In this document: positions 1 through 64,000 of the stretch, piece by piece
Numbering within the stretch: the stretch's first letter is position 1
How the letters are laid out: the number at the start of each line of letters is the position of its first letter
Origin: a virus
Lineage: Duplodnaviria; Heunggongvirae; Uroviricota; Caudoviricetes
Strand: one strand, 5' to 3'
DNA length: 64,000 nucleotides
Virus record (IMG/VR): IMGVR_UViG_3300014204_000143
Notes under the pieces: model-generated
What the model saw: only the letters and a program-made list of their open reading frames with translations
Told to the model about the DNA's origin: nothing
The model's database searches: none
Program-made: the position numbers and the translations under genes

Positions 1-414
1 TCGTCGACTAGTAGTTCAACTTCTTCGAGTACATCTAGTTCAACTTCATCGTCTACAAGTTCTTCAACTTCAAGTTCTACGTCTTCATCAACAAGTAGTT
101 CAACGTCTAGTTCTACTAGTAGCTCTACATCTTCATCAACTAGTAGTTCAACGTCTTCATCAACAAGTAGTTCTACCAGTTCTTCAACTTCAAGTTCAAC
201 AAGTTCTTCAACAAGTTCAACCTCTAGTTCGACAAGTAGTTCGACATCTAGTTCAACTAGTAGTTCTACGAGTTCGCTCCCAATAGAAATTGAAGACTGG
301 ATACCAAAGGCAGATATTGGAAAAAATACGTATCGAGGGAAAATACAAATAGATAGTTATGTAGGAAAAGGAGGTTATGAAAATATAAAAGCAGATTTAA
401 TAGATAGAATTTAA
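1..414 (+). CDS. C-terminal part of a Ser/Thr-rich (STSSS)n repeat protein; the 5' end lies outside the window
   Basis: Frame 1 is open from position 1 and reads STSSS repeats, then ...LPIEIEDWIPKADIGKNTYRGKIQIDSYVGKGGYENIKADLIDRI, ending at TAA 412-414. It resembles the C-terminus of the next gene. Confidence 0.55.
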   Translation, partial: SSTSSSTSSSTSSSTSSSTSSSTSSSTSSSTSSSTSSSTSSSTSSSTSSSTSSSTSSSTSSSTSSSTSSSTSSTSSSTSSSTSSSTSSSTSSLPIEIEDWIPKADIGKNTYRGKIQIDSYVGKGGYENIKADLIDRI

Positions 415-419
415 TAAAT

Positions 420-3275
420 ATGGCTACACTTTATTGGTACGGTGGTTCAGGAAATTTTAGTTCAGCATCAGGTCACTGGAGTACAAACTCTGGCAATGTT
501 CCTGCGGCTGACCACGTAGCACCAACATCAACAGATGATGTTATTTTTGATACTTCAAGTTCTGTAGCAGAAGCTGCTTATACTGTAACTATTGATGCAA
601 CTGCTAATTGTCAGAACTTTACAATGGATGGACCAAGTGCCACTGATGCCACTAAAGTAACTTGGGCTGGAAGTTCCACATTAAATATTTATGGAAATAT
701 TAATTTGAGTGGAGGTACGGCAGGAATTACTTCAACATATAGTGGTGGAATAAATATGGCCGCCACTAGTGGAACAAAAACTATTGATTTTAATTCTGTT
801 ATTCATCTAGGTCGTTTGTTGTTTGGTATATACGGTAGTGACTCCGCTACTTTTCAATTATCCAGAGATATTGAATTAGCATTTGTAGGTGGTGCTTCAT
901 CTTATTTTGGGTTAGATTATGGAGCGTTTGATGCTAATGGAAAAACGGTTACTCTTAATATCTCCTCTACGGATGGTATTAGAGGTCCAATAACATTTTA
1001 TAATTTAATTTTACTAGGGGTTGCAAGAAATGACAACAAAGTAACTTTAAATTCTAATATAACAGTTTCTAATACCCTAACAATAACTGGAGGTTCCGCT
1101 ATTAACCGTATTTTAGTGGAATCTAATACAATTGGAACTTCTAGAACGATAACTGCAGCTGCCATCTCAATCTCTAATGCCGATTTCCAAGATATTACTG
1201 GTGCTGGTGATGCAACTTGGGATATGTCTGCTATTACTGGGGGTTCTGGTAATTGTGGTGGAAACTCAATGAAAGCATTGGGTGATGCTGCCTTTACTAC
1301 CGCAGATACTTGGTACTGGCATGCTGATACTGGTAATGTTTCAGACTACACAAAATGGTATACAGAAACTAATGGTGGTGGCTCACAAATGGCTTCCACC
1401 TTAGTTCCACTACCTCAAGATACCTTAAGATTTGATGACAGTTCTTTTAATAGTGGTTCACAAACGATAACTCAGAACATGCCTCGTATTGGAAGTATTG
1501 ATTTTACAGGAGCGACTAATACACCCACATTTACAACCTCAACAGTGGCTTCAGTGTTTGGTTCTATTACCTTAATAAGTGGGATGACTTTGACGGCTTC
1601 AACTCAGGTATATACTTTTGAAGGAAGAAACAGTTATTTTTTAACAAATGCAGGAAAATCTTGGGGAAAAGCAATTATAATAAACGCCCCAAATGGTTCA
1701 TTAACATTAAAAGATGATTACAATTCTATTGCTTCAATAACTTTGACTAACGGTACTTTTAGTGCAGTAGATGGTGCTATAAATTCAAATGTTACTTTGA
1801 GTGCACTTTTATCAAATAATACTAATACTGGAAGAACACTTACAATGGGTTCTGGATTATGGACATTTTCTACAGAAGCAGTGAGTTTTGTTTTAATAAA
1901 TGCTACCAATCTTACTTTTACTTCTACTACCTCAACAATAAAACTTACAGCAGTTTTGACTGGTAATAGATTTTTTAGTGGAGGAGGATTAACTTTTGGA
2001 AACTTTTGGAATGCGACTACTGGTGCATATTCAATAATAATGTCAACTTCTGATTATTTCAACGACTTTAAAATAGACGCTGGTAGAGAAGTTAATTTTA
2101 CAAACTCAACAACAACAACTGTAAACACATTTACTGCTTTAGGAACATCTGGTTCACATATAGTAATTCATAACACTTCAGGAACAACTCACGCTACTCT
2201 TACTAAAGCAGGTGGGGGATTAATAACTGGTTGTGATTACATAGACATTCAAGAAATGACAGGGAGTCCTATTTCTACTTGGTATATAGGTTCGAATTCT
2301 ACTGACACTGGAAGCACTTGTACAAATATTTATTTAGAAAATACACCAACAACAACGTCAAGTAGTTCTAGTACATCAAGTTCAACTTCAAGTTCTACTA
2401 GCTCATCAACCTCAAGTTCAACGTCTAGCTCGACAAGTAGTTCTACAAGTTCTAGCACATCTAGTTCGACCTCAAGCAGTACATCTAGTTCAACATCAAG
2501 TAGCACTAGCTCATCGACTTCAAGTTCAACAAGTTCTTCGACTTCAAGTTCAACAAGTAGCTCGACTAGTTCTTCAACTTCAAGTTCGACTACTAGTTCT
2601 TCAACTTCGTCAAGTACGTCTAGTTCGACTTCAAGTTCTACAAGTTCTTCGACTTCAAGTTCTACGTCTAGCTCAACATCTAGTTCTACAAGTTCTTCAA
2701 CTTCGTCAAGTACGTCTAGTTCTACTTCAAGTTCTACAAGTTCTTCAACTTCAAGTTCTACGTCTAGTTCAACATCTAGTTCTACTAGCTCATCGACTTC
2801 AAGTTCTACGTCTAGTTCAACTAGTTCGACTTCAAGTTCTACTAGTTCTTCGACTTCAAGTTCTACGTCTAGCTCAACATCTAGTTCTACTTCAAGCTCT
2901 ACAAGTTCTTCAACCAGTAGTTCTACGTCTAGTTCAACTTCAAGTTCAACGTCTAGTTCGACTTCAAGCTCAACGTCTTCATCTACGAGTAGTTCTACTA
3001 GTTCATCAACTAGTTCTAGCACGTCTAGCTCAACATCTAGCTCAACTAGCTCATCAACCTCGAGTTCAACGTCTAGTTCAACTAGTTCAACATCTAGTTC
3101 GACTAGTAGTTCGACTAGTTCTTCAACGTCTAGTTCAACATCTAGCTCAACTAGTTCTTCAACTTCAAGTTCAACGTCTAGTTCGACGAGTTCTTTGCCT
3201 ATGGAATTTGGATTAACTCATCCATCTGGAAGTATAGGAATATTTACTCTTTATGGAAGCAAACCAAGATATTAA
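420..3275 (+). CDS. Putative tail fibre/adhesin. The N-terminal ~640 aa are Gly/Ser/Thr/Asn-rich and probably beta-rich; the C-terminal ~285 aa are near-perfect (STSSS)n.
   Basis: 951-aa ORF. Its composition and size fit phage fibre proteins. It is immediately followed by more structural-like genes. Confidence 0.55.
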   Translation: MATLYWYGGSGNFSSASGHWSTNSGNVPAADHVAPTSTDDVIFDTSSSVAEAAYTVTIDATANCQNFTMDGPSATDATKVTWAGSSTLNIYGNINLSGGTAGITSTYSGGINMAATSGTKTIDFNSVIHLGRLLFGIYGSDSATFQLSRDIELAFVGGASSYFGLDYGAFDANGKTVTLNISSTDGIRGPITFYNLILLGVARNDNKVTLNSNITVSNTLTITGGSAINRILVESNTIGTSRTITAAAISISNADFQDITGAGDATWDMSAITGGSGNCGGNSMKALGDAAFTTADTWYWHADTGNVSDYTKWYTETNGGGSQMASTLVPLPQDTLRFDDSSFNSGSQTITQNMPRIGSIDFTGATNTPTFTTSTVASVFGSITLISGMTLTASTQVYTFEGRNSYFLTNAGKSWGKAIIINAPNGSLTLKDDYNSIASITLTNGTFSAVDGAINSNVTLSALLSNNTNTGRTLTMGSGLWTFSTEAVSFVLINATNLTFTSTTSTIKLTAVLTGNRFFSGGGLTFGNFWNATTGAYSIIMSTSDYFNDFKIDAGREVNFTNSTTTTVNTFTALGTSGSHIVIHNTSGTTHATLTKAGGGLITGCDYIDIQEMTGSPISTWYIGSNSTDTGSTCTNIYLENTPTTTSSSSSTSSSTSSSTSSSTSSSTSSSTSSSTSSSTSSSTSSSTSSSTSSSTSSSTSSSTSSSTSSSTSSSTSSSTSSSTTSSSTSSSTSSSTSSSTSSSTSSSTSSSTSSSTSSSTSSSTSSSTSSSTSSSTSSSTSSSTSSSTSSSTSSSTSSSTSSTSSSTSSSTSSSTSSSTSSSTSSSTSSSTSSSTSSSTSSSTSSSTSSSTSSSTSSSTSSSTSSSTSSSTSSSTSSSTSSSTSSSTSSTSSSTSSSTSSSTSSSTSSSTSSSTSSSTSSSTSSLPMEFGLTHPSGSIGIFTLYGSKPRY
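2356..3195 (+). repeat. In-frame tandem repeat with a 15-nt period encoding (STSSS)n. Synonymous codons are shuffled between units.
   Basis: Direct reading: units such as agt tct acg tct agt, agc tca aca tct agt and so on. The protein repeat is perfect while the DNA repeat is degenerate. The same repeat type occurs at 1-290 and 5060-5225. Confidence 0.9.
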
Positions 3276-3276
3276 T

Positions 3277-3379
3277 AGCTAGTTTATCCCGCTGGGTTAG
3301 CATTAGTTATTTACAACTAGTTTATCCCATTGGGTTGACGTTAGTTATTTATAACTAATGTTATAATTAATAAATAAAG
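3277..3379 (+). promoter_or_regulatory. Two tandem copies of a ~38-bp element (TTTATCCC-N3-TGGGTT-N4-TTAGTTAT) followed by an extended -10 (TGTTATAAT at 3359-3367), ~20 nt upstream of ATG 3388
   Basis: Seen directly. The same element plus TGTTATAAT recurs at 11933-11991, upstream of ATG 12017. Confidence 0.45.
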
Positions 3380-3387
3380 TAAAAAAA

Positions 3388-4788
3388 ATGATAACAATTA
3401 GAGCCGACAATCTTATTCTTACAAAAAACTCTCCATATTCGTATTTGAATACCAATTATATTGCAGGTGTCACAGATATGGTGGTTGTTAATTGGATTGA
3501 TTTTAAACCAGATGACTACGTTTTAATTGGAGAATGGGGTTCAGAAAACACAGAAATTGTTCAAGTATCTTCTATAAAGGGGTCTACAAATACAATTACC
3601 CTTAAGGTTGCAAGTAAATTCTCTCATGCTGAAAGTACAAAAGTAACCATTATTAGATATAATATGGTGTTGTTTTATCACACAACAACTACCACATTTT
3701 CTACTGGAACTCACGTTAGACAAAAATCATATCTTGGAAATGATACTACTCAATTTGATATAACTAATCCAGCAGGAACAACATTTAGATATACTTGGGA
3801 CGGAACAGGAACTAATCCATTAATTGCAGACTTCGCAGTAATCGGAAATTCGGTTTATATTTCTGCTCAAAACTTTAATGCTAGCAATAATGGAACATTT
3901 GTTATAACAGGAAAAGGAACTAATTATTTTGAAGTTACTAATGCTTCTGGTGTAATTGAATCTAATAAAACAATTGGAACTGGTTCGGTTGCTATTAAAT
4001 CAGATAGACTTGCAATTGCCTCTGATAGTCAATTTACTGATATTTTTGATGATACTTATACAACTGGATATGGTTGGTATTTATTTTATAACTCTACCAC
4101 TGATACTGTAACTCAACAAAGTAATTATATCCCCTATAGTGGATTTGAAGAAGACTCAACCAAGAGTGTTCTCGACAGATTCTTTGATATTCTCTCTAAC
4201 TCTGAACAGAAACTTATTACAACTGATATGGCCTACTCGTGGATGAATGAGGGTTATTCTAAAATATATAATGCTCTCGGACTAGTTAATAAAGAATATA
4301 ACTCACCAAGTTCAGTTACAATCACAACTACTTCTGGAACAGCTGAGTATCTTATTTCTACTTATATGACAGATTTTGCAGATATTATTTCTGTTTATTG
4401 TGGCACTGAAGATAACGAAGTTGGAAATATATCACTAGACAAAATAGATGGTTGGAATTCCGAAACCGACAACACTGTTAAATATTTTATTCGAGGGAAT
4501 TATATTGGTTTTTCTCCAGTTCCAGCGGCGGCAACTGCTTATACAATTCGCTATGCCACGAAGTCAGCAACGGTCTCAAGCTATATTGATGAATTAAATT
4601 TACCAGATGGAAGTTTCTACTGCGTGACTGACTGGATGCTTTTTAGAGCCAGTATGAAGGCTAGTAGTATTGATGGAGCAATGCACAAAAACTTATTTGA
4701 TGAAGCTGTTAAGGTAATGCAATTAGTTTCTCACAAAAGAGACGCTAATCTAGATAGTTGGGGAATTGCTAATAACGCTAACGTTTAA
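3388..4788 (+). CDS. Structural (tail-fibre/baseplate-like) protein carrying one copy of the 'FDITNPAGTTFRYTWDGTG' repeat domain
   Basis: 466-aa ORF. Residues ~120-200 match the repeat domain found six times in ORF 6762..11708. Preceded by the promoter-like element. Confidence 0.5.
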   Translation: MITIRADNLILTKNSPYSYLNTNYIAGVTDMVVVNWIDFKPDDYVLIGEWGSENTEIVQVSSIKGSTNTITLKVASKFSHAESTKVTIIRYNMVLFYHTTTTTFSTGTHVRQKSYLGNDTTQFDITNPAGTTFRYTWDGTGTNPLIADFAVIGNSVYISAQNFNASNNGTFVITGKGTNYFEVTNASGVIESNKTIGTGSVAIKSDRLAIASDSQFTDIFDDTYTTGYGWYLFYNSTTDTVTQQSNYIPYSGFEEDSTKSVLDRFFDILSNSEQKLITTDMAYSWMNEGYSKIYNALGLVNKEYNSPSSVTITTTSGTAEYLISTYMTDFADIISVYCGTEDNEVGNISLDKIDGWNSETDNTVKYFIRGNYIGFSPVPAAATAYTIRYATKSATVSSYIDELNLPDGSFYCVTDWMLFRASMKASSIDGAMHKNLFDEAVKVMQLVSHKRDANLDSWGIANNANV

Positions 4789-4790
4789 TT

Positions 4791-5234
4791 ATGGCAGGTA
4801 GTAAAACAAAAAACTCTCAACGACTTACAATTCAATACTTCGAAGGTGTCAACGCTCAGGTTGGAAATAACTTATCTAAAACAACCGAACTCAGGCACGT
4901 CGAAAACGCCAGAAGTAATAAAATTGGAATCATCGAGAAGCGGACTGGTAAAACTTTAACAGGAGATGATGTGGATACATTAAGTGTCTACTCCTTGTTT
5001 TATTTTGATAACGCTGGAGCAACAAATACGGGACTCTATATGGTGATAGATTTCAATAATAGTACAACCACCTCATCGACTTCTTCAAGCACTTCAAGTT
5101 CAACTACGTTTACAAGTTCAACAAGTAGTTCTACTTCGTCTAGTACGTCATCGAGCACGTCTAGTTCGACTACCTTTACAAGTTCAACTTCATCGTCAAC
5201 ATCTTCATCAACTAGTTCAACAACTACTTTATAA
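4791..5234 (+). CDS. Small structural-module protein with a C-terminal STSSS-repeat tail
   Basis: 147-aa ORF. The C-terminal ~50 aa are STSSS/TTFTSS repeats. Tightly coupled to its neighbours. Confidence 0.45.
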   Translation: MAGSKTKNSQRLTIQYFEGVNAQVGNNLSKTTELRHVENARSNKIGIIEKRTGKTLTGDDVDTLSVYSLFYFDNAGATNTGLYMVIDFNNSTTTSSTSSSTSSSTTFTSSTSSSTSSSTSSSTSSSTTFTSSTSSSTSSSTSSTTTL

Positions 5235-5237
5235 AAT

Positions 5238-6761
5238 ATGTCAGCAAAATTATATTATTTAAATACATCAGGAGTTTGGACATTAATGACAGACCCAGAT
5301 TTGGCTGGTCTTGCTAGTGCTAGAGTCGACACAACGGTCGCTGAGGGGTGTTGCTTTATGGTAAACGGAACAAGTAACAACCTCTACATTATGGCAACTG
5401 GAACGACTGTAGTGCCTTCTACGACCGCTACAGGGCATCTGTACAACTCTCCAAAAGCAAGAAAGATAAACTACTATAAAGATAGACTCTACCTCGGAGA
5501 CTATACCGTTGGTTCAATTAGATATAAAAATGGAATTGCACTCTCTTCGAATCCAATGGGAATCCTCTCGCTTATAAATGAGGATGTTACCCCATCAGGT
5601 TCAACGGTTATAAAAGTAACCGATACAAAATATATTAGAACGACTGATTTGTTAGAAGTCTACAGAGGTTCTGTTAAAATAGCAACTTTAACGGTAACTA
5701 AAAAAACAGAAAGTTCTATTACGGCCACAGTTGTATTTGAAATAACTGTCCCAGCAACTACTACATTATTAAGTGCTGACGAACTCTGGGTAAGTGGAAC
5801 TTATAGCGGAACCAGATTGTTTAGATGGTGCGATAGATTTGCGAGTGGTGTTGATGTAAAAGAATATGACAGTTTTAGAATTACTTGTGACCAAAACGAA
5901 AGTATAAAAATGTTAGTTAATATCGGCGATGTTATGATTATTGGAACTGATAATAGTTTAGCCGCCTGGAACGGAACCAATCTTCAAAACTATGATATGG
6001 GAATCGGGTGTGTCAGTGAGAATGGTTATGTTAAACACGGTTATCTTTTCTTTATTCACTATACGGGTATCTATAGAACTTCAGGAGAAAGTCCTCAATT
6101 AATTTCTGATAAAATTAAACCATATATTGATGGAGCAACTAAAAGCGGACTAGAAAGTGCTTGTATGGGAAAGAAAGGTGACAGTATCTTTTGTTATATC
6201 GGAGATGTAACACTCTACAACGAAGATGGCAGTATCGATAAAACTCTAAGCAATGTTACTCTTGAATATAACTTACGACAAGGTAATTGGTTTGTACATA
6301 CTGGAATAGAAATAAAACAGTTCTGTACATACCCACAAGAAACTGATAGCACCTCACTTCAAATAATTGATAACAGTGATAGAAATATTTATGAATTCTT
6401 ATCTGGGGAAACCGACAATGGAACAGTGATTCCTTTTAGAATGGATACCGAAGAAATTAATTTTGGGGGTGAAATTGAAAGTTTATTCTCTTTAAGAAAA
6501 ATAATTTTAGAAGTTGAAAGAGGAACAAACATTCATATCTTTTTAAGTCTAGATGGTGGTGCTTGGTATGAATTAAAAACTACCGCCACTAAGGGAGCAA
6601 ATACAATCGCTATCACTGCCAAGGATGATAATAATAGTGCTCCTCCAAGATGTCGTCGTGTCAGAATAAGTATGCGACACAATGAAAAACAATTATGTAA
6701 AATAAGTAGACTCGCTTTAGAATATAGTTCAAGTATAGAAGAAGAAGAAAATAGAGCATAA
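5238..6761 (+). CDS. Hypothetical virion/tail protein
   Basis: 507-aa ORF inside the co-directional structural block. Its stop overlaps the next start (TAAATG at 6759-6764). Confidence 0.4.
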   Translation: MSAKLYYLNTSGVWTLMTDPDLAGLASARVDTTVAEGCCFMVNGTSNNLYIMATGTTVVPSTTATGHLYNSPKARKINYYKDRLYLGDYTVGSIRYKNGIALSSNPMGILSLINEDVTPSGSTVIKVTDTKYIRTTDLLEVYRGSVKIATLTVTKKTESSITATVVFEITVPATTTLLSADELWVSGTYSGTRLFRWCDRFASGVDVKEYDSFRITCDQNESIKMLVNIGDVMIIGTDNSLAAWNGTNLQNYDMGIGCVSENGYVKHGYLFFIHYTGIYRTSGESPQLISDKIKPYIDGATKSGLESACMGKKGDSIFCYIGDVTLYNEDGSIDKTLSNVTLEYNLRQGNWFVHTGIEIKQFCTYPQETDSTSLQIIDNSDRNIYEFLSGETDNGTVIPFRMDTEEINFGGEIESLFSLRKIILEVERGTNIHIFLSLDGGAWYELKTTATKGANTIAITAKDDNNSAPPRCRRVRISMRHNEKQLCKISRLALEYSSSIEEEENRA

Positions 6762-9700
6762 ATGACTCAAAAAAATTACAATTCAATAGATAATCCCTAC
6801 GATAGTTTTTTAAATCGTACCGATGCTGGAGCGTCAACCGTTGTTAATAGTGGTCAGGAATATGGAGGGACAACTTTTACCGATAGTGGAAATGGTGGTT
6901 CGGCTAGTCCCAATGGTTCTCCAGATGTTTCTAGTCCTAATGATGTTTCTGGGGGTTCGATTCAAGGTTCAAGTTTTCAAAGTATCTGGTTAAAGGACTG
7001 GATTAAATCAAGAAATTACAAACCGAAATCTGTCGGTTTTTATATTGACGGTAAAACTGGTTACGCTGAGTTTGTGAATGTTTATGTGAGTGGTAACATT
7101 CAAGCTTTGTCTGGTTTGATTGGTGGATTTACAATTGGAGCGACAAACTTATCGGCAACCTCTGGTGGAAATACTACAATTGTGTCTAGTGGCTCAACTG
7201 CCTTTAGTGCTGGACCAACTGGTGCTCCAACTTTTTATGTTACTCAGGCTGGAGTTTTAAATGCAACTGGGGCGATTATTTCTGGAACATTAACTGCCAC
7301 AACTGGTTATATTGGAGGTTGGTTAATTAATGCAACTAATTTATCGGCAACTGGAATAATCTTAGACTCTCTAAATCAGCAAATTAAAGTTGGTGCTACT
7401 GACCCAATTATAATTGATGGTTTATTAAAAGAAATTGAAAGTAGTAATTATGTTTCGGGTGCTTTTGGTGCTGGATTCCACTTAGATAGTAATTTATTTG
7501 AAGTTGGTAATATTTCGTGTCGAGGGATGATACGAACTTCTGTATTTCAAAAAGATTTAATTAATGTGATGGGTGGAAGTTTTGTTGTTCTTGATGGTGA
7601 TATTTTAGATACAACGATGACTGCACTTGACACCGCAACTATTACAACCAAAGGAACGGTCAATTTTTCAATCAATGATATATTAAGAATTAAAGAAGAT
7701 ATTGACGATGAATGGTTTAGAGTTACAAACGTTTCTGGACATCCAACTTATGTTGTCACAAGAGACTTGGCTGGAATGTATCCATCAAATACAAATCCAT
7801 GCTGGACAAAGGGATCAACTATTGTAAATTATAGACAGAGTGGAGATGGTGGAGTTTTTATGACAGCAACAGAAACGGATGCACCTTATCTTAGTATTTT
7901 TGACCATGCAGGTTCTCCGTGGACTACGATTAATACTAGACTTAGACTTGGTAATTTAAACGGATTTTTAGGTTACTCTTCTGACTTATATGGAATTGCA
8001 ATTGGAGAAACCAATTCATACTTAAAATATGATACCGACAATGGATTAAGAATTAAAGGAGATATTACAATTACAGGGGGGAATGCTTCTGTAACATTTT
8101 ATGAATCAACTGAACCAGTATCTGGAATGAAGGCTGGTGATTATTGGGTTGATTCAGATGACAATTCTCTTCATGTATATCAGGGAGGTGTATGGGTACT
8201 TGTTGCCGCATCGGGAGTTAAAGTTTTTTCTGCTGAACCAACCACTCCTTATCATGTTGGAGATTTATGGGCAAGCGGAGTCTTTCTTAAAATATGTAAT
8301 CATGAACTACTAACTGGTGTTTATAATCCTTTAGACTGGAGTTATGCTACTGGATATACCGATGATACTGTAGCAAATTCTAAAATAAAAACGTTTATTC
8401 AAACAACAATTCCAACTTCTATTTCTGCTGGAGATTTGTGGATTGATTCCGATGATGGAAACAAACTTTATCGTGCAACTAATGCGGGGGATACAACAAT
8501 TGGTCCAACGGCGTGGGTAGTTGTTCCAATTGACTTTGCTAATATAAATGGTGCAACTAAACCAGAAAATAATGCTACCGTTGGAGCTACTTGGGGAACA
8601 AATCTTGTAAACATTCCAGGAACATTGGGAACTCCAACTGGAACTGGTTTGTTTCTTTCTTCCACTCATTTAGGTTTCTATGATGCTCCAAATTGGAAAA
8701 CATATATGGATAGTTATGGGAATTTTTATTTAGGAGGGACTTCTGGTAAATTACAGTGGGTTGCTGGAACAAATACTCTCACAATTACTGGTATTATAAA
8801 TGCCGATAGTGGAACAATTGGAGGATTTACTCTTGGTGCTGATTATATTCGTGATTCTGCTAATGGTGTTGGATTAGCATCAACTGTTAGTGGTGGAGAC
8901 GATGTTAGGTTTTGGGCTGGAGATACTTTTGCCAATAGAGATATTGCTCCATTTAGAGTTTATGAATCTGGTAATGTAGTTATGGAGAGAATCACAGCTT
9001 CAAATATTCAAGCATATGATGCTATTGTAGATATAAATGGTGGAGGAGACTATTATGATTTATATGGTGCAGTTTTAAATGGTGCTAAAAAGATATTTAT
9101 TAGAAACGGTGAATATATTTTGACTTCACAACTAGATATTGCACAAGAAAATGTAAAAATTGAAGGACAGTCTCGTGATAAAACAATCATAACTAGAGCA
9201 AGAGGTGGTAATAATATTTATTTTTTATTGGGTGATGGAACTACTCAATGGGACGTAACTAATCCAGCAGGAACAACATTTAGATACACATGGAATGGTC
9301 AAGGTTATGAACCAGATTTTTCTAAACTAAAAGATGGCTATAATATATTGATAGAATCAAGTAGTGGAACTAGTTATCTTGATTATGATAATACTGGAAA
9401 TTTTTGTATTACTGGAACTGGAACTACTTATTTTGAAATTACTAATTCTTCTGGTGTTGTAGAAACTGGAAAAACAATTGGACTTGACGATACTAGTTAT
9501 ATAAAGATAAGACCAAAAGCTATATATGGTTATGCTACTGGTGGTGGTGGTGGAAACCTAACAGAATATACAGTTACTAATCCAGTTGGAACAACGTGGA
9601 GATACACCTATACTGGAGTTGGAGGAGACCCAGATATAACTACTAGAGTTAAGGTTGGAATGTTAGTTGATATGATTGATTCTTCATTTTCTACTAATAA

Positions 9701-11708
9701 TAAAGGGCTATATACAGTAACTGGAATTGGAACAGATTATTTTGAAGTTGACAAAGTCGCAGGAACGGCAGAAAGTAAATATTGTTCAGGCATTTATTTA
9801 TATTCTAGTGTTATTGGTGATTCCACATCACAGTTTGATATTACCTGTCTTGATAGTGTTAAAAAAATATTTAGATATACCTGGGACGGGACTGGAACAG
9901 ACCCAAACATATTACAGTTGACTCATGGTGAGAATATCTATATAAAAGCACAAAATTTTTCTTCAGTGAATAATGGTCATTTTGTAATTTTAAATCCAAC
10001 ATCAACTACTTTTGATATTCATAATGAGATTGGAGTTGCAGAAAATAATAAAACAATTGGTACGGGATATATTATAAAAGTTAATACTTATCTTGGAGAC
10101 TCTTCAACTCAGTTTGATATAACAAATCCATCAACTGGACTGTGGAGATACACTTGGGACGGAACAGGAAAGAACCCACACATAGAAGAACTCGTATCTG
10201 TTTATGATACTATGTATATTAATGGTTCAACTTTTGCATCAAATAATAGGGGAAAAAGAGTTTATGTTTATGCCGTTGGAACTGATTATTTTGAAATTAA
10301 AACAGAGACAGGAACGGTTGAATCTAATAAAATTCTTGGAACTGGATATATTGAACACGTGAAAGGATATGTAATAAATAATTGGGGAGAAAAAACTGAA
10401 GTTAGCAATCTCAAATTTATAGAATCTGGAAACTATCGTTATGGTTGTTTGGTTTCTTTAAATAGCTTAAGTATTCATCATACCGATTTTGATACGCAAG
10501 AATCTCAAAGCTCTTTAATGCCATGTATAGTTGATAGGAGTGGTAGTCTAACATTAAAAAATTCTTATCTTATTAGTTATTCTAATTGTGTAGTTAGATT
10601 TCCCTACTCAGGGAATGAAACTGTTATAAGCGAAAATCATTTTGAATCTTATTATGGTTCAAGTGTTTATGAAACAATGACTTCATATAGAATAGGTGGA
10701 AGTTCTTCTAGATTTGATATAACTAATACTGCTGGAGATACATGGAGATATACATGGGATGGTACAGGGACTGACCCTGGAATATCTACTGGCTGGAGTT
10801 TTTATGCAGTTATTGTTTATGCTGAAAATTTTACAGGAAGAAATAATGGAATCTTTCAAATAACAGATTCTGGGCTTAATTGGTTTGAAGTTACAAACAT
10901 AAATGGATATGCAGAAAACAACAAAACAATTGGAGAAGGTTATATAGAAAAAATGATTTCTGGAGGTTTTTATAAGTTTGTTTTTGAAAAAAATTATTGT
11001 TATCGTGGTATGTATAATTCTTCCAGTAGTTATATTGCAAATATTCCAGGGGCATTAAATATTGTTGGAGACGGAACAGTTATAAGAGATAATACATTTT
11101 TTGCACAACCTTCAAATTATACTCCAGCAGTCAGACTATTTGGAGTTAATAGTATTGTCACTGGAAATAAATTTAATAGTTATCCTGAAAACTATTCTGC
11201 AAATGGTGGTCTTGGTATTCATATTACAGCCAAAGGCAGTTGTGTTATAGAGAATAATATATTTAATGCCCTAAGCATTGGAATTCTTTTAGATTATTAT
11301 GAAACAGACAATGGTTGTGGTCATGCATCTACAAGCAACAATCTGTTTAATTTTGTGGTTGGAGAAACTAATGGTTATGGTATATCAATTCTTTCCCCAA
11401 TTTCAAAAATGGTAATTTCTGGAAATCATCAATATTGTGGAGCTTCTTTAATTGACCAACAGTATGGTTCTTCTAATTTAACAGTAATAAATAATATTGT
11501 TACTAATTCTGCCGCAGAAGCCTTTTTAATGCAAAGTCTAACATATTCTGTCTTTAGTAATAATCAAACAAAAGATTGTTATCTTGGATATGACATTTCT
11601 GGAGCAGATTATTGTACGATTTTGGGCAATATATCTCAGGGTAACGCAAATTCAGATGACGTTGCTGGTATTACAAACAGCGAAACGGCTCACAATTTAT
11701 TCTTATAA
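6762..11708 (+). CDS. Giant tail fibre/tailspike. It has six ~95-aa repeat domains (9230-10956) and a C-terminal right-handed parallel beta-helix-like region (NNIFNALSIGIL..., ISGNHQYCG..., ~10960-11708).
   Basis: 1648-aa ORF. The internal motif FDITNP-x-GT-x-RYTWDGTG...NNG-F...GTDYFE...NKTIG-GY recurs six times. The C-terminal periodic motifs are typical of pectate-lyase-like tailspikes. Confidence 0.6.
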   Translation: MTQKNYNSIDNPYDSFLNRTDAGASTVVNSGQEYGGTTFTDSGNGGSASPNGSPDVSSPNDVSGGSIQGSSFQSIWLKDWIKSRNYKPKSVGFYIDGKTGYAEFVNVYVSGNIQALSGLIGGFTIGATNLSATSGGNTTIVSSGSTAFSAGPTGAPTFYVTQAGVLNATGAIISGTLTATTGYIGGWLINATNLSATGIILDSLNQQIKVGATDPIIIDGLLKEIESSNYVSGAFGAGFHLDSNLFEVGNISCRGMIRTSVFQKDLINVMGGSFVVLDGDILDTTMTALDTATITTKGTVNFSINDILRIKEDIDDEWFRVTNVSGHPTYVVTRDLAGMYPSNTNPCWTKGSTIVNYRQSGDGGVFMTATETDAPYLSIFDHAGSPWTTINTRLRLGNLNGFLGYSSDLYGIAIGETNSYLKYDTDNGLRIKGDITITGGNASVTFYESTEPVSGMKAGDYWVDSDDNSLHVYQGGVWVLVAASGVKVFSAEPTTPYHVGDLWASGVFLKICNHELLTGVYNPLDWSYATGYTDDTVANSKIKTFIQTTIPTSISAGDLWIDSDDGNKLYRATNAGDTTIGPTAWVVVPIDFANINGATKPENNATVGATWGTNLVNIPGTLGTPTGTGLFLSSTHLGFYDAPNWKTYMDSYGNFYLGGTSGKLQWVAGTNTLTITGIINADSGTIGGFTLGADYIRDSANGVGLASTVSGGDDVRFWAGDTFANRDIAPFRVYESGNVVMERITASNIQAYDAIVDINGGGDYYDLYGAVLNGAKKIFIRNGEYILTSQLDIAQENVKIEGQSRDKTIITRARGGNNIYFLLGDGTTQWDVTNPAGTTFRYTWNGQGYEPDFSKLKDGYNILIESSSGTSYLDYDNTGNFCITGTGTTYFEITNSSGVVETGKTIGLDDTSYIKIRPKAIYGYATGGGGGNLTEYTVTNPVGTTWRYTYTGVGGDPDITTRVKVGMLVDMIDSSFSTNNKGLYTVTGIGTDYFEVDKVAGTAESKYCSGIYLYSSVIGDSTSQFDITCLDSVKKIFRYTWDGTGTDPNILQLTHGENIYIKAQNFSSVNNGHFVILNPTSTTFDIHNEIGVAENNKTIGTGYIIKVNTYLGDSSTQFDITNPSTGLWRYTWDGTGKNPHIEELVSVYDTMYINGSTFASNNRGKRVYVYAVGTDYFEIKTETGTVESNKILGTGYIEHVKGYVINNWGEKTEVSNLKFIESGNYRYGCLVSLNSLSIHHTDFDTQESQSSLMPCIVDRSGSLTLKNSYLISYSNCVVRFPYSGNETVISENHFESYYGSSVYETMTSYRIGGSSSRFDITNTAGDTWRYTWDGTGTDPGISTGWSFYAVIVYAENFTGRNNGIFQITDSGLNWFEVTNINGYAENNKTIGEGYIEKMISGGFYKFVFEKNYCYRGMYNSSSSYIANIPGALNIVGDGTVIRDNTFFAQPSNYTPAVRLFGVNSIVTGNKFNSYPENYSANGGLGIHITAKGSCVIENNIFNALSIGILLDYYETDNGCGHASTSNNLFNFVVGETNGYGISILSPISKMVISGNHQYCGASLIDQQYGSSNLTVINNIVTNSAAEAFLMQSLTYSVFSNNQTKDCYLGYDISGADYCTILGNISQGNANSDDVAGITNSETAHNLFL

Positions 11709-11715
11709 TAATAAT

Positions 11716-11934
11716 ATGGAAAAAAAATACATTAAAGATGGTGAAAAAATTTATGAAGTTAATAAAGAAATAGATAAAATATCCGAACTAAAAGAAATTG
11801 ATAAGAAAATAACCAAATTAAACGAGTTAGAGGCAATGAGAATTAAAGAGATTCATGACAGTTATGTGACTAAAATAGAACTTCTCCAAAGTAGAAAAAC
11901 TGAATTAATAAATACTAGAGAAACCCCATTATAG
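11716..11934 (+). CDS. Small coiled-coil protein (~72 aa)
   Basis: ATG at 11716 (MEKKYIKDGEKIYE...). The track ORF 11584..11934 shares this frame, but its upstream part overlaps the 1648-aa gene, so the internal start is preferred. Confidence 0.35.
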   Translation: MEKKYIKDGEKIYEVNKEIDKISELKEIDKKITKLNELEAMRIKEIHDSYVTKIELLQSRKTELINTRETPL

Positions 11935-11991
11935 TATAACTAATGTTATCCCCTTGGGTTGGCGTTAGTTATACATAACTAATGTTATAAT
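11933..11991 (+). promoter_or_regulatory. Single copy of the TTATCCC...TGGGTT...TTAGTTAT element plus extended -10 TGTTATAAT (11983-11991), upstream of ATG 12017
   Basis: Near-identical to 3316-3379. Palindromic arms ATAACTAA/TTAGTTAT flank the element. Confidence 0.45.
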
Positions 11992-12016
11992 TAACATATA
12001 AAGATAAATAAAATTT

Positions 12017-14680
12017 ATGGCTCAAAGATATTTTGCATGGTTTACTGATAACAAGGGAGTACTACAGTCAATGAGTGCTGATACTAAAGAAGAGGCACTG
12101 GCTGACGCAAATTCTAGGGGTTGGACACTTACTTCGGGTCAATATGGTGGCTGGCCAACAAAACCAACTAGTCCGACTCCAATAACTCAACCTCAGGTTC
12201 AACCAAAACCAATTGTTTCTAATCCTATAAATCAAGAAGAAACTCAAGTAACTCCTGAGTATGTTTATGATAACATTAACTCTGTAATGAATAAAAACGC
12301 AGTTAATCATTTATTCAAACAATATTACGGTCGTGATGCTACTCAGACAGAATTAGACTATTGGGAAAAGAAAACGACAGGAAGTCTAGAAGATAAATTA
12401 AGACCAAACGCTTATAAGTTCCCTAACGCACCAATTCATACAACTTCATATTCTGCTGATGGTAGACCAGCAACATCTAGTGGCGAAACCATAGTTCCTC
12501 CACCAGTTCAAGAAACAGAACCAACTCAACCAGAAGCAACTCAACCAATTATACAACCTCAAGACCCAACAGAAGTAGCCCAGTCTAATTTTAATTTTTC
12601 TGGTAGAACCGCTCTTGTTAAGTTTAGCGACGACCCTACTCCTAGTGGTGATGGCGACTCTAGCACTGTTTGGTTATTCGATACAATTACTAAAACATAT
12701 CGACCATTTCTTTCGATGGATGCTATTAATGCTATTTATGGAGATGATGCTCCAGAGTATATAGCTAACATAGAAACTCTCCCAACTACTGTTTTAAATA
12801 ATGATACGTGGAAAGGTTCGTTCTTGAGTGAAACTGAAGGATTTGATTCCGAAGGACTTGCTGGCGGAAAAAATATTTATGATGTTCTCTCTGTCTCTGG
12901 AGTTAAAACTATTTATAATAAAGTAAAAGACTATAACCTAGAGTCTTGGGCTGGTCAATTTGTTGACTTGATATTTTCAGAAGCCAAGGATAAAGGTGCT
13001 ATTACCGAAGAACAATTTAAAAAGTATTTAGAAGACCCAACACAACTAGCAGAATATATCAATGCAATTGCTTATGGTGGTTATACCGCCAAAGATGTTC
13101 TCGCAGATATGAAAGCTAAAGAATTAGGATTAAATATTAAACCAATCTCTTCTACTATACCAGCCGATAAATACGCTACAACGACTGAAGGACTGGAAGC
13201 AAAAAATAATAATCAAATTCAAACAGATGTCTCAACTTTAGGTTTAGACCAGAATTTATTTAATAATAAAGTTTCAGATATACCGATTGCATCTTTAACG
13301 AGCCTAATGCCAAACCTTGACTGGAATAGTGAAGAATTTAAAAATGCTGCTGAAGAAATTCAAGCCTCTTGGTATGACATTCAGTCACAACTTGCTTCGG
13401 CAACTAATGAACAAGAAAAGGCTGTCGCTGATGCTAACTTTGCTAAATTTAATTCTGATTTAGAAAAAACTTATGGAATCAAACTTAGCGATAACGCTGA
13501 TGAAGCTTGGGGACAACTTGAAACAATGTTTTCAGACTACGGTAAGGCTGGACTAGGTAACTCTGGTTTATTTAATGAAGCTATGGATACTTATACCGCT
13601 GGGGTTAGGCAGGCTGGTGATAGATTAAGAGATGAAAAAGCCGATAGTCAAACCACTGAAGAAATTAACTATCTATTAAAAAGTGGAACACCAGAACAGA
13701 TTGCTGCCTACGAAGCCTCTCATCCAGGTTTTGCCGACAAATATGGACTTAAACCAAGTGCTGAACAGCTTGCGTGGTGGAGTGATTCGTCTTTGGCAGA
13801 GAGATACCCAGATATGTCAGTCGAAGAACGAAATAAAATTAAAGGAATGATAATTGATGAAAATGGAAATTATAGGAGTAATCTTTATCAAACTCTTTAT
13901 ACAAATCAAAATAATCTCGCTGACCAGAAGAGAACGTATCAAGAAGGAAAATTAGCAGAACAGAGACAACAAGAAGCCAACAAAGTTGCTGATGTTTCTA
14001 CTGGAGCTACTATTCTGTATGACCAAAATATTCAAAATATGTTAGATTCAAATTCTTATGATTTAACTCCTGGAACGGTAACTCAAGATACAACGACTTC
14101 GCAAACTCCATTCTCAACTTCTTCGACTCCGCCAACAGGGGCAACATTAATTTCTGATAAAACAGAATATGATTCTCTGGTTGCTAATGGACTTACTGAG
14201 TCTCAGATATGGAGAGACCCAAATAGCGACAAAATTTATCGATTACCGACATCTACTACACCCACACAAACTACAACATCAACCACAAGTTCGTTAGGAA
14301 GACTTTTGGGTCCAACAGAATATGCACAATTAAGAAATCAATATGGTGTTTCTGATTCTAATTTTTCTCAATATTTTACTAGAGATGGAACAAATATCTA
14401 TTTAAAACCAACAGCACCAACTTCTTCAACACCTTCAACAAGTGCTGTTACTTCTGCGGCTGCCAACATTTCAAATTCTTTATCAGGAACAACAACTCCG
14501 ACAACAACCACTTCTAGTAGTAGTTCGTCTCCTTATTCAGAATATATGGGTCAATTTGGAACAACTAGAGTTTTTGGTTCAAGTAGAGAAGCTGTTGAGG
14601 CTGAGGCAAGAGCTGGTGGATTAAGTTTAACTGGTGCAACGTATAAAGGATATAATAATGGTACTTGGAGTTTAATTTAA
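12017..14680 (+). CDS. Large hypothetical virion protein with Pro/Thr/Gln-rich linkers
   Basis: 887-aa ORF with low-complexity P/T/Q-rich segments. Lies in the structural block behind the promoter-like element. Confidence 0.4.
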   Translation: MAQRYFAWFTDNKGVLQSMSADTKEEALADANSRGWTLTSGQYGGWPTKPTSPTPITQPQVQPKPIVSNPINQEETQVTPEYVYDNINSVMNKNAVNHLFKQYYGRDATQTELDYWEKKTTGSLEDKLRPNAYKFPNAPIHTTSYSADGRPATSSGETIVPPPVQETEPTQPEATQPIIQPQDPTEVAQSNFNFSGRTALVKFSDDPTPSGDGDSSTVWLFDTITKTYRPFLSMDAINAIYGDDAPEYIANIETLPTTVLNNDTWKGSFLSETEGFDSEGLAGGKNIYDVLSVSGVKTIYNKVKDYNLESWAGQFVDLIFSEAKDKGAITEEQFKKYLEDPTQLAEYINAIAYGGYTAKDVLADMKAKELGLNIKPISSTIPADKYATTTEGLEAKNNNQIQTDVSTLGLDQNLFNNKVSDIPIASLTSLMPNLDWNSEEFKNAAEEIQASWYDIQSQLASATNEQEKAVADANFAKFNSDLEKTYGIKLSDNADEAWGQLETMFSDYGKAGLGNSGLFNEAMDTYTAGVRQAGDRLRDEKADSQTTEEINYLLKSGTPEQIAAYEASHPGFADKYGLKPSAEQLAWWSDSSLAERYPDMSVEERNKIKGMIIDENGNYRSNLYQTLYTNQNNLADQKRTYQEGKLAEQRQQEANKVADVSTGATILYDQNIQNMLDSNSYDLTPGTVTQDTTTSQTPFSTSSTPPTGATLISDKTEYDSLVANGLTESQIWRDPNSDKIYRLPTSTTPTQTTTSTTSSLGRLLGPTEYAQLRNQYGVSDSNFSQYFTRDGTNIYLKPTAPTSSTPSTSAVTSAAANISNSLSGTTTPTTTTSSSSSSPYSEYMGQFGTTRVFGSSREAVEAEARAGGLSLTGATYKGYNNGTWSLI

Positions 14681-14688
14681 AATAATAT

Positions 14689-15255
14689 ATGGACTTACCA
14701 CAAAATACACAATATAAAAGTGATTATGTTTCTAAACTGATGCCTCTTGTTAGTGCGATTACGGCTAAAGGAAAACAAACATCACAACCAACCCAGCAAA
14801 CTTCATTGCCTCGTATTTCGGGTACACCAAGTTCACTCTCTCAATTTCCTATCACAACTCCTTATGGTGGAAGTACAAACTATGAACCAGGTGGAACTCA
14901 CGGGGGGATAGATATAGGAACACCAACAGGAACTTCACTTCCAGCAATTCAAGGAGGAACAGTGACGGATGTTGTTACTGGAAAAGGATGGACTCCAAAA
15001 ACACCTTCTTATGGGAATACAATTACGGTAAAAGACAATGAGGGAAATTTATGGAGATACTCACATTTGTCAGACGCTTACGTTAAGGTTGGCGATACAG
15101 TTAATACTGGTCAAGCAATTGGAACAAGTGGTTATTCAGGTTCAACATATAGTGCAAAAAATCCGAATAGTCCTGGTCCGCACGTAGATATAAGGTTGCT
15201 CAAAAACTTATCTGGAAGGTATGTTGAAGAAAATCCCCAGCAATATATACGGTAA
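14689..15255 (+). CDS. Peptidase M23 (LytM-like) domain protein, a candidate virion-associated peptidoglycan hydrolase
   Basis: HxxxD motif (THGGIDIG) followed by Gly-rich beta strands and ...GPHVDIR, as in M23 endopeptidases. Confidence 0.55.
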   Translation: MDLPQNTQYKSDYVSKLMPLVSAITAKGKQTSQPTQQTSLPRISGTPSSLSQFPITTPYGGSTNYEPGGTHGGIDIGTPTGTSLPAIQGGTVTDVVTGKGWTPKTPSYGNTITVKDNEGNLWRYSHLSDAYVKVGDTVNTGQAIGTSGYSGSTYSAKNPNSPGPHVDIRLLKNLSGRYVEENPQQYIR

Positions 15256-15268
15256 CAAATAATAAACA

Positions 15269-17140
15269 ATGGAATATCAACTAACAAATAACGGTAAACA
15301 ATCTAAAGCGTTTGCTGTTAAAACAATTTTAAAAAGTAAAGAGTTAAGAAATGTTATTAGTGAAGGAATGAAAGCTTCTCCTGGTAGCACTAAAAGACAG
15401 AAAGCCTACAAACTCTTATCAACCCTCAATAAATCTGGGAGTAATTTTTATTCTGATGGTATGGGAGGTGCTCCAACTGGTTTCAATCCTTTTGCTTATA
15501 AGAACGTTAGAGAGACCATTGCTGGACCAACAACTCAACAACCAACCTCACAGTCTGTTTCAATGGGAGAACAAGTTCCAGAACCTGTAGATTACAGCAA
15601 ACGAACAATATTTATTAAGAGTGCCGACCCAAAGCAATACGTATCACCTGCATCGCAGTCAACATCGACATTAATGTCTGGGATGTCTTATGACCCTAAT
15701 GCAAACAATACAACAACTCCTGGTTCAACTCCAGAAACTTCAACAACGGGCACAACTTCTTCAACGACCAATATCACTCTTCCGAGTTCTTATTCTGATA
15801 CGTCAACAACTAGTGGAATGTCTTCATCAAGACTACTTGATTTAAAAAATTCTGGGTTAGGTGCAACTGGTTTAAGAATCGCCGTTATGGCAGACCCAAC
15901 CTTATTGGATGACTTAGGGTTACCACAAGATGTGATTGATTCATTCCCAACTGAATCACTGGCTGAACAAAAGAAAACACTTCAAAATAGTTTATTAAAA
16001 AAATATAGAATTGAATCATTAGAAGACGGTCTGATTAATAAATACAAACAGAACGCCAACATTACAACCGACTTGAGAAATTACCTTGCTGAGACTGATA
16101 CCTATTTTAAGAGTATTGATAAACTCTATAATAAAACATTGGAACAGTCGGCCTATATGGATACAAGTAATCCAGAAGTAGCAAAAAGAGTTAATAATTA
16201 CACCAACTATTTACAGATACTTAGAAACAAACAAAATGACAGAAATGTTTCTTTTATTGAGATGGCTGGAGACCAAGTAGAAAAACAGTTAGAAGCGTTA
16301 AAGTTTGAGTATAAGACAAAGTATGACCAATTCTCAAGAGAATATAATACTGAAGCAGAATTAACAACCGAAACATATAATGACTACAAAAAAATAATTG
16401 AGGAGATGACTTCTAATTTAGATGAACAACAGGTGGTATTAAAAATGAATCAAGAGCTAAAATTGGGTGCTGATGGGTGGAATGGGTGGACAATTAAAGA
16501 CCTAACATCAAAAGATGAGGCTAAAAGAACGGCTCAAGAAATGAAAGATAGCGGGAGTAATTATTATGATATTGATGCAACTATTAGTAAGTTTAAAATA
16601 ACTCCAGCAGAAAAGAAATCTATCTATTATAACCTTGGGATAACAGAACCGAAAACTACAACGACAACAAATTGGACGAGACTAGAAGAACTTATGAATA
16701 GTTCAGAGGGACAGAAAAAGTCTGATGCAGAACTTTTACAGTGGTTAAAAGAAAAGAATGATGAAGAAAAACTAGGAGTTACGGCAGATGCAGATTATAC
16801 AAGTAAAATTAAGACAAGAATAGTTCCTGAACCAGATATAAAAAAAGACGTGTATGACATGATAGCAACCGAAGGAATGTCTGGTCCTCAAATAATGACA
16901 ATTCTTTCATCTGTTCCAGAAATAAAACTTAAACAAGCGGTTATAAATACTATATCTGAACTTAGAAAATTAGGATATACAGAAAAAGATTTAAAAGAAC
17001 AACTTAAATTAGATAACGCCACTTTAAAAACTGGAGGAGTTCCAGAAACTTGGTTTAAAGAAGGTTGGAATTTAGGAGCAACTGCAAGTAAAAAATTTCC
17101 AAATAGTATCAAAAGTTTAATAAATTATTTTAAAAAATAA
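15269..17140 (+). CDS. Hypothetical structural-module protein
   Basis: 623-aa ORF, co-directional and tightly packed. Confidence 0.4.
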   Translation: MEYQLTNNGKQSKAFAVKTILKSKELRNVISEGMKASPGSTKRQKAYKLLSTLNKSGSNFYSDGMGGAPTGFNPFAYKNVRETIAGPTTQQPTSQSVSMGEQVPEPVDYSKRTIFIKSADPKQYVSPASQSTSTLMSGMSYDPNANNTTTPGSTPETSTTGTTSSTTNITLPSSYSDTSTTSGMSSSRLLDLKNSGLGATGLRIAVMADPTLLDDLGLPQDVIDSFPTESLAEQKKTLQNSLLKKYRIESLEDGLINKYKQNANITTDLRNYLAETDTYFKSIDKLYNKTLEQSAYMDTSNPEVAKRVNNYTNYLQILRNKQNDRNVSFIEMAGDQVEKQLEALKFEYKTKYDQFSREYNTEAELTTETYNDYKKIIEEMTSNLDEQQVVLKMNQELKLGADGWNGWTIKDLTSKDEAKRTAQEMKDSGSNYYDIDATISKFKITPAEKKSIYYNLGITEPKTTTTTNWTRLEELMNSSEGQKKSDAELLQWLKEKNDEEKLGVTADADYTSKIKTRIVPEPDIKKDVYDMIATEGMSGPQIMTILSSVPEIKLKQAVINTISELRKLGYTEKDLKEQLKLDNATLKTGGVPETWFKEGWNLGATASKKFPNSIKSLINYFKK

Positions 17141-17143
17141 TTA

Positions 17144-20100
17144 ATGGCACTTACTAATCCCTTTGCTTATTCAAGTCAGAAACCAATTGACTTATCTCCA
17201 AGAATAAGTAATCTACCAAAAATTAAACCAACAACGCCAACTCCGTCATCATTTATAAGTGGTGACCCTTTTGCGTTAAAAACACCCCCAGTTACTTCTT
17301 CGGCAGTTAAACCTGCACCAGATGACGCCTTTAATTTAAAAGAAGCACCAAATACAACCGCACCACTTTCTTATCCATCTGTAGTTAAAAACATTACGAC
17401 TCCAACGGTTACTCCAAAAGCACCAATAACAACTGATTATACTAAACCATTTCAATTACCAGTAGTCACTCAAACTTTAAAGACTACTCCAGTTTCAGAT
17501 ATAATGACAGGAATGAGTCAACCTAGACAAGACTTAATTGAAAGAGCAACTAAATTTAGTACAACGCTAGATTTACCAAAAGTTAATCAATTATCAAATA
17601 ATACGTTTATAAAAAATAATATTCTTCCAGAAAATACTATTATTGGTAAAAATTCATTTGAAAAATATAATTTACCAGAATCGTTTATTAGTAAAAAAAA
17701 TAAAGAAGGAATTAAGTTTAAAAGCGAAAGTAAAGTAAAAGATATTATTGACTCTTTAAAATTAGGTTCATTAAATATTAAAGAACTTTCTAAAAATTAT
17801 TTTTTAGATACTCTACCTAAATTTGTCAAGATGGTTTTTGACGTAAATTCGACTCAAGATATAATAAATAACCCATTACTTAAAGAGAGTGAAAAAAAAG
17901 ATATTATAAAATCAGTAGAAAACGAGTCTAGTCAAATTGTTAACGTGACACAACCAATTTATGATAAACAAAAAATAAAATTTGAGGAATTTAAAAGAAA
18001 TAATCCACAATTAGTTATGTCAGAATATCCTGGTTATGGATTTGAAGATTCTATATATGATACTTTAAAAAATAATCCAAAATTAATTTTAGACCCAAAG
18101 TTTATAGCAAATGCCGCTGCTAAATCTGCTGGATATACTGTTGCTGTAATGGTTCCAGCTGTGCTTGGGACATTAACTACTGGAAATATTGCAAGTGGAA
18201 CACTTCTAAGTACTATTGCATTAATTCCTTCGTTATCACAAGATTTAACAGAAGAAGCAAAAATAAATGGAGCAACTGACGAACAAGCTGCTATTATTGG
18301 TGCAACAATTGGTCCAGTTATAGCTAAGTTAGAAAATGTTGGAGAGTTAGCTATTTTATCTAGACTGTCATCTGCTTTTAAAACTTCTTTTTTACAAAAT
18401 GTTACGAAAGACGTTGTAGCTGTTACTACTAAACAATTGGCTAAACGTGGAGTTAAAGATTTTGGGAAGACTGAGATACTTGAAATTTTAGAAGAAAATT
18501 TACAACAAATAGCTGGAAACGCTGCAATTAAAACCATCAACGAAAATCGAGAAATATTTAGCGGGTTAGATTATACTACGATAGAAACTGCAATAGCAAG
18601 CATCCCAATGGCAATGTTTGGTGCAAGTTCGTCTTTTGTTGGTTCATATTTGGGTAAAAAATCTAAACAATATCAAGAAGCATCTCCAGAAGAAAAAACA
18701 AGGATATTAAATGAACTTGTTCCTGCCTTATCTGTTCAAAACCTATCCGAACAACAACCAGAAACTCTACCAAAAATAACACCTACAGTCACCCCACAGA
18801 ATGCCCCTGTGACCTCACAGAATGCCCCAGGTGAGGCGATAACACCAAACGTGATTAAAGTTACCTTGCCAGAAAAAAAGATAATAGATATTGATAAAAT
18901 ATCTGATTTAAATAAACAACTTAGTATTAATAATACCAATAAATTTAGAAATGAAACAATTAACGGTTTAAATGAAAATCAAAGAGTTGAAGGAAAGCTT
19001 TTTGATAATTTAAAAAAATCATTAGTGTTTGATAAAAACATAAAAGAATACAATGTTGTTCCTATTTATAGAGCAACAAAAAATAATTCAATTATTCCTG
19101 GAGACTTTGTTACAACAAATAAAGAATTGGCGGTTAAAAAATATATAAATCAAAGAAATGGTTCAAGTTTAAAAACTCTAAATGTTCCTATAAATAACTT
19201 AGTTAAAACACTTGGTCTTAAAAGTGAATTTTTATATTATCCAAAAAATAAAGTTACCTTGCCAGTAGTTAAGTCAGAAAAAATTAATGTTCCCAATACT
19301 CCAAAAGAAATTAAAAAGACTTATTATAATCCAACAGAAGATGTTACTATTTATAGAGTTAAAGAAGATAACACAATTGAAACAAAAATAGTTAAAGGTA
19401 GAGATGTTGATAATTACATAAGACAAGAAACTTGGTCAACTACAAAACCAAAATCTGTAAGTGCTAAAAAAATAATAGGCAAAGTTCCTTCACCGATTAT
19501 AAAAAGAAAAGAAACAACTCTACTCAAAGATAGAATCAAAAATTTTGCTAGAGGTGTTAAAAAAGGTGGCACGTGGTCAAGAGAAAGAATTAACAATACC
19601 TATACTAAATTAAATAGTATTATTAACGATTCTAATTTAGAGGCAAAAGATAAACTTAAGTTTAATACAGAAAAAAATAGAATTTTACGTTCGGCAAATC
19701 CAGAAACTGCCTTTATTAACATAAGTAAACCTTTGTTTGAAAAGATAACGGAATATGAAGAGGGAACTGCTAAAAAATATTATATTAATAAAATAGGTAA
19801 ATTAATAAAATCAACCGTTTCTAAAAATAACTCTTCTGGAATTTTAACTGGAAAATATGGATATTATCAACCAACTATTGATTTTATTTATAATAATTCA
19901 AAATTGACAAGCAAAGATATAGGTAACAGGATAAACGAGTTATCTATAAAAGAGAAGATAACAAATGAAGAGTCTGCAGAACTTATAATGTTAGAAATGA
20001 TACCAACGATAGACATGGACTCAAATCAATTAGAAAGTATTTATAACACATTAAAAGAACAACTCTTAATTGGAAGACAAGAACAAAGTTTAAAAGACTT

Positions 20101-22222
20101 TAATAAAGAAACAGATAAACAGATTTCTAAAGATACTGCAATTAATTTATTATCTAAAGATACTGCCAGAAGACACGTTCAAGAAAACAACTTTGGAACA
20201 TTTAAAAAGTTTTTCTTAGGTGCTAGGGATTTCATGAATATGAATGAAAGCCTTGAAGCTTTGTTAGATATGTTAGACACTGCTGATAAAAATACAGGAG
20301 AATTTGGAGGATTTTTTGTTAGATTACATGACAAAATGTTAGAAGCACAAGACTCTAGAGAGGGTGGAGTTAATAAAGTAATAGGAGTAGTTTCAAATAA
20401 GGTTAGAGATTTGTATGGAACTAAAGGACTAGAAAAATTATTTAGAGATAATAAAACAAAAAAAATATTTGTTGTTGATGAATGGTTTACTCAAAATGAA
20501 CTAGCTAAACGTTATCAAGAATTACAAGACCCATCACTTAAAGAAACATTTGATAAAATGGGTTATACAGAAGAAAAGATAAAAGCAATTAAAGAAAATC
20601 TAGACCCTAATTTAAAAGAATTTTCAGATTGGTTACAGTCAGAATTTTATCCAAAATATCATAAAAGAGCAAATACAACGTACAAAAGACTTTATGGTAC
20701 AAACATGCCACAAAGGAAATTTTATTCTAATTTAAAAAGAGTTGGTTATGATAATGATGAGATTAGTTTGTTATCTCAAGATATTCAAACTAGAGCATCT
20801 GCGTCTAGTGGTGCTACTAAAGCAAGAAAAGGAAGTACACTAGAATTAAAGAAACAAGACATAATGACTAATCTCGAAAATTATATTGGTCAGATGGAAC
20901 ACTTTATTTCAATGTCAGATATTGCTTCAGAGATTCAGATGTTAATTAAAGACCCAGAAATAGCAAAGTTAATAAAAAGAAATCAGGGAACAAACTTCTA
21001 TGAGATACTAACAGACACAGTCAATGATACTATAAATAATTATGCTTCTGGAAAAACATTTAGTGCGTTAGATAAATTTAGAGGAAATACAGCACTAGGA
21101 CAAACTAGTATTAGTCTTTTAATTTTCATTAAACAGTTTTCTGGTTTACCTGCAATGTGGCAACACACTGGGATAAAAGATATTATAAAATATACTACTG
21201 AATTTTTATCAAATCCTAAAAAAGCAGTTGCCGAATTAAAAGAAAGTAACCTTTATAAAGAGAGGGGAGAGACTATCAGTAGAGATTTAAAGTTAGCATT
21301 AACAAAAAATCTTGAAGAAAAAATTTCTCACAAAATAACACTAAGAGATGTTTTATCATTTTTTACCAGGACTGGTGACCAAGGTGCAATTGCTCTTGGT
21401 GGATATGCTTACTATAAAAAAGTTTTAGCAGAAACGGGAAGTAAAGAAAAAGCATTATCAGCATTTAATAAGGAATATAACCGTTCTCAACAGAGTGGTT
21501 TAATTCAATATCAAAGTTTTTTAGAAAGGTCTGGTGGTTCTGTAATAAAATTATTTACAACATATTTAAGTTCTGAAAAAAGTTATTCCTCTATAATGAG
21601 AAGTAATTTAAGAAATTTTAAAGCTGGAAGAATAAGTCCAAAACAATTTGTTAAAACAATTTTTATTCAAAATATATTAATTCCGACTATTTTTCAATTT
21701 ATTAGTAACGCATTTAAGTGGGATTGGGACGAACAACTATGGGCGATAATAATGGCTCCATTTAGAGGTTATATTGCTGTTAGAAATATTGTTCAAAGTA
21801 TATATAGTGCTTATAAAAAATATCCATGGTGGAAAGAAGACCTTACTGGAATACCTGCTGTTGGTATTTTTTTTGATGCAATAGATGCTGCATTTAAAAT
21901 AAAAAAAGACATCATGAAAGATGCGACTGGAGATATTATTTTAGATATTGCAAATATAATAGATGCTCCAGCAACTTCATTTACTGGTGCTGATGTTTCA
22001 AAAGCTGTAAAATTAGTAACACAAATGATGAAAGCAAGTAAAAATCATTTATATCTACTTGGTTTTTCAGATTATGCTCTAGAAGGAAAATCTAGTTCAT
22101 CAACTAAAATTCCATCGTCTATTAAAACTAATGAAAAATATAAAAAATATGAGGATAAATATAAATCGTATAATGATAAATACAAATCTTACAGTGAAAA
22201 ATATAAAAATTATGGACAGTAA
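17144..22222 (+). CDS. Putative tape-measure / internal virion protein
   Basis: 1692-aa ORF, Lys-rich, predicted helical. It has hydrophobic Gly/Ala-rich segments (e.g. GYTVAVMVPAVLGTLTTGNIASGTLLSTIALIP) typical of tape-measure proteins. It follows the fibre genes and the M23 peptidase. The C-terminus carries KYK(S/N)Y repeats. Confidence 0.35.
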   Translation: MALTNPFAYSSQKPIDLSPRISNLPKIKPTTPTPSSFISGDPFALKTPPVTSSAVKPAPDDAFNLKEAPNTTAPLSYPSVVKNITTPTVTPKAPITTDYTKPFQLPVVTQTLKTTPVSDIMTGMSQPRQDLIERATKFSTTLDLPKVNQLSNNTFIKNNILPENTIIGKNSFEKYNLPESFISKKNKEGIKFKSESKVKDIIDSLKLGSLNIKELSKNYFLDTLPKFVKMVFDVNSTQDIINNPLLKESEKKDIIKSVENESSQIVNVTQPIYDKQKIKFEEFKRNNPQLVMSEYPGYGFEDSIYDTLKNNPKLILDPKFIANAAAKSAGYTVAVMVPAVLGTLTTGNIASGTLLSTIALIPSLSQDLTEEAKINGATDEQAAIIGATIGPVIAKLENVGELAILSRLSSAFKTSFLQNVTKDVVAVTTKQLAKRGVKDFGKTEILEILEENLQQIAGNAAIKTINENREIFSGLDYTTIETAIASIPMAMFGASSSFVGSYLGKKSKQYQEASPEEKTRILNELVPALSVQNLSEQQPETLPKITPTVTPQNAPVTSQNAPGEAITPNVIKVTLPEKKIIDIDKISDLNKQLSINNTNKFRNETINGLNENQRVEGKLFDNLKKSLVFDKNIKEYNVVPIYRATKNNSIIPGDFVTTNKELAVKKYINQRNGSSLKTLNVPINNLVKTLGLKSEFLYYPKNKVTLPVVKSEKINVPNTPKEIKKTYYNPTEDVTIYRVKEDNTIETKIVKGRDVDNYIRQETWSTTKPKSVSAKKIIGKVPSPIIKRKETTLLKDRIKNFARGVKKGGTWSRERINNTYTKLNSIINDSNLEAKDKLKFNTEKNRILRSANPETAFINISKPLFEKITEYEEGTAKKYYINKIGKLIKSTVSKNNSSGILTGKYGYYQPTIDFIYNNSKLTSKDIGNRINELSIKEKITNEESAELIMLEMIPTIDMDSNQLESIYNTLKEQLLIGRQEQSLKDFNKETDKQISKDTAINLLSKDTARRHVQENNFGTFKKFFLGARDFMNMNESLEALLDMLDTADKNTGEFGGFFVRLHDKMLEAQDSREGGVNKVIGVVSNKVRDLYGTKGLEKLFRDNKTKKIFVVDEWFTQNELAKRYQELQDPSLKETFDKMGYTEEKIKAIKENLDPNLKEFSDWLQSEFYPKYHKRANTTYKRLYGTNMPQRKFYSNLKRVGYDNDEISLLSQDIQTRASASSGATKARKGSTLELKKQDIMTNLENYIGQMEHFISMSDIASEIQMLIKDPEIAKLIKRNQGTNFYEILTDTVNDTINNYASGKTFSALDKFRGNTALGQTSISLLIFIKQFSGLPAMWQHTGIKDIIKYTTEFLSNPKKAVAELKESNLYKERGETISRDLKLALTKNLEEKISHKITLRDVLSFFTRTGDQGAIALGGYAYYKKVLAETGSKEKALSAFNKEYNRSQQSGLIQYQSFLERSGGSVIKLFTTYLSSEKSYSSIMRSNLRNFKAGRISPKQFVKTIFIQNILIPTIFQFISNAFKWDWDEQLWAIIMAPFRGYIAVRNIVQSIYSAYKKYPWWKEDLTGIPAVGIFFDAIDAAFKIKKDIMKDATGDIILDIANIIDAPATSFTGADVSKAVKLVTQMMKASKNHLYLLGFSDYALEGKSSSSTKIPSSIKTNEKYKKYEDKYKSYNDKYKSYSEKYKNYGQ

Positions 22223-22912
22223 TTAATCCGCCCAAAAAAACGGAGTAGTGGTTGTGCTCGTACTGGTCGTAGTGCTTGTAGAGATATACTTCCCATTACA
22301 AACAGGACATTTCCAGAGGAACCATTTATTTGGTTCCTCTTTTGGGTCAAACTTAAGATGTATTTTAGCTCCACAAACAGGGCAATGATAAATTGGAAAG
22401 TTTTTTTTACACGTTTCCTTCTTTTTTGTATATGACTTTTGATAACAATCACGACTACAATATTTCTGTCTTTTTTTACCAGGGATAAATTCTTTACCGC
22501 ACCTTACACAAACTCTTTTGTTTTTTTCTACGTCCTTTTTAGGGACATACGATATTTCAAGATTTTCAATATCGTTATTATCCCGATTACCATCAATGTG
22601 TTTGAATCTTGTGCCTCTGCCAACAACACCATTATGATATTCCCACGTTGCTCTTGCCAGAGTTACTTTATCAGTAGTCCTTAACCATTGTCCATCGGGT
22701 TGTTTTGAATATTTATACCCATTAAATATAATAAAATCAAACTTTACCTTATTAGACATTTCCATCCCGAGTCTTCTCATCTTTATCCAGACAGAATTAT
22801 AGTTGAGTTTGAGTTCTCTTGTTGCCTCTTTAAGACTCGTTCCTTTCTTATATAACTCGTATATTTTTTTGATGTCTTCTTTTGTTATTATTTTTCTTTT
22901 AATCTCCCCCAT
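22223..22912 (-). CDS. HNH endonuclease with N-terminal HTH and C-terminal CxxC zinc ribbons (homing-endonuclease-like)
   Basis: HIDGNRDNNDIENL is an HNH core; the N-terminus has TSLKEATRELKLNYNSVW (HTH); the C-terminus has multiple CxxC pairs. Confidence 0.5.
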   Translation of the reverse strand: MGEIKRKIITKEDIKKIYELYKKGTSLKEATRELKLNYNSVWIKMRRLGMEMSNKVKFDFIIFNGYKYSKQPDGQWLRTTDKVTLARATWEYHNGVVGRGTRFKHIDGNRDNNDIENLEISYVPKKDVEKNKRVCVRCGKEFIPGKKRQKYCSRDCYQKSYTKKKETCKKNFPIYHCPVCGAKIHLKFDPKEEPNKWFLWKCPVCNGKYISTSTTTSTSTTTTPFFWAD

Positions 22913-22921
22913 TTATTTATT

Positions 22922-23293
22922 TTAACTGTTTCCCATATGATTATATTCGTTTGCAATCCCACCCTGTAATTTCTTGAGTGAGTTTAAGTATCCATCAATG
23001 TTTGTTAGGTGACGTTTAATTAAATCAGCACTATAATGTTCGTCAGTAGCATCAATTAGTTTGTCTGCTTTAGCGACTGAAATTGCTTTACCACTTTCGC
23101 TATCAGTGCTATTAACAATTTCTACCGCCTTCTTGTTTAATGCTCGTTCTGTTTCAGCCCCCATCATATTGTATCCAGAGAAATAGTTGCTAAGTCTAAC
23201 AAGCAACACACCAACTTGTTCTGCTGATGTGATACCTGCTTTATAGTCATCTAAAAACTGTTGATATTCTTTTTGATAATTTTCTTTTTCCAT
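22922..23293 (-). CDS. Hypothetical protein
   Basis: 123-aa ORF. Confidence 0.35.
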   Translation of the reverse strand: MEKENYQKEYQQFLDDYKAGITSAEQVGVLLVRLSNYFSGYNMMGAETERALNKKAVEIVNSTDSESGKAISVAKADKLIDATDEHYSADLIKRHLTNIDGYLNSLKKLQGGIANEYNHMGNS

Positions 23294-23294
23294 T

Positions 23295-23681
23295 TTATTT
23301 TAATTTAATTATAATTTCTTTTAAATACTCAATCGTTTCCCGTAACCACTTAACACTATTAACACAGGGAACGTGTTTATTATTTTCTAAATATTCCCGT
23401 TGCCACTCTCCACGTTTTTTAAAGATTCTATCTCTTAATTCTTCTGGAGTTAATTTACCAACCGAGTTGTGCATATTATTGTGATGTTCTGTGCACATCG
23501 GAACTCCATTAAGGACATCGTAGGCAAGATTCTTTGAAGCACTTCTAGGGACTATGTGGTGCATCTGAGAGGCACTCCTGCCACATATTTCACACTTATC
23601 ACCCCACATCAACCAGCAGGCTTCGTGCCATAACTTATCGGCTAAATCAGATAGGTATTTTTTATTTGATGACTTAATCAC
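23295..23681 (-). CDS. HNH endonuclease
   Basis: CEICGRS...QMHHIVPRS...NGVPMCTEHHNNMHN: CxxC...HH...CxxHH HNH zinc-finger nuclease signature. Confidence 0.65.
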   Translation of the reverse strand: MIKSSNKKYLSDLADKLWHEACWLMWGDKCEICGRSASQMHHIVPRSASKNLAYDVLNGVPMCTEHHNNMHNSVGKLTPEELRDRIFKKRGEWQREYLENNKHVPCVNSVKWLRETIEYLKEIIIKLK

Positions 23682-23799
23682 GTTTTACTTTTTTATCATA
23701 AGGTATATCATTGCCAATCAAAAAAATATTGACAATAGTCTAAGGTTGAACCCAATACATATAACGGTTAATAACAAAGCATATTGAAAGTCTTTCATA

Positions 23800-24036
23800 T
23801 TATTTAATTAAGTTTTTTATTTTATTCCAGTCTATTTTTTTACCACACCACGGACAATAATTATACTTTGTAATACAAGACCTTCTTCCATCTAAAAAAG
23901 TTATGTTTCCTCTATTATAATTAATAAAATAAATTAACTCTGATAAATTCATTCTATTCTTAAGATCATATTCGTGATTTTCACAAATATCACAATCACA
24001 ATCTTTAAGTTTATTTGATGATTTTACTAATCCCAT
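23800..24036 (-). CDS. Small Zn-ribbon protein
   Basis: CDCDIC...CPWCGKK motifs. Overlaps the sbcC-like start by 26 nt. Confidence 0.3.
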   Translation of the reverse strand: MGLVKSSNKLKDCDCDICENHEYDLKNRMNLSELIYFINYNRGNITFLDGRRSCITKYNYCPWCGKKIDWNKIKNLIK

Positions 24037-26116
24037 TTGCTTTTACTATTATTATTTTATCTTCAAAAATATCTTTAACTGCTGGTAAGTGACTAATAAC
24101 CAACAACTGACTAACTTCTTCTTTAAGGTTGGTTGCTACCTCAATAAACTTTTCCGAAGACTCGTCATCTAGTGAAATAAATAGTTCGTCTAATAGTCTA
24201 AAACCAAACTTACTTAAAGAAGCCAGTCCTTCAGAAATAGACGCCTTAATCTTTACTTTTTCTCCTCCAGAGTAATTATCATATTCCATCTCTTCACCGA
24301 CATCATTAATAACCGTGATAAACAAACCATCCTTAGCCGAACCATCAGTAATATTATCCTTTTGAGTGCTTAATGTAATTCTAAAATCAGAAGTTTTAGA
24401 AAGTGCCTCGTTAATCTTATCCTCTAATTTAGGAAGACTCCACTCAATCAGAATATCCTGAATCCCAGTTGAACCGAACGCATCCTTTAACATTTTTAAA
24501 CCCTCTACTTTATTAGTTAACTCTTTTATTTCTTTTTCTAACACGTTTACTTCTTCGGTTTTAAGTTCAATTCTTTTATTAGCGTCATCGAGTCTAGTGT
24601 TTTGTTCACTTAAAAAAAGTTTATCGTTTTCTAGTAAAGTTATTTCTGAATTTATTTTATTTAGTTCACTTTCAATTTTAACGAGTTCATTTTCTTGTAA
24701 AATTAGACTGTCTAATTCTTCTTCAATCAAAGTTATTTTATCTTTTCTTTCTAGGATGTCTTTAAATAACTTATTACTTTCTTCGTTTATATTCTTTATA
24801 TTTAACTCAATACTAATCTTTTCTTGGTCAAACTTTATCTTTTCTTTAGTGGTTGATTCGACTGAGGTTAATAGAAATCTATATCTTTCAAAATCAAGTT
24901 TAGGTTCTTCTCCAATTGCCTTTAGTTTAAGATTATAGTCACTCATCATATTCATATAATCATTCTTCTCATTTTCAATCTGTTCTAGCTTGCCATTAAA
25001 AAAATCAATTTGTTTTTGTTTCTGTTCTCCAAATACGGGACACTCTTTTTTGAGGTCAGGACATTGCATAACTTCTTTTTTCTTTAACTCTTCAATCTGA
25101 TTTTCATAGTTTTTTTCTTCGCTATCAAAATCACGTCTAACTGGAACTGCTTGCAAGAGTTCAGACTTCTTACTTTGCCAAACATCATATTTGTCTTTTA
25201 TAACCTTTAAATTTTCAAGGTCTTGTTTGTCAATATCTAAATTAACAAAAGCAAGTCCCATCTTTTCCAAATCTTTACTAGAGTATTCAGAGAGTTTGTT
25301 GGTTAATTCTCCAATCCTAAGTTCATCAACGCTTATTTTTTCTTTTAATTCCTTATCGGTTGATTTTAGGTTGTCAATTTTGTTTTTAATTACTCCTAAT
25401 GAATTAAAGTTATTGGTTAACTCAGACTTATTTTTATTAAGTTTGTCTAACTGAAGTAAGACTTTTTCTACCTTCGGTTTGACATCTTTAAGACTTTCAA
25501 CCAAAACATTATCTTGAGAGATTCCCTGACCAATTAAATCTCTTTTAGTTTCAGACGACAAGAGCGTATCCTTTGAGTCTTTTAGCATATCTCTGGCTCG
25601 CTTATAGTCTTCATCAAAACTCTCTGCCTTAATTATCTCTAACAATATTTCTTTTCTTTTGTTAGCAGTTTGAGACACAAAAGACTCTGATGTATCTTGA
25701 GGATAGAGTGCCGAATTAATAAACAACAAATAGGAACACTTGATAATATTTTTCTCTAAATGTTCTTGGATGTTCTTCTTACCAGCAACCATTACAGGAA
25801 TAAACTTATCGCCAATTTTTTCTAGGACAGACAACTCGTGTTTTCCTTTAGTAGTAACTGTTCTAATTATTTTATAAACAGTCTCACCGTCTCTTAAGTC
25901 TAACTCAACAGTTGTCGACTCTTTTCCTTTATGAATCAAGAATCTAGAATTGCCACGGCCTTCATTAAATAAACAGAACAGAATTGCTTCCACCAAAGAA
26001 CTTTTACCAGAACCACTCGCACCTTCTACCGACAAACTAAATTCATCGTTAAATTCAATCTCAGTGCTAACGTGTGATAAAAAGTTATTAAGTTTTATTC
26101 TTTTTAATAGTATCAT
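24011..26116 (-). CDS. sbcC: SbcC/Rad50-like SMC-family ATPase
   Basis: N-terminal Walker A GASGSGKSSLVEAILFCLF, a long central coiled coil, and the C-terminal ABC signature YSGGEKVK plus Walker B LLDELF. Confidence 0.8.
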   Translation of the reverse strand: MILLKRIKLNNFLSHVSTEIEFNDEFSLSVEGASGSGKSSLVEAILFCLFNEGRGNSRFLIHKGKESTTVELDLRDGETVYKIIRTVTTKGKHELSVLEKIGDKFIPVMVAGKKNIQEHLEKNIIKCSYLLFINSALYPQDTSESFVSQTANKRKEILLEIIKAESFDEDYKRARDMLKDSKDTLLSSETKRDLIGQGISQDNVLVESLKDVKPKVEKVLLQLDKLNKNKSELTNNFNSLGVIKNKIDNLKSTDKELKEKISVDELRIGELTNKLSEYSSKDLEKMGLAFVNLDIDKQDLENLKVIKDKYDVWQSKKSELLQAVPVRRDFDSEEKNYENQIEELKKKEVMQCPDLKKECPVFGEQKQKQIDFFNGKLEQIENEKNDYMNMMSDYNLKLKAIGEEPKLDFERYRFLLTSVESTTKEKIKFDQEKISIELNIKNINEESNKLFKDILERKDKITLIEEELDSLILQENELVKIESELNKINSEITLLENDKLFLSEQNTRLDDANKRIELKTEEVNVLEKEIKELTNKVEGLKMLKDAFGSTGIQDILIEWSLPKLEDKINEALSKTSDFRITLSTQKDNITDGSAKDGLFITVINDVGEEMEYDNYSGGEKVKIKASISEGLASLSKFGFRLLDELFISLDDESSEKFIEVATNLKEEVSQLLVISHLPAVKDIFEDKIIIVKANGISKIIK

Positions 26117-26378
26117 TTATTTGATTTAATATTTCTTGTGACTCTTTAAAACTAATTGGGGTTGCCTTAACGTATTCAATATAACTAGCTCGCTCTTCAT
26201 CACCGATATCTTCTAGTTCGTTAATCTTTTCGATTAAGTTATTCTTTGCTTTTTCGATGTCTTCTTTGGTTGCCACCCATTCGATATAGGTCGGATAACT
26301 AAGTGTGCATAGATGAAACTTTTCTCCACATTTAGGGCAGGTTACATCGTGGAGTTGTTTTGTATATTCTTTATTCAT
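26088..26378 (-). CDS. Small CxxC protein
   Basis: 96-aa ORF with a CPKCGEKF motif. Confidence 0.3.
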   Translation of the reverse strand: MNKEYTKQLHDVTCPKCGEKFHLCTLSYPTYIEWVATKEDIEKAKNNLIEKINELEDIGDEERASYIEYVKATPISFKESQEILNQINDTIKKNKT

Positions 26379-26384
26379 AATTAT

Positions 26385-27209
26385 TTAATTGTTAATGTCT
26401 ATATTAACATCAGGTATTTCAACTTCCTCGTCTTCTAATTTTAAACTATCTATTAAATCAGTAAACGACAAAGAATCATAATCTGATTCCCAGTCATCTA
26501 TAAAAAACAATTTATCTGGTATAGAACTACAAACTCCAAATAGAATTGGGTCTCTCATTGCTGATTTTTCTTCGTTAGAAATAGTTTCTTTCTTTTCTTT
26601 TTTTTCTTCAATTTTTTCACTGTAATAATGATAGATTACATATTTATCAAATATTTTTAGCGAATCTATTTTTTTCTTTTTTTCTAGAATATCGTCTGGA
26701 ATAACGTTTGTATATTTATCAAAATCTGTATCAGAGATGTGTCCTCCTCTTATATCATTTTTATGTTTATCAACTATACTTTTTAAAACATACATTTTAA
26801 TTCCAGCACCACGTATCTCAGATAATCTTACTTCCTCTGCTAATTGTTTTAAAAACTTTTCAGCGAACACATTATGTCCAAGTTTAATATATTTGTTTGC
26901 AAGTTTTTCTATTTTTTTTATTCTTCGTTCATATCTAAATTTACCGAGCAAACTCATTTTATTTTTTTTAATATATTTAAATACTAAAATTGGATTGAGT
27001 CCTTCTTTCTTTTCAAAGTTTAACGTTGTTCCTCCACTACTAATATAAATACCAGTCCCAGAAACATTCCAACCATAAAATGTAATTGAGTTGCTGTTAA
27101 TTATAGCACCACTATCACTTGTGGTTGCACTAGACAAAATTCTAGTCGGAACTGTTCCCCTAATAGAGGTGTTGTCAACTATTTTTTTAGATTTTTTATT
27201 AGTTTTCAT
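26385..27209 (-). CDS. Hypothetical protein
   Basis: 274-aa ORF with no recognisable motif. Confidence 0.35.
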   Translation of the reverse strand: MKTNKKSKKIVDNTSIRGTVPTRILSSATTSDSGAIINSNSITFYGWNVSGTGIYISSGGTTLNFEKKEGLNPILVFKYIKKNKMSLLGKFRYERRIKKIEKLANKYIKLGHNVFAEKFLKQLAEEVRLSEIRGAGIKMYVLKSIVDKHKNDIRGGHISDTDFDKYTNVIPDDILEKKKKIDSLKIFDKYVIYHYYSEKIEEKKEKKETISNEEKSAMRDPILFGVCSSIPDKLFFIDDWESDYDSLSFTDLIDSLKLEDEEVEIPDVNIDINN

Positions 27210-27726
27210 TTAATTTAGTAATTACTTCTTGTTGTGTTTTTGTTATATTTATTTCTTCGCTATACGCCTGTGCAATTCTAGCAAGCACATAAGCATCGCA
27301 AAGATTATCGTCATTAAAAGACATCCCCCAGCGTTTATAAGTTTCTAGAAGCACCATCTCTTTCTTGGCATTACCCTTTTCACAAGCAAACTTTTTTAGT
27401 GATGTCGGAGCGACTATAATAAATTTGTGTTTGTTATTATAGAAGTTCTCTCGGAGTCTATAATTTAAGTATCCCAACTGAACTAAAGCACTTGTATTTC
27501 TTGCCATAAACGCCAGACCCTCCATTGCAATTAACTTCGGACAAACGTCTTCGTCAATATCAACTCTCTTAATAATATCTAAGATTCTTTCAAGTTCATT
27601 AATCACATCTTTACCACGAGGTTTACTACTAATAAGTTCCTGATAAACAATCTCATCATCTTTTAAATAAACAATACCAGTTCCAGTCAATGATGGGTCA
27701 ATTCCTATGTAAAGATTATTTGACAT
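27199..27726 (-). CDS. ruvC: RuvC-family Holliday junction resolvase
   Basis: N-terminal IGIDPSLTGTGIV matches the RuvC catalytic-Asp motif (GIDPG..TGYG); the C-terminal DAYVLARIA matches the RuvC DAADALAIA motif. Confidence 0.65.
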   Translation of the reverse strand: MSNNLYIGIDPSLTGTGIVYLKDDEIVYQELISSKPRGKDVINELERILDIIKRVDIDEDVCPKLIAMEGLAFMARNTSALVQLGYLNYRLRENFYNNKHKFIIVAPTSLKKFACEKGNAKKEMVLLETYKRWGMSFNDDNLCDAYVLARIAQAYSEEINITKTQQEVITKLNEN

Positions 27727-28309
27727 CGTTCATTACATCCTCCGCTTCTTCAATTATACCATCTTCAACATTTGAGATTTCATTATTATCTGGTGCAATT
27801 TCTTCGTCGGCTTCAATTCCTGGGTCAAGCGCTTCTTCAATATCTTCACATATTGTATTTAAAGTAAGCATCACTGAAGTTTTCCAGTTGGTTATTTCAG
27901 CACCACCCAACTGTTGTGGTGGCATTAACATTTCTGGTTTAATGTTCTCTAAAACATCTTTAAGTTCTCTAAGAGATTCAGGAGTAAAACTAACTTCAAT
28001 TTCGACCTTACTTAATTCTTGAACTTCATCATTTATTTTTTTAAGTTCAACATCTCTTAATTCTTGTTTTTTAGATACTTGAGCTGAACTGTCTTCTGGT
28101 TTCTGTTCAAACTCTTTGGATTTTTCATTAAACTCTTTCTTTTTAATTTCAATAATGGCTTCAGTATCAACGACAACTTCTTCTCTAAATTTTCTAATTG
28201 CTTTAAAAGCTGACCTCAATTCTTTTAATGTCTTTTTGTTGTCAATCCCAAGTGCGGACAAACCGACGATTGCGGATGCTTTGTCAAATGTTGTTTTTAG
28301 TGTAATCAT
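27716..28309 (-). CDS. Highly acidic hypothetical protein
   Basis: 197 aa. The C-terminal third is ~40% Asp/Glu (EDIEEALDPGIEADEEIAPDNNEISNVEDGIIEEAEDVMNDVK). Confidence 0.35.
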   Translation of the reverse strand: MITLKTTFDKASAIVGLSALGIDNKKTLKELRSAFKAIRKFREEVVVDTEAIIEIKKKEFNEKSKEFEQKPEDSSAQVSKKQELRDVELKKINDEVQELSKVEIEVSFTPESLRELKDVLENIKPEMLMPPQQLGGAEITNWKTSVMLTLNTICEDIEEALDPGIEADEEIAPDNNEISNVEDGIIEEAEDVMNDVK

Positions 28310-28317
28310 AGTTTTAT

Positions 28318-29325
28318 TTATTTAATTAATTTATAAATTTCTAAAAGTAATTCAACGTCTAATTTATTTCTCTTTCCATAAAGTTCTAAAAGTTTTTCTA
28401 GTGGGAGTTCTAATAAGTTACCATCTTCTATATCTATCGTTTCTCTCGCTTTCGGAAATCTCTCAACGTAAATTCTAGCTTCAAACTTCTTAAGATATTC
28501 TTTTATTAAGTCTTTGTCTATTTTTTTGTCTGTTATAGTTACTTTAACAATTGAGTCTTCTGTAATTGATTCTAGGTCACTTTGTTTTGGGTCAACTAAC
28601 CCATAAATCCTTCTCCCAGGTAATTTAATAAAAGAAGTTTCCAAAGTGTCTTCGTTAAGTTTCATAATCCATTTTTGAGTTTCATTTACTTCCTGATTAA
28701 AAACACTTCCAAGAACTACTGTTTTATCTTTGTTTGAAAATTGATGAACGTGACCAGCGATAACGAGTTTGTATTTACTTTCTAATTCTGATTTTGATAA
28801 GATAACCTCATTAAAATTACAAGTGTTTATTCCAGAAGAAGTATTGATGTCAGAGATAGAGTGGTGCAAGAATAAAACTTCATTTGTTTTTAAACTCTTA
28901 CTAATAATCTTACTAGCGTCTTGGTAGTCTTTAGCACCAAGTTCTGGACTAGTTAGATAAGGTAAGAAGTCAAACTTACCAACTCTAGCAATTCCTTTTG
29001 TAAAGATATGCCATTTAGTATTTTTAACTTCAGACAGAAAGTCTAAAGCTGTTGTACCATCGCCATTCTTGCAGTGATTGCCTGAGATAATATAAACATC
29101 TTTACCATTAAACTTTTCAATAAAATTAACCAATTTAGAAATAGTATAAGAAGAGTTTGTTTTTGAGTTAAGCAGGTCACCCAGAAAAACAATCTTATCG
29201 CAGTCTTTGAATTGCTCGACTATAAAATCAAGAATTTCATTTTCTTCGTTGATTCTCTTATCTTCAATATATCTCGAATAAGATAAGTATGGTTTAAAAT
29301 GTAGGTCTCCAATTATTCCAATCAT
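28318..29325 (-). CDS. sbcD: SbcD/Mre11-like calcineurin-fold metallophosphoesterase nuclease
   Basis: Phosphoesterase motifs GDLH(F), VFLGDLLN, SGNHC and GHVH in canonical order. Confidence 0.55.
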   Translation of the reverse strand: MIGIIGDLHFKPYLSYSRYIEDKRINEENEILDFIVEQFKDCDKIVFLGDLLNSKTNSSYTISKLVNFIEKFNGKDVYIISGNHCKNGDGTTALDFLSEVKNTKWHIFTKGIARVGKFDFLPYLTSPELGAKDYQDASKIISKSLKTNEVLFLHHSISDINTSSGINTCNFNEVILSKSELESKYKLVIAGHVHQFSNKDKTVVLGSVFNQEVNETQKWIMKLNEDTLETSFIKLPGRRIYGLVDPKQSDLESITEDSIVKVTITDKKIDKDLIKEYLKKFEARIYVERFPKARETIDIEDGNLLELPLEKLLELYGKRNKLDVELLLEIYKLIK

Positions 29326-30518
29326 TTTATAGATAAATTAATTTCATGAGTTGCGACTATTCCACGTTTAGGTGATAAAGCTATGAGTGTTTGTGAAACA
29401 GAACTCTTTAATCCTAGAACCTCTTCAGCAAATCCATCGTGGTCTAACCACGTACCACTTACTATACACCTAAAGTTATTCCAAGTAAAAGCAATAGAGC
29501 TGTGTACGTGTCCTAGTAACATATACTCCCAGGATTCTTCAAGACTTCCACTCCACCTTTGACCACGTTCTTTAATCCCATAAAACGGTAGATTCATCCA
29601 ACTCTTAATCTGATTACCATGAACCATTAGAAATCCCCTATCATAAATAGTCATGACATTTTTCCAGTCCCAACTAATATTCCAGTCTATCTTTTTATTT
29701 TTTACAAGTGATAGTTTTAAAGTTTCTGCAAAGATTGTATCAAAATTTAAGTCTTTAGAAGAAAACTTAGTGACATTGCCGTGGTTACCAGGGCAAGTAT
29801 AGATATGTATTTTTTTAAAATGTTTTGAAAGATTATTAAAGAGTTTACAGAATGTTGGAATCCCATAACTAAAAATCTGGTCCATCAAAAAGAATGACTG
29901 TTCGTAAGCCTGTTGTGGATATATCTGTTGACCGTCAACAATATCACCAGTAATTGCAATATAGAGTTCATCAATATTAGAAGCTAACCGTCTCATTCTA
30001 GTTATCTCTACAATAGCTTCGTAGAGCACTTCTACCTTTTTTTCTAATACATCTATCGGATACTTTCCAATATGAACGTCTGTCAAATGAAGGACTAAAG
30101 ACTCCTTGTGTTTGCTACTATCTGCTGATGGAAAATATAAGTCTTCGTAGTCGTAGTCCATCTTAGGAACTATCTCTTTCAAAATGTCTATTATCATTTC
30201 GTTACCAGCCTTATCGTTCAACATTTTTCTAAACAACAAATCCTTCTCTTTATTTCTTATCTTATCTTTTTCATTGTTGATTAGATTTTCTGGATTTAAT
30301 TCTATTCCATTAAGATGTTCTAACCAAACTTTTTTAAATTCTTGTGTCGTTATTTTTTTACCACATTCTTTTTCATAATAAACGCATAATCGTGCGTAGG
30401 AATTATCTGGCTTTTGTAGTTTGAGAGAGACGACAAGTTCTTTCTCTTCGGGTGTCATTTTATTTTTATTTATACGTCTACTTAATTTTTGGCGGTTGAG
30501 TATAATAGATAGGAACAA
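29322..30518 (-). CDS. Second calcineurin-like metallophosphoesterase (Mre11 / DNA-repair exonuclease family)
   Basis: HLTDVHIG, ITGDIVDG, CPGNHGN and LGHVH motifs. The start overlaps the upstream gene's stop by 4 nt. Confidence 0.55.
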   Translation of the reverse strand: MFLSIILNRQKLSRRINKNKMTPEEKELVVSLKLQKPDNSYARLCVYYEKECGKKITTQEFKKVWLEHLNGIELNPENLINNEKDKIRNKEKDLLFRKMLNDKAGNEMIIDILKEIVPKMDYDYEDLYFPSADSSKHKESLVLHLTDVHIGKYPIDVLEKKVEVLYEAIVEITRMRRLASNIDELYIAITGDIVDGQQIYPQQAYEQSFFLMDQIFSYGIPTFCKLFNNLSKHFKKIHIYTCPGNHGNVTKFSSKDLNFDTIFAETLKLSLVKNKKIDWNISWDWKNVMTIYDRGFLMVHGNQIKSWMNLPFYGIKERGQRWSGSLEESWEYMLLGHVHSSIAFTWNNFRCIVSGTWLDHDGFAEEVLGLKSSVSQTLIALSPKRGIVATHEINLSIK

Positions 30519-30637
30519 ATAAACCCATCAAATGCTCAACCAACAACAACTAACTAAACAACCGACTAGCCGTATGTACTTCACCTTGCAGTTGGTACAC
30601 ACGAACTAGCTAGTCGCTACTTACTCGATATGTGATT

Positions 30638-31129
30638 CTATTGATTAGTATAATCAACGGAAGGTAAGTCTTCTACTTCTTCGGTAACTCCAAAAGTATT
30701 TTCTAATAATTTTGCAGTTGGATGCTCTTTAATCCACTCTTCATTTATCTTATCTGGACTTGCATAAACTTTAATATCTTTGAATGGTAATGGTTGTTTT
30801 CCTTTAATCAAACCAGCAAGTTTAATTTGGACATATTGACCAAGTTGGACAAGAATCATTTGTCTATCAATTGATGCTTTTCCAGATACTGTAAATTTGT
30901 GGAGTTCTTCGTTGGCAATTCCTGGGGTTCCATCATTGATATATTCTTGACCAATCTTCAAATCAATATCATAAAGATATTGGTGATTTTTATTTAAATC
31001 CTTGTCTGCTCTTCGATTAACAAAAGTTCCTTCGAGACAATCTCCAACCTTTGTAAATTTAAAGAACTTTCTACCATCTAAATCTCCACCTTCTTCAAGT
31101 GAATCTGCTTCTGTAAACATTGATTCCAT
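30638..31129 (-). CDS. Hypothetical protein
   Basis: 163-aa ORF. Confidence 0.35.
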   Translation of the reverse strand: MESMFTEADSLEEGGDLDGRKFFKFTKVGDCLEGTFVNRRADKDLNKNHQYLYDIDLKIGQEYINDGTPGIANEELHKFTVSGKASIDRQMILVQLGQYVQIKLAGLIKGKQPLPFKDIKVYASPDKINEEWIKEHPTAKLLENTFGVTEEVEDLPSVDYTNQ

Positions 31130-31144
31130 AATTTTTTTATTTAA

Positions 31145-31831
31145 CTATTTAGTTTTTTCTTCTTCCAATAATCCGTCACAAACTTCAGTCTTGAAGTCTG
31201 TTCCATATTTGTTTAATAACCAACCAAGAAATACTTTTTGTCCATCTTCAGTAAGAATACCGTCGCCGTTAGTGATTTCTAATTTTCTAAATGTTTTTTC
31301 AGGTTCTTTTAGAAATGCCTGAACAAATTTCTCTTTGATGTTCATAGTTTTATTATTTAATTGATTTATAATTTCTATTCTTCCACAATATCCTTCTGCT
31401 CCCCATTCACCATTAGCATGACCTTTATTTATATCCCACCCACATCCATAACCTGGAATATTTTTACCACGACCTATTTTACCGTCATCTCTTTTAATTG
31501 TTGCAATATCTCCTTCAATGTCAAAAACAGTTCCAGTATATGTTCCACCAGCATTATAAATTCCTTTTATTCTATCACCTACTTTTAATGTTATTTTTTC
31601 AAATTGTTCATCTGCATATTCAAGATATGACCAAGAGCAAGAAGCAGCTCTTCTACTACTATCAACTTTACCAGTTTCTGCAAAATAAAAACATGGGTTA
31701 CTTGTATTGTCATCTAGATAAAGTTTTACTACATCACCCCTTTTAAATGGTTCACAAACACTAACTATAACACGGAACTTTCTATTTACATCAATTCCTA
31801 ATTCTGTAGCTGTTTTATTTGGTTCAAACAT
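31145..31831 (-). CDS. Hypothetical protein whose N-terminal domain is paralogous to ORF 40031..40987
   Basis: MFEPNKTATELGIDVNRKFRVIV here versus NTFEPNKTATELGIDLTRKFRVVV in the 318-aa ORF. Confidence 0.45.
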   Translation of the reverse strand: MFEPNKTATELGIDVNRKFRVIVSVCEPFKRGDVVKLYLDDNTSNPCFYFAETGKVDSSRRAASCSWSYLEYADEQFEKITLKVGDRIKGIYNAGGTYTGTVFDIEGDIATIKRDDGKIGRGKNIPGYGCGWDINKGHANGEWGAEGYCGRIEIINQLNNKTMNIKEKFVQAFLKEPEKTFRKLEITNGDGILTEDGQKVFLGWLLNKYGTDFKTEVCDGLLEEEKTK

Positions 31832-31858
31832 ATATTTTTTATTTTAATTTATACTCCT

Positions 31859-31906
31859 AGTTTAACATACTAAAAACACCTTGTCAAGTAGTAAACTGTG
31901 GACAAC
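31859..31906 (-). promoter_or_regulatory. Sigma70-like promoter on the minus strand (TTGACA-17 nt-TAAACT) with an upstream TTGTCCACA (DnaA-box-like) site, driving ORF 31145..31831
   Basis: Reverse complement of 31859-31887 reads TTGACAAGGTGTTTTTAGTATGTTAAACT. The element is near-identical to 47029-47076 and, inverted, to 47451-47497. Confidence 0.5.
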
Positions 31907-32619
31907 TATTTTCCAGCAACCAAATTACCAGCCCTTAAAAGTGAATTAAATGTTCCTGCATCAGTCCACCATCCCCCCAATACATGACTCCCCATAGATC
32001 CATTTTTAACAAAGTAATTATTAACATCGGTAATTTCTAATTCACCTCTGCCTGATGGTTTTAGCGTTTTGATTACATCCCATACTTCTTTGTTGTAGAA
32101 ATATAAACCAGTGACAGCTAAATTACTTTTTGGGTCTTCTGGTTTTTCTTCAATACAGACAACTTTGCCATCTTCATTTATCTCAGCTACTCCGAATCTT
32201 TGTGGGTCATCAACTATCTTTAAAAAAATATTGGCGGAGTCGGATGTGCTTTGAAAATTTCTAACAAACCCAGCAATGTCATCCTCATAAATGTTATCCC
32301 CAAGAATAACAGCGACATCTTCGTCTCCAGCAAAACGCTCACACAGTCCCAACGCTTCTGCAATCCCTCCAGCCTCTTCTTGAACCTCATAAGAAAACTT
32401 AGCACCGAATGATTTACCAGAACCAAGCAAGTCTAAAAAGTTACCAGCGTTCCCCTTACCAGAAACAATCATGATTTCATTTATCCCTGACTTTGTTAGA
32501 GTTTCGATTGGATAATAAATCATCGGTTTGTCATACACTGGCAGTAAATGCTTGTTAAAAATACGAGTGCATTCACCCAGCCTACTACCAGTCCCTCCTG
32601 CGAGAATAATTCCCTTCAT
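31906..32619 (-). CDS. rmlA: Glucose-1-phosphate thymidylyltransferase (RmlA-like sugar nucleotidyltransferase, short form)
   Basis: MKGIILAGGTGSRL...LLPVYDKPMIYYPIETL..., ...EEKP..PKSNLAVTGLYFY and ...GELEITD.. match the RmlA family along the whole length. Confidence 0.8.
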   Translation of the reverse strand: MKGIILAGGTGSRLGECTRIFNKHLLPVYDKPMIYYPIETLTKSGINEIMIVSGKGNAGNFLDLLGSGKSFGAKFSYEVQEEAGGIAEALGLCERFAGDEDVAVILGDNIYEDDIAGFVRNFQSTSDSANIFLKIVDDPQRFGVAEINEDGKVVCIEEKPEDPKSNLAVTGLYFYNKEVWDVIKTLKPSGRGELEITDVNNYFVKNGSMGSHVLGGWWTDAGTFNSLLRAGNLVAGK

Positions 32620-32623
32620 AGTT

Positions 32624-33115
32624 TTATTTTTTATTAGTTAAAATATACAACTTTATTTTTTGTATAATGTTTTTAAATTTATATGCTATAATTCTCCACC
32701 ATGTCCAATAAGAAACAACTTCAGCATAAGTTTTTTCTATTATATCTTTATCTATTCCTTTAAATAATTCTTTTTTAATAAAATCAACTACAGCTTTTGG
32801 TAATATTTCTTTATAATCTTCTCCACCCAAAAGAGTCCAATAACACATACTTCCTTCTAATATTGATGGTTCATAAATTTCGTGAATCCAAATCCCTCTC
32901 CATCTTTTTCCTTCTAATAATTTTAAAAGTCTAGCTGGACTATCTACTTGACTAAAATCTGGAGTTATTCCAAAGTCGCTTTTATTAAAGAACGCCTCTT
33001 CAGCTGTTATTATTTTTTTACCGTGCGGATTACCTTCATAATTTTTTGGTATATAAAACTCGATAGACTCTAAGTCTTTTTTTCTTGATGGAGTTAATTT
33101 AAATTTTTTTAACAT
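32624..33115 (-). CDS. Hypothetical protein
   Basis: 163-aa ORF. No cupin/RmlC motifs recognised. Confidence 0.35.
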   Translation of the reverse strand: MLKKFKLTPSRKKDLESIEFYIPKNYEGNPHGKKIITAEEAFFNKSDFGITPDFSQVDSPARLLKLLEGKRWRGIWIHEIYEPSILEGSMCYWTLLGGEDYKEILPKAVVDFIKKELFKGIDKDIIEKTYAEVVSYWTWWRIIAYKFKNIIQKIKLYILTNKK

Positions 33116-33307
33116 AATTTTATTCTATTTCTTTTCCTATTTTAAATATTTTTACTAGTTCGAATTCATCAAAGTCTTCAAAATAACCTGCCTTAATTTT
33201 AGCATCTCTGTCATCTTCTGCATAAATATCTTTTGTTATTTCTCTTCCATTACCTGTCATTGTTGGATACCTAAGTAATACTCTATAAACATTCATAGTT
33301 TTATTTT

Positions 33308-34216
33308 TTATTTAATTAAGTCTTCTATATCTATTCCGTGAGTTTGATACCACCAATCTCTATCTTTATCTTTATTGTTTTCTTTTAATCTATTGTATTT
33401 TAACAATATTTTATTTTGCCTATTAATTTCTTCTTTAAAAAATGGAATATCAAAATCATTGTTACTTTTATATAACTCTCTCAATATTTTTCTTAATACG
33501 TATCCTTGTTTAGTGTTACTTGGTTTATATCCAGCCTCAATTATTTTTAAAGCACATTCTTTTAATAAATCTATTTTATTATTTTTTATAATTCCATTAA
33601 CAATACTATCTAGTCTTTCATATCCAAATCCAACATCTATACATGTTCCAAGTGGATTAACAATATTACCAATTTCTATTCCTTTGTGATAAAATTCTGT
33701 ACAATATCCCCCAATATTACCATCTGACCAAAGACACTCGTTATCAATTTTAACTTTTATTTTATGTTTTTTATAAAAGTTATCCCATTCTTTTTTATCT
33801 TGATGAACAGTTGCGTGGTCTATTTTAATGCCAATTCTTTTCATAAATTCAACAAAAAAATCAATTGCCATTTCTACCGACATATCCCTAAAAGAAAACA
33901 ATCCAATCATATTAAAATATGCTAAATGAGTTCCATCTCCAATTTCATTAAAATCATTTAACCTAATACAACTTTGGATATTAGCTCTTGTGCCATAATA
34001 ATTAGTATCAATAAAATTACTTTTAAACTGTTGCATTCCAGCTGGACAAAATAAGGTTGTAGTATCATAAGGAGAAACAGAATTATTAACACTAAATGGT
34101 ATGTTGTTTTCTCTACAAAGTTCACTATAGATTTTTATTATATCCATATTCTTAATTAAGTCTTCTATTTTTTTCGTTAAGAAGCATTTGTTTAATCTTA
34201 CCATCATCAAAGGCAT
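33308..34216 (-). CDS. Alanyl-tRNA synthetase catalytic-core homologue. It is truncated and lacks the tRNA-recognition, editing and C-Ala domains.
   Basis: Block-by-block match to the AlaRS N-terminus: SPYDTTTLFCPAGMQQFK (DPTLLFTNAGMNQFK), QSCIR (QRCVR), HLAYFNMIGLFSFRD (HHTFFEMLGNFSFGD), ECLWSDGNIGGYCTEFYH ([20 protein letters not shown]), IEIGNIV (IEIWNIV) and IDVGFGYERL (VDTGMGLERI). Confidence 0.65.
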   Translation of the reverse strand: MPLMMVRLNKCFLTKKIEDLIKNMDIIKIYSELCRENNIPFSVNNSVSPYDTTTLFCPAGMQQFKSNFIDTNYYGTRANIQSCIRLNDFNEIGDGTHLAYFNMIGLFSFRDMSVEMAIDFFVEFMKRIGIKIDHATVHQDKKEWDNFYKKHKIKVKIDNECLWSDGNIGGYCTEFYHKGIEIGNIVNPLGTCIDVGFGYERLDSIVNGIIKNNKIDLLKECALKIIEAGYKPSNTKQGYVLRKILRELYKSNNDFDIPFFKEEINRQNKILLKYNRLKENNKDKDRDWWYQTHGIDIEDLIK

Positions 34217-35519
34217 TCAACGCCCAGTCAAGATAATAACTTGGTAACTTAGTCACGTGCGTTCCTTTAAACTTTCCAAATGGGATAATGTCACCTTTTG
34301 AATACTCAACTTCAACCTTATTTTTATAATCTGTATTCTCTAAATCTATATTATTAAAAAAGTCAAAACCAGTTAGAAAACTAGAATTACTTTTTAATCT
34401 CGGTAAACCATTAACAAAAATAATTGAAAATGTTTCTATCCTGCCAAACTTATTAACATTTCCACACAAATCTATTACTCTCGCTATTTTTTTATCTGGT
34501 GCAATACGCAGAACTCTTCCTATCATTTGTTGAAAAAGTGCTATTGATTGAGTTGGTCTAGCAAGAATACAACAGTCAAGTTCTGGGAAGTCATAACCAA
34601 CTGTCATTGTCTGGCAATTGGATACAACTTTTATTTCTCCTTCCTTAAACTGTCTTAATATTTCTGCTCGTTCTTTCTTTGGAGTTTCTGCTGAAATAGT
34701 CCCTGAACTAATTCCAATTAAATTAAGCCTATCTCTTAAACTTTCGGCTTCAGCCACAGATGATAAAAAAACTAAAATGTGTTTTGAATTTTCTTTTTCA
34801 ATACATCGTTTGACAACCTCAACTATTTCTACGCTTTCATTATATATTTTTAAAGACTTTTCATCAAACCCCAAACCAGTCGAATTTAATTTAATCTGAC
34901 TCCTGTCATATCCTTGGTAAATTGAATATTCAACTGGACAAAGAAATCCCTGTTCATACAAATCTGAAATCTGGGTCAAGTGAATTATCTTTTTAAAAAG
35001 TTTTGGACGAGTACGATTTAAAAACTTAGCCACTACCGATAACATTCCAGAGTTCATATCTCGATAAGAGTGCATCCGATATGGGGTAGCTGTGAGTCCA
35101 ATCACTTTCCCACCAAAGAAATCAATCATTTGTTTATACATTCCAAATTTAGCGTTGGTGAGTTGAGCTTCATCTATTAAGAGGTGAGAAAAATCATTAA
35201 ACAGTTCTTTCTTCTTATAAATACTCCCAACCGTAGCGAAGGTAATTTTACCGATGTCTTTGCGACCCATCGAGGCTGAATAAATTCCAATGTCGGTTTC
35301 TCCATAAGCCAACATCTTTTCGTAATTTTGTTCTAGAAGTTCTTTTGATGGTTGGAGAATTAAAATATTTCCATCTAATTGTCTGGCGATATTAGCGATG
35401 ATTAAAGATTTTCCTGAGGCAGTTGGAGCAACAATAATAGCACCTTCGTTTAAATTGCTATTCATGAATTCTACACCAGCTTTTACGGCTTCTTCTTGAT
35501 ATGGTCTAAGTTTATACAT
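34152..35519 (-). CDS. Superfamily-2 DNA/RNA helicase (DEAD/DEAH-like, restriction-enzyme res-subunit-like fold)
   Basis: Motif I APTASGKS, motif II LLIDEAQ, motif III GLTATP, motif VI QMIGRVLR. Confidence 0.75.
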   Translation of the reverse strand: MYKLRPYQEEAVKAGVEFMNSNLNEGAIIVAPTASGKSLIIANIARQLDGNILILQPSKELLEQNYEKMLAYGETDIGIYSASMGRKDIGKITFATVGSIYKKKELFNDFSHLLIDEAQLTNAKFGMYKQMIDFFGGKVIGLTATPYRMHSYRDMNSGMLSVVAKFLNRTRPKLFKKIIHLTQISDLYEQGFLCPVEYSIYQGYDRSQIKLNSTGLGFDEKSLKIYNESVEIVEVVKRCIEKENSKHILVFLSSVAEAESLRDRLNLIGISSGTISAETPKKERAEILRQFKEGEIKVVSNCQTMTVGYDFPELDCCILARPTQSIALFQQMIGRVLRIAPDKKIARVIDLCGNVNKFGRIETFSIIFVNGLPRLKSNSSFLTGFDFFNNIDLENTDYKNKVEVEYSKGDIIPFGKFKGTHVTKLPSYYLDWALNAFDDGKIKQMLLNEKNRRLN

Positions 35520-35747
35520 TTATAATTTATTTAAATCAATGTCGTCTAGCTTGACTCCGAGTTTAATAAAGTGTCTAATTTTTTTTACACGTTCATAGTC
35601 CTTAATCCTATCAAACACATAATTAAGTCCGATAATTGATTTTGGTAGTAAGAGTCCCATTCTAACATAAATCTTAATCCTCTCAGAAGACACTCCACAT
35701 TTTTTTGCTAATTCTTTAGTTGTCATGCAGTCATCAACATCTAACAT
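35520..35747 (-). CDS. Small HTH DNA-binding protein
   Basis: MTTKELAKKCGVSSERIKIYVRMGLL is an HTH of the MerR / excisionase-like type. Confidence 0.4.
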   Translation of the reverse strand: MLDVDDCMTTKELAKKCGVSSERIKIYVRMGLLLPKSIIGLNYVFDRIKDYERVKKIRHFIKLGVKLDDIDLNKL

Positions 35748-35757
35748 ATTATTTAAT

Positions 35758-36660
35758 TTATTTATTATTCCAGCGTTCTTTCAAAATAATTCTATTATTA
35801 TCTATCATTTTTCTAATTTCTGGTTCATTTTTAATCTTGCTCATTGAACATCCTCCAACATGAAGCGTTCTAAACTCAGACGTTCTATAGGTTTCATAAC
35901 CCAACATTCTCATTTCTTTCCAAAGATTTCTATCCTCACCAAATCCAACTTTATAATCTTCATCATAAAATTGATAACCATCTCTTAGGTTAGAAATTTT
36001 ATTTGCTAATTCTTTAGTAAACATAAAGAAACTTCCCATTTCTGCTCCTGGTTCTTTAATATCTTTGTGTGGAAGATTTATTTGTTCTTTTTTTAAATTG
36101 ATTGATTTGTAAAAATCAAGTCTTCCTTTTTCATTTAAACAATCTGTCTGATAACACGATTTTATAAGATTGCTCATAAGGGCTCCAATTGGTTTTTCAA
36201 ATTGAGGATTATTAGATTCAAAATCTTTTATCATACTCTCAACCCAACCATCCCAAACTACAATATCATTATTGGCAGCAACTATATAAGGACACCTAGA
36301 AAGTGCTATTCCTTGATTCATTGCCTTTCCAAATCCTAAATTATCTGTATTTTTAATTAGAATATCTGCTTGTGCAAAATATTCAGATGGTGTAAAAAAT
36401 TCATCTCTCTCGGTAAATTTCCATGAACAGTTTGGATTTAAAAATTCATCTAATACTTCATCATCAGTTAGTCTACTTCCATTATCAATAATGATATATT
36501 CTACTAATTCTCTTGGTGTGTTTTCCAGCATTCTTTTTAAACAAATAGAAGCTATCATCCAAGTTTCATATTTACCATATTTACCACAATGTTCTGGTAA
36601 AAACCAACTTGGAATAACAATACTTACTTTCTTTTTATTTTTTTCAAAATTATTTCCCAT
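35758..36660 (-). CDS. Family-2 glycosyltransferase
   Basis: KVSIVIPSW... then YIIIDNGS... then NLGFGKAMNQG...ANNDIV, the GT-A/GT2 hallmark order. Confidence 0.6.
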   Translation of the reverse strand: MGNNFEKNKKKVSIVIPSWFLPEHCGKYGKYETWMIASICLKRMLENTPRELVEYIIIDNGSRLTDDEVLDEFLNPNCSWKFTERDEFFTPSEYFAQADILIKNTDNLGFGKAMNQGIALSRCPYIVAANNDIVVWDGWVESMIKDFESNNPQFEKPIGALMSNLIKSCYQTDCLNEKGRLDFYKSINLKKEQINLPHKDIKEPGAEMGSFFMFTKELANKISNLRDGYQFYDEDYKVGFGEDRNLWKEMRMLGYETYRTSEFRTLHVGGCSMSKIKNEPEIRKMIDNNRIILKERWNNK

Positions 36661-36671
36661 AGTTCTTTTAA

Positions 36672-37208
36672 TTAAAGTTTTTTAGATTGACTGTTTATTT
36701 TTTTCCAAAAATCATCGTTTTCTTTTAACCATTTTTTAGTTTCTTCACTATCTTCAATTACTACATTTATTATTGATAGCAGTATACATTCTAACCTATA
36801 TCCCATAATTGGTAAGTCTTTTAAAAGATAGTTTAAAACTTCTTTTTTATAACTATCAAATGTAAATTCATAATCGGAAGATGTGTCTTCAAATTCTTTT
36901 TCCAATGCTTCTAACTCTTGATTAAGTCCATTGCATTTACTTGTACATTTTTTAATTCTAAATACAGTTTCTTCGTCGTTTACTTCGTATGTAAGACTTT
37001 GACTCTCCCAAAAATTATATGGAGATGGGGTTTCATAAAAAAGATAGTCAATTAAATATAAAGTAAGTGTATACCTACCGTAATCTCCTTCTCCATTTCC
37101 TCTGATAAATATTCCTCCTTCAGATAAACCAAGAGGAAATCTGTATCCCAATGATCTATTTTCGTCTTCAGTTATTTTTACGTCAACTCCATCTATTAAT
37201 TTATACAT
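36672..37208 (-). CDS. Hypothetical protein
   Basis: 178-aa ORF. Confidence 0.35.
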   Translation of the reverse strand: MYKLIDGVDVKITEDENRSLGYRFPLGLSEGGIFIRGNGEGDYGRYTLTLYLIDYLFYETPSPYNFWESQSLTYEVNDEETVFRIKKCTSKCNGLNQELEALEKEFEDTSSDYEFTFDSYKKEVLNYLLKDLPIMGYRLECILLSIINVVIEDSEETKKWLKENDDFWKKINSQSKKL

Positions 37209-37217
37209 ATTTATTTA

Positions 37218-37556
37218 TTAAAGCTGAAAATACTTATAAGACAATTTTCCACAATAAACACATTCTTTAATTTCTACTACATAACAATTATTATTATCCC
37301 CTAAGGTTTTTATTTTTATTGTCTTGTATTTATGGTCTTCTTCTTTTTCACACAATAATTTTTTATTTTTAAAATCTACAATATTATCAAGTAATTCTTT
37401 AATGTTATAATCATCTGCAATATCTAATGGTCTCCATCCTTCATTTAATACTTCAATAATTTCTTTATTTAAATCATCATCATTAAAGGAAAAAATTTTG
37501 TATTTTGTGTCATCTTCTTTAAGAATAGATTCTTTTTTTAAGGGTTTATAGTACAT
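37218..37556 (-). CDS. Hypothetical protein
   Basis: 112-aa ORF. Confidence 0.35.
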   Translation of the reverse strand: MYYKPLKKESILKEDDTKYKIFSFNDDDLNKEIIEVLNEGWRPLDIADDYNIKELLDNIVDFKNKKLLCEKEEDHKYKTIKIKTLGDNNNCYVVEIKECVYCGKLSYKYFQL

Positions 37557-37568
37557 AATTTTATTTAA

Positions 37569-39408
<1,840 letters not shown>

Positions 39409-39508
39409 TTATTTTAGTTTAATAAATATTTTACAGACAATCAACGTAAGCAATCCCAAAAAAATCATTGGAAGAGTTACTATTAAAATCATCTTTAAAA
39501 TTAACATA

Positions 39509-39769
39509 CTAATTAATAACAGCAATAATGTTATCAATGTGAATATAGGAATACTTATCATTCTCATAAGTAAATTCCCCAAGAGCGTGTTCATGAAAGA
39601 CAATCAAACTTCCAACTTTTAAATTTTTAAACTTTTCGTTTGTTGTTTCTGGCAGACTAGTTATTTCCCCAATCGATTTATGTTCCTCACTTTGAGATAG
39701 AACAAGTCCAGAAGTTGTTTCGTTTTTTTTGATTTTGACAAGCACGTTGTCGTTTAGTGGTGTAATCAT
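39509..39769 (-). CDS. groES: Co-chaperonin GroES (Hsp10)
   Basis: MITPLNDNVLVK...TTSGLVL...VGSLIVF..., ~86 aa, directly upstream of groL. The internal Met at 39769 is preferred over the longer track ORF. Confidence 0.75.
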   Translation of the reverse strand: MITPLNDNVLVKIKKNETTSGLVLSQSEEHKSIGEITSLPETTNEKFKNLKVGSLIVFHEHALGEFTYENDKYSYIHIDNIIAVIN

Positions 39770-39780
39770 AGTTTTAAGAG

Positions 39781-39972
39781 TTAAATAAAATAGTTTATAG
39801 TTTTTAAAATAAGAACAATTAGACCAGCAATAACTCCAACACAAATCACGGCAAAAATAAAACGTTCAGAATCACTTACCAGATACTCGTCCCAAAAAAC
39901 TGACAAAAAAAATTTTATTGGTTTATCTTTTTTTTCATTTAATTTCTTATACAACTTTACATACTTGTTCAT
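39781..39972 (-). CDS. Small membrane protein
   Basis: 63 aa with one hydrophobic helix (ICVGVIAGLIVLIL). Confidence 0.3.
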   Translation of the reverse strand: MNKYVKLYKKLNEKKDKPIKFFLSVFWDEYLVSDSERFIFAVICVGVIAGLIVLILKTINYFI

Positions 39973-40030
39973 AATTTTTTATTTAATTAATTTATTGGAG
40001 CCTATGAACTTCATAAGCTCTGTAAACTAA

Positions 40031-40987
40031 CTAACAATTACAACAACTCTTTTTATCTATTTCTTCACAAATACATTCAACAACTTCTTTATCAAAATTC
40101 TCTAAGTTACCCTTGTCTAAAAGGTAAGTAAGCACAACTTTAGCACCGTTGTCTGTAATAACACCTCTGTCGTCTAGAATCCCAGCTTTTGTTCTGGATT
40201 TTCTTGGTTCTCCCATAAAAATCTGGGAGAATGTTGTCAATGGATTTTCCATAGTTTTATTATTATTTATTAAACTTTTATTATTTAAAAATGCTTTAAC
40301 GCTAACAAATTTGCGATTATTATTATATTCAGCACCACTCCACTTAGTGGTTCCAAAATGAATCAGTCTATCTCCTTTACCAACATCTACTACAATATAA
40401 GTATCTGTTCCATATGTTTCCCACCCATTTTCTAATTTAGTCGGGTTAGCTCCACTAGCCCATTTATAGTTAGTATTATTCTCTAACCACTCACAAATAT
40501 TATCCCAGTCTTCACTTGTTTCGCATAGAAACACGTAATCGGTAACATCATTTTTTTCTGCATAAACCTCATCTGCATATTCAAGTTGACTCCAATAAGC
40601 ACAACACGCCCACTTTTCTTCTGTGGGGTGTTTTTCACGATTACTTCTATTGGCGGTTAAATTCCAGAAATAAGGTTTTTCAGAAGTATCATCTAGGTCT
40701 ATCTCAAGAATATCTCCAATTTTTACACTCCACATTAGGTTTTCAACAACAACTCTAAATTTTCTAGTTAAGTCTATTCCTAATTCTGTAGCTGTTTTAT
40801 TTGGTTCAAATGTATTATTAACTAATTTTAATTCATCTTCGGTATGCCAACCAAAAACACAAACATCAACTCCCATAATAAGATATTCATTTCCTTTTAT
40901 TTCTTGTATTATTCCCTTAAAAGTTAAACCGTCATTATTTTTTTCTGCATAAACATAATCTCCTACTTTAAACATATATTTAATCAA
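40031..40987 (-). CDS. Hypothetical protein, paralogue of 31145..31831 over the FEPNKTATELGID domain. C-terminus is Cys-rich.
   Basis: Shared 25-aa near-identical block. Ends ...KKSCCNC. Confidence 0.45.
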   Translation of the reverse strand: MIKYMFKVGDYVYAEKNNDGLTFKGIIQEIKGNEYLIMGVDVCVFGWHTEDELKLVNNTFEPNKTATELGIDLTRKFRVVVENLMWSVKIGDILEIDLDDTSEKPYFWNLTANRSNREKHPTEEKWACCAYWSQLEYADEVYAEKNDVTDYVFLCETSEDWDNICEWLENNTNYKWASGANPTKLENGWETYGTDTYIVVDVGKGDRLIHFGTTKWSGAEYNNNRKFVSVKAFLNNKSLINNNKTMENPLTTFSQIFMGEPRKSRTKAGILDDRGVITDNGAKVVLTYLLDKGNLENFDKEVVECICEEIDKKSCCNC

Positions 40988-41146
40988 TTACTGGTAAATT
41001 TTTTAAAAACCTATCCAATATAAGCACGGGTCTGACCATTCATAAATTTCAGGAACTCTTTATATTTTTTATTACCCTCACGCTTACCGAGAAGAGTTCT
41101 AAATGTATCTGCAATACAGTCGAAAGGGATTACAGAAACGAAGTCT

Positions 41147-41758
41147 TTAATTGTTATTTTTTTTGTCATTTAATTTAACGTTATTTTTAGTTATATCACT
41201 TACAATTTTTATTGTTCCGTCTGGTAACATTACTTCGTCACCAACTTTAAATAAATAAACGTATCCATATTCCTTAACTATCTCTTGTTTAAAAATATTA
41301 TGTATAAAATTTTTAATGTCTTGAGATGTTTTTTTGTCTATTATTTTTCCTTTTCCAAAAAGTATCAATTCGGGTATTACAAAGTCTCCAAACATTTCAT
41401 CAAATTGTTTTTCCCAATTTGTATTTATAAAATACTCCCAATAACCCAGCCTCTGACCTTCTTCTCGCCATTGTGAGACTCCTTGGGGGATGTTAACTTC
41501 TTTAATACCATCTCCTTTATAGCACATAACATCCTTAATTTCAAAACAATCAGTGCAATAATTTCCATAATCTGTTTCAAACCAAGTCTCCATACATTCG
41601 CTATTAAAATCACATAACATTTTACCGCATTTATCACAATAGATTCCATCGTTTCCACTTTCTTTAAGTTTTTTTAATAACTCACTATCTGGATGTAATT
41701 CATCAGAAATATGGCTATGAATTATTGGTTCTTTATATGAATATTCTTTTTCAGTCAT
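41147..41758 (-). CDS. Cys-rich hypothetical protein
   Basis: 203 aa with multiple CxxC motifs (CDKCGKMLCD..., CTDC...). Confidence 0.35.
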   Translation of the reverse strand: MTEKEYSYKEPIIHSHISDELHPDSELLKKLKESGNDGIYCDKCGKMLCDFNSECMETWFETDYGNYCTDCFEIKDVMCYKGDGIKEVNIPQGVSQWREEGQRLGYWEYFINTNWEKQFDEMFGDFVIPELILFGKGKIIDKKTSQDIKNFIHNIFKQEIVKEYGYVYLFKVGDEVMLPDGTIKIVSDITKNNVKLNDKKNNN

Positions 41759-42593
41759 TTTAGCATTAAATTATTTATTATTAAATATTTTGAAAGTAAA
41801 GATTGCTCCTGTTATAAACATACATAATCCTAATATAACAAAAGAGATAACTCTATTTATCATTCCATAATCAAACAAACAAAACCCAGTATAAAGGAAA
41901 GATGGAGTAAGAAGTACATATATAATTTCAAGAACCAACATAACTGTATCCTTTATCATTTTAATAAGTTTAAATTAGTTAGTTCACTCTCAAGAATATC
42001 ACACAAACAACTCAAGGCTTCTAAATCACAGAGTTTATCTTTTTTATAGTCTTTGAGGATTCTTTTAAAGATTGAATACCTTTTAACCACTCTTTTATTT
42101 ATTTCTTTTTCGGTCATTTTAGTATTGTTAACTTATTTAAGAATAATATTATTTAATTTCTTTTCAACACCTATCCAGTCGTCTTCGCCATAATCGCAAC
42201 TATCAATCCATTCAATATCGTGACAAATATCTGCCATAAGATTAAGTATTTTTGCAACTTTTTTTCTAGATTCACGATGTTTATCTCTTTCTGGTTTTTT
42301 ATAAAAGCTATCGGCAATATCGTTTAATTTTGAATATGCGTAATCGTGTGAACCTCCTGACATAGTTTTTTAGTTTAATATTGTTAAATTTATAAATTGT
42401 TTGCTTTATTCTTCTAAAAGTTTTACATATTCTTCAAAAGATAATTTCGGATATACTGGCTTTTCAAATAATTCTTTCATAAAATTATTAAGAGTTCCTT
42501 GTGTTAAATACTTTTCATTTTCAATCTTTTCTATTTGTTCAATATCTTTTGATATACTATCTTCAAGGGCTTCGCATATAAGTTTTTCTATAC

Positions 42594-43025
42594 TCATTTT
42601 AAAATCGTTAAATTTATAAATTGTTTCCCGAACTCTTTTGCCCGTAAATAGTCTTCTTCGGTATCACCGCCGTATAAATCGAATCGTCCGTCATTTTCTG
42701 GGGCGGTTCTGTCATCACAGAAGTAGGTTTTACCTCTGATAATGACCACAGATCCGAGTTCATACCTTCTCGGACAAGCGACTGAGTGATTACTTCGGGG
42801 TGACTGTCCCATAGCGTTGATGCAAGTCTTGTTAGGGCAAGTCTCAAGTTTTGAATACATTGTAACATAGGCGTTTATACTTTCAAATTTTAAGTTATTA
42901 GTGACTTTAGGGATTGGCATTGCTAGTGGGTCTGGATAACACTCTTTAAATTCTTTTAAGAAAAACAATGATGTGAAAAGTAGGATATTGGTCATTGTTA
43001 GGATCAGGATGATGTAGTATTTCAT
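42594..43025 (-). CDS. Secreted 3D-domain / lytic-transglycosylase-like cell-wall hydrolase (start moved to MKYYIILIL...)
   Basis: N-terminal signal/TM helix. C-terminal ...VACPRRYELGSVVIIRGKTYFCDDRTAPENDGRFDLYGG resembles the 3D (MltA-like) domain. The annotated N-terminal MVNSHLRNK is a translation of the upstream repeat element. Confidence 0.5.
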   Translation of the reverse strand: MKYYIILILTMTNILLFTSLFFLKEFKECYPDPLAMPIPKVTNNLKFESINAYVTMYSKLETCPNKTCINAMGQSPRSNHSVACPRRYELGSVVIIRGKTYFCDDRTAPENDGRFDLYGGDTEEDYLRAKEFGKQFINLTILK

Positions 43026-43032
43026 TTTATTT

Positions 43033-43080
43033 CTTAGATGGCTATTTACCATCGGTTAATTTATTATTTTATCAGCGATT
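43033..43080 (-). promoter_or_regulatory. Family-D element copy 1 (TTAACCGATGGTAAATAGCCATCTAAG... on the minus strand), ending 8 nt before ATG 43025
   Basis: One of four copies at 43033, 43365, 43501 and 44009. Contains the palindrome GATGG-N7-CCATC. Confidence 0.45.
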
Positions 43081-43358
43081 TTTAATAATCTTTCGATTTC
43101 TTGCTCTGATTGTTTTATGTTTTGTTTTTCTTGTTCGATCCCTTCAAATATTTCATTGGGGGACATATAATCAGCAAAGTCATTTTTTATCACGCACCTT
43201 GGGGAGGGTGGGTTGATAATCTGGTGAGGTGCGTAATTTTTGTTATATTCTTTCCAAGATGTCTTAAAGTCGCAACGAGCACATTCAGCAACTAAACTAT
43301 GTAGGATTATATGATAACCACATCTGGGACATTCACCACTTTTTAGTTCTTCTTTCAT
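43056..43358 (-). CDS. Small Zn-ribbon / coiled-coil protein, paralogue of 44032..44229
   Basis: CPRCGY...CARC, and C-terminal IERLLKIADKIIN versus IEKLLSIADKIIN in the paralogue. Confidence 0.4.
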   Translation of the reverse strand: MKEELKSGECPRCGYHIILHSLVAECARCDFKTSWKEYNKNYAPHQIINPPSPRCVIKNDFADYMSPNEIFEGIEQEKQNIKQSEQEIERLLKIADKIIN

Positions 43359-43364
43359 ATATTT

Positions 43365-43380
43365 CTTAGATGGCTATTTA
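43365..43380 (-). promoter_or_regulatory. Family-D element copy 2 (truncated: TAAATAGCCATCTAAGAAATAT), ending 6 nt before ATG 43358
   Basis: Lacks the left palindrome arm but keeps the ATG-proximal core. Confidence 0.4.
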
Positions 43381-43391
43381 ATAATTTGGTA

Positions 43392-43494
43392 ATGTTGATA
43401 ATTTAATTCTCATTTGTAATTCTGTTTCAAATGTGTAAAAAATTACACCACCTATTGTTATTACATATCCTAAAATTAAATCTTCTGTTTTCAT
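43392..43494 (-). CDS. Unlisted mini-ORF (~33 aa, hydrophobic) just downstream of element copy 3
   Basis: ATG at 43494 (minus): MKTEDLILGYVITIGGVIFYTFETELQMRIKLS. It sits in the same position relative to the repeat as the other genes. Confidence 0.3.
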
Positions 43495-43500
43495 AATGTT

Positions 43501-43525
43501 TTAGATGGCTATTTACCATCGGTTA
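43501..43525 (-). promoter_or_regulatory. Family-D element copy 3
   Basis: TAACCGATGGTAAATAGCCATCTAAAACATT on the minus strand, then ATG at 43494. Confidence 0.4.
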
Positions 43526-43526
43526 G

Positions 43527-43739
43527 TTAATAAATTGAATAAGGTTTATCTTTATTTCCCCAACCTTTAGGGAAGTTTAACCTTTCTTGTTTAATTTTTT
43601 CTTTCAATTCGTCTTTCCATCTTTTCTCAATATAGCCAAGCATTTCATCTCTAGTGAGCCAATCTGTAGTATAAGCATCAACTACCGTAGACCATTGACG
43701 ATATTTATTATCTTTTTTTCTAAATTTTATACATCTCAT
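43527..43739 (-). CDS. Hypothetical small protein
   Basis: 70-aa ORF. Confidence 0.3.
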   Translation of the reverse strand: MRCIKFRKKDNKYRQWSTVVDAYTTDWLTRDEMLGYIEKRWKDELKEKIKQERLNFPKGWGNKDKPYSIY

Positions 43740-43743
43740 ATAT

Positions 43744-44004
43744 TTATTCTTTAATTAGTTCTTTTAATTTTGATGAAATGGTGTCTATTAATTCCTCTCT
43801 GGTGTTAAATTCGTGAACATTTATATCTTTAATTTCTTCCACAATCATCTTTATAAGTGAGATTTGGCGAGAGGAGATGAATTGTTTAAGATTTTTTCTA
43901 ATTGTTTCGTGTCCTTGTGATTCTGCATCTAATTCATAATCAGGGAATCTATCCTCAAATTCCTTCTTACCTTCCTCTATAAAGTTTTTAATTTTTTCTT
44001 CCAT
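43744..44004 (-). CDS. Hypothetical small protein (start moved to MEEKIKNF)
   Basis: The annotated MVNSHLRY prefix is repeat-derived. The true ATG at 44004 lies 5 nt after element copy 4. Confidence 0.4.
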   Translation of the reverse strand: MEEKIKNFIEEGKKEFEDRFPDYELDAESQGHETIRKNLKQFISSRQISLIKMIVEEIKDINVHEFNTREELIDTISSKLKELIKE

Positions 44005-44008
44005 ATAT

Positions 44009-44065
44009 CTTAGATGGCTATTTACCATCGGTTAATTTATTATTTTATCAGCGATTGATAATAAT
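44009..44065 (-). promoter_or_regulatory. Family-D element copy 4 (extended ~57 bp, identical to copy 1, including the 3' end of the upstream paralogous gene)
   Basis: cttagatggctatttaccatcggttaatttattattttatcagcgatt is shared with 43033-43080. Confidence 0.45.
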
Positions 44066-44229
44066 TTCTCGATTTCTTGATTGGCGGTATCAATTTTCCA
44101 TTTCTCAAGAGTGATTGCCGAATAAATCTCATTGGGCGATTTACAATCACTTTTATTATAAGTAATCTGCTTATCTCTATCTTCTAGATTGATATTGCTA
44201 TATTTTTGGTAAAATTCGTGAAGTTTCAT
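44032..44229 (-). CDS. Small coiled-coil protein, paralogue of 43056..43358
   Basis: C-terminal EIEKLLSIADKIIN. Confidence 0.4.
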   Translation of the reverse strand: MKLHEFYQKYSNINLEDRDKQITYNKSDCKSPNEIYSAITLEKWKIDTANQEIEKLLSIADKIIN

Positions 44230-44231
44230 AA

Positions 44232-44522
44232 TTATTTAGTTAAAAGTTCAGGATTTTCAAAAATCTTTTTTATCTTCTCCATATTATCTAAGTTTATTTT
44301 ATCTTTTAATTTTTCTAATTCATTAAAACTTCTAAGCTTATTGATAAAATCTTTACTCATTTTTTTGGTGACATCTATTGCTCGTAATTCATATACCTTA
44401 CCATTACATTTATTGCAATCGCAAAATAAGTGTGTTTTTCTACTAAAAATATTTGGAATTTCTTCCCAATAATTTCCATTTGGGCAAAATTCATATTTTC
44501 CATTTAAACTAAATCTTTTCAT
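44232..44522 (-). CDS. Small Zn-finger protein
   Basis: CPNGNY...HLFCDCNKCNG. Confidence 0.3.
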   Translation of the reverse strand: MKRFSLNGKYEFCPNGNYWEEIPNIFSRKTHLFCDCNKCNGKVYELRAIDVTKKMSKDFINKLRSFNELEKLKDKINLDNMEKIKKIFENPELLTK

Positions 44523-44803
44523 AATTTTGTTTTAGTTAAAAATTTAATAAACGACTCCCAATGTCTCTGACTTAATAAATCACATTCTTGACTTTCATCG
44601 ACATCGAAAACTTTTAAATTTTCTTTGGTATCTTTATTCATACAATTCTCTTCTAAATACTGAAAAACTTTATGAATAAACGAAAATTCTACTTTTTTAT
44701 TGTCAAAAACTTTCTCGACAGATTTGAATCTTCGTCTTTGTTCCTGACACCAAGCCTCCCATTCGGAGCTGTTAGTGATTGTGTTGTAAAATGATTCGTT
44801 CAT
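44519..44803 (-). CDS. Hypothetical small protein
   Basis: 94-aa ORF with 4-nt overlaps at both ends. Confidence 0.3.
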   Translation of the reverse strand: MNESFYNTITNSSEWEAWCQEQRRRFKSVEKVFDNKKVEFSFIHKVFQYLEENCMNKDTKENLKVFDVDESQECDLLSQRHWESFIKFLTKTKL

Positions 44804-45039
44804 ATTATTTTAATTATTGGCTCTAACTTTTCAATTTTTATAACAGTAGTTTTTTTTCTTAAAAAATCCCAATAATCATTTTTACATACTGCTATTTTAG
44901 CAACACTAACTTCTTTTTTACCACCAACAACGCAAGAATATATTTTTAATACAATACCCATAAATTCTTCTTTTTTATTTCCAAAGCCAGCTGGTAATGT
45001 ATGTATCCATTTTACTCCTTGTCCAACTTTTATTTTCAT
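44800..45039 (-). CDS. Hypothetical small protein
   Basis: 79-aa ORF. Confidence 0.3.
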   Translation of the reverse strand: MKIKVGQGVKWIHTLPAGFGNKKEEFMGIVLKIYSCVVGGKKEVSVAKIAVCKNDYWDFLRKKTTVIKIEKLEPIIKII

Positions 45040-45115
45040 ATTATTTTAATTATTGGCTCGATTATCACTTAGACAGAAAGCCTGAAATCACCTAACGGCT
45101 CTGTTACCAAATTTA

Positions 45116-45313
45116 TTATTGAATTGATTGTATTTCTAAATTAAAGTTTTTTGCAATTCTATATAATGCTACCATCATTACATCCATATCCATTTTAGTT
45201 TCATATTTATCTTCATCTATACAACGCGTAGTCTTATTTTCACTTTTTTGTAATCCTTTTGCAAAATCCCATAATGCTGATACCAATTCTTCTTGTTTAT
45301 TTATATTTTTCAT
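45116..45313 (-). CDS. Hypothetical small protein
   Basis: 65-aa ORF. Confidence 0.25.
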   Translation of the reverse strand: MKNINKQEELVSALWDFAKGLQKSENKTTRCIDEDKYETKMDMDVMMVALYRIAKNFNLEIQSIQ

Positions 45314-45340
45314 AATATTATTTTACTATTTTAATTTATT

Positions 45341-45429
45341 TGGAGGTCTTGGTTGGGAGTCGAACCCAAATACCTTGTATGTGGCTGTTCCTAACCACTA
45401 CGCTCTATCCAAATTGAGCTACCAAGACC
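45341..45429 (-). tRNA. tRNA gene (isotype unresolved, possibly His-like with a G-1 nucleotide). The anticodon region is unusually long.
   Basis: Reverse complement reads G-GTCTTGG TA GCTC AATTTGGATA GAGC ... TTGGG TTCGACT CCCAA CCAAGAC C. There is a perfect 7-bp acceptor stem, a canonical D-arm and a TPsiC arm (GGGTTCGACTCCC). The segment between the D-arm and T-arm is ~9 nt longer than standard. Confidence 0.6.
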
Positions 45430-45465
45430 ACGTTGTCCCAACCAACTTGGCTGAGACAAAGTTGT

Positions 45466-45750
45466 TTATAACTCGATTCTATTTCGTAAATCATCAATAA
45501 TATCATTTATTCTTTCAACGAAATCAATATCTTTTTGGATTTCCTCAGCTAATTTACATTCTCTTACTCCTCTGTCTTCGTGGACATCTTTTAGTGTTTC
45601 TGATGTCAAAACACTTGATAATTGTAATGTCAAAGAAGCAACATTTTCATCTAATCTCTGGAGTTCTTTATCAAAATTTGACATTACTTTTTTGATTTCT
45701 GGTGTTTTGCCAATTTCCTGACCTGTGAAAGTTTGTTCAAAATTTTTCAT
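45466..45750 (-). CDS. Hypothetical protein preceded by a family-C element
   Basis: 94-aa ORF. Element copy at 45758-45787. Confidence 0.35.
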   Translation of the reverse strand: MKNFEQTFTGQEIGKTPEIKKVMSNFDKELQRLDENVASLTLQLSSVLTSETLKDVHEDRGVRECKLAEEIQKDIDFVERINDIIDDLRNRIEL

Positions 45751-45757
45751 ATTTTTT

Positions 45758-45787
45758 TATTTATCCCCTACTTAAATTTGAGAGGCT
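45758..45787 (-). promoter_or_regulatory. Family-C element copy 1 (TTTATCCCCTACTTAAATTTGAGAGGC, degenerate hairpin)
   Basis: Matches 60065-60097 and 60629-60660. Lies 8 nt upstream of ATG 45750. Confidence 0.4.
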
Positions 45788-45825
45788 ATTTTACTATTTT
45801 AATTTTTTGACCGACCATATAAATT

Positions 45826-46521
45826 TTACATACTAATAAATCTACCTAATTTATTTCTTTTTGAATTATATTTTTTAGAAAACACCTTATCTAAGTCTAA
45901 ACATTTTAGTATTCTATATCTAGCTGTTTCATACGGTATATTATATTTTTTTACCCAATACATAAGAGGTTTAGTTATTCCTTTATATGTTATTAGATTA
46001 TTGCATCTTTTATTACTTGCCTGTTCGCTCATTGTTACCCATTGACAATTTTTTTTAGAATAATTACCACTATTATCAATTCTATCTATAGACGTTTTCC
46101 TATCTCCATATTTTTTGGAATGCTTTGTATAACTTTCATACATATCATTTTTAAATTCTTCAAAGTTTTTCCACTCACATTTTATATTCCGTCCACCATA
46201 ATTTTTATAAGATATTGAATTTTTATTACAGGTTCTTGATTTTATAGCATACCATATATTATAAAATCTAGTCTTAGACATATTATGTTTTTTCCATTTG
46301 TATTTTAAACATCCACAACTTTTAGTATTTCCATTTATAAGATATGCTGTCTTTACTATTGCTTTATTTCCACAATCACACTTACAAACCCAATACGCAT
46401 TTCTGTTTTTTATGTGTGAAAATTTTATTGCTGTTAATTTATTAAATTTTTTTCCAGTAATATTTTTAATATTTTTATTCATATTCTTGTTCTTTTTTAT
46501 CTCTAAACAATATCCCCTCAC
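45826..46521 (-). CDS. Cys-rich protein with an HNH_3-like homing-endonuclease signature
   Basis: CKCDCGN...CGC at the N-terminus; ...SIDRIDNSGNYSKKNCQWVTMSEQASNK resembles the H-N-N motif of phage HNH_3 endonucleases. Confidence 0.4.
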   Translation of the reverse strand: MRGYCLEIKKNKNMNKNIKNITGKKFNKLTAIKFSHIKNRNAYWVCKCDCGNKAIVKTAYLINGNTKSCGCLKYKWKKHNMSKTRFYNIWYAIKSRTCNKNSISYKNYGGRNIKCEWKNFEEFKNDMYESYTKHSKKYGDRKTSIDRIDNSGNYSKKNCQWVTMSEQASNKRCNNLITYKGITKPLMYWVKKYNIPYETARYRILKCLDLDKVFSKKYNSKRNKLGRFISM

Positions 46522-46625
46522 CTGTGTCGTTTGCTAATTTTAGTTTGTTCATAGTTTTATTTTTTTTAATTATATCTTTTAAGAAATAAGGATAAAAAGC
46601 GGGTGTTAACATATTTATTTGTTAA

Positions 46626-47003
46626 TTAAAATATTTTTTCTAAAATTACTCTTATCCAATATGACATAAAATATGCACGAAGTTCAGTATCGTCTTTTCC
46701 TAAATCTCTAGCTTTTATCATATTGTCTAAATAATGTTGTAACTCGTGACATAAATAAGCAATACTTTGTGGAGATTTATCAAAGGTTTTTATCCAAATA
46801 AGATTATTATGTTTTCCATTATTATCAACAATAGAAAAACATTGTCCCTGTATATTCTCCCATGAATAAGGAACTACAAACTCCATATCTTTTCTGCCAC
46901 TTTCTTTTTTAAATATTTTAACTATTTCGTCAGCGTGACAATTTATTATAAGATGTAATGAATTTTCAAATAAATCTTTTTCAAAATAATAATAATTTTT
47001 CAT
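46626..47003 (-). CDS. Small HExxH-motif protein (putative Zn-metallopeptidase-like, ImmA/IrrE or SprT-like)
   Basis: LCHELQHYLD contains HExxH. It is the first gene behind promoter copy B2. Confidence 0.35.
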   Translation of the reverse strand: MKNYYYFEKDLFENSLHLIINCHADEIVKIFKKESGRKDMEFVVPYSWENIQGQCFSIVDNNGKHNNLIWIKTFDKSPQSIAYLCHELQHYLDNMIKARDLGKDDTELRAYFMSYWIRVILEKIF

Positions 47004-47028
47004 AAAACTTTGTTAATAACCTATAAAC

Positions 47029-47076
47029 AGTTTAACATACTAAAAACACCTTGTCAAGTGGTAATCTGTGGATAAC
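47029..47076 (-). promoter_or_regulatory. Sigma70-like promoter on the minus strand (TTGACA-17-TAAACT) with an exact DnaA-box 9-mer (TTATCCACA, seen as ctgtggataa on plus) 10 nt upstream of the -35
   Basis: Reverse complement: GTTATCCACAGATTACCACTTGACAAGGTGTTTTTAGTATGTTAAACT. Drives 46626..47003. Confidence 0.55.
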
Positions 47077-47136
47077 TTATAAATCAATTAGTTAAAAACG
47101 AATGTTATACTTAAATTATAATTAAATAAAATCAAA

Positions 47137-47418
47137 ATGGAACAAAATCTTTACAGCACTAGAGACTTAATTGAGGCCGCCTCCTTAATCGCTCTAAAAT
47201 TTCCCATGGTAAATATCGACTACCAGTCAGAAGACACAAAACTTGTCGGTTACTTCGTTTTTGAAGATAGTCCAGAATTACAAGAAATGGTTATCAAATC
47301 TTTATCAAAGCAATTAGCCTTTGAGCCGAGAGAATTTAATAGTATTATTAAAAGTCTCAAAGCTCAATTAGCCAATACAAAAAAAAGTCCGAGTAGTAAA
47401 TATTCGGGGAGCTACTAA
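47137..47418 (+). CDS. Hypothetical protein (first plus-strand gene after the divergence point)
   Basis: 93-aa ORF. Confidence 0.35.
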   Translation: MEQNLYSTRDLIEAASLIALKFPMVNIDYQSEDTKLVGYFVFEDSPELQEMVIKSLSKQLAFEPREFNSIIKSLKAQLANTKKSPSSKYSGSY

Positions 47419-47450
47419 GAAACTCTTTAGTTTTTTTTATTACGTTTGAC

Positions 47451-47497
47451 TTATCCACAGGACATATCTTGACAAGGTGTTTTTGTTGTAGTATAAT
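47451..47497 (+). promoter_or_regulatory. Consensus sigma70 promoter (TTGACA 47469-47474, 17-nt spacer, TATAAT 47492-47497) with an exact DnaA box TTATCCACA (47451-47459) upstream. It drives the tRNA-like locus.
   Basis: Seen directly: ttatccacag gacatatc TTGACA aggtgtttttgttgtag TATAAT. Confidence 0.6.
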
Positions 47498-47643
47498 GGT
47501 AGTGATTTCTTCGAAATCAAAAAAACTATTTCAGTAATCATCCAGTTCTCATACTTCTGGATGGTTATAGTGGGTTAGAAAAGTAGCAATTCGCAAGCCC
47601 CATAAGCTTGAGACACAGGTGCAAATCCTGTACCCGCCACCAA

Positions 47644-47736
47644 GCCACTTAGTAGTTTAATGGTAGAAAAACCAGAGGAAAAACACCCAGCGTAAGCTCG
47701 TGGAGATTGTTGGTTCGAGTCCAACTAGTGGCCCCA
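47644..47736 (+). tRNA. tRNA-like gene (~93 nt incl. encoded CCA). It has a canonical T-arm and acceptor stem, with a long D/anticodon/variable region (type II tRNA, or one carrying an insert).
   Basis: 5' GCCACTT pairs with 3' TAGTGGC (6/7). T-arm GTTGG TTCGAGT CCAAC is canonical, then discriminator C and CCA. The D-loop region AGTTTAATGGTAG contains the conserved GG. The anticodon stem could not be folded confidently by eye. Confidence 0.45.
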
Positions 47737-47834
47737 ATAATTAGGCATAAAAAACATGAAAAAGTTTGTAAAAAGTTCATTGGGTTGTTTTTATATAAGT
47801 TGCGTCATGTCTTCTTAAATGCCTAAACAGCCCA

Positions 47835-48143
47835 GTGATTTTTTTATATAACAAAATAATTATGAATCTAATAGAACACCGCCGACAAATTTATGACACT
47901 ATTGACAACATGTTTCAGGTGACAATGACTCCTGAACAGCTTAAGATTATTTCTAATTGCCTTAAACGTTACGCTATCCACTATTCGGAATCGGCTATCA
48001 AAACGATTCACGAACTGACTGAAGCCTTAGCGTCTAGAAAAGAGTCAAAAAAACAACCAAAACAAGTAAAAAAAGAAATTAAAAGAGTTCCTGTGATGGA
48101 AAAAACACCAGTTTATCCAAGAATAAGGTGTGCTAGATATTAG
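47835..48143 (+). CDS. Hypothetical protein
   Basis: 102-aa ORF (the true start may be the internal MNLIEH). Confidence 0.3.
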   Translation: MIFLYNKIIMNLIEHRRQIYDTIDNMFQVTMTPEQLKIISNCLKRYAIHYSESAIKTIHELTEALASRKESKKQPKQVKKEIKRVPVMEKTPVYPRIRCARY

Positions 48144-48269
48144 GGGTGTCAATCAACGAATGTTATAATTAAAGTGCAGTTGATTAAATACATTTAATTA
48201 TAACGCTTTGAAAAGCTGGTTCAACTGCAAATGTAGCCAGCTACTCATAGCGTTTTTAATTATAAAAAC

Positions 48270-48767
48270 ATGTCGTTAATAGAAGTTAAGACCCTAAATA
48301 AGTATATAATACCAAGTTTTTCTGGAGAAAATAAATATATAATTTATTTTTTAATTAGTAATGAAACCATTGTTTATGTAGGTCAAACAGAGTGTGGTTT
48401 AAGAAGAATTGGCGGACATTTTGGGTTTAAAGATTTTGATAGTTTTACATTTACTCCAGCACCATCAGATAAAAACGAAAGATTAAAATTAGAGGAACAA
48501 TATATTTTAAAATACCAACCAAAGTATAATAAAATAACTGAAAGAAAAACATTAATTTCAAAAGGATATATATCAATTGATTGTGCAATTAAAAAATATT
48601 ATAATAATCTATCTAATAAATTAAAATATAACGATTTCAAGAAATGGTTAATTGGTTTAGAAGTTAGCCTTGACTGTATAAAATTAAAATCTCGTGACGG
48701 GTGGGGCAAAATAGACATCTTTTTTATAAAATCAGAGTTAGAAAAAGAAATTAAAAAATTAATCTAA
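48270..48767 (+). CDS. GIY-YIG nuclease (homing-endonuclease-like)
   Basis: KYIIYFLISNETIVYVGQTECGLRRIGGH...ERLKLEEQYILKYQPKYN carries GIY...YIG, R, E and N in the canonical spacing. Confidence 0.6.
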   Translation: MSLIEVKTLNKYIIPSFSGENKYIIYFLISNETIVYVGQTECGLRRIGGHFGFKDFDSFTFTPAPSDKNERLKLEEQYILKYQPKYNKITERKTLISKGYISIDCAIKKYYNNLSNKLKYNDFKKWLIGLEVSLDCIKLKSRDGWGKIDIFFIKSELEKEIKKLI

Positions 48768-48772
48768 ATAAT

Positions 48773-49912
48773 ATGGAAAACGAAATTGAAATTGAAAAAG
48801 ATTTAAAAGGAGGAATAGACGACCTTATCGATAATATTGTTATAAATACTCGTCAGAATATTGACATGTTCTTATTAGAAGAAAAACCAGCAGAATTAAT
48901 GGCTCTATATGATTTTTATTATTATACTGCCAAGTGGCAAAAAACTAATCAACCAAGGGCAACAATTAGTTATGTTATGAAAGGTTTAAAATGGGGAGAA
49001 ACAAAAGTTAGAAAAAATAAAAAAATATTAATAAGATTAGGGCTAATAAGAGATTTTAGAGCTGTAGATAAAAAAACTGGAAAAATAAATGGCTGGTATA
49101 TAAAAGTTTGTTATATTTGGAGTAAAGAAAACCTATTAAATAGAATAAAAACCACCCTCTCAAAAATCCAACAGGTGGTTTACGAGGGGACAAATGCTTT
49201 AAGTGATTCTAATTTAAATGCTTTAAGTGATTCTGTAAATTTTCAGAACAACGCCGATTTAGCAGTACCCAACGTTTCTCCTAGTTCAACCTCGGAAGAA
49301 AATTTACCTTCACCTTCTTATAAGTGGGGTTTAAACTCGGCTAGTGCTACTTCTGCTGTTCCTGCTCCTCAACAAGATAATACTCCTCAACTTTCTTCTA
49401 CTACAACTTCTCAACATACGTCTATTCAACTATGCAGTCCAGTTAAACCTTCTTCAAAACAAGACTCTCTAGCTAAAAAGCCTCTAGCCTCATCGAAAAA
49501 TCCACCAAAAATTTTTTCAACCGAGGAAATCGAACGCTTCAAAAAGCTTCGTGCCGAAGAAGTCCAATGCTTCAACCTCGTCAGGCAGGACTTAACACCA
49601 TCACTAGAAACCCAGAAGTCACCAATTTACGACCCGACATTTGATTTTAATAGAGAAATGTTAAAGTTAGAGAATGACAAACAGGTACACGTTCGGATTA
49701 TTGCTTTGTTTTGGTATGCCAAGGGGACAACTTTTGAAAACGAAGGACAGTATAAAGCCCAATTTAGACGTTTGCTAAAGGGGGCTAGTCAACTAAAGCA
49801 CTACTCTTTCGATAAAATATTGAAAGCAATGGTGAGTGCTAGCGAAGAAAGTAAAAAAGTTGGTTATGACTGGGGACTTGAAACAGCGATTAAAAAGATT
49901 GATAAGGTCTAA
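48773..49912 (+). CDS. Hypothetical protein with N- and C-terminal globular parts separated by an S/T/P-rich disordered linker. Possibly a replication-initiation or DNA-binding protein.
   Basis: 379-aa ORF with a winged-helix-like N-terminus (KGLKWGETKVRKNKKILIRLGLIRDFR). No firm motif. Confidence 0.25.
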   Translation: MENEIEIEKDLKGGIDDLIDNIVINTRQNIDMFLLEEKPAELMALYDFYYYTAKWQKTNQPRATISYVMKGLKWGETKVRKNKKILIRLGLIRDFRAVDKKTGKINGWYIKVCYIWSKENLLNRIKTTLSKIQQVVYEGTNALSDSNLNALSDSVNFQNNADLAVPNVSPSSTSEENLPSPSYKWGLNSASATSAVPAPQQDNTPQLSSTTTSQHTSIQLCSPVKPSSKQDSLAKKPLASSKNPPKIFSTEEIERFKKLRAEEVQCFNLVRQDLTPSLETQKSPIYDPTFDFNREMLKLENDKQVHVRIIALFWYAKGTTFENEGQYKAQFRRLLKGASQLKHYSFDKILKAMVSASEESKKVGYDWGLETAIKKIDKV

Positions 49913-50067
49913 CCCCCTCCCAACGTGCCACTAGACGCACCACAATCAATTCTACGGCGTTTAAATCCTGTTTATGTCCAATCTACCACAAAGCACCATA
50001 CTCTTGTCCTGGGGCAAATTAGACACATTACAGGTCAAATCTAAAATTAACAAAAAAAATTAACAAA

Positions 50068-50313
50068 GTGTCTATGATTAAACTCATCATCAATCCTTTA
50101 ACGACAATGACTAAAAAGGTTGGAAGGCTAGCCATTGTTGGATATTTAAAGGCAAATAAAATTCCATTCGAAGTCGAGGAAAAAAATGTCCGCAAAGAGA
50201 AGTTTATTGTTGACAAAGATGAATATAATATCGATGATGTTGTTTCGAGAGAATACTTATATAAAATAATCGGAAAAAGAGTTAAGAGTGGTAATCTAAA
50301 CCCAACAAAGTAA
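50068..50313 (+). CDS. Hypothetical small protein
   Basis: 81-aa ORF. Confidence 0.3.
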   Translation: MSMIKLIINPLTTMTKKVGRLAIVGYLKANKIPFEVEEKNVRKEKFIVDKDEYNIDDVVSREYLYKIIGKRVKSGNLNPTK

Positions 50314-50403
50314 CTTATCCCCAGATTTTGTCAATAAAGAATTGACAGCCACTTTGAAATAGGTAATTATGAAAGCATAAAATAAAAATAACCAAAATTT
50401 AAA

Positions 50404-50979
50404 ATGAAAAAAGATAAATTGGAGATTGTCGCTCCACATTTCAAGAAGTCACAAGAAGTTACTAAAGAGAATCTCACGTTAATTTCTGATGTTATGTTTG
50501 CCATGGTTGATATATGCCAGAAGCTAGAAGAAGACAAAATAGTTTCTGATGCTTATGCTTTAGCCCATTGTCAAGTCGAATCAGAAACTCCGTTGAGATT
50601 TTTTGTTTTTAATATTACCAATCCAGAAATTTCAATGCTAATCGGCACCGATATTTCTCCTGTCATTATTAATCCATGTATTGTCAATCACACTAAAGTT
50701 TTTGTAGAAAAAGCAGAAGCGTGTTTGAGTGCGGCTGGGTATGGTGGAGCAATTGTTAAGAGGTTTAATAAAGTGACGGTAGAATTTAATGAACTTCAAA
50801 CCGACGATGATAAAACTTTCTATATGGGTGAAAGACGAACGATGAATCTAAGTGGAAAACTTTCTCAAATTTTTCAACACGAGATAGACCACTTCTTAGG
50901 TAGATACATATTTGAAGACGATATTATGGAAAGTATTGCCGAGATAATGGAAAAAGATAAAAAAAAGAAAGAGAAATAA
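50404..50979 (+). CDS. def: Peptide deformylase
   Basis: EACLSAAGYGG (EGCLS motif II) and QHEIDHFLG (HEXXH motif III). Confidence 0.75.
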   Translation: MKKDKLEIVAPHFKKSQEVTKENLTLISDVMFAMVDICQKLEEDKIVSDAYALAHCQVESETPLRFFVFNITNPEISMLIGTDISPVIINPCIVNHTKVFVEKAEACLSAAGYGGAIVKRFNKVTVEFNELQTDDDKTFYMGERRTMNLSGKLSQIFQHEIDHFLGRYIFEDDIMESIAEIMEKDKKKKEK

Positions 50980-51127
50980 TAAGAACGGATATGATTAAAG
51001 AGTTTATAATAGGAATATTATTATCCTCAGAAATGGCAAAATTAGAAGGAGAATCTTTTGATTTTGAATTTACATTAAGAAAAGTATTAAACGAAATAAA
51101 CGAAAACGAAAATTAAATAAAAAATTT

Positions 51128-52132
51128 ATGCGAAAATTAGTAACAGTTCAAAAGGTATTAGAAAAAAAATCAATAGAAGGAGCCGATAGAATTGAGGCAG
51201 TAAGGATTAATGGTTGGTGGGTAGTGACACAAAAAGACCAATTTAAAGTTGGCGAGTATTGTATTTATTTTGAGGTGGATTCGTTTTTGCCAATTAAACC
51301 AGAATTTGAATTTCTTTTAAATGGTAAGTCGCCTAAAAAAATGCTATACAAAGGAAAAGAAGTTGAGGGTATTAGGTTGAAAACAATTAAGTTAAAAGGA
51401 CAGCTGAGCCAGGGCTTAGTAATGCCAATTACCGAAACGATGATAATAAAAGAAATTGATGAAGATTTGTCAGATTATTTTGGAGTTATATTATACGAAC
51501 AACCAGTCCCACCACAACTTCAAGGATATGCTAAGGGCAATTTTCCAGGATTTATTCCAAAGACTGATGAAGAAAGAATACAAAATATGACGGAAATTTT
51601 TAATAATTATGTCGCCACAGAAAAGATTGATGGCACTTCTGCAACATATTATAAAAAAGACGGGGTATTTGGGGTTTGTAGTAGAAATTTAGAATTAGTT
51701 AAAGGGGAAAGTATTTATTGGAGAATCGCAGAAAAATATAATTTAGAAAATATAATTCCAGACGGGTTATGTTTTCAGGGGGAAATAATAGGAGAGGGTA
51801 TTCAAGGAAATCCTTTAAAGCAAACTGGTCAAGATATTTATTTTTTCAATGTCTATAATATTGAAAGCAATACTTATTTAGATTTTGATGAATTTCTAAA
51901 TATTTGTGAAAAATTAAATCTTAAAACTGTTCCAATTATAAATGACAATTTTTCTTTGCCAAAAAATGTTGATGATATGTTATGGTTTGCAGAAGGGTTT
52001 GCAGAAGGAAAAAGTTTATTGAATCCAAACGTAGAACGAGAAGGCGTTGTCGTCAGAAGTAAAAACAAAATAAATGGCGAAAGGATTTCTTTTAAAGCCA
52101 TTTCAAATACTTATTTATTAAATGAAAAATAA
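51128..52132 (+). CDS. ATP-dependent RNA ligase (Rnl2/DRB0094-like nucleotidyltransferase)
   Basis: Ligase motif I ATEKIDGTSATYY (KxDG), ...FQGEIIGEGIQGN and motif IV-like EGVVVRS. Confidence 0.6.
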   Translation: MRKLVTVQKVLEKKSIEGADRIEAVRINGWWVVTQKDQFKVGEYCIYFEVDSFLPIKPEFEFLLNGKSPKKMLYKGKEVEGIRLKTIKLKGQLSQGLVMPITETMIIKEIDEDLSDYFGVILYEQPVPPQLQGYAKGNFPGFIPKTDEERIQNMTEIFNNYVATEKIDGTSATYYKKDGVFGVCSRNLELVKGESIYWRIAEKYNLENIIPDGLCFQGEIIGEGIQGNPLKQTGQDIYFFNVYNIESNTYLDFDEFLNICEKLNLKTVPIINDNFSLPKNVDDMLWFAEGFAEGKSLLNPNVEREGVVVRSKNKINGERISFKAISNTYLLNEK

Positions 52133-52146
52133 TTAATTATAAAACT

Positions 52147-52746
52147 ATGTTTGGATTTAGTAAAAAACAAAAAGAAATAGAATTCATCACAAAACAACAA
52201 ATTGATGAAATTGTTGCTTCGTTAACTGATTTTATGGTAAAGAGTGAACTACCACTAGTTGATTTTTCCGAGGGCGATACGCTTAGGTGGAAAGTAACAA
52301 AAGACACATATAAACCGTCTTGGGATATACTAAAAGAAATCAACGATCTTAAATGTGAAAATGGTCAAAGAAAACGTGAAAATAAAGAACTAAAAGACGA
52401 AATCAATGTCTTAAATTCTAATAACGATTTTCTACGTAACGAAATTAAAAAAATAAATGAACAATGTGTCCGATACGATGAAAATTTCAAAAGAATCAAA
52501 GACGAGTTTTATGTGCCTGACTATTTAGTAACTACTGGTGAGGCGACTGGACATCAAAATATTTTAAAGTCGGAGGCTGTTAGTTTTGATAAATTAAATA
52601 GTGGAGCTTTTAAAATGATTGTTAACGGAGAACTTAGTTTTGGTGGGATAGACACACATCATACTTCCAAAGAAAATTACGAAAACCATAAATCATTAAT
52701 TGATAAGTGGAAAAAAGAAATCAATAATAACAAACCAAAAAAATAA
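52147..52746 (+). CDS. Hypothetical coiled-coil protein
   Basis: 199-aa ORF. Confidence 0.3.
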   Translation: MFGFSKKQKEIEFITKQQIDEIVASLTDFMVKSELPLVDFSEGDTLRWKVTKDTYKPSWDILKEINDLKCENGQRKRENKELKDEINVLNSNNDFLRNEIKKINEQCVRYDENFKRIKDEFYVPDYLVTTGEATGHQNILKSEAVSFDKLNSGAFKMIVNGELSFGGIDTHHTSKENYENHKSLIDKWKKEINNNKPKK

Positions 52747-53640
52747 ATGGAGAGCAGTCCAAAAAAAATAGAAAGCTTGTCGCTAGATAATGGATTGAAA
52801 AAAAGATTTGAAGAAGAAAAACATAAGATTGTTAGAATATCAGAAATAGCCATCCCAAAACTAGCAGAGCCTATCTCTACTGGTATTTTGGGTTTAGATA
52901 ATATTTTTCATGGTGGATTTAGACCAGGTGAATTAGTGATTATTGGTGGGGTTAGTGGTAACGGAAAAAGTTTACTCACTCTTCAACTTATTAAAAATTA
53001 TTCTAACGTTGGTCAGAAAGTTTTATTCTTTAGCTTTGAAGAGCCTGTTGACAGAATCAGATGGCGACTAGAAAGAATGGGTGGCGACAATGAAAACCTT
53101 GAGTGTTATGTGCCGAAGTCATTAAAAGACGGAACGGTTAATTGGATAGAAGAGAAAGTAATTGATGCTATTTGTAATCACTCGATTGAAATTTTTATTA
53201 TCGATAATCTTGATTTTTTAACAGTTGAGACTGGATTTAGAAATGACGATAAGTGGGCGATGCAGTCTAGAATTATTGGAATGTTAAAAAGGATTGCGAA
53301 TAATTACAAAGTGATTGTTATTTTAAATGTCCACGTCAAAAAGAATCGAGATAGTGACCTGCCTACAATGGAAGACATTTGGGGTTCGGGTGATATTTTC
53401 AAATTATCTGACACAGTTATTTTTATTCATCGTATTATGGAAGGAAATAAATTGTTTAAAAATAGTGGAGAGTCAAAACCAACCAATGAAAGTTTTATTT
53501 ATGTCAAGAAGAATCGGTTGTGGGGAGAGTTATCTTCGTTTAGAATGATTTATGATAATGGGGAATTAAAATATAAAGAGCCAGATGCACCAGTCGAACC
53601 TGCAATTAATCTTGAAGACGTCTCTAAAATGTTTGAATAA
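52747..53640 (+). CDS. DnaB-like helicase C-terminal-domain / RecA-fold ATPase
   Basis: LGLDNIFHGGFRPGELVIIGGVSGNGKSLLTLQL (Walker A in DnaB context), Walker B ...IFIIDNLDF, and only 297 aa (no N-terminal DnaB domain). Confidence 0.6.
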   Translation: MESSPKKIESLSLDNGLKKRFEEEKHKIVRISEIAIPKLAEPISTGILGLDNIFHGGFRPGELVIIGGVSGNGKSLLTLQLIKNYSNVGQKVLFFSFEEPVDRIRWRLERMGGDNENLECYVPKSLKDGTVNWIEEKVIDAICNHSIEIFIIDNLDFLTVETGFRNDDKWAMQSRIIGMLKRIANNYKVIVILNVHVKKNRDSDLPTMEDIWGSGDIFKLSDTVIFIHRIMEGNKLFKNSGESKPTNESFIYVKKNRLWGELSSFRMIYDNGELKYKEPDAPVEPAINLEDVSKMFE

Positions 53641-53645
53641 TAAAT

Positions 53646-54398
53646 ATGGAAGAATTAAAAAAAATATTAGAAGTATGCCTAAAAGATACTTGTGATATTG
53701 TAAAAAAACATATTGATACTCATAAGGTTTATTATTATAATCCTAAAAAATTTTCAGAAAGAAGTGAAATTGTCTTATATAAAAACGTTAAAGATGACGA
53801 CCTAAATTCAATAATAAAATCTGAATTATTATATAAAAATTACTGGGAGTCTTGTAAAGGAAATACAAGAAAGTTAATTAGTGACTTTATAGAAACGATT
53901 GACAAAGACTGGGTGAAGTCAACACGTTTAGAATATTTAAAAAAACTTGAAAGAGCAATCCAAATCGATATAACACAGACAAAATTTCTAATCAACAAAA
54001 ACAGAATACTTGGCTATGATTTTATTAACAGTGTTTTAGAGGAACTTTTTGAACGCATAGAAAAAAAATACAAAAAAGTGTCCATTGAGCTCGCCTTCCT
54101 AAAAAGTGGTAAAGAAAAATTAGATGACTTTATCTCTAGGGATATAATTAGAAGGTGTCGAGAAGTCCCGATTGAAGATTTGGTTGATGTTCCAATCATT
54201 AATGCAGGTAATGGTAGAAAAAAATGTCGCTGTCCCTTTCATAGTGAGAAAACCGCCTCGTTTGTAATTTATAAAGAAAATACTTATCACTGTTTTGGGT
54301 GCAACGAAAGTGGAAAGAATGCCGTTGATTTTATTATGAAAAAAAATAAGTATTCGTTTGGGGAGGCGATTGAATTTTTAAAAAGATACTCATGTTAA
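53646..54398 (+). CDS. Primase-type CHC2 zinc-finger protein with the Zn finger at the C-terminus and no TOPRIM domain
   Basis: CRCPFHSEKTASFVIYKENTYHCFGCNESGKNAVDF matches the DnaG zinc-binding domain (CPFH.E.TPSF.V....YHCFGCG..G). Confidence 0.65.
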   Translation: MEELKKILEVCLKDTCDIVKKHIDTHKVYYYNPKKFSERSEIVLYKNVKDDDLNSIIKSELLYKNYWESCKGNTRKLISDFIETIDKDWVKSTRLEYLKKLERAIQIDITQTKFLINKNRILGYDFINSVLEELFERIEKKYKKVSIELAFLKSGKEKLDDFISRDIIRRCREVPIEDLVDVPIINAGNGRKKCRCPFHSEKTASFVIYKENTYHCFGCNESGKNAVDFIMKKNKYSFGEAIEFLKRYSC

Positions 54399-54745
54399 AA
54401 ATGATAAAAATATTCTCGGTGCTTCTGGCTAATTCTGACAGACAAGAATTGTGGTTGGGTCAGGCTGATACGTTAGAAGATGCAATTGATAAAGCAAGAA
54501 TAACTATCAGAGAAAAATTAGAAGATGAAGAGGATATGGGAGTATTTATGTATAACAGTATGATTATTAATGTAGTGACAAGCGAATGTGAGTTAGAGAG
54601 TCCCGAAGATGATATGCCAAGTAAAAACGATATTATGAACTTAATAATTAAACATAAGGATAAAAAAATGTTTAAAGAGTTTGATAGTATTTTTACCACC
54701 GAAGAATTGAGATATTTAAAAGATAAATTAAAAATAAAAAAATGA
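54392..54745 (+). CDS. Hypothetical protein
   Basis: 117-aa ORF. Confidence 0.3.
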   Translation: MLKMIKIFSVLLANSDRQELWLGQADTLEDAIDKARITIREKLEDEEDMGVFMYNSMIINVVTSECELESPEDDMPSKNDIMNLIIKHKDKKMFKEFDSIFTTEELRYLKDKLKIKK

Positions 54746-54957
54746 AAAAAGAACTAACACAAAAAGAATTTGAATCACTAAAAAAAGCAGGATACACTGG
54801 TGAAAATAACATTGGAGATATGATAGAATTTTTGGGTCACGATTGTTATGATATTGATCACGTTGATAGACATCATTGGAAAGTTGAAAGTGAACGAGAG
54901 TTTACCGCCGAAGAAATGATTGATGCATTAGATTTAGCAATTAAAGATAACCTATAA
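54742..54957 (+). CDS. Hypothetical small protein
   Basis: 71-aa ORF. Confidence 0.3.
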   Translation: MKKELTQKEFESLKKAGYTGENNIGDMIEFLGHDCYDIDHVDRHHWKVESEREFTAEEMIDALDLAIKDNL

Positions 54958-55223
54958 TGAAAATACTTAAATTTAGTACATCGTGGTGTCCTTCGTGTAT
55001 CGCTATGAAACATAAAGTTGAAGACGTAGAAAAAGAAACTGGGGTTGTGGTTGAACATCTTGACGCTGATAAAGAAACTGAAAAAGTTGAACAGTATAAC
55101 ATCAACGAACTGCCAGCTTTTATTTTTGTAGATGACGATGGCAACGAACTTTATCGAGCACACGGGATTATTCCAAAATTAAAATTGATAGAGTTAATAA
55201 ATAAATATGCAACTAATAAATAA
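54957..55223 (+). CDS. Thioredoxin/glutaredoxin-like protein
   Basis: KFSTSWCPSCIAMK carries WCxxC. 88 aa. Confidence 0.7.
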   Translation: MKILKFSTSWCPSCIAMKHKVEDVEKETGVVVEHLDADKETEKVEQYNINELPAFIFVDDDGNELYRAHGIIPKLKLIELINKYATNK

Positions 55224-55452
55224 AAATAATAAACAGTGTCATATTGAAATAGAATTATACGATTGTTATGGGTTTGGAGATATGATATTAAATCAGCTAT
55301 TAAACAACTCACTGAAACTAGAAAAACAATACAGGTGGATGAGTTGTAAAAATTTAAATAAAACCATTAGTGCTATTGGTTTATTTAAATTAAATGACAA
55401 TCAGTTTGAAATGCTAGAGGTTAAAGACATTAACAAAATAATAAATAAATAA
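55207..55452 (+). CDS. Hypothetical small protein
   Basis: 81-aa ORF. Confidence 0.3.
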   Translation: MQLINKNNKQCHIEIELYDCYGFGDMILNQLLNNSLKLEKQYRWMSCKNLNKTISAIGLFKLNDNQFEMLEVKDINKIINK

Positions 55453-55454
55453 AA

Positions 55455-57011
55455 ATGCAACAAGAAGAAAAAGATAAACTTACAGTAGAAAAAATTAATC
55501 AGGAACTTACAGAGGATTTAATAAAAAAAGACAAAGAAGAATTATTAAAAGAAAAAGTAAAGTTAGATGCTAGAAATAAATTAGAAGAATGTCTAAAGGC
55601 TGATGGTTTTATGATTCTGTTTAATAGTAAACACCTGGTAGTGGAAACTCCAATTGATACAAGATTTAGATTAGACCATTCAACAACTCGTGTTAGTTTT
55701 TCAAGTGATGATATTATGCAGAGCGTTGATGCTTGTGTGACTCAACTCGGTGTAAAACTAGAACCAGCACCAATTGTGGTTGTTCCTCCAAAGGTAGAAA
55801 CTCCTAGAAAGCCCTTAAAGATAGCCATTATTACACACTTTAATCAAATGCAGGAGTCATATTCTCCAGCAAAAGCAGTTAAAAACCAAATCAAAATTCT
55901 ACAAAAGTTTGGTCACGAAGTTGTCTTTTTTACCCAAGAAGGTAGCACTGTCGATGTCGGTTGTGAAATGAGAGCAAAAGTACCAAAGTTTAAAAGAGTT
56001 AAAGGTGTAATTAATAGTGAAGCCAAACAAAAAATGATTGATATGCTCCGAGAAGAATTAACAAATGATTTTGACTTGGCAATTACTCACGACTTTTATC
56101 TTGATGATTGTATTACTTATCGAGAGGCGATTAAAGAATGTGGAGTTGATATACCTTGGTTGCATTGGGCAAGAAGTGGTGTCGGTCATAAGATTGATTG
56201 TTATGCTCCAAATACTCACTGGGTTTATATGAACTACGCTGACACTCAAAGATTTTCTAACAACATCAGTGTTCCTCAAGAAGATATACGTGTAGTCTTT
56301 AACGAAAAAGACCCATCGCTGTTTTTTAAGTGGGACCCGATTACAACGATGATTTCAAACAGAATGCGACTCTGGGAAAAAGATATTATCCAAACTTATC
56401 CTATCTGCACTACCCGTATGGATGCAAAAGGACTGAATGAAGTTTTAAAAGTTTTCTCGTGTTTAAAAAGACTCGGTAAAAAGGTTTGTTTGGTTATCTG
56501 TAATTCAAATGGTAGAAAAAGAATTGAAGAAATAAATGCAAAGATAGAATATGCTAAAACTTTAGGACTAGTTCACGGTGAAGATTTTATTTTTACCAAT
56601 CAACTTGCCAACGAAGAATATCAAATTGAAAGTGAAATTCCAAATAAGGTCGTTGCAGAATTATTGTTGATTTCTAATTTGTTTATCTTTCCTACGGTGG
56701 CTGAAGTTTGTTCTAATATTTTATTAGAGGCTTCGATGTCTAAGAATCTTTTGGTCTTAAATTCTGACTTACCAAATTTGTTTGACTTTGCTGACAGTGG
56801 TGCAGTTTTGTCTTATCCCTTTTCTTCTAATATTAGCCTTCATTATCAAAGTAAAGACCAAGAATCTTATGACAGACTAACTAAACAAATTATCGGACAA
56901 CTTGAAAGCAATAAATCCGATAGACAGTTTAGACACGTTTGGTCAAAGCATAATCTAGAAACTATTTATCGAGATATGTTAGAACCCGTAATTTATGAAT
57001 TAATAAAATGA
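55455..57011 (+). CDS. Hypothetical protein, possibly a GT-B-like glycosyltransferase
   Basis: 518 aa. The central IAIITHFNQMQESYSPAKAVKNQIKILQKFGHEVVFF resembles GT4-type N-terminal Rossmann starts. This is weak. Confidence 0.25.
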   Translation: MQQEEKDKLTVEKINQELTEDLIKKDKEELLKEKVKLDARNKLEECLKADGFMILFNSKHLVVETPIDTRFRLDHSTTRVSFSSDDIMQSVDACVTQLGVKLEPAPIVVVPPKVETPRKPLKIAIITHFNQMQESYSPAKAVKNQIKILQKFGHEVVFFTQEGSTVDVGCEMRAKVPKFKRVKGVINSEAKQKMIDMLREELTNDFDLAITHDFYLDDCITYREAIKECGVDIPWLHWARSGVGHKIDCYAPNTHWVYMNYADTQRFSNNISVPQEDIRVVFNEKDPSLFFKWDPITTMISNRMRLWEKDIIQTYPICTTRMDAKGLNEVLKVFSCLKRLGKKVCLVICNSNGRKRIEEINAKIEYAKTLGLVHGEDFIFTNQLANEEYQIESEIPNKVVAELLLISNLFIFPTVAEVCSNILLEASMSKNLLVLNSDLPNLFDFADSGAVLSYPFSSNISLHYQSKDQESYDRLTKQIIGQLESNKSDRQFRHVWSKHNLETIYRDMLEPVIYELIK

Positions 57012-57421
57012 AATTAAAAGAGTTTATAATCGATGAAGTCTGGTGGACTGTTGATGATATTTTTAAAGATGTTAAATATTTTTTTAGAAGACATCTCTGG
57101 AAACTTATTAAAGGATATTACCCAGAAGATATTTGGAATCTCGGCTATTACTTTTCTTATCACATTCCTTTTATGCTCCGTAATTTTATTGAGTCCAATA
57201 GATGCGGTTATCCTTGCAATACTACCCAAGAAGAATGGGAAAAAAAATTACAGAGTGTCCTTTACAAACTTGAGTCAATTAAACGTTATGAATCACAAGC
57301 CCCAGATAAGTGTAAAGAATATGACTGGGAAAAAGATTTAAAAGAAGAAGAGACTGCAGAAGAAGAATTTGTTAAGGGGTGGCACGAACTTGGGGATATA
57401 ATTTTTAAACTTTGGGATTAA
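57008..57421 (+). CDS. Hypothetical protein
   Basis: 137-aa ORF. Confidence 0.3.
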   Translation: MKLKEFIIDEVWWTVDDIFKDVKYFFRRHLWKLIKGYYPEDIWNLGYYFSYHIPFMLRNFIESNRCGYPCNTTQEEWEKKLQSVLYKLESIKRYESQAPDKCKEYDWEKDLKEEETAEEEFVKGWHELGDIIFKLWD

Positions 57422-57574
57422 TATGAAAAAAAAAGAAACTCCAAAAATGTCTTATCTGGCTTGTCCTTATTGTGATGGCATAATTCATGCAATATCGCTC
57501 GAAGATTTTATTTGCGAGCACTGCAAGAAGTCCCTTAAGTTTGAAGATGCATTTAAAAATATTAAATTAAAAAA

Positions 57575-57949
57575 ATGTTAGAGTTAGGACAATTTCTTAG
57601 TGGAAGGTGTGAAAATTATGAAACTAAAGAGTGGGTTGATGCTCTGATTGATTATTTGTTAGAAAAAATTAAAATAGTATATGTTAACAAATATCATAAA
57701 ATTTTTGATGAAGTAGACGACCTAGACAATATTGAATTAAAAGGGATTATTGTCAGTTCATATTATTGGGGAGATGATGAAAAAGAAATTAAAAAACCAA
57801 ACCTTAAATTCAAGGGACTAAAACAAGAAATTCAATGGTATAAATATCCTGGTCGGGGTCAAACGTCAAAATATAAATATACAGACTTAGAATGGATTGA
57901 CTGGTTTAATAAAGCACTTAAAATAATTAGGAAAAATAATAAATATTAA
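57575..57949 (+). CDS. Hypothetical protein
   Basis: 124-aa ORF. Confidence 0.3.
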   Translation: MLELGQFLSGRCENYETKEWVDALIDYLLEKIKIVYVNKYHKIFDEVDDLDNIELKGIIVSSYYWGDDEKEIKKPNLKFKGLKQEIQWYKYPGRGQTSKYKYTDLEWIDWFNKALKIIRKNNKY

Positions 57950-57950
57950 A

Positions 57951-58826
57951 ATGAAAAATGTTCTTATAACTGGATACCGAGGTTTTGTCGGTCGAAGTCT
58001 CTGCACTCAACTCGCTTGTCAAGGAATTACCCATAGCGGATATGACTTGCTTGATGGCGATGATATTCGTGATAAGTTTACGCTTGATACTAAATTTATG
58101 AATGGTAATTTTGATAGCGTGATTCATCTGGCGGCTTTAACTGGAGTCCCACGGAGCGACGAGTATTATGAAGAATATTTTAGCACCAACGTTGTCGGGA
58201 CACAGAACGTGGTGAATCTAGCAAAAAAATATGGAGTCAAAAATATAATCTTTTATAGTTCATCTTCTGTCTATGGTGGAGCAACTAATGAAAAAGGAAT
58301 CAGTGAGAGTTTTCAACTTCGTCCAATTTCTACTTATGGAATTACAAAAAAAACTGGCGAAGATATTATAAAAAATAGCGGACTCAACTGGGCAATTGTT
58401 CGGCCATTTACGATTTATGGTGAGCAAGGAAAACCATTTGCAGTGATTAAGAAGTGGATTAATCAGATTAAGGCTGGACAACCTATCACGTTTTATGGTG
58501 ATGGCACATCTTCACGAGGGTATACTTACATTAAAGACATTGTTAAAACCACGATTGACTTACTAAACAAAATGGAATCAGGGATGGGGGCTGACATTTA
58601 TAACGTAGGAGGATCTGAAAATATAACCCTTAACGAACTTTATCAAATTTTTGAAGAAGTCTGTAAGCGTAAGAAAATAAAAATTGAAAGAGTGAATAAA
58701 GAGAGACCCGACTATGATATAGCAAACTCCTTTGCTGATGTGACTAAAGCAAAACTTTTACTGGGATATGAACCTAAGGGAAATTTTAAAGAAGCCACGA
58801 GAGCGATACTGGAGGCTGAACTGTAG
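57951..58826 (+). CDS. NAD-dependent sugar epimerase/dehydratase/reductase (extended SDR)
   Basis: N-terminal ITGYRGFVGRSL (GxxGxxG), YSSSSVYGG and YGITK (YxxxK). Confidence 0.8.
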   Translation: MKNVLITGYRGFVGRSLCTQLACQGITHSGYDLLDGDDIRDKFTLDTKFMNGNFDSVIHLAALTGVPRSDEYYEEYFSTNVVGTQNVVNLAKKYGVKNIIFYSSSSVYGGATNEKGISESFQLRPISTYGITKKTGEDIIKNSGLNWAIVRPFTIYGEQGKPFAVIKKWINQIKAGQPITFYGDGTSSRGYTYIKDIVKTTIDLLNKMESGMGADIYNVGGSENITLNELYQIFEEVCKRKKIKIERVNKERPDYDIANSFADVTKAKLLLGYEPKGNFKEATRAILEAEL

Positions 58827-58829
58827 ATT

Positions 58830-58918
58830 GATTGCGACATTTTAAAGCGTTGATTGCGACATTTTATTCTTAAATTTTAATGCCAGTCAATGTTTAAGCC
58901 ATTTAATTGCGACATTTT
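58830..58918. repeat. Three direct copies of ATTGCGACATTTT (58830, 58853, 58905) in the convergent intergenic region
   Basis: Seen directly: ttgATTGCGACATTTTaaagcgttgATTGCGACATTTTattc...ttaATTGCGACATTTTtaa. Confidence 0.7.
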
Positions 58919-58922
58919 TAAG

Positions 58923-58975
58923 GAAAAAAAATAGACTGGAAAGTGTTTTTAAGTCCTGCTCCAGTCTATTTTTGT
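58923..58975. terminator. Bidirectional rho-independent terminator between convergent genes
   Basis: aaaaaaaa ATAGACTGG-[21 nt]-CCAGTCTAT ttttg: a 9-bp stem flanked by an A-run and a T-run. Confidence 0.65.
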
Positions 58976-59005
58976 ATTGGTTGTAAGGTTAAAGCTTACT
59001 TGTGG

Positions 59006-59266
59006 TTATCTTTTCCAACTAACTCCGTGTTTGTAAAACCCTGTTGCAAAAGTTGTAAATAACCACGCTATTGTGCCAAGTAAACTGTAAAAAGTATAAA
59101 AGACTATATCTCTATCAAAAGTATCTCTTGATGATGATGGATATTGTTTTTTAAAATATCCATTCATTGCTCCAACATTAAACCAGACACAAATAAAATA
59201 GATAAATATAATCAATACCGTTGTCATAGATTTACTTTGTAAGGTTGATGAACGGTAAAGTAGCAT
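59006..59266 (-). CDS. Small integral membrane protein
   Basis: 86 aa, two hydrophobic helices. Overlaps the SPFH gene's 3' end. Confidence 0.35.
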   Translation of the reverse strand: MLLYRSSTLQSKSMTTVLIIFIYFICVWFNVGAMNGYFKKQYPSSSRDTFDRDIVFYTFYSLLGTIAWLFTTFATGFYKHGVSWKR

Positions 59267-60056
59267 TTGGAATCATTTGTCCTGGTAATTTTCCGTCCCA
59301 TTTTTCGATAGACTTTAGTGCTACATAGTCTGCACCACCTTGACTGCTAATAGCCTGTGCCTGAATTTTGATTGCTTCGGCTTCACCTTTTGCTTGAGCT
59401 ATTCTCTGTTCCGCTTCATATTTACTTTGTTCTAGTTTATTTTTAGCCGCCAAAGCATCTTGTTCGGCAGTTACCTTTGCTTCGATAGCCTTGTTAAAAG
59501 ATTCTGAAAAATCAAAATTGATGATGTTGACTTGGTCAATAATAATTCCATAAGGTATCATTTTTTCTGAAAGAGTTGTTTTAATTTCGTCTCTGACAAC
59601 CTCTCGCTTAGTGATAAGCTCTTCGGCAGTATATTTTGATGTTGCCGCCTTAACGCTTTCTTGTAATGCTGGGTCAATTAGTCTTGACTTATAATCGATA
59701 CCAACTGATTTATAAATTGATAAAGCATAGTCAGGACTAAGATTAAAATTGACTGCTAATTTAGAACTGACAGTCTGTAAATCTTTGCTAGCCGCACTTG
59801 CCTCGACTTCGTCTTTTTGAACTTTAACGTCCATTTTAACAATTTTTTCAATATAAGGAACTTTTAAATTAAATCCCTCACCGACCGTTGAAATAGCCGC
59901 CCCAAATCTAACCCTAACACCTCTTTCGCCAGCATTAACGATTGACCACGAGCCAAATAAAACTGGTAACAACACAAAGAAAAATATTATAGTTGACATA
60001 ATAATTCTGCCAACGTAAACTTTTCCATCCCTTTCACTCACAAAAAAATTTTTCAT
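59232..60056 (-). CDS. SPFH/Band-7 (prohibitin/HflC-like) membrane protein
   Basis: N-terminal TM helix, then ...VNAGERGVRVRFGA...GFNLKVPYIEKIVKMDVKVQ... and a long Ala/Glu/Gln-rich coiled coil, typical of the SPFH domain. Confidence 0.75.
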   Translation of the reverse strand: MKNFFVSERDGKVYVGRIIMSTIIFFFVLLPVLFGSWSIVNAGERGVRVRFGAAISTVGEGFNLKVPYIEKIVKMDVKVQKDEVEASAASKDLQTVSSKLAVNFNLSPDYALSIYKSVGIDYKSRLIDPALQESVKAATSKYTAEELITKREVVRDEIKTTLSEKMIPYGIIIDQVNIINFDFSESFNKAIEAKVTAEQDALAAKNKLEQSKYEAEQRIAQAKGEAEAIKIQAQAISSQGGADYVALKSIEKWDGKLPGQMIPNATLPFINLTK

Positions 60057-60064
60057 AGTTTTAT

Positions 60065-60097
60065 TTTATCCCCTACTTAAATTTGAGGGGTTAATTT
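60065..60097 (-). promoter_or_regulatory. Family-C element copy 2 (TTTATCCCCTACTTAAATTTGAGGGGTTAATTT), 8 nt upstream of ATG 60056
   Basis: Perfect 5-bp inverted repeat CCCCT/AGGGG with an 11-nt loop. Confidence 0.45.
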
Positions 60098-60364
60098 ATA
60101 ATAGTCATTTTTTTTATCCCAAAGATATAATCCTTGTGGCATGGTAAATTTTTTACCAAGAGAAATATTTCCACTTTTCATTGAAAAACTTTCTCCTTTT
60201 TCAATTTTTATGAGGTTTAATTTTTCATCAAAAAACAAATCAATTCTATCTGAGTTTATTATTTTTTGTGAAGCCAACGATATTGAGATATTCACTATCT
60301 TTTCTCTCTGTATAACTCTAATCCCAAAATAATGTGTTCTTTTATTTATAAATTTTTTAAACAT
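60077..60364 (-). CDS. Hypothetical protein
   Basis: 95-aa ORF. Confidence 0.3.
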   Translation of the reverse strand: MFKKFINKRTHYFGIRVIQREKIVNISISLASQKIINSDRIDLFFDEKLNLIKIEKGESFSMKSGNISLGKKFTMPQGLYLWDKKNDYYKLTPQI

Positions 60365-60368
60365 AGAA

Positions 60369-60620
60369 TTAAAATTTAAGTTTACAATTTTTTATATGGC
60401 TTACTAAACTAACTGGATAAAATTTTATACCTTTATCCCACTCAACAAATTTAGTATCAGCCATTCTAGTAAAACAATCAAGGCAAATAAGGTTTTCTCG
60501 CTGACTTATGTGGGTAACTAATTCCCATATTTTTTTAGGAACCAAGAAATCAATTGAATATTCTCTATGGCAAAGTGAACATATTTGTCTGTGTGGTTTA
60601 CGTTCATCAGATTTTTTCAT
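60369..60620 (-). CDS. Small Zn-finger protein
   Basis: CSLCHREY...CLDCF. Confidence 0.3.
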   Translation of the reverse strand: MKKSDERKPHRQICSLCHREYSIDFLVPKKIWELVTHISQRENLICLDCFTRMADTKFVEWDKGIKFYPVSLVSHIKNCKLKF

Positions 60621-60628
60621 GTTTTTTA

Positions 60629-60660
60629 TTTATCCCCTACTTAAATTTGAGGGGTTAATT
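60629..60660 (-). promoter_or_regulatory. Family-C element copy 3, 8 nt upstream of ATG 60620
   Basis: Identical core to copy 2. Confidence 0.45.
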
Positions 60661-61099
60661 TTTTATTTGATAAATATCTTTTTTGATTAGCAATGATTCT
60701 GGTTGCGTTTTCTTTGTAGTAGCACTTGACACATAGTCCATTTCCTTTGTGTTTTCTTTTGACAGTTCCACATTTTTTACACTTTTTGTATCTTATAGAC
60801 CAAACTAGTTTTGAATTTATTATACACTCTTTTGAGCAAAATGAATAGGTGTTACTTTTTTCTTTCTGATAAAGTTTTCCACAAAGTTTGCAGGTGTAAT
60901 ATTTTCTTTCACGTTTGATATTCAAGTCTTTTGTGATTAAAAATATTCGCTGTTTTGAAAGACTAAACATATCCCCAATCATCTGTAACGATTTTCCCCT
61001 CGAACGTATAAGTCTTATTTTAGCGTCTCTCTCGGAATTATCAACGACTTGGTTATTTTTTAACCCCTGAATTTTTAGTTTTACTTCTTCTTCTGTCAT
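60641..61099 (-). CDS. Sigma-70 region-4-like HTH protein with C-terminal Cys-rich Zn ribbons (putative transcription regulator)
   Basis: GKSLQMIGDMFSLSKQRIFLITKDL resembles sigma region 4.2; then CKLCGK...CSKEC...CKKCG...CVKC. Confidence 0.4.
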   Translation of the reverse strand: MTEEEVKLKIQGLKNNQVVDNSERDAKIRLIRSRGKSLQMIGDMFSLSKQRIFLITKDLNIKRERKYYTCKLCGKLYQKEKSNTYSFCSKECIINSKLVWSIRYKKCKKCGTVKRKHKGNGLCVKCYYKENATRIIANQKRYLSNKKLTPQI

Positions 61100-61394
61100 A
61101 TTTTTTAGTTAAAGCTTTGATAATTTTTTTACTTACTTTTTCGAATTCTTTAAAGTCAAGTTTATTGTGTGGAAAGTCTTTTACTTTAATTTCATTTCCC
61201 GTAATACTAACCTCCCAATTTATTTGAATATTTAATTCATAATTAAACGTATCTGTATTTCTGTATTCGTTTATTTCTGCGTATATTTCTGAACAACCTT
61301 TAGTATACATCAATTTCTGCCAGCATTTATTACAATTAGGATAAATAATTTTGTTAGGTTTGAATTCTTCCCACTCATTGATTTTTGTTTTCAT
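61053..61394 (-). CDS. Hypothetical protein
   Basis: 113-aa ORF. Confidence 0.3.
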   Translation of the reverse strand: MKTKINEWEEFKPNKIIYPNCNKCWQKLMYTKGCSEIYAEINEYRNTDTFNYELNIQINWEVSITGNEIKVKDFPHNKLDFKEFEKVSKKIIKALTKKYDRRRSKTKNSGVKK

Positions 61395-61520
61395 ATTACT
61401 TTATTGTTAATTATTAAAGACCACCATATTATAAAATTTACTAAAGCGATTATTGCTAAGACTATATTAATCCACCAGTCTTTAATTATTTTAATCATAT
61501 TAATAAATAAATTGAAAGAG

Positions 61521-62900
61521 TTATCCTTTAATCACACCCAAAGGGCTTAATTCTACTAATATCTCAACTAAATCTTTTTGATTTTCCATCACGTCTTTGA
61601 TATTTTTATATGAACTTGTTGCCTCGTCTAAATCATCAGCAGTTCTAATTCCGTGGACAATTCCTTGGTCTTCTAATATTTTAATTTCATTTTCTAAGTT
61701 AAGGCTTTTTATTGCTTGTCCTCGTCCCATACATCTACCAGCTCCGTGCGAGCAAGAATTAAAACTTTCTGGATTACCTTTTCCTTTTACAATATAAGAA
61801 TTAGAACCCATTGACCCAGGGATTATTCCGATTGTGTCTTCTGTGGCAAGTGTCGCTCCTTTCCTATGAACCATTACATTTGTTCCAAAATGATTTTCCA
61901 TTCGAGCGTAATTGTGAGCGATGTTTATCATTGGCTCTGTTTTAAATCTTTTTGTTCCTTTATATACTAAATTTTTATACTCTTCTACACTTTTTTCCCC
62001 TCTTTTTTTTAGTTCGTCTAGAACTTTTTTGTCCGTAAATTCCCAATTACATCTTGCACATTTTGGATATTGACTGATAGCAAGTAACTTGTAACCACAT
62101 TTAGGACAACCGTCTCTATATATTTTTTCAAGTCTATCGCATTCATCAATAACTGAATTAAACTGTTTATTAAAGATGTTAATAATTCTCTCCATCATCA
62201 ACTTTCTATTAGCCAAAGCAAACTCAACACAATAATTCATTTCTCTAATATATGCTTTACCCTCTTCGCTATCAATTGGTAAAAAAGCTAAGTCAAATTC
62301 TTTAGGAACTTCACTGTGCCATTTTTCGTTTAATTCTTTAGCTATTTTATTATAATGGTCAGCTACTTGTTTTCCTAAATTTCTTGAACCACTATGAATC
62401 ATAATCCAAATATGTCCGTCAGAACCTTTTTGAATTTCGATGAAGTGATTGCCACCGCCAAGAGTTCCAATAGATAAACAAGCATTGTTAAACTCTTGAT
62501 TACAGATTTTTAAATCATCTGACAATTCTGGCATTAATCTGCTTTGATAAGACTCGTATTCTTTATGTTTATTGAACCCAACAGGAATAGCCCTTCTAAT
62601 TTCACCAATTATTTTTTTAAGGGTATCTTTGTCTAATTCAGTTAAAGAAGTCTTAACTGCACAAAGCCCGCACCCAGCGTCTGACCCGACCATTGACGGA
62701 CAGACTACACCTTTTAATGCAACCACTCCTCCAATAGGCATTCCAAATTTAGAGCAATGACAATCTAGCATTATTGCTACGTGGTGAAATGCAAATGGTA
62801 ATTTTACTAGATTATCAATTTGTGTCATAGCACTTTCTTCTATTTCTGGACACCAACTAAAAACTGGGATTTTGTTTTTTTCTTTTTTAAATTTTTTCAT
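61521..62900 (-). CDS. rtcB: RtcB-family RNA ligase (3'-phosphate/5'-OH) with an inserted CxxC zinc ribbon
   Basis: CPSMVGSDAGCG, GGNHFIEIQ, HSGSRNLG and SCSHGAGRCMGRGQA are RtcB core motifs. CPKCGYKLLAISQYPKCARC is an insert. Confidence 0.8.
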   Translation of the reverse strand: MKKFKKEKNKIPVFSWCPEIEESAMTQIDNLVKLPFAFHHVAIMLDCHCSKFGMPIGGVVALKGVVCPSMVGSDAGCGLCAVKTSLTELDKDTLKKIIGEIRRAIPVGFNKHKEYESYQSRLMPELSDDLKICNQEFNNACLSIGTLGGGNHFIEIQKGSDGHIWIMIHSGSRNLGKQVADHYNKIAKELNEKWHSEVPKEFDLAFLPIDSEEGKAYIREMNYCVEFALANRKLMMERIINIFNKQFNSVIDECDRLEKIYRDGCPKCGYKLLAISQYPKCARCNWEFTDKKVLDELKKRGEKSVEEYKNLVYKGTKRFKTEPMINIAHNYARMENHFGTNVMVHRKGATLATEDTIGIIPGSMGSNSYIVKGKGNPESFNSCSHGAGRCMGRGQAIKSLNLENEIKILEDQGIVHGIRTADDLDEATSSYKNIKDVMENQKDLVEILVELSPLGVIKG

Positions 62901-63087
62901 AATGTTTTAATAAATAAATTGAAAGAGTTAAATCTCGTCTACATCCATAATGTCAAAACTATCACAAACATATTCTTTAGGGAGTTTAACTATCCTGCTA
63001 ACTTTTTTAATGGCTTCGTCTTCGTCTTTAGCTTTAATGTTTACGTCGTATCGAAGAGAAATTTTAAATGTTTTATTTGTCGACATA

Positions 63088-63519
63088 TTATTCTTTTAAA
63101 AGTTTAGCTAAATCTTTATTATCAAACCTATTTCCAATTACCTTTATATTTCTTTCTTCAGCCAAACTAATTTGTTCATGATCATCATCATCGTCAGATA
63201 TTTTATCTATATACCAACCAAAACAAGTTATCCAATCTGATACACGCCCCTCTAAACTTATTTCGAATGCTCCAAATTTTACCAACCCTTTTTTAAAATC
63301 CCAATAATATTCACAACCATCAACAATATCATTTTCGTAAATACATTTTCCTTCTATATCCTTAAAGTCTAATTTTTCTCCAACGGTTTTTTCTTCTACC
63401 AAATGGTCATTGCCTGAAACATCTTTTATCCAACATCTTTTATCTAGTGTTTTAAAAAAGTATCCATAAACAAACTTATCACCACCTTTTATTTTTGCTC
63501 TGAATTTTATTTGTCGCAT
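63088..63519 (-). CDS. YopX-like phage protein
   Basis: Begins MRQIKFRAK...GYFF, the characteristic YopX-family N-terminus. C-terminal DDDDHE acidic patch. Confidence 0.45.
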   Translation of the reverse strand: MRQIKFRAKIKGGDKFVYGYFFKTLDKRCWIKDVSGNDHLVEEKTVGEKLDFKDIEGKCIYENDIVDGCEYYWDFKKGLVKFGAFEISLEGRVSDWITCFGWYIDKISDDDDDHEQISLAEERNIKVIGNRFDNKDLAKLLKE

Positions 63520-63535
63520 AATATTTAAAAATTAA

Positions 63536-63727
63536 TTAAAGAGTTGACTTTTTAAGTCCCCAATACCATCCAAGGCAACATCCGATTGGCAGTATCATCA
63601 GTATAGGGTAAATAAAATAATCTAAAAGAGTTTTTTGAGTGCCCTTTATAAACATTTCCCAGTATAGAAAATTACCAAGAAGATAAAAGGCGATAAAGAC
63701 GATTAAAATTGCTAGGTCTCTGGTCAT
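63536..63727 (-). CDS. Small membrane protein
   Basis: 63 aa, two hydrophobic helices. Confidence 0.3.
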   Translation of the reverse strand: MTRDLAILIVFIAFYLLGNFLYWEMFIKGTQKTLLDYFIYPILMILPIGCCLGWYWGLKKSTL

Positions 63728-64000
63728 ATAATTATAAGTTTTTAATTATTCCAGCTACAAGCAATTCAAAGTGAGTTCCAAGTAAAAATGAAGCACCAAC
63801 AAAGATATAATCTTGTGAAGCATATAATACGAGACAAAGACATGTGGCAACAATGACTAATGATAAATAATTAAACATAAATTAAAATTAATTAAAGAGT
63901 TTACCAACTAGCAATATACTCATATTCACAATTACTAGCATTGGGTTCGGCTAATATCTTTTCTAATTCAACTATTGTTTGTTTTATATCTTTGTAATAA

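Follow-up and report, generated by a model that had tools for sequence, protein, structure and literature searches.

The polyserine linkers of carbohydrate-active enzymes are usually tens of residues long. They are low-complexity, Ser-rich spacers between folded modules, often located beside carbohydrate-binding modules (PMC2386152). Named carriers of polyserine and Pro/Thr linkers are modular carbohydrate-active enzymes, for example those of Saccharophagus degradans and Cellvibrio japonicus. The stalks of Ser-rich adhesins are glycosylated by GT-B-type enzymes. In the Gram-positive serine-rich repeat glycoproteins and Ser-Asp adhesins, O-glycosylation of the stalks takes place in the cytoplasm, ahead of export (PMC5578698, PMC6973325). 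The repeats of these adhesins have a period of two residues (S-A/V/T or S-D); the proteins carry a special signal peptide, leave the cell by accessory Sec export and are anchored through LPXTG. We know of no Ser-rich arrays in the podophage SU10. In SU10, the adaptor gives docking sites for fibres, which are bound through their first ~90 residues (PMC9509320). In mycobacteriophages Che8, Corndog and Myrna, phage glycosyltransferases and a methyltransferase modify structural proteins (Freeman et al. 2023, as cited in PMC11600133 and PMC12619734). The modification, whose chemistry is proven, falls on the C-termini of capsid and tail-tube subunits.

The DNA analysed here, a window of 64,000 nucleotides, comes from an uncultivated short-tailed phage of ~93 kb (source contig, 92.7 kb). 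Its likeness to the SU10/Kuravirus podophage tail lies in an SU10-type head-to-tail adaptor (3388..4788, + strand; Pfam SU10_adaptor, PF24175, at 3e-18) and in the SU10_MCP capsid gene (PF17236) of L145, the only relative in which that family was matched; the DNA read from this phage does not extend to its own capsid gene. The adaptor has an ~85-aa domain inserted in its N-terminal half and 541 homologues, many of them on contigs of 88–115 kb. The genome, at ~93 kb, differs from that of SU10 in having many additional genes, and comparison with Kuravirus and other GenBank phages gave zero megablast or tblastn matches, DNA or protein, in 50,697 GenBank phage records. With the adaptor gene as a landmark, arrays are found clustered beside it: Ser-rich arrays (TSSS, SPS[IV] or S/A/P) adjoin it in 47 of 80 metagenome loci and in 7 of 15 IMG/VR loci, in every case on the strand of the adaptor. 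We consider it somewhat better than an even bet that host-binding (adhesin) heads are tethered by the TSSS arrays, which would be long and flexible. The term 'tail fibres' used in the earlier note is only loosely right, as these are appendage proteins encoded beside an SU10-type adaptor.

Four structural proteins of this phage contain TSSS runs, of 56 to 410 residues. The earlier note had described STSSS tails on three adjacent proteins. The repeats are real, and pure Ser/Thr blocks occupy the three window sites that it listed, at 1..276 (92 aa), 2349..3194 (282 aa; S 209, T 73) and 5061..5228 (56 aa, three blocks interrupted by TTF). However, the unit is the four-residue TSSS: of 72 intervals between Thr residues, 66 have a length of 4, and ORF 420..3275 therefore has about 70 units instead of about 55. 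There are also four array genes rather than three, the fourth lying just upstream of the window on the source contig, and three of the arrays are internal rather than terminal, with 26, 45 and 138 residues of non-repeat sequence after them. Ser and Thr make up at least 99.5% of the array residues, with 1 non-Ser/Thr residue in 1,036 across the three large arrays and 4 exceptions in the 810-aa array of the relative L125. Third codon positions, by contrast, stay close to genome-background frequencies. This contrast supports selection on the peptide, as had been supposed, and shows the composition of the arrays to be under purifying selection.

The first gene enters the window at its 3′ end (1..414, + strand; array codons 1..276, C-terminal peptide 277..411, then a stop). 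Its 494-aa product consists of a 39-aa N-terminus, a 410-aa TSSS array and a 45-aa C-terminus, and is thus 83% array; the C-terminal peptide begins LPIEIEDWIPKADIGKNTYRGKIQID and belongs to the '[IV]ED[WFY]xPxGxIxI' class, a conserved type that follows arrays in many loci. The 532-aa gene, 1.8 kb further upstream on the source contig, encodes a 344-aa array. The non-repeat N-termini of these two proteins measure just 39–49 residues. As tethers, the two would be almost without a head, which counts against such a role for them.

The next gene (420..3275, + strand) encodes a 951-aa appendage protein composed of a 643-aa all-β head (420..2348), a (TSSS)~70 array of 282 aa (2349..3194) and a 26-aa C-terminal peptide, LPMEFGLTHPSGSIGIFTLYGSKPRY (3195..3272). 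Homologues of the head number more than 1,000, and a TSSS array is present in none of the 120 best. Because the core in this family is normally followed by a short peptide and the end of the protein, the array is an insertion between head and C-terminal peptide. In the AlphaFold2 model (121-sequence alignment), residues 1–645 are all-β with pLDDT above 90, and the array and C-terminal peptide have pLDDT values of 32–45 without secondary structure. Disorder of the array is thus predicted, low pLDDT on a low-complexity repeat being no proof of it. This arrangement, with an array placed between a confidently modelled head and a C-terminal module in one ORF, is reminiscent of polyserine linkers. 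A Foldseek search of the PDB returned no significant match for the head (best, β-helical autotransporter passengers, E = 0.07), so its binding role is a guess; the heads of the array proteins in the window had no Pfam or PDB match.

Directly 3′ of the adaptor, 4791..5234 (+ strand) encodes a 147-aa N-terminal fragment that aligns to the start of a 608-aa ORF of L125. Its residues 1–86 are conserved and are followed by the 56-aa S/T insertion (5061..5228) and an in-frame TAA (5232..5234); the 507-aa remainder (5238..6761, + strand) is in the same frame. Together, fragment and remainder are 50% identical to the L125 ORF (10002..11828) over 590 aligned residues. The supposed third tail is therefore an insertion within a split gene, which is a single ORF in the relative. 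In L128 and L139, the same site holds SPSx arrays with no stop. Compared with the SU10 fibres and their first ~90 residues, the S/T insertion here comes after ~86 residues of the gene 3′ of the adaptor; no sequence match to solved structures was detectable for this gene. With the TAA behind the third array, the N-terminal fragment would be cut off from the rest of the protein, a poor fit to a simple tether role at that site.

In the window and in L004, L125, L128 and L130, an uninterrupted + strand ORF encodes head, array and C-terminal module together. Heads in relatives include CBM96 (3e-9 and 7e-16) and Laminin_G_3 (2e-22) modules, which belong to L125 and L128, and an NHL-like propeller. 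The C-terminal modules form two conserved classes, the short peptide described above and an ~133-aa 'EDYxRGDY' domain; most of 55 distinct post-array tails fall into the two, apart from the in-gene insertions and a small number of tails unrelated to either class. The 532-aa protein and a 936-aa protein of L128 share 44% identity in their C-terminal domains, and the linker before it is TSSS (344 aa) in this phage and SPSI (371 aa) in L128. The comparison of these genes establishes a conserved architecture of head, array and C-terminal module. Carbohydrate-binding modules such as accompany polyserine linkers are seen in the relatives, where CBM96 and LamG-type modules flank arrays; the heads in the window gave no such match. 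The arrays differ from those linkers in belonging to phage structural genes rather than secreted bacterial enzymes, in their length (282, 344 and 410 aa in this phage, with a maximum of 810 aa in L125), and in their strict four-residue period with conserved C-terminal modules at the end.

The codons within the arrays are mixed, as the earlier note had reported: the 67 TSSS units of ORF 420..3275 use 36 different 12-nt versions, and Ser codon choice varies with position in the unit (p = 1e-35). The further proposal, that codons are scrambled to limit slippage or recombination, found no support. The longest exact internal repeats measure 47–95 nt; synonymous shuffling yields ~21–24 nt, and none of 300 shuffles matched the arrays in this respect. 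In addition, exact stretches of 39–59 nt are common to different array genes, where ~23 nt is expected (0 of 200 shuffles). A background codon mix combined with such an excess of exact repeats and with gene-to-gene sharing therefore does not support an anti-slippage reading. Tandem Repeats Finder (TRF) also detected higher-order periods of 24–105 nt within the arrays. Together, the repeats, periods and shared stretches point to ongoing block duplication and exchange.

The shared stretches would also suit a role mainly at the DNA level, in which shared in-frame repeats provide recombination homology for head swaps, changes of tether length and host-range diversification. All four arrays open with TTTS and three close with S-LP[IMS][ED], homologous C-terminal modules are joined to unrelated heads in different phages, and the ~3,670-aa protein of one relative has eight arrays, with eight head–array units fused in a single ORF. 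We nevertheless regard this explanation as improbable. Near-perfect purity over hundreds of residues exceeds what DNA homology needs and points to a role of the arrays at the protein level, and the 56-aa array shares no DNA above chance with the other three.

It is far less probable still that the arrays are artefacts, either of a mis-assembled simple repeat or because the true product is an antisense (E/D)L(E/D)V protein. Public gene callers did choose antisense ORFs on the arrays of L004, L125 and L128, and a similar pattern match in IMG/VR (L006) proved to be a genuine (EDEV)n protein encoded on the opposite strand. The equivalent ORF in the window (2330..3022, − strand) is a spurious by-product of the array rather than a gene. 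Antisense ORFs of this kind start and stop at the array borders, whereas the + frame reads without a stop from the conserved domain before the array into the one after it, on the strand of the whole structural operon. Moreover, even the longest exact repeats, at 47–95 nt, fall short of the k of 141 suggested by the k141_ name of the contig, so the arrays can be assembled, and the same architecture recurs in dozens of independent metagenomes and assemblers.

The four sugar-related genes named in the earlier note were re-examined. The 237-aa product of 31906..32619 (− strand) is a short RmlA-like sugar-1-phosphate nucleotidyltransferase (Pfam NTP_transferase, 1e-56). The family assignment stands, but the gene cannot be called rmlA by the equivalog cut-off (NCBIfam TIGR01207, 259 bits against 360.65; 237 aa against a 286-position model). 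The GT2 (35758..36660, − strand; 300 aa) is borne out by a match to Glycos_transf_2 (PF00535, 4e-11) and has a 40%-identical orthologue in L147, another TSSS phage. The possible GT-B (55455..57011, + strand; 518 aa) is indeed a GT-B, of GT4-like type: it matches a PHROG glycosyltransferase family (2e-6), its homologues carry PF00534 or PF13692, and its AlphaFold model (pLDDT 90) matches BshA, MshA, WaaG and glycogen synthase in Foldseek (E 1e-12 to 1e-10). It is 50–66% identical to counterparts on many 80–105-kb contigs of this phage group. The SDR epimerase (57951..58826, + strand; 291 aa) is confirmed as a sugar-nucleotide epimerase/dehydratase (Pfam Epimerase, 1.5e-45); its best NCBIfam match, GalE at 124 bits, falls below the GalE cut-off. 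Among the 44 largest window ORFs, the glycosyltransferases recognised by Pfam, NCBIfam and PHROG were one GT4-like GT-B and one GT2. Both are soluble and lack transmembrane segments.

O-glycosylation of array Ser/Thr by phage enzymes is plausible on these gene contents. In its full form, which we regard as somewhat less likely than not, the arrays would be dedicated acceptors, O-glycosylated in the cytoplasm along a pathway from nucleotidyltransferase through epimerase to GT2 and/or GT-B, giving stiff, protease-resistant, mucin-like bottle-brush stalks. Such modification would supplement the tether model rather than exclude it. All four enzymes are present, and the GT-B and epimerase share one close-packed + strand gene run (55455..58826). 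Precedent exists in the mycobacteriophage enzymes that modify capsid and tail-tube proteins (Freeman 2023) and in the intracellular glycosylation of serine-rich repeat adhesins (PMC5578698, PMC6973325). Further evidence comes from relatives, three of which have glycosyltransferase genes directly 5′ of array genes. In L128, a GT2 gene lies directly before each of two array genes, and one of these is homologous to the window GT2 (E 8e-17). In L145/L130, the capsid gene and the ~3,670-aa array gene are separated by an 11-kb glycan cluster that encodes a GT-B, four GT2, methyltransferases and a cytidylyltransferase; in L145 it is headed by a homologue of the window GT-B, and a homologue of the window GT2 is the last gene before the array gene. 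L131 and L245 have GT2 genes upstream of arrays. In L126, a relative with no visible arrays, a homologue of the window GT-B heads a glycan cluster upstream of the adaptor.

The likeness to mycobacteriophages lies in the window's own GT2 and GT-B. In relatives, clusters of glycosyltransferase and methyltransferase genes occur inside the structural operon (L145, L126 and L128), and glycosyltransferase genes lie within or beside it in L130, L131 and L245 as well, but this placement is not specific to loci with arrays. In the present phage the proteins that would be modified are accessory ones, with repeat arrays dedicated to the purpose, and the window glycosyltransferase genes are not adjacent to structural genes. 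The likeness to Gram-positive Ser-rich adhesins, a long Ser-rich stalk projecting a binding region together with an encoded GT4-like GT-B, is likewise partial. The period is 4 rather than 2; neither a signal peptide nor LPXTG was found in the translated ORFs; no GtfA/GtfB pair and no Sec components (SecA2/SecY2) appeared among the 44 largest window ORFs (Pfam, NCBIfam and PHROG); and the 518-aa GT-B gave no Pfam match to the extra domain typical of GtfA.

Alternatively, the sugar enzymes may be unrelated to the arrays, modifying phage DNA or the host envelope against superinfection, with the arrays as unmodified, polyserine-type linkers. We regard this as unlikely, though not by far. The window sugar genes are scattered among replication genes, 27–53 kb from the arrays: the nucleotidyltransferase and GT2, on the minus strand, sit amid helicase, SbcCD-like nucleases and chaperonin, and the GT-B and epimerase come after primase-helicase genes. 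DNA glucosylation and serotype conversion are roles often described for phage glycosyltransferases (PMC12619734). Adaptor-adjoining glycosyltransferase clusters also occur where no arrays are visible (L126, L246, L273, L135), three array-bearing loci have no such gene within ~10 kb (this phage, L125, L132), and in 19 non-redundant loci the association was not significant (Fisher, 4/8 against 4/11, p = 0.66; 5/8 against 4/11, p = 0.37). Orthologous linkers change to SPS[IV] or S/A/P, which are Pro-stiffened without sugars, and the acceptor cannot be read from a glycosyltransferase fold. Against DNA modification, the window ORFs that were scanned included neither a hydroxymethylase gene nor any other gene for base modification; against envelope modification, neither glycosyltransferase has the membrane anchor expected of bactoprenol-linked serotype-converting enzymes. 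In relatives, moreover, glycosyltransferase genes lie inside the structural operon, on the same strand, between capsid gene and adaptor.

We return to the tether model, in which the arrays would be long, intrinsically disordered, hydrophilic spacers in virion appendage proteins built on one plan, in which a variable N-terminal head is followed by an array and then by a conserved C-terminal module. Judging by the position of the genes and by their conservation, we infer that these proteins are located on the virion and anchored by their conserved C-termini, which would dock on the particle near the adaptor. The heads would comprise a 643-residue putative β-solenoid and two short peptides in this phage, and CBM96, LamG-type lectin and β-propeller domains in relatives. 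Fully extended, the 282-, 344- and 410-residue arrays would reach about 100, 120 and 145 nm, respectively, as upper bounds. An array would thereby let its head sweep a large volume, and the heads may serve in capture, making the first, reversible contact with glycans on the host surface.

Our reading covers the window and 6.6 kb upstream of it on the 92,733-bp ENA contig ERZ27247350 k141_1632479 (L004, the source contig); ~22 kb of the same phage genome, including the capsid region, lies outside this stretch, and an exact-match search of JGI contigs for sequence extending the source contig upstream gave no hit. Three blocks composed only of Ser and Thr are encoded on the plus strand, at 1..276 (92 aa), 2349..3194 (282 aa, within ORF 420..3275) and 5061..5228 (56 aa, interrupted twice by TTF), in agreement with the earlier note, which had placed such repeats within 1..5234. 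The note had read the repeat in ORF 420..3275 as 55 units of STSSS. Thr-to-Thr spacing in this array is 4 in 66 of 72 cases, and the unit is therefore TSSS, present in ~70 copies. Three array genes are indeed found in the window, but the phage has a fourth: a 532-aa gene (49 aa, 344-aa array, 138 aa; plus strand) sits just upstream, directly before a 494-aa gene (39 aa, 410-aa array, 45 aa; plus strand) that is partial in the window, 1..414 being its end. The four genes together encode ~1,090 array residues. Nor are the arrays tails, as had been proposed: three are internal linkers followed by non-repeat C-terminal residues, and the supposed third tail (5061..5228) is an insertion inside a split gene that aligns with a single ORF of the related phage locus L125. 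All four arrays start with TTTS and three end with S-LP[IMS][ED]; the C-terminal peptides of the short class that follow are written LPIEIEDWIP... and ...HPSGSIGIFTLYG....

On the opposite strand, the arrays also give rise to long ORFs that encode (E/D)L(E/D)V repeats, such as 2330..3022(-), and public gene callers have chosen such ORFs in the source contig and in two relatives. The calls, which carry (E/D)L(E/D)V or G(E/L)I(D/E) repeats, are 3198..4280(-) in L004, 3239..4297(-) and 5835..8531(-) in L125, and 2736..3857(-) and 8464..9786(-) in L128, another related locus. Read in the plus frame, the conserved N-terminal domains, the array and the conserved C-terminal modules form one uninterrupted ORF; this frame lies on the strand of the entire structural operon, and the ends of the antisense ORFs coincide with the array borders. 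For these three reasons we assign the plus frame as the real coding frame. Owing to the wrong-strand calls, the real array proteins are largely missing or truncated in protein databases.

Perfect TSSS units number 81, 99 and 67 in the three long arrays and are encoded by 54, 43 and 36 distinct 12-nt versions, and thus their DNA is not a simple microsatellite; the mixed synonymous codons described in the earlier note are borne out. Codon use in the arrays stays near the genome background (AGT 31% versus 29%, TCA 27% versus 24%, TCT 26% versus 33%, with TCG and ACG modestly commoner in arrays), while only 1 of the 1,036 residues of the long arrays is neither Ser nor Thr, which argues for selection on the peptide repeat. 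The further proposal that codon mixing was selected against slippage or recombination finds no evidence here, as the arrays are richer in long exact repeats than arrays in which synonymous codons are permuted among array positions. The longest exact internal repeats measure 47, 95 and 47 nt (21–24 nt expected), recurring 15-mers make up 34–63% (6–12% expected), and different array genes have identical stretches of 39–59 nt in common (~23 nt expected), values that none of the shuffles attained. Higher-order periods of 24, 48, 96 and 105 nt are present at 79–84% identity (TRF). The Ser codon depends on the position in the unit, AGY accounting for 62% at the middle Ser and 9% at the last (chi-square p = 1e-35), and the same trend is present in a distant relative. 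Collapse of perfect DNA repeats during assembly, which the earlier note had considered, is argued against because the longest exact repeats, 47–95 nt, do not reach the k-mer length of 141 that the contig name implies. In our reading, the arrays go back to an ancient 12-nt unit in which very strong selection maintains Ser and Thr while synonymous sites have drifted, and they are still growing and exchanging blocks of DNA.

The arrays cluster beside a gene for an SU10-type head-to-tail adaptor (3388..4788, plus strand; Pfam PF24175, 3e-18), the presence of which marks the structural block as podophage-like. An M23 peptidase is encoded at 14689..15255, and several very large window proteins have no family match. 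DNA and protein searches of 50,697 GenBank phage records gave no match to the window. A tandem direct repeat (3279..3357; two copies of 38/39 nt; AGTTTATCCC..TGGGTT..TTAGTTATTTA.AACTA) occupies part of the spacer that separates the adaptor gene from ORF 420..3275, with no further copies elsewhere in the window (0 expected by chance). A domain of ~85 aa, TQFDITNPAGTTFRYTWDGTGT.P...NNG.F.I....TNYFE, is inserted in the adaptor (aa ~113–200), recurs five or more times in the 1,648-aa protein 6762..11708 and also occurs in the adaptors of relatives; its Pfam match is weak only (MBG_3).

The 643-aa head of the ORF 420..3275 protein has more than 1,000 homologues, mostly of 620–700 aa and ending in a short peptide soon after the core, others with unrelated C-terminal extensions. 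The TSSS array is absent from all of the best 120. Set against these homologues, the array of ORF 420..3275 is inserted at the point where the head meets the C-terminal peptide. In the AlphaFold2 model, residues 1–645 form a solenoid made entirely of beta structure (pLDDT above 90), and the array and C-terminal peptide are devoid of secondary structure (pLDDT 32–45). A Foldseek search with this model found no significant PDB relative, the best being beta-helical autotransporter passengers (E = 0.07). The head was rejected as a clade marker: loci found through it (L001–L003) lack arrays and have no second detectable structural protein in common with this phage. It is a widely exchanged module.

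ORFs 4791..5234 and 5238..6761 lie in one frame and are jointly 50% identical to a 608-aa ORF of L125. The Ser/Thr block (5061..5228) is inserted after approximately residue 86 and is followed by an in-frame TAA at 5232..5234. In L125, L127 and L128, a continuous ORF of 589–680 aa replaces the split gene 4791..6761, and Ser-Pro arrays without a stop occupy the same insertion site in L128 and L139. The interruption may mark a genuinely split gene, a site of read-through or an error of sequencing. Stop-codon reassignment was rejected, TAA being the commonest stop and ending 37 of the 44 ORFs checked. A PDB sequence search with the 507-aa protein (5238..6761) returned nothing useful.

The adaptor has 541 homologues in the protein collection, many on contigs of 88–115 kb. 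A single-sequence scan of IMG/VR with the adaptor gave no match; an alignment-based scan found loci, and adaptor-flanking DNA was taken from the assembly collection, IMG/VR and JGI metagenomes, the relatives coming from metagenomes of groundwater and lakes, some of them 0.1-µm fractions. Ser-rich arrays adjoin the adaptor, in every case on its strand, in 47 of 80 JGI loci, 7 of 15 IMG/VR loci and two of five relatives' contigs of the assembly collection (L125 and L128; L004 not counted). They are of three types: TSSS, SPS[IV] and S/A/P. L125, with an adaptor 49% identical to that of this phage, has arrays of 316, 89 and 810 aa. In a 98.6-kb IMG/VR phage (UViG_3300022871_000009; L130 2..9946 with L191 11346..20636), a single ORF of ~3,670 aa has eight TSSS arrays (33–414 aa) between beta-propeller-like domains of 5 or 10 blades built from the repeat KIYKHSGFSSTI.DSFSSPS. 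The domains joined by arrays in relatives are binding modules, with matches to CBM96 (3e-9, 7e-16), Laminin_G_3 (2e-22) and an NHL-like propeller.

Two conserved classes account for most of the 55 distinct tails that follow arrays; the exceptions are in-gene insertions and a few unrelated tails. The first comprises short peptides, '[IV]ED[WFY]xPxGxIxI....G', and includes the ends of the 494-aa and 951-aa proteins. The second, which includes the 532-aa protein, is a domain of ~133 aa starting 'EDYxRGDY..LPxD'. The versions of this domain in this phage and L128 share 44% identity, yet the linker before it is TSSS here (344 aa) and SPSI there (371 aa). Position and length are kept while sequence has changed, which points to a role as a physical spacer. 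A degenerate DNA pattern for (TSSS)8 proved too permissive in IMG/VR and was not used as evidence: its matches included poly-Thr, (TS)n runs and, from the opposite strand, one or more genuine (EDEV)n proteins. Pure poly-Thr and (TS)n runs are common across IMG/VR contigs generally. Three unrelated IMG/VR viral contigs from a GT2 search (L148, L167 and L203) have (TS)n or SATPSVS-type arrays less than 10 kb from a GT2 gene.

Domain order, conservation, a prediction of disorder and compositional constraint are shown for the array proteins, and we think it fairly likely that the arrays act as tethers of adhesins. The array proteins would then be part of the virion, with the conserved C-terminal module docked on the particle, the disordered, hydrophilic array serving as the line, and the variable N-terminal head making the first, reversible contact with host surface glycans. 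A polypeptide chain spans ~0.35 nm per residue when fully extended, giving upper bounds of ~100, 120 and 145 nm for the arrays here and ~285 nm for the 810-aa array of L125. Two of the array proteins here are almost without a head, which speaks against a tether, and the TAA after the third array fits a simple tether poorly.

The tether would be compatible with O-glycosylation of the arrays by phage enzymes, proposed in the earlier note, but does not require it. The four sugar enzymes on which that proposal drew are real by profile or structure match: a nucleotidyltransferase (31906..32619(-)), an SDR epimerase (57951..58826; closest NCBIfam GalE, below its cut-off), a 300-aa GT2 (35758..36660(-); matched by Pfam) and a 518-aa protein (55455..57011), previously a possible GT-B and here confirmed as GT4-like. 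The first is RmlA-like, but short, scoring 259 bits against an NCBIfam equivalog cut-off of 360.65. Neither glycosyltransferase has a transmembrane segment, and PDB sequence searches with both returned nothing useful. Two array genes of L128 each have a GT2 gene directly before them, and one of these GT2 genes is a homologue of the window GT2 (E 8e-17). In L145/L130, an 11-kb cluster between an SU10-type capsid gene and the giant array gene encodes a GT-B homologue, four GT2, methyltransferases and a cytidylyltransferase, with the GT2 homologue last, immediately before the array gene. There is also precedent in mycobacteriophages, in which phage glycosyltransferases are reported to modify virion proteins (work cited in PMC11600133 and PMC12619734), and in Gram-positive adhesins, the Ser-rich stalks of which are O-glycosylated in the cytoplasm (PMC5578698, PMC6973325). 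Yet the same glycan clusters abut the adaptor in L126, L246 and L273 without visible arrays, three array-bearing loci have no glycosyltransferase within ~10 kb, and the association is not significant (p = 0.37–0.66 across 19 non-redundant loci, each covering 6 kb or more of upstream sequence). A broad GT2-family scan of IMG/VR, with arrays in 5 of 80 loci, is too generic for a co-occurrence test. The window sugar genes are scattered among replication genes, and Pro-containing linkers at orthologous positions would be stiff even without sugars. We regard glycosylation of the arrays as a possibility somewhat short of even.

Patescibacteria are weakly indicated as host, because the MAG labels on relatives disagree. 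The only GTDB genome match of the adaptor is a Patescibacteria MAG contig (JBAYNP010000024.1; L226), and a cellular homologue of the ORF 420..3275 head with a signal peptide (P0063) is labelled Candidatus Paceibacterota. Host hints come from L270, L273, L274, L293 and L306, and several relatives are from 0.1-µm groundwater fractions; other labels are Spirochaetes and Thermodesulfovibrionia. The window further encodes a GroEL-type chaperonin, peptide deformylase, RNA ligase, RtcB, alanyl-tRNA synthetase-like fragment and SPFH/Band 7 protein (37804..39405(-), 50404..50979, 51128..52132, 61521..62900(-), 33308..34216(-) and 59232..60056(-)), tRNA-Pro (45341..45429), tRNA-Met (47569..47642), and two HNH endonucleases and a transposase-like protein (22223..22912(-), 45826..46521(-) and 26385..27209(-)). 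A short STSTTTSTSTTTT run forms the C-terminus of the first HNH protein.

A broader proposal, which we hold more tentatively still, is a large, uncultivated clade of ~90–100-kb podophages, possibly of Patescibacteria, whose particles would bear very long tentacles with stalks O-glycosylated by a phage-encoded pathway, giving a mucin-like glycoprotein coat of viral making with lectin-type heads. The tentacles, with (TSSS)n or (SPSx)n stalks, would measure hundreds of nm when extended, and the pathway would comprise GT-B, several GT2, methyltransferases and a cytidylyltransferase. Such a system would have escaped notice because of the wrong-strand annotation of arrays by gene callers. If real, it would be the first dedicated acceptor-repeat and glycosylation system in phages beyond the actinobacteriophage capsid and tail-tube case.

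As linkers, the arrays resemble those of bacterial carbohydrate-active enzymes, in which polyserine and Pro/Thr segments connect CBMs with catalytic modules (PMC2386152). Considered as possible glycoproteins, the array proteins have a counterpart in serine-rich-repeat or Ser-Asp-repeat adhesins; SRRP membership was rejected on the period of 4 and the lack of a signal peptide and LPXTG, with no Sec components among the 44 largest window ORFs scanned and no GtfA-type domain in the 518-aa GT-B. Mycobacteriophage virion glycosylation differs in its target and in that its chemistry is proven. Described SU10-like phages are alike in adaptor and capsid families and differ in all else. The literature searched does not describe arrays of this kind for phage appendages, which does not prove that no such description exists.

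More interesting than the original single-window observation are the extent of the arrays across the clade, the beads-on-a-string protein of ~3,670 aa and the annotation of arrays on the wrong strand. If the arrays are glycosylated, they would be a second, very different case of phage-directed virion glycosylation and a defined repeat acceptor usable for glyco-engineering. The case is relevant to the phages of ultrasmall groundwater bacteria, which are hardly known. If the arrays are tethers, the recognition of appendage genes in metagenomes would change, since arrays are repeatedly called on the wrong strand, and these phages would find their hosts by very long disordered lines with glycan-binding heads, not by rigid trimeric fibres.

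Follow-up and report, generated by a model that had tools for sequence, protein, structure and literature searches.

Near-identical sequence modules stand before genes for structural proteins in a virus of the Caudoviricetes (IMG/VR record IMGVR_UViG_3300014204_000143), and the question they raise is whether they are late promoters that depend on an activator, as the initial annotation proposed, or something else. The window, the whole stretch of DNA that was analysed, is 64,000 nucleotides long. Judged from its sequence, the element is most likely of an ordinary kind with some unusual details, the extra symmetric sequences upstream of the promoter probably serving to bind a regulator.

Three modules of about 60 bases each, all intergenic, have their TTATCCC starts at 3284, 3322 and 11946. 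The sequence TTATCCCNNTGGGTT occurs exactly at 3284-3298, 3322-3336 and 11946-11960, and on the + strand only in the whole window; with up to two mismatches there are six matches against 1.3 expected, a number attained in none of 100 shuffles. Tandem Repeats Finder reported a 38-nt period with 2.1 copies at 3279-3357, and two blocks of 67 nt, 3322-3388 and 11946-12012, share 87% identity. Units A and B wholly occupy the gap 3276-3387, the preceding ORF (420-3275) ending just before it, and unit C wholly occupies the gap 11935-12016 behind a 72-aa ORF (11716-11934). The units and the genes that follow them are:

3277..3316, + strand: unit A, an upstream copy without promoter, AGCTAG-TTTATCCC-GC-TGGGTT-AGCA-TTAGTTAT-TTAC
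3313..3367, + strand: unit B, a complete module with an extended -10 at its end, AACTAG-TTTATCCC-AT-TGGGTTGACG-TTAGTTAT-TT-ATAACTAA-TGTTATAAT
11935..11991, + strand: unit C, TATAACTAA-TGTTATCCCC-T-TGGGTTGGCG-TTAGTTAT-AC-ATAACTAA-TGTTATAAT
3388..4788, + strand: tail adaptor gene, 466 aa (PF24175 SU10_adaptor, 3.2e-18), the first gene of the unit B operon
12017..14680, + strand: 887-aa gene, the first of an operon with an M23 peptidase (14689-15255) and proteins of 623 and 1692 aa

The TTATCCC/TGGGTT-bearing units noted initially before structural genes are real, two in tandem and one single, all on the + strand, and their downstream genes are indeed structural, as the SU10_adaptor match and the M23 peptidase operon indicate. 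Details of their description needed adjustment. The spacing given as N3-TGGGTT is in fact TTTATCCC-N2-TGGGTT, although N3 holds if one counts to GGGTT; the third unit departs from the common sequence and reads GTTATCCC; and the extended -10 that was said to follow the units is present after B and C but not after unit A of the tandem pair. Where it is present, TGTTATAAT lies at 3359-3367 and 11983-11991; as had been described, the start codons follow closely, after 20 nt (ATG at 3388) and 25 nt (ATG at 12017). The structural module is SU10-like, with Pfam matches to SU10_adaptor, SU10_portal and SU10_MCP; the tail adaptor alignment found no match in a PDB profile search.

A fourth copy, unit D (L086:133-185), stands in front of a tailspike gene some 6.5 kb outside the window, on its upstream side. 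Downstream of it are an ORF of 75 aa and a protein of 889 aa with homologues that contain beta-helix domains; PHROGs were uninformative for the genes around it. Between -61 and about +3, units D and B share 91% identity, their flanking genes being unrelated, and an independent assembly gave the identical sequence of unit D. Units B, C and D, with their inverted repeats, are thus 87-91% identical, a figure of weak statistical weight because there are only four copies, three of them paralogous; the identity could come from recent duplication or gene conversion rather than from selection.

The part of the module that is best supported by comparison is the promoter core, for which the following features apply:

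3359..3367, + strand: extended -10 TGTTATAAT of unit B, within the core ACTAATGTTATAAT at 3354-3367
11983..11991, + strand: extended -10 TGTTATAAT of unit C
3374, + strand: predicted transcription start of unit B, the A 7 nt after the -10
11998, + strand: predicted transcription start of unit C, placed likewise

A TG one base upstream of a -10 that matches TATAAT marks an extended -10 promoter of the sigma70 type. Among 19 distinct related metagenomic phages, upstream conservation is limited to ACTTRTGnTATAAT and an A 7 nt downstream: when the relatives are anchored on TATAAT, only positions -8..+5 are conserved (A18 C17 T19 T18 R T19 G19 n TATAAT 19/19), together with the A at +12 (17/19), and TGnTATAAT is present in all 19. 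In these phages the core can directly follow a stop codon, with nothing conserved upstream. The motif has 27 exact matches in 879 kb, every one of them on the gene-sense strand and often right after the upstream stop codon. Units B and C are therefore very probably extended -10 promoters of structural-gene operons, with starts near 3374 and 11998 that are predicted from the conserved A.

A scan for -35/-10 promoters found no -35 at 16-18 nt spacing at the units, and no conservation upstream of -20 was seen in the relatives. From the lack of a -35 it had been concluded that the promoters depend on an activator. This does not follow, because a perfect TGnTATAAT is sufficient for primary-sigma holoenzymes without an activator, and the relatives use the bare core. 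A need for an activator is thus unproven, and the extended -10 would make one unnecessary as far as the DNA can tell. The core is a perfect primary-sigma extended -10; the sigma specificity of the host may differ.

Nor is the extended -10 core limited to structural genes, since ACGAATGTTATA(A/C)T is also found at 47098 and 48156, ahead of replication-block genes. A head-gene promoter, promoter E (L091:4828-4851), has the core and lacks the palindrome described below; its layout is TTGTTAATCAACGAATGTTATCTC, 16 nt, TTGTTAATCAACGAATGTTATAAT. Other promoters in the same genome are:

48113..48169, + strand: sister extended -10 promoter AATCAACGAATGTTATAAT of the 48270 gene block, its TTATCC box 51 nt upstream
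47098..47111, + strand: sister promoter-like site ACGAATGTTATACT, before ORF 47137
31859-31889, 47029-47059 and 47469-47497: -35/-10 promoters

The core of units B, C and D is enclosed by a shell of additional sequence, with the following parts in the window:

3284..3290, + strand: TTATCCC box of unit A, 78 nt upstream of the -10 hexamer
3322..3328, + strand: TTATCCC box of unit B, starting 40 nt upstream of the -10 hexamer, at about -52..-46
11946..11952, + strand: TTATCCC box of unit C, starting 40 nt upstream of the -10 hexamer
3303..3320, + strand: imperfect palindrome TTAGTTAT-TT-ACAACTAG with two mismatches, operator-like, 38 bp from the next palindrome
3341..3358, + strand: perfect 8-N2-8 palindrome TTAGTTAT-TT-ATAACTAA, centred at about -24.5, its right half holding the family-conserved ACT box
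11965..11982, + strand: perfect palindrome TTAGTTAT-AC-ATAACTAA of unit C
3335..3340, + strand: -35-like TTGACG, mis-spaced at 21 nt from TATAAT and absent from the 16-18-nt scan
11959-11964, + strand: -35-like TTGGCG of unit C, 21 nt from TATAAT

The initial annotation, which reported no -35 hexamer and a pair of half-sites, gave only part of this anatomy. Hexamers resembling a -35 do exist (TTGACG, TTGGCG and TTGACA in units B, C and D, respectively), but at 21 nt from TATAAT they are too far away to serve as a normal -35. TTATCCC and TGGGTT do not form a simple half-site pair: TTATCY appears to act as a separate box, and TGGGTTGAC overlaps the mis-spaced -35-like hexamer. The dominant feature, an 18-bp palindrome across -33..-16, had been missed. 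In 70.6 kb, palindromes of the form TTAG[TA]T-N6-[AG]ACTA[AG] occur at these units only, and clusters of at least three AACTAA/TTAGTT hexamers at the three loci only. The suggestion that TTATCC is used in other contexts was borne out, as units B, C and D, promoter E and two sigma70-type promoters all place a TTATC[CT] box 40-41 nt ahead of the -10, six cases against 0.54 in shuffles (maximum 4). A role of TTATCC as a DnaA box was considered and set aside; there are only two exact TTATCCACA sites, both within paralogous promoters, and no enrichment at up to one mismatch (25 against 22 expected).

The shell (TTATCCC/TGGGTT and the TTAGTTAT parts) is absent from the relatives. It is missing even in the closest, L001, whose adaptor protein is 68% identical, and is therefore young. 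The exact pattern TTATCCCNNTGGGTTNNNNTTAGTTAT had zero matches in the viral, metagenome and genome collections scanned, so that the shell is private to this phage as far as those collections go. Promoter E lacks the palindrome; thus the shell is not a general late-gene signal.

The explanation that we prefer, and to which we would give slightly better than even chances on the strength of this sequence pattern, is an extended -10 promoter furnished with phage-specific regulator sites, one module per block of tail or injection genes. The core ACTAATGTTATAAT, with no usable -35, would most likely be read by host RNA polymerase carrying the primary sigma factor, with starts at about 3374 and 11998, and is inherited, since ACTTRTGnTATAAT stands in the same place across a whole clade of related SU10-like uncultivated phages. 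Around it, at three dispersed loci, a lineage-specific shell of about 45 nt comprises (i) the palindrome TTAGTT-N6-AACTAA at -33..-16, probably derived from an added inverted copy of the core's -23..-16 box, (ii) more AACTAA/TTAGTT hexamers in alternating orientation and (iii) the TTATCY box, which precedes the -10 by 40 nt and is accompanied by a CCC-N3-GGG dyad with its centre near -44. These would be binding sites at the DNA level for a dimeric regulator, probably encoded by the phage, that sets the timing or strength of tail-gene transcription, and unit A would add a second site set 38 bp upstream. Activation seems somewhat more likely than repression. Given the use of the bare core in relatives, the shell could also be dispensable or repressive.

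Two proteins had been named as candidate binders of the element. The 'sigma-like' protein at 60641-61099 (152 aa) has no match to a sigma domain even at E<=10 and shows zinc ribbons only. The HTH protein, by comparison, is a genuine winged HTH of the MerR type and the only clear DNA-binding regulator found, which makes it the one visible candidate for binding the element:

35520..35747, - strand: MerR-type winged-HTH protein, 75 aa (PF13411, 3.6e-10; PDB 4ua1, 3e-4)

It aligns only to about residues 5-66 of MerR and MtaN, the N-terminal winged HTH, and lacks both the long dimerization helix and an effector domain.

Late genes of the well-studied phages are positively controlled, and in P1 the activator Lpa binds a 9-bp inverted repeat present at every one of the 11 late promoters (PMC10695390). 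As in P1, dispersed late promoters here have a good -10, no -35 and, close upstream of the -10 region, a short inverted repeat that recurs. Unlike in P1, the repeat is of another sequence (8-N2-8, centred at about -24.5), occurs at three loci rather than 11 and is not found at all late promoters, promoter E having no palindrome; further, the extended -10 here would need no activator on sequence grounds. The middle and late promoters of the Thermus phage P23-45 are of the extended -10 class (PMC3950348), and its gp39 displaces sigma region 4, antiterminates and is reported to read through intrinsic terminators (PMC3351154, PMC3950348). The present phage resembles P23-45 in having TGnTATAAT-type promoters without a functional -35 for late or structural genes, in having -35/-10 promoters in the same genome, so that a class switch is possible, and in having intrinsic terminators just downstream of some promoters. 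It differs in that no gp39-like protein was identified in this phage and in the extra conserved ACT at -20..-18 and the phage-specific, dyad-rich shell, compared with P23-45 promoters as described.

An unlikely alternative is that these are constitutive extended -10 promoters whose shell, without regulatory role, is the residue of tandem and dispersed duplication. About 60 bp of identity at module boundaries would then permit homologous exchange of tail and receptor-binding cassettes, much like the PeSLs of T4-like phages, small composite terminator/promoter sequences that mediate indels (PMC4122927). Arm 1 of each unit (AACTAATGTTAT) directly repeats the promoter-proximal segment, with TATCCC in place of TATAAT, promoter E has the same pattern without a palindrome, and the relatives do without the shell. 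At the unit C site, where variable fibre genes give way to the conserved 887-aa/M23 block, just 5-15 nt separate the genes of relatives L002 and L004, in a comparison whose long contigs came from relatives of at most 70% identity. As in PeSLs, near-identical cassettes of about 60 nt with promoter and stem-loop are dispersed at gene-module boundaries. However, the promoters of PeSLs are early ones, and the cassettes number in the tens and lie in hyperplastic regions, whereas here three to four copies precede structural genes and have the stem-loop on the upstream side of the promoter. Moreover, TTATCY at an equal distance of 40-41 nt in sequence-unrelated promoter families is hard to reconcile with the decay of duplicates, and perfect 8-N2-8 palindromes with alternating hexamer arrays resemble operators.

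The same recurrence of TTATCY as a pseudo -10 box in three otherwise unrelated promoter classes, together with the multiplied AACTAA boxes, might instead reflect a promoter-recognition system used throughout the phage, which, combined with the hairpin-U8 terminators, would give the late genes a Q-like or gp39-like antitermination switch; this we think quite unlikely. Relatives L009, L012, L028 and L053 have terminators just downstream of the promoter, as does unit D, which lies outside the window. After units B and C, with leaders of 13 and 18 nt, there is no intrinsic terminator and the lambda Q-type arrangement was not found. Sigma or RNA polymerase could dock a second time at TTATCY, or a new phage transcription factor that serves all classes could bind there; the clade in question comprises SU10-like phages whose uncultivated hosts may be Patescibacteria or Bacteroidota.

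It is improbable that the shell acts as RNA, with read-through transcripts folding (arm 1, CCC-loop-GGG, arm 2) into a terminator without U-tract, a processing site or a 3'-end stabilizer, after which the promoter restarts transcription. The + strand RNA of unit C folds at -25.9 kcal/mol (z = -5.8) and that of units A+B at -29.1 kcal/mol (z = -4.1); folds are stronger on the + than on the - strand owing to G-U pairs, and differences between units in the 3' arm are all A/G changes opposite T. True terminator hairpins, too, adjoin the same promoter in relatives. Nevertheless, an RNA-level role is disfavoured because hairpin stability is uneven from unit to unit (-11.6, -7.3, -22.0 and -5.2 kcal/mol, with -7.3 for B and -5.2 for D) while the sequence blocks, unpaired positions included, are invariant. 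As canonical terminators the units were rejected, since their hairpins lack a U-tract and are not called by the terminator scan, whereas this phage uses the canonical hairpin with U8 elsewhere. Rfam at the gathering threshold returned a single tRNA in the whole window and no family at the units.

In phiEco32, middle and late promoters lack a -35 and consist solely of the element tAATGTAtA, transcription beginning 6-8 bp downstream of it (PMC8948821). It is highly improbable that the core (ACTTRTGnTATAAT, here TAATGTTATAAT) is likewise a single-element promoter for a phage sigma factor without region 4, in the style of gp36 of phiEco32 (Kuravirus, SU10 group). The virion modules are related (SU10-type adaptor, portal and capsid), the predicted start also falls 6-8 nt downstream, the window reads TAATGT-T-ATA, a partial likeness, and no classical sigma70 contact corresponds to the extra conserved ACT at -20..-18. 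The phiEco32 consensus, however, is not matched, as TAATGTTATA is one base longer, the family has TTRTGnTATA and the motif is a perfect primary-sigma extended -10. Searches by phmmer and tblastn that covered 83.9 kb of the 92.7-kb contig found no gp36 homologue (best E 0.09), and no sigma domain was found in about 60 proteins scanned with Pfam or PHROGs.

Scarcely credible are promoters of the MerR type, in which the phage MerR-like protein would untwist an over-long -35/-10 spacer filled by a dyad operator so as to align the two elements: the 18-bp palindrome does fill the spacer in units B, C and D, as with the dyad 3341-3358 between TTGACG (3335-3340) and TATAAT (3362-3367), and a MerR_1 HTH protein is encoded at 35520-35747, but MerR-type spacers are 19-20 bp and not 21, the extended -10 renders a -35 unnecessary, TTGGCG of unit C is a poor -35, and the 75-aa protein is without the helix and effector domain noted above.

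If the preferred reading of an inherited core with added regulator sites is true, the consensus ACTTRTGnTATAAT, with a start 7 nt downstream, may be used for operon annotation in a widespread uncultivated SU10-like clade, and the 18-bp palindrome and the TTATCCC-N3-GGGTT box would be defined DNA baits for the regulator. The phage would further offer a compact, testable case of one lineage adding its own regulator sites to an inherited core promoter. Current ideas on phage late transcription are unchanged by the result.

With respect to affiliation, neither the region 3200-12100 (megablast) nor the adaptor protein (tblastn) matched any of 50,697 phage records, and single-protein locus searches of IMG/VR found nothing. 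The crAss-like phage phi14:2 has genes without Shine-Dalgarno sequences and tripartite sigma70-like middle promoters with a third upstream block, some of them before tRNA genes (bioRxiv 10.1101/2020.03.07.982082). Here, TTATCCACAG-N8-TTGACA-N17-TATAAT precedes a tRNA in the window, a likeness of layout as described for phi14:2; no promoter motif shared with phi14:2 was found in the half of its genome that was scanned. A crAss-like affiliation was rejected, as the five largest proteins contain no DFDxD RNA polymerase motif. The A-rich leaders without Shine-Dalgarno sequences suggest Bacteroidota-like or Patescibacteria-like hosts, and weak hints of the host also come from a glycosyltransferase homologue and from homologues of N-terminal domains in contigs binned as Patescibacteria.

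Three units occur in the window: A (3277-3316, + strand), which lacks a promoter, B (3313-3367), upstream of the adaptor gene (3388-4788), and C (11935-11991), upstream of an 887-aa gene (12017-14680). The repeat elements described in the initial annotation were confirmed by exact matches at the reported positions. In particular, TTATCCCNNTGGGTT has three exact matches, at 3284, 3322 and 11946 and always on the + strand; if two or fewer mismatches are allowed it has six (1.3 expected), a number that none of 100 shuffles reached. The palindrome TTAGTTAT-NN-ATAACTAA has perfect copies at 3341-3358 and 11965-11982 and an imperfect one at 3303-3320, and TGTTATAAT lies at 3359 and 11983, 20 and 25 nt 5' of the ATGs. 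The first locus is a tandem repeat (38-nt period, 2.1 copies), the block 3322-3388 matches 11946-12012 at 87% identity, and both elements exactly fill their intergenic gaps. The second is preceded by a 72-aa ORF (11716-11934) absent from the earlier description.

Adaptor homologues and about 85 related loci were used for comparison. Ahead of the adaptor gene, conservation across 19 distinct relatives is confined to ACTTRTGnTATAAT and to an A 7 bases past the -10; the -35 region shows none. The exact core motif has 27 matches in 879 kb, all on the gene strand; several loci hold two copies, and the motif often directly follows the upstream stop codon. This comparative evidence is strong that the core, which is inherited, is a real extended -10 promoter, as had been proposed, and the predicted transcription starts (3374 and 11998) fall near the earlier estimates of about 3375 and 12000.

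The approximately 45 nt added upstream of the core (the shell) are private to this phage yet recur within it. The TTATCCC/TGGGTT and TTAGTTAT sequences were found in no relative examined, including the closest (68% protein identity), and the shell pattern had no match in the public collections scanned. A fourth copy, unit D (AAACTAATTTATCCTATTGGGTTGACATTAGATATTTATGACTAATGTTATAAT), lies ~6.5 kb upstream of the window and is identical in an independent assembly; downstream of it come an ORF of 75 aa and a protein of 889 aa, homologues of which contain beta-helix domains. Units B, C and D share 87-91% identity from about -61 to +3, with unrelated flanks.

The 8-N2-8 palindrome spans -33 to -16. 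Its right half, ATAACTAA (-23 to -16), holds the family-conserved ACT box, so the palindrome repeats part of the core in inverted form. Such palindromes, and AACTAA/TTAGTT hexamer clusters of at least three members, occur at these loci only within 70.6 kb. Every TTATCCC is preceded by AACTA(A/G)T(G/T), so the box is a promoter copy with TATAAT exchanged for TATCCC. The head-gene promoter E (L091:4785-4878, outside the window) is built alike but has no palindrome (TTGTTAATCAACGAATGTTATCTC, 16 nt, TTGTTAATCAACGAATGTTATAAT). A TTATC[CT] box begins 40-41 nt before the -10 of units B, C and D, of promoter E and of two sigma70-type promoters (TTATCCACAG-N8-TTGACA-N17-TATAAT/TAAACT), six cases against 0.54 in shuffles; the earlier remark that TTATCC recurs elsewhere thus holds, and the position is constant.

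Near-identical sigma70-type promoters in the window
31859-31905, - strand, sigma70-type promoter
47029-47075, - strand, sigma70-type promoter
47451-47497, + strand, sigma70-type promoter

The best-supported model is an autonomous extended -10 promoter to which lineage-specific regulator sites have been added. Precedents for such a promoter include the phage P1 late promoters, with an inverted repeat bound by Lpa (PMC10695390), the extended -10 middle/late promoters of P23-45, with a gp39-driven class switch and antitermination (PMC3950348, PMC3351154), and the single-element promoters of phiEco32, of the SU10 group, which the phage's sigma gp36 reads (PMC8948821). The element is a variation on a familiar phage promoter type. 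The perfect -10 speaks against a strict need for an activator; activator dependence is unproven, and the sequence alone is compatible with either activation or repression by the shell.

A conserved RNA structure was considered for the shell. Unit C folds on the + strand into a long hairpin (-25.9 kcal/mol, z = -5.8), and units A and B together also fold well. Stability is nevertheless uneven across the units (-11.6, -7.3, -22.0 and -5.2 kcal/mol), in contrast to the invariant sequence blocks; no U-tract follows the unit hairpins, a terminator scan made no call there, and the phage uses canonical hairpin-U8 terminators elsewhere. These features disfavour conserved RNA structure and favour putative DNA-level protein sites. 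A MerR-type reading of the units is disfavoured by the 21-bp spacer, the -35-like TTGACG, TTGGCG and TTGACA lying 21 nt from the -10.

Regarding binding factors, the supposed HTH protein is real, a 75-aa MerR-type wHTH, and is at most a candidate binder of the site. The 'sigma-like' protein of the initial annotation matches zinc ribbons only. No sigma domain was found in any of the proteins scanned, and a search for gp36 across 83.9 kb of the contig gave no homologue.

After the conserved promoter in unit D and four relatives, a hairpin starting (AU)GAAGAYAAAAU and ending in 7-9 U follows at 6-25 nt; in L003, another related locus, this type lies upstream of the promoter.

Promoter-proximal hairpins
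L086:186-243, after unit D, ~6.4 kb upstream of the window start
L009:1338-1429, in a relative
L012:9265-9345, in a relative
L028:8800-8890, in a relative
L053:5694-5790, in a relative

They look like promoter-proximal intrinsic terminators before structural genes, and suggest a small RNA or antitermination.

The window corresponds to the reverse strand of part of a 92.7-kb metagenomic contig (ena:ERZ27247350:k141_1632479). Its virion module resembles that of E. coli podovirus SU10 (adaptor vs PF24175, 3.2e-18), and an SU10/P22-type portal with an intein and an SU10-type capsid protein are encoded upstream of the window; GroEL, RtcB, RNA ligase, SbcCD, DnaB and primase genes are also present. 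Searches of phage records found no close cultured phage. No gene of the phage has a Shine-Dalgarno sequence, leaders being A-rich instead. The intein of the portal gene (L091:1416-4469) matches Pfam Intein_splicing/LAGLIDADG weakly, and 3' of the capsid gene lies a strong GC-rich hairpin (L091:7177-7313), GGGTGGTG-N11-CACCACCC, preceded by TTATCCTAC. Within the adaptor's N-terminal half, a ~90-aa domain (…TQFDITNPxGTTFRYTWDGTGTDP…) is inserted (3746-3978); it recurs at least four times in a 1648-aa protein (9241-9482, 9863-10178, 10705-10934; at most 80% nucleotide identity). Contigs assigned to MAGs of Patescibacteria, Peribacteria and Saccharibacteria carry this domain too. Several virion-region proteins contain long, 12-nt-periodic Ser/Thr-rich repeats (window 1-300, 2330-3200, 5060-5230; L091:10001-13339), adjoined by a four-gene glycosyl-/methyltransferase block, and more sugar-nucleotide enzymes are encoded at 31906-32619 and 57951-58826; this suggests glycosylated virion surface proteins.

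The three sigma70-type promoters read TT(A/G)TCCACAG-N8-CTTGACAAGGTGTTTTT-N-TATAAT/TAAACT with 17-nt spacers, and one of the three precedes a tRNA. Their upstream block, TTATCCACA, equals the DnaA-box consensus of bacteria. The divergent region 47004-47500, across which two of the copies face each other, may serve as an origin or as a control region regulated by DnaA. The leader at 48170-48269, after the 48156 promoter, has inverted repeats nested in one another (AATCAAC...GTTGATT on either side of the -10; ACGCT..GCTGG...CCAGC..AGCGTTTTT) and resembles an attenuator or small structured RNA.

Other repeats in the window
45739-45808, 60044-60113 and 60608-60677, three copies of TTTATCCCCTACTTAAATTTGAGGGGTTAA
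43028-43103, 43495-43570 and 44004-44079, three copies of TTAGATGGCTATTTACCATCGGTTAATT...

On the - strand, copies of TTTATCCCCTACTTAAATTTGAGGGGTTAA form a GC-clamped hairpin of 5 bp whose end lies 8-9 nt 5' of the ATG of three genes on that strand, with the stop codon of the preceding gene in the loop; they share TTATCCC...GGGTTA with the promoter units, in opposite orientation relative to genes. The TTAGATGGCTATTTACCATCGGTTAATT... copies lie at gene junctions of a - strand small-ORF block and contain the inverted repeat GATGGCTATTTACCATC.

tRNA-related loci in the window
33308-34216, - strand
45341-45429, - strand
47569-47642, + strand
51128-52132, + strand
61521-62900, - strand

This set, comprising an alanyl-tRNA-synthetase-like fragment (PF01411, 7e-21), tRNA-Pro(AGG), tRNA-Met, RNA ligase and RtcB, suggests that the phage repairs tRNAs as a defence against anticodon nucleases of the host.

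Follow-up and report, generated by a model that had tools for sequence, protein, structure and literature searches.

An unnamed beta-barrel module, arrayed in a tail fibre and inserted once in a head-tail adaptor of an uncultured tailed phage, as a candidate glycan binder

In the DNA of a tailed phage we identified a module of about 88 residues which is present in five copies in a large tail fibre and in one copy in a head-tail adaptor homologue, giving six copies in the window, i.e. the whole stretch of 64,000 nucleotides that was analysed. The module is a genuine, widespread and previously unnamed sequence family; its type of fold and its type of job are already known. Unusual is its arrangement here, an array of four copies plus one within a predicted beta-helix. 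Most likely, the module would serve as an accessory, non-catalytic and multivalent binder of host surface polysaccharide.

The window is located within a 92.7-kb metagenomic contig (ENA ERZ27247350, k141_1632479). The phage has a low GC content (about 30–37%) and encodes GroEL, RtcB, an RNA ligase, SbcCD-like nucleases and a helicase. Large structural genes form one co-directional block (nt 420–22222), in which the fibre ORF is followed by an M23 peptidase gene and then by further very large ORFs. The features relevant for this study are as follows:

3388..4788, + strand: head-tail adaptor homologue of the SU10 gp11 type, 466 aa, with one module (PF24175; phrog_399).
3733..3999 (aa ~116–204), + strand: module copy of the adaptor, a discrete insertion (external-family HMM, 5.7e-41).
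6762..11708, + strand: fibre ORF, 1648 aa, tail fibre/tailspike-like (ORF list and translation).
9003..9227 (aa ~748–822), + strand: predicted start of the beta-helix just before copy 1, DAIVDINGGGDY...IFIRNGEY...TIITR (marginal match to pectinesterase 3uw0).
9228..9503 (fibre aa 823–914), + strand: module copy 1 (external-family HMM, i-E 7.8e-26).
9546..9812 (aa 929–1017), + strand: module copy 2, with RYTYTGVG, the most divergent copy (HMM, i-E 4.1e-24).
9813..10085 (aa 1018–1108), + strand: module copy 3 (HMM, i-E 8.5e-30).
10092..10364 (aa 1111–1201), + strand: module copy 4 (HMM, i-E 2.1e-29).
10365..10691 (aa 1202–1310), + strand: predicted beta-helix turns between copies 4 and 5, no repeat (no HMM match; Beta_helix alignment of the orthologue P0005).
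10692..10958 (aa 1311–1399), + strand: module copy 5, set apart from copy 4 by the beta-helix turns (HMM, i-E 9.4e-32).
10959..11705 (aa 1400–1648), + strand: predicted C-terminal beta-helix (weak Beta_helix and NosD matches).

For detection of the copies independently of the window, an HMM was built from 161 domains of external proteins, none of them from this DNA. It detected the fibre copies at aa 823–914, 929–1014, 1018–1107, 1111–1200 and 1311–1398 with i-E values of 4e-24 to 9e-32 and the adaptor copy with 5.7e-41, and pairwise BLASTP among the six copies gave E values of 4e-5 to 4e-25 at 25–51% identity (25–37% between copy 2 and the other fibre copies). The homology and the positions of the repeats, as described in a first-pass annotation made from the sequence, are thus confirmed far beyond chance. 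The count of six fibre copies given there has to be corrected to five, since the external HMM detects exactly five plus one; no extra copy was found in the six reading frames when two distinct HMMs were run with hmmsearch --max at E values up to 10, and RYT[WY] motifs are present at five sites in the fibre and at one in the adaptor. Probably, the stretch aa 1202–1310 had been mistaken for the sixth copy. A degenerate copy in this stretch was considered and rejected, as it has no HMM match and a Beta_helix model aligns through the equivalent part of the orthologue P0005. Thirteen residues are the same in every copy: T9, R17, Y18, T19, G22, G24, P27, N50, G52, F64, G71, E74 and G80. The motifs originally quoted as invariant, an RYTW core and an NKTIG end, hold as a consensus and not for every copy: copy 2 carries RYTYTGVG and ends with KYCSGIYL, and copy 1 ends with GKTIGLDD.

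At the DNA level the copies are old, because Tandem Repeats Finder detected no repeat and only patches of 60–80% identity are left among them. Recent gene conversion between the adaptor and fibre copies was considered but is not convincing; the use of the same codon at identical residues is only modestly raised, with 0.76–0.81 for the adaptor copy paired with copy 1 and with copy 4 versus 0.50–0.71.

The fibre is well supported as an N-terminal fibre part followed by one C-terminal right-handed beta-helix, predicted to be interrupted twice, by four barrels and then by one. Single scores are marginal (23.2–23.7 bits at a cut-off of 25.9; E 0.002–0.1 in PDB searches), and the case for one interrupted beta-helix is made because they agree when combined. 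The segment preceding copy 1 (DAIVDINGGGDY...IFIRNGEY...VKIEGQSRDKTIITR) resembles the N-terminal start of the beta-helix of pectinesterase 3uw0, with a marginal E of 0.0097 when the single sequence is used and of 0.0021 with a profile of three orthologues, and the alignment with the latter continues beyond the junction left by deletion of copies 1–4. Behind copy 5, Beta_helix (E 5.7e-5) and NosD (E 5.3e-4) were matched, both below the gathering score, and PDB searches with the C-terminal region gave NosD and PL6 as weak matches. In the orthologue P0007, NosD reaches 28.1 bits and exceeds the cut-off of 23.6. When the modules were removed from P0005, Pfam Beta_helix spanned positions 96–246 and crossed the copy-5 junction at 193/194; this alignment includes the equivalent of the gap between copies 4 and 5 (aa 1202–1310). 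A homologue search with the spliced beta-helix gave zero matches.

The fibre ORF is identical to a database protein (P0004), and its flanks are also present in the orthologues P0005 and P0007, sharing just 27–44% identity (local BLAST). A comparison of copy number among related phages, as suggested in the first-pass annotation, revealed the same four-plus-one layout in both orthologous fibres recovered. Copies 3 and 5 have copies 3 and 5 of P0005, respectively, as nearest relatives (56% identity each). Since same-numbered copies of P0005 are the closest ones, the array is older than the split between these fibres and has been kept since.

The second gene carrying the module was assigned as an adaptor by its match to PF24175 (SU10_adaptor; E 3.2e-18, 67.3 bits at a cut-off of 27, aa 276–449), so that the gathering score is exceeded over its C-terminal 175 residues, and by a further match to phrog_399, a structural protein. 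As for SU10-type adaptors, the gene opens a conserved tail module, and the order of adaptor, fibre, M23 peptidase and large proteins is common to the window and L009/L010. Unlike SU10 gp11, the adaptor of the window has an additional N-terminal region and contains the barrel, which is inserted where the N-terminal part meets the SU10-type core. An adaptor orthologue of 375 aa from a syntenic phage contig (L009) is 45% identical and aligns on both flanks of the module, but lacks aa ~111–205 of the window protein. Because this orthologue lacks precisely the module, the latter is a discrete and dispensable insertion in the adaptor. The phage of L009 retains the four-plus-one array of the fibre despite its module-free adaptor. 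Together with the presence of the module in unrelated virion proteins, the module-free orthologue supports domain shuffling among virion proteins, as had been suspected initially. The shuffling had been assumed to occur between two receptor-binding proteins; the second gene, however, codes for an SU10-type head-tail adaptor and thus a neck protein. Separate transcription of this gene had also been supposed, but no promoter-like site is present in the 112-nt upstream gap: a sigma-70-like site was not found in nt 3276–3387, the site counts were below the shuffle expectation, and both genes belong to one co-directional block.

The extent of the family was estimated by profile search: exhaustive comparison with 1.84 billion cluster representatives yielded 557 protein clusters at E ≤ 1e-3, of which 404 remained at E ≤ 1e-10 and 94 at E ≤ 1e-30. 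When homologues of the six copies were sought with a word index, three fragments only were returned. Among 152 sequences examined, 126 contain one copy, 18 two, three sequences three, one sequence four and four sequences five copies. The members have a median pairwise identity of 56%, and the domain is located mid-protein as a rule. The module is carried by tail fibres, by Baseplate_J proteins and by adaptors of the SU10 type; one of the carriers (P0019) is encoded in a baseplate module adjoining a sheath-initiator gene. Pfam families found together with the module are Gly_rich_2 (21 members), SU10_adaptor (3), Baseplate_J (3), Laminin_G_3, Beta_helix and NosD, which is consistent with virion proteins. 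As far as seen, the matches point to a large family confined to phage virion proteins.

A degenerate DNA motif for RYT(W/Y)DGTGT(D/N)P was matched by 20 contigs of IMG/VR and by four from GTDB species genomes, all of which encode the domain according to the HMM. One chromosomal match (L015) belongs to Fimbriimonadaceae; a Pfam scan of its neighbouring genes yielded nothing informative. The ten clusters looked up originate from metagenomes only, and none of the ten has an informative name. BFVD contains one clear member, A0A6J5MXY5 of an uncultured Caudovirales phage (59% identical, TM 0.92), annotated as 'Uncharacterized protein'. In 50,697 GenBank phage genomes, tblastn with the fibre C-terminus, the adaptor and the family consensus gave no match even at E ≤ 1, and megablast of the region found no relative.

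The module also has no name in the family databases. When 126 family members were scanned, a Pfam model covered the domain at E ≤ 1e-3 in none of them, and NCBIfam and PHROGs gave no match to the module, in agreement with the first-pass annotation, in which the motif could not be assigned to a named domain. For the repeats themselves, the sole overlap in Pfam at E ≤ 1 was a sub-threshold MBG_3 match (PF18887), which is limited to the adaptor copy (17.7 bits at a gathering score of 25) and absent from the 126 members. A match to BIG_2 or a known CBM was searched for in Pfam, and none was obtained at E ≤ 1. Two further candidates were dismissed: SH3_1, with a sub-threshold Pfam score, and protocadherin from a PDB sequence search, where E rose from 0.02 to 1.1 with a deeper profile, indicating chance.

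Concerning the fold, an AF2 model of the adaptor copy (pLDDT 96.6) is a small closed beta-barrel with b.43-like neighbours, so that the module is predicted with high confidence to be a self-folding beta-barrel of about 88 residues. Modelling of one repeat had been recommended along with the suggestion of a resemblance to tandem Ig-like domains; the latter is not borne out, as the modelled fold is a closed barrel instead of a beta-sandwich and no Pfam match to BIG_2 or Ig-like families exists. Barrels that sit as accessory parts inside tailspike enzymes have been described before. The closest structural relative is the endosialidase of phage phi92 (endoN92, PDB 4HIZ), and the resemblance presumably falls on its nested beta-barrel; the small closed barrel of the module can be superposed on the endosialidase barrel.

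This raises the question of common descent with the endosialidase barrel, Pfam End_beta_barrel (PF12195; gathering score 35 bits). The model was unlisted at E ≤ 1 for fibre and adaptor and matched none of the 126 members at E ≤ 1e-3, while K1F gp17 as positive control was detected with 5.8e-48 and 161 bits. A match to End_beta_propel was also not found in fibre or adaptor, and a homologue search with the K1F barrel gave one match. Comparison by hhalign with seven and then nine endosialidase-type barrels, for which the endosialidase profile is shallow, gave P values of 0.02 and 0.006 and probabilities of 2.4% and 6%; 39–49 columns with equivalent central strands were aligned at a score that is not significant. 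By the standard that defines this Pfam family, the module does not belong to End_beta_barrel, and a common origin of the two is no more than possible. The endosialidase barrel (K1F endoNF aa 424–506) is a single domain within a six-bladed beta-propeller, whereas the module occurs as four plus one copies in a predicted beta-helix and in an adaptor. Endosialidase barrels have no counterpart of the signature N-terminal hairpin FDITNP..RYTWDGTGTDP, and their ligand-site residues are not shared with the module. Other barrels, i.e. those of FNR (FAD-binding), riboflavin synthase, uL3, EF-Tu domain 2 and the UBA1 N-terminal fragment, are 6–17% identical to the module; their biology is unrelated and the module has no cofactor motifs, so that the likeness is one of fold only.

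With respect to architecture, the closest systems are tailspike insertion barrels (KP34gp57, LKA1gp49, AP22 gp54 4Y9V), domains of about 100 residues inserted a few turns into a right-handed beta-helix. In KP34gp57 the beta-helix comprises residues 57–102 and 204–454, and the barrel insertion of residues 103–203 helps to form the substrate cleft (PMC10653864). The module is predicted to occupy the same topological position as an insertion barrel of the KP34gp57 type. In that type, one insertion domain completes an intra-chain catalytic cleft, whereas here five barrels are placed at two sites. A tandem array of insertion barrels is not described in PMC10653864, and no other example was met in a limited literature search.

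All of these observations can be combined in an account in which accessory glycan-binding barrel modules have been inserted in the beta-helix and the adaptor, to which we give somewhat better than even chances. Four tandem copies and a separate fifth would be inserted into two loops of the C-terminal beta-helix of the fibre, a putative depolymerase-type fold. If the fibre is trimeric, up to 15 modules would be displayed per fibre; if the adaptor is dodecameric as in SU10, 12 modules would surround the neck. The modules may give the phage a higher avidity for the envelope of the cell or help to keep the polymer in place at the beta-helix. A glycan-binding role is suggested because the structurally closest barrel, which is nested in a tailspike, binds polysaccharide in the K1F enzyme, where it accommodates one of the three sites for polysialic acid and acts as a hotspot of host discrimination (PMC12632334), and because the architectural relative is a barrel lining the cleft of a depolymerase. 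It is further suggested because the module was seen only in exposed virion proteins, because its copy number varies with clean gain and loss, and because the polar or aromatic positions R17, Y18, N50, E74 and K77 are conserved. Like the module, Ig-like virion domains (BIG_2, Hoc-type) are small, modular, often tandem, dispensable and exposed. The Ig-like domains are thought to bind glycans weakly.

The alternative to be taken most seriously is a structural decoration or spacer without ligand, which would stiffen or lengthen exposed loops, shield the beta-helix or fill space at the neck. We rate this reading at about one chance in four, as a spacer would not be expected to hold a median identity of 56% across unrelated host proteins or to conserve the Arg, Tyr, Asn, Glu and Lys positions named above, nor would an array of five copies be expected to persist in fibres whose flanks have diverged to 27–44% identity.

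High conservation is an ambiguous indicator in one respect, since the 56% median identity in unrelated host proteins would fit a conserved protein partner equally well as a glycan. The module may accordingly be a protein-protein docking unit which binds another virion component or itself, for instance in fibre-neck or fibre-fibre contacts. In line with this idea, the module is present in at least two virion genes of one phage in the window, in L011, in L023 and in L016/L026 (one viral contig), and in SU10 the adaptor is a dodecamer on which the long fibres dock (PMC9509320). The phage of L009, however, has five fibre copies and none on the adaptor, so that pairing of adaptor and fibre via the module is not essential, and the single copy in most of the family sequences examined (126/152), in diverse contexts, also speaks against docking, which we consider improbable.

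That the module is a diverged member of a named family (BIG_2, MBG, a CAZy CBM or PF12195) is very improbable, since MBG_3 stayed below its gathering score and matched no family member, BIG_2, CBM and PF12195 gave nothing at E ≤ 1 although the PF12195 control works, the fold is not Ig-like, and the hhalign probability against endosialidase barrels is 2–6%.

Returning to the glycan-binding account, a bolder version is conceivable, though we would bet against it: a lectin-like, unnamed barrel family of which one to five copies are plugged into any exposed virion protein and which recognises one widespread envelope glycan, a recognition that would account for the unusually high conservation. If this were true, the family would deserve a separate entry in Pfam or among the CBMs, its carriers would be phages of uncultured hosts, and its sites would be loops of depolymerase beta-helices, the baseplate wedge, fibres and the head-tail adaptor; the four-plus-one array in the beta-helix would then represent a new build of a multivalent tailspike.

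No concept is overturned by these findings. The host range of phages is determined mainly by their receptor-binding proteins, the modules of which mostly lack annotation. The module described here is common in metagenomes (557 clusters), yet absent from Pfam, NCBIfam, PHROGs and all of the 50,697 deposited phage genomes that were searched. With a name for it, tail proteins of uncultured phages could be annotated better. As a compact and well-folding candidate glycan binder, it may also be of use for engineering. Finally, the presence or absence of the module in the adaptor and the four-plus-one array in the predicted beta-helix may serve as natural experiments on the contribution of accessory modules to adsorption.

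The gene order of the tail module (window 3388-22222) was kept in a distantly related, syntenic phage contig (L009/L010), whose adaptor is 45% identical to that of the window. Common to both are, in this order, the adaptor, one or more mid-size ORFs, the five-module fibre, an ORF of ~900-1000 aa, an M23 peptidase, an ORF of ~620-760 aa, and an ORF of 1700-2200 aa. For none of the large tail-module ORFs in these regions was a Pfam or PHROG match obtained. A 147-aa ORF of the window (4791..5234), located after the adaptor and before the 507-aa ORF, contains a Ser/Thr-rich tandem repeat (5060-5229; units of 63-66 nt, 75% identical).

At the DNA level, 31 of 32 bases are identical between the module copy of the adaptor (3763-3794) and copy 1 of the fibre (9258-9289), a stretch encoding TNPAGTTFRY. 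The proportion of identical residues encoded by the same codon was, at 0.76-0.81, somewhat higher for the adaptor copy paired with copies 1 and 4 than for the other pairs (0.50-0.71). As evidence that sequence was once exchanged between the adaptor and fibre copies, this is weak and unconvincing.

The N-terminal part of the fibre contains a segment, INDILRIKEDIDDEWFRVTNVSGHPTYVVTRD (window 7656-7742, fibre aa ~299-327), similar to the module's second half (..FEVTN.SG..). Here, the module HMM matched faintly (i-E 4), as did SH3_1, and a 33-nt patch (7713-7745) is 76% identical to module copy 5 (10881-10913). On the basis of these similarities, the segment may be either a remnant or a distantly related barrel. 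The N-terminal half of the fibre has additional internal repeats: the motif G(L/Y)IGG(F/W)xIxATNLSAT recurs (window 7111-7159 and 7303-7351, and fibre aa ~690-700), as do GD(Y/L)W(V/I)DSDD..(L)(H/Y) motifs, around aa 460-480 and around aa 555-575.

Further phage genes and tRNAs in the window were the following:
24011-26116 and 28318-29325, minus strand, SbcC/SbcD-like nucleases
37804-39405, minus strand, GroEL-type chaperonin (phrog_5725, E 9e-151)
45341-45429, minus strand, tRNA-Pro(AGG), 89 nt, anticodon at position 38 (ARAGORN)
47569-47642, plus strand, tRNA-Met (ARAGORN)
61521-62900, minus strand, and 51128-52132, plus strand, RtcB tRNA-splicing ligase and RNA ligase
The tRNA-Pro(AGG) call is unusually long and may contain an insertion or be false.

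By DNA motif search of GTDB, the exact motif for RYT(W/Y)DGTGT(D/N)P was found in only 4 of 185,579 species genomes. Three matches (L012, L013, L014) are on contigs of 9.6-38 kb from Patescibacteria/CPR MAGs (Peribacteria, Saccharibacteria, and 'Patescibacteria group'), and one (L015) is on a 1.9-Mb Fimbriimonadaceae contig. Since the L014 protein has the layout of proteins on IMG/VR viral contigs (L023, L027, L032), the GTDB contigs are probably phage contigs binned with MAGs, or prophages; the bins are a possible hint to hosts.

Two different virion genes encode the module in each of several unrelated phages (L011, 8001-17280; L023, 6499-10679; L016/L026, which are one IMG/VR contig). In one such phage, a 2090-aa Baseplate_J protein has five copies and the gene two positions downstream has one. 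Deployment of the module in multiple genes is thus recurrent and not specific to the window.

Follow-up and report, generated by a model that had tools for sequence, protein, structure and literature searches.

Four nucleotides past the stop codon of an SF2 helicase gene, within a 64-kb stretch of phage DNA (the whole of which we call the window), begins a gene for a reduced alanyl-tRNA synthetase (AlaRS), here termed mini-AlaRS, whose features are collected in Table 1. The remaining neighbours encode an RmlA-like NTP transferase, a GT2 and a MerR protein, and the wider region holds genes for a peptide deformylase (Pdf), an RNA ligase and RtcB, much as an initial annotation made from the sequence had described; the tRNAs that it placed there are a tRNA-Met and a doubtful tRNA-Pro call. 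This phage alone shows the RmlA/GT2 neighbourhood. Two downstream ORFs of 58 and 163 aa have no Pfam or PHROG matches and are not conserved with the mini-AlaRS gene, and a search around the gene, in the window and in four bacterial loci, gave no regulatory RNA.

Table 1. Features of the mini-AlaRS gene, in window coordinates
Feature	Position	Strand	Details or basis
mini-AlaRS coding sequence	33308..34147	(-)	279 aa + stop codon 33308-33310; start ATG 34145-34147
In-frame upstream extension, 23 codons	34148..34216	(-)	Overlaps 3' end of helicase gene
Class II AlaRS catalytic core, trimmed (residues 1 to ~185)	33593..34147	(-)	Salmonella/Acinetobacter alignment, hhalign
ATL (acceptor-stem) domain remnant, residues ~186-279	33311..33592	(-)	AF2, Foldseek, alignments
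PSNTKQGYVLRKILR helix, residues 209-223	33479..33523	(-)	PDB profile alignments, MAFFT
C-terminal motif WWYQTHGIDIEDL, residues 265-277	33317..33355	(-)	MAFFT; aligned to E. coli-type RLYDTYGFPVDLT

A mechanical ORF list places a minus-strand ORF at 33308..34216, from which the initial annotation took a protein of 302 aa. The helicase stop codon (34152-34154) lies inside the first 23 codons of that ORF, a stretch found in no homologue, and the ATG at 34147 is the choice of the gene calls and of all homologues. We therefore consider the protein likely to be 279 aa long, with the 23-codon extension most likely forming no part of its translated sequence. The identical 279-aa product is called on three independent assemblies (ENA, Logan and JGI), followed by the same downstream genes; its recovery in all three, together with a C-terminus that is common to the family, leads us to reject truncation during assembly. 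A frameshifted alaS is likewise rejected, as a tblastn search with residues 461-876 of Salmonella AlaRS, which cover the editing and C-Ala regions, returned nothing downstream of the gene or elsewhere in the window. The ORF thus does not continue into a full-length alaS, and the claimed lack of an editing and a C-Ala domain is borne out.

The ORF is real and encodes a true AlaRS homologue. Its score against Pfam tRNA-synt_2c (PF01411) is 74.8 bits (E-value 7.2e-21), where the cut-off is 30.3, solved AlaRS structures are matched by sequence in a PDB profile search, and hhalign aligns residues 2-237 with positions 7-331 of a canonical AlaRS profile (E 3.6e-44). The AF2 model (pLDDT 88.7) has E. 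coli AlaRS structures 3HXU and 9JC7 as its best Foldseek matches (E ~1e-14, TMq 0.73-0.78), and the top 26 PDB matches are all AlaRS. The class II homology first proposed from the letters of the sequence is thereby confirmed at the level of Pfam, PDB profiles and Foldseek. The equivalog models are missed, with 74.4 bits against a cut-off of 457 for TIGR00344 and 53.1 bits against 529 for NF002436.

The catalytic core appears trimmed but equipped for activation of alanine. All four motifs quoted in the initial annotation (NIQSCIRL, NECLWSDG, IEIGNIVN and CIDVGFGYERL) are present in the translation, R62 (33962-33964) lies in motif 2, and motif 3 reads GFGYER, ending at residue 178. When aligned with the Salmonella and Acinetobacter enzymes, R62, W140, E158 and N161 correspond to E. 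coli R69, W170, E209 and N212, and V163, D171, G173 and R178 to V214, D235, G237 and the motif-3 Arg; these aligned pocket residues uphold the earlier view that the protein is a homologue of the catalytic domain whose alanine and ATP site is intact. In none of 34 phage or metagenome and 68 bacterial members of the family, at ~50-60% identity, do the residues of this site vary, which indicates selection for catalysis. One element of the core is missing: the motif-2 loop GGKH, four residues including E. coli K73, has been deleted. In E. coli, K73 touches the 3' end of the tRNA and its substitution reduces aminoacylation (PMC6209979). The residue is also missing from A. fulgidus AlaRS and from P0206, a 483-aa compact cellular AlaRS.

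It is in the C-terminal part that our analysis departs from the initial annotation, according to which the protein aligns with the first ~260 AlaRS residues, then ends, and has no tRNA-recognition domain. The C-terminal ~95 residues appear to be a heavily deleted tRNA-recognition domain: a near-global profile alignment spans E. coli-type residues 6 to 411 and the Foldseek alignments to AlaRS fragments cover ~400 target columns, so that residues ~186-279 would continue as a reduced ATL domain and the contrary claim appears wrong. This remnant is modelled as five helices (191-204, 213-227, 235-254, 263-270 and 274-278; AF2, block pLDDT 76-93). Judging from the alignments, a reduced acceptor-stem latch is present and belongs to the best-conserved parts of the family. 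In its PSN..GYVLRK helix, N211 (33515-33517) is aligned to E. coli N303, which reads U70 from the major groove (PMC10036535). Of 109 family members, 91 have Asn at the N211 site, as do 53 of 68 bacterial members; among 34 aligned members, G215, Y216, L218, K220 and R223 are invariant and N211 is found in at least 90%. The second element of the latch would be a C-terminal motif of the type WWxDTHGIDL, aligned to LYDTYGFPVDL around E. coli D400, the residue that reads G3 from the minor groove. Of 111 family members, 104 have D or E at the D400-equivalent position; Q occurs there solely in the window's protein (Q268, 33344-33346). Sequence support for this second match is modest. It appears in hhalign as a second collinear local match (query 265-278 to template 397-410, P=0.011), and the C-terminal piece searched alone has its best match at 398-410 (P 1e-4 to 7e-4). 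A PDB profile search with that piece did not find AlaRS, so the assignment relies on the collinear profile-profile matches and the fold alignment.

The protein ends at residue 279, with no beta-barrel, editing (tRNA_SAD, HxxxH/CxxxH) or C-Ala domain, and tblastn of a set of related loci found no editing or C-Ala homologues within 10 kb of the gene. Nor did a conserved partner or operon emerge from 79 phage or metagenome loci or from 76 bacterial loci: a single shared neighbour recurs in at most 21 of the former and 19 of the latter, and such neighbours have replication functions or are unrelated. When neighbouring genes in the window and in its relatives were scanned with Pfam, no PP-binding or carrier-protein gene appeared, and the PADLOC-DB models matched neither the window's phage protein nor a Rhizobium member.

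The family itself is large: its sequence clusters number more than 120, with identities of 53-63% and lengths of 256-311 aa (most 272-288), all with the same C-terminal motif, on contigs of up to 687 kb. It is not phage-specific. Seventy-six bacterial loci carry it, mostly in cultured Alphaproteobacteria, where it is common, and the RefSeq name "alanine--tRNA ligase-related protein" stands on many of 90 matching Rhizobium plasmids; the earlier framing of the protein as phage-borne was hence too narrow. Bacterial members presumably coexist with a canonical AlaRS, and a purely redundant role for mini-AlaRS is therefore not obvious. Among 50,697 phage records searched by tblastn, only LR745206, an uncultured 634-kb phage, carries the family, the other matches being cellular alaS contaminants or distant; megablast with 10 kb around the gene gave no match. 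PHROGs returned just a weak match, at the N-terminus of a profile that is 897 positions long and has no assigned function, from which we conclude that the family is not represented among the PHROGs v4 families. Searches of the literature on mini-AlaRS, AlaRS-like proteins, phage AlaRS and huge-phage aaRS turned up no description of it. The initial statement that a phage-borne mini-AlaRS is uncharacterised thus holds insofar as we found no paper on such a phage protein, but a viral mini-AlaRS, that of Tupanvirus, has been characterised.

In related phages the gene often lies in or beside tRNA arrays. Twelve of 17 dereplicated tRNA-bearing loci include a tRNA-Ala call, and in six distinct loci a same-strand tRNA-Ala with the G3:U70 pair lies 65-900 nt from the gene. 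The pair is found in 18 of 23 distinct tRNA-Ala calls and in 1 of 165 non-Ala tRNAs. In LR745206 the mini-AlaRS gene is the only AlaRS homologue, and a G3:U70 tRNA-Ala follows 399 nt downstream. The enrichment in adjacency is only moderate, with tRNA-Ala as the nearest tRNA in 6 of 17 loci against 3.3 expected, and adjacency is absent from the window and from 21 of 38 dereplicated loci. In L034, L046 and L072 an 88-nt "tRNA-Ala(AGC)" with U3:A70 is called beside the gene; an additional hairpin in its anticodon region makes the anticodon call unreliable, and these calls were not taken as bona fide tRNA-Ala.

Comparison with known enzymes places these reductions in context. Relative to canonical bacterial AlaRS (E. 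coli/Salmonella AlaS, 876 aa; structures 3HXU and 9JC7), mini-AlaRS is one third the length and shares the class II fold, the motif-2 and motif-3 arginines and the alanine pocket and, from the ATL domain, the PSN..GYVLRR helix and, judging from the alignments, the DT(Y/H)G motif; the larger deletions against the Salmonella enzyme number two in the catalytic and three in the recognition domain. The Tupanvirus enzyme TuAlaRS (461 aa) has been shown to work through the acceptor stem alone, charging tRNA-Ala and a microhelix without the N and D residues (PMC10036535). It is a eukaryote-derived giant-virus protein with a full-size catalytic and recognition module that lacks both readers (PMC10036535), whereas the family described here is ~180 residues shorter, of bacterial type, found in phages and bacteria, and has mostly kept N and D. 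The small AlaRS of CPR/DPANN organisms (bioRxiv 10.1101/2023.05.29.542759) and P0206 are likewise reduced enzymes built on the catalytic and ATL domains. P0206, encoded beside infA-rpsM-rpsK-rpsD, appears from this ribosomal-protein gene context to be the housekeeping AlaRS of a cell. It has the GGKH loop deletion, the shortened ATL domain and Q at the D400 site in common with mini-AlaRS, and such reductions therefore occur in an apparent housekeeping enzyme. P0206 retains an editing domain (tRNA_SAD, HxxxH/CxxxH), in contrast to the mini-AlaRS family, which has none and which, unlike P0206, is presumably an extra copy in bacteria.

The reading that we favour, with a confidence of about one in two, is that mini-AlaRS is an editing-free, acceptor-stem-only AlaRS belonging to a large conserved family. 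The gene product would be the aminoacylation module of a bacterial-type AlaRS from which every dispensable insertion has been removed. It would bind ATP and L-alanine at its conserved active site and form Ala-AMP, and would then read the acceptor stem alone, through G3:U70 and A73. As it has no editing domain, any Ser-tRNA-Ala or Gly-tRNA-Ala would have to be either tolerated or removed in trans by AlaX, DTD or the host AlaRS. In phages, such an enzyme could keep phage and/or host tRNA-Ala charged during infection, and in the window it may form part of a translation and tRNA-repair toolkit with tRNA-Met, RtcB, the RNA ligase and Pdf. Against this reading stand the deleted K73 loop and the Q at the D400 site of the window's protein. 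Size also counts against charging, as mini-AlaRS is far smaller than any AlaRS that we know to have been shown to aminoacylate (TuAlaRS, 461 aa), and E. coli fragments of fewer than ~461 residues, studied in the Schimmel laboratory, reportedly make the adenylate and do not charge tRNA. A more specific proposal, which we put forward tentatively as possible rather than probable, is that the whole family consists of self-sufficient, editing-free AlaRS of ~275-280 aa, each a "minihelix synthetase" acting by way of the acceptor stem in a job distinct from bulk translation. Phages and Alphaproteobacteria might retain it for the dedicated charging of phage tRNA-Ala or of further G3:U70 acceptors (tmRNA-like RNAs, for example), or to back up the host AlaRS with an enzyme insensitive to inhibitors or toxins.

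The initial annotation had instead supposed that the protein probably cannot charge full tRNA and may serve a non-tRNA acceptor, an idea that followed from the supposed lack of tRNA-recognition elements. In this scheme mini-AlaRS would adenylate alanine and pass it to a carrier protein, a small molecule, a sugar, a lipid or a nucleic-acid base. The tRNA-binding surface has indeed largely disappeared, with C-Ala, the K73 loop and the greater part of the ATL domain missing; in bacteria a full AlaRS is presumably present as well, sugar-nucleotide genes (RmlA-like, GT2) surround the gene in the window, and paralogues of aaRS acting as amino acid:carrier-protein ligases provide a precedent (review PMC9437257). 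The RmlA/GT2 context is, however, confined to the window's phage, no neighbour is conserved, the scanned neighbours include no PP-binding or carrier gene, and other phages show linkage of the gene to tRNA-Ala genes; the strong conservation of the acceptor-stem helix and the C-terminal motif would also be left unexplained. With the latch conserved, tRNA-Ala adjoining the gene in relatives, the same deletions in P0206 and no carrier partner, we find the claim unsupported and a non-tRNA acceptor unlikely.

Alternatively, mini-AlaRS could act as the catalytic subunit within a split or assisted enzyme and depend, for work on full tRNA, on a tRNA-binding or editing partner that phage or host encodes separately, such as a YqeY/GatB-type protein, AlaX or the host AlaRS. 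At locus L005 there is a 4-nt overlap between the start of the gene and a gene for a GatB_Yqey-domain protein, with PTH2 encoded close by, and a split enzyme has a precedent in Nanoarchaeum (PMC11392972). The closest non-AlaRS fold match, GlyRS alpha (GlyQ; Foldseek E ~1e-6, TMq 0.45-0.48), is of similar size (~300 aa), is evolutionarily related to the AlaRS core and needs its beta subunit. GlyQ differs in having no ATL domain and in depending on GlyS, and the pocket residues of mini-AlaRS are of the AlaRS type; its Pfam model, tRNA-synt_2e (PF02091), does not match mini-AlaRS at E<=1. The YqeY arrangement is limited to a single locus, no partner gene is conserved, and editing and C-Ala homologues are absent from the window and from within 10 kb of the gene in the loci examined, which together make an obligate or assisting partner doubtful indeed.

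A further model is offered by AcmF of ascamycin biosynthesis, a truncated AlaRS-like protein that consists of the aminoacylation and tRNA-recognition regions only, occurs alongside a normal AlaRS and transfers alanine from pre-charged Ala-tRNA-Ala (PMC12945691). An alanyl transferase of this kind would account both for the tRNA-binding elements that have been kept and for coexistence with canonical AlaRS in bacteria. We nevertheless regard it as very improbable for mini-AlaRS: AcmF has a degenerate ATP/alanine site, having lost most activation residues (N219Q, D232E; PMC12945691), and is encoded in a biosynthetic gene cluster, whereas R62, E158, N161, D171, G173 and R178 are invariant in the mini-AlaRS family and the loci examined show no such cluster. 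To a non-catalytic decoy or regulator, one that would influence host translation or a stress response by binding tRNA-Ala or alanine, we give the least credence of all, as nothing specific speaks for it beyond the location of the Rhizobium copy among toxin-antitoxin modules, and the complete catalytic constellation is invariant at ~50% identity and PADLOC matches are lacking.

Textbooks use AlaRS to illustrate how a tRNA is recognised by one base pair of its acceptor stem, and also the "operational RNA code" by which minihelices are charged, and the one natural mini-AlaRS that has, to our knowledge, been studied, that of Tupanvirus, is still 461 aa long. The protein described here may be the smallest natural enzyme of the AlaRS kind. 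If active, a module of ~278 aa, ~60% of the size of the smallest AlaRS with demonstrated activity, would set a new minimum for the enzyme and could serve structural, evolutionary and synthetic-biology studies as a compact scaffold. A direct test is feasible, since orthologues occur in the genetically tractable Rhizobium leguminosarum (WP_094088932.1). Should the target instead prove to be something other than tRNA, the family would represent a new group of aaRS-derived ligases common to phages and bacteria; should the enzyme charge tRNA-Ala, phages would be supplying aminoacylation at minimal coding cost and without proofreading.

The open reading frame at 33308..34216 on the minus strand, which the initial annotation had described as a stand-alone AlaRS catalytic core of 302 aa, is real, and each motif quoted for it is found in its translation. 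The end of the upstream SF2 helicase ORF, which stops at 34152-34154, overlaps its first 23 codons; an ATG 4 nt past that stop corresponds to the Met at which all homologues start. In three independent assemblies (ENA, Logan and JGI), gene callers return the identical 279-aa protein, followed by the same genes downstream. Because the helicase overlap, the homologue starts and these gene calls agree, we adopt the shorter gene model (see table). Profile searches and structure prediction bear out the proposed homology: the protein matches Pfam tRNA-synt_2c (74.8 bits, E 7.2e-21; gathering score 30.3) and AlaRS chains in the PDB (phmmer and profile searches), and the best Foldseek matches of its AlphaFold2 model (mean pLDDT 88.7, pTM 0.81) are catalytic fragments of AlaRS, that of E. 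coli among them (E ~1e-14, TMq 0.73-0.78). It is a genuine AlaRS homologue that belongs to the catalytic family as Pfam defines it, falls far below the NCBIfam alaS equivalog cut-off (74 bits vs 457) and is missing two of the four canonical domains; the accurate label is 'AlaRS-related, minimal form'.

Aligning 34 family members with full-length AlaRS from one Salmonella and one Acinetobacter record of a phage collection yielded the residue equivalents listed in the table (E. coli mature numbering), and the catalytic residues listed are invariant in all 34 as well as in 68 bacterial members. The core is shortened, with 'GGKH', K73 included, deleted from the motif-2 loop and, as larger deletions, two surface insertions gone between the equivalents of W170 and D235. 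K73 of E. coli AlaRS touches the tRNA 3' end (PMC6209979); the A. fulgidus AlaRS and P0206, a compact AlaRS from locus L082, likewise lack it. That the adenylation site stays fully invariant in a family of ~50% identity points to an active enzyme.

Coordinates and residue equivalents of the features discussed
Feature	Position	Strand	Remarks
Mini-AlaRS gene	33308..34147	(-)	279 aa, ATG at 34147
R62			E. coli R69 (motif 2), alignment
W140			E. coli W170, alignment
E158-I-G-N161-I-V163			E. coli E209-I-W-N212-I-V214, alignment
D171-V-G173			E. coli D235-T-G237, alignment
G175-x-E-R178			motif 3, alignment
RmlA-like nucleotidyltransferase	31906-32619
GT2 glycosyltransferase	35758-36660
GroEL (Cpn60, 533 aa)	37804-39405	(-)
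Cpn10 co-chaperonin (GroES)	~39509-39769	(-)	position mapped from locus L001
tRNA-Met	47569-47642		Rfam-confirmed, one in window
Peptide deformylase	50404-50979
RNA ligase	51128-52132		PHA02142 OB-fold domain
NAD-dependent epimerase/dehydratase	57951-58826
RtcB	61521-62900
SU10-type adaptor			in window
DnaB-like helicase and primase zinc finger			in window
P0206, compact AlaRS, 483 aa	L082 716-2167		catalytic, short ATL and editing domains; no barrel, no C-Ala

The protein does not end after the catalytic core, as had been supposed: residues ~186-279 form five confidently modelled helices (block pLDDT 76-93) that align to the tRNA-recognition domain (named ATL in bioRxiv 10.1101/2023.05.29.542759), and latch elements are kept. 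In E. coli AlaRS, the G3:U70 pair is read by two residues, N303 and D400 (PMC10036535). The segment KPSNTKQGYVLRKILR aligns with LPSNENRGYVLRRIIR, making N211 the N303 equivalent, and the C-terminal WWYQTHGIDIEDL aligns with RLYDTYGFPVDLT, which bears D400. The first match is strongly supported, being part of the main HMM and hhalign alignments (query 2-237 to template 7-331, E 3.6e-44). Support for the second is modest, though consistent: hhalign places it second among the local matches, in collinear order (query 265-278 to template 397-410, P=0.011), and first when given just the C-terminal piece (P 1e-4 to 7e-4), and the Foldseek alignments to AlaRS fragments cover ~400 target columns. Speaking against it, a PDB profile search with that piece found no AlaRS. 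Among the best 120 clusters of 979 matches, the N303 site is Asn in 91/109 and the D400 site Asp/Glu in 104/111, the window protein being the single case of Gln there. Editing and C-Ala domains are absent, as originally described, with no such homology in the window or in the flanks of the loci covered by that search.

The small size is family-wide. The same best 120 clusters of the word-index search, at 53-63% identity and on contigs up to 687 kb, measure 256-311 aa (mostly 272-288); in an exhaustive search of representatives, 45 clusters (at 50% identity) reached E<=1e-30. Mini-sized members persist to ~30-35% identity, and full-length AlaRS appear only below ~83 bits. IMG/VR holds 73 family loci, and the 634-kb uncultured phage record LR745206 carries one copy (58% identity) and no second AlaRS homologue. 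The phage from which the window derives is large and AT-rich (31.9% GC), and its peptide deformylase, RNA ligase and RtcB together look like a tRNA-repair and translation-support toolkit. Sugar-nucleotide and glycosylation genes are scattered around its mini-AlaRS, a neighbourhood not common to other members. An 89-nt tRNA-Pro(AGG) called by ARAGORN at 45341-45429 (-) has an acceptor stem that is long and odd, and its anticodon arm is distorted; it is not reported by the Rfam tRNA model at gathering score, and may be insertion-bearing or a false call.

In related phages the gene often lies within tRNA arrays. After dereplication at 90% identity, tRNAs occur within 10 kb in 17 of 38 groups, 12 of the 17 with a tRNA-Ala call, and same-strand tRNA-Ala genes lie 65-900 nt away in L061, L012, L066/L067, L004, L083 and L057; the window has no tRNA-Ala. 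The adjacency statistics are modest, the nearest tRNA being Ala in 6 loci vs an expectation of 3.3 given the tRNA content of the individual loci. G3:U70 is present in 18 of the 23 distinct tRNA-Ala calls, the examples shown also having A73, and G:U at 3:70 in only 1/165 non-Ala tRNAs. On the 537-kb contig L004, where the mini-AlaRS adjoins tRNA-Ala, a tRNA-His gene (1243-1315) follows a 210-aa HisRS-like class II core (380-1012, PF13393 E 5.5e-27) at a distance of 230 nt, and the two may be another case of a mini-synthetase next to its cognate tRNA. An 88-nt tRNA-like gene (L034 8555-8642, also in L046 and L072), called as tRNA-Ala(AGC), has U3:A70 and an extra small hairpin in the anticodon-loop region; its anticodon assignment is unreliable, and it may be an insertion-bearing tRNA of other identity. 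In a 7-kb IMG/VR contig (L010 1699-5340), the mini-AlaRS is flanked on either side by mirror copies of one tRNA array (Glu, Tyr, Glu, Ile, Gly, Ala), an arrangement that looks like an inverted-duplication assembly artefact.

We favour, at about even odds, an autonomous, editing-free mini-AlaRS that would make Ala-AMP, bind tRNA-Ala through its acceptor stem only, transfer the alanine to it and leave mischarged products to host trans-editing; its biological purpose we likewise infer. In its predicted working, the protein is most like the AlaRS aminoacylation module and TuAlaRS, the 461-aa Tupanvirus enzyme that charges tRNA-Ala and a microhelix via acceptor-stem contacts alone, even without N and D (PMC10036535). 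Extreme smallness, the loss of K73, Q in place of D in the window protein, and the modest statistics of the C-terminal motif and of tRNA adjacency speak against it. P0206 shares the GGKH loop deletion, the shortened ATL and Gln at the D400 site ('LYQSYG') but, unlike the window protein, retains an editing domain; its gene is directly upstream of one ORF without assigned product and then infA, rpsM, rpsK and rpsD, and it is therefore probably a small-genome bacterium's housekeeping AlaRS, so that the same reductions and Q occur in an apparently working tRNA-Ala enzyme.

Neighbouring genes bear on two other readings. That alanine goes to a non-tRNA acceptor is a minority possibility, given that no carrier protein was found among the scanned neighbours. 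Somewhat less probable is dependence on a partner in trans: the YqeY domain is a tRNA-binding module, and in L005 a 239-aa GatB/YqeY-domain protein (5285-6004) overlaps the mini-AlaRS gene start by 4 nt, but this arrangement was seen in that locus alone, and no partner gene is conserved among 79 phage or metagenome and 76 bacterial loci. The same locus encodes a PTH2 peptidyl-tRNA hydrolase (8316-8678) 1.5 kb downstream. Neither the phage nor a Rhizobium protein has a PADLOC match, and no regulatory RNA was found near the gene in the window or in four bacterial loci. Kinship in function with AcmF, a transferase with degenerate ATP and alanine residues (PMC12945691), is unlikely in view of the wholly invariant adenylation site of the mini-AlaRS family. 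The same invariance argues against a pseudo-enzyme, and a decoy or regulator is the least probable reading.

Neither aaRS genes in phages nor a viral mini-AlaRS is a new concept; huge phages carry aaRS genes (Al-Shayeb et al.), the passages searched of that paper make no mention of truncated forms, and we found no publication on the mini-AlaRS family. Beyond phages, a GTDB scan (one genome per species) detected 76 bacterial loci with a family member, almost all of them in cultured Alphaproteobacteria (many Rhizobium species, Neorhizobium, Phyllobacterium, Inquilinus, Reyranella, Caulobacteraceae), with one Armatimonadota MAG and a few short AT-rich MAG contigs that are probably phage. These members (~275 aa, 50-53% identical to the window protein) share the invariant residues and the 'WWFDTHGIDL' C-terminus. 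In a rough neighbour-joining tree, without support values and therefore indicative only, alphaproteobacterial sequences form a derived clade within viral and metagenomic diversity, and the window protein clusters with phage loci L009 and L005. PLSDB holds 90 matching Rhizobium plasmids or chromids, in many of which the gene is annotated as 'alanine--tRNA ligase-related protein'; on the R. leguminosarum plasmid pSK05 (L160 5914-9819) a single mini-AlaRS gene is immediately beside three toxin-antitoxin modules (Phd-VapC, RES-Xre and RelE/ParE-HigA, also written RelE-HigA), and in other genera the neighbours are unrelated (serA, a Tim44-like gene, a histidine kinase, a TonB receptor, NAPRTase). 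A further point against the favoured reading is that bacteria with the gene presumably carry a complete AlaRS too, which makes mere redundancy an unsatisfying role there. The family is a candidate for the smallest natural AlaRS, of interest to aaRS specialists, and for a natural acceptor-stem-only enzyme, a question readily testable in Rhizobium.
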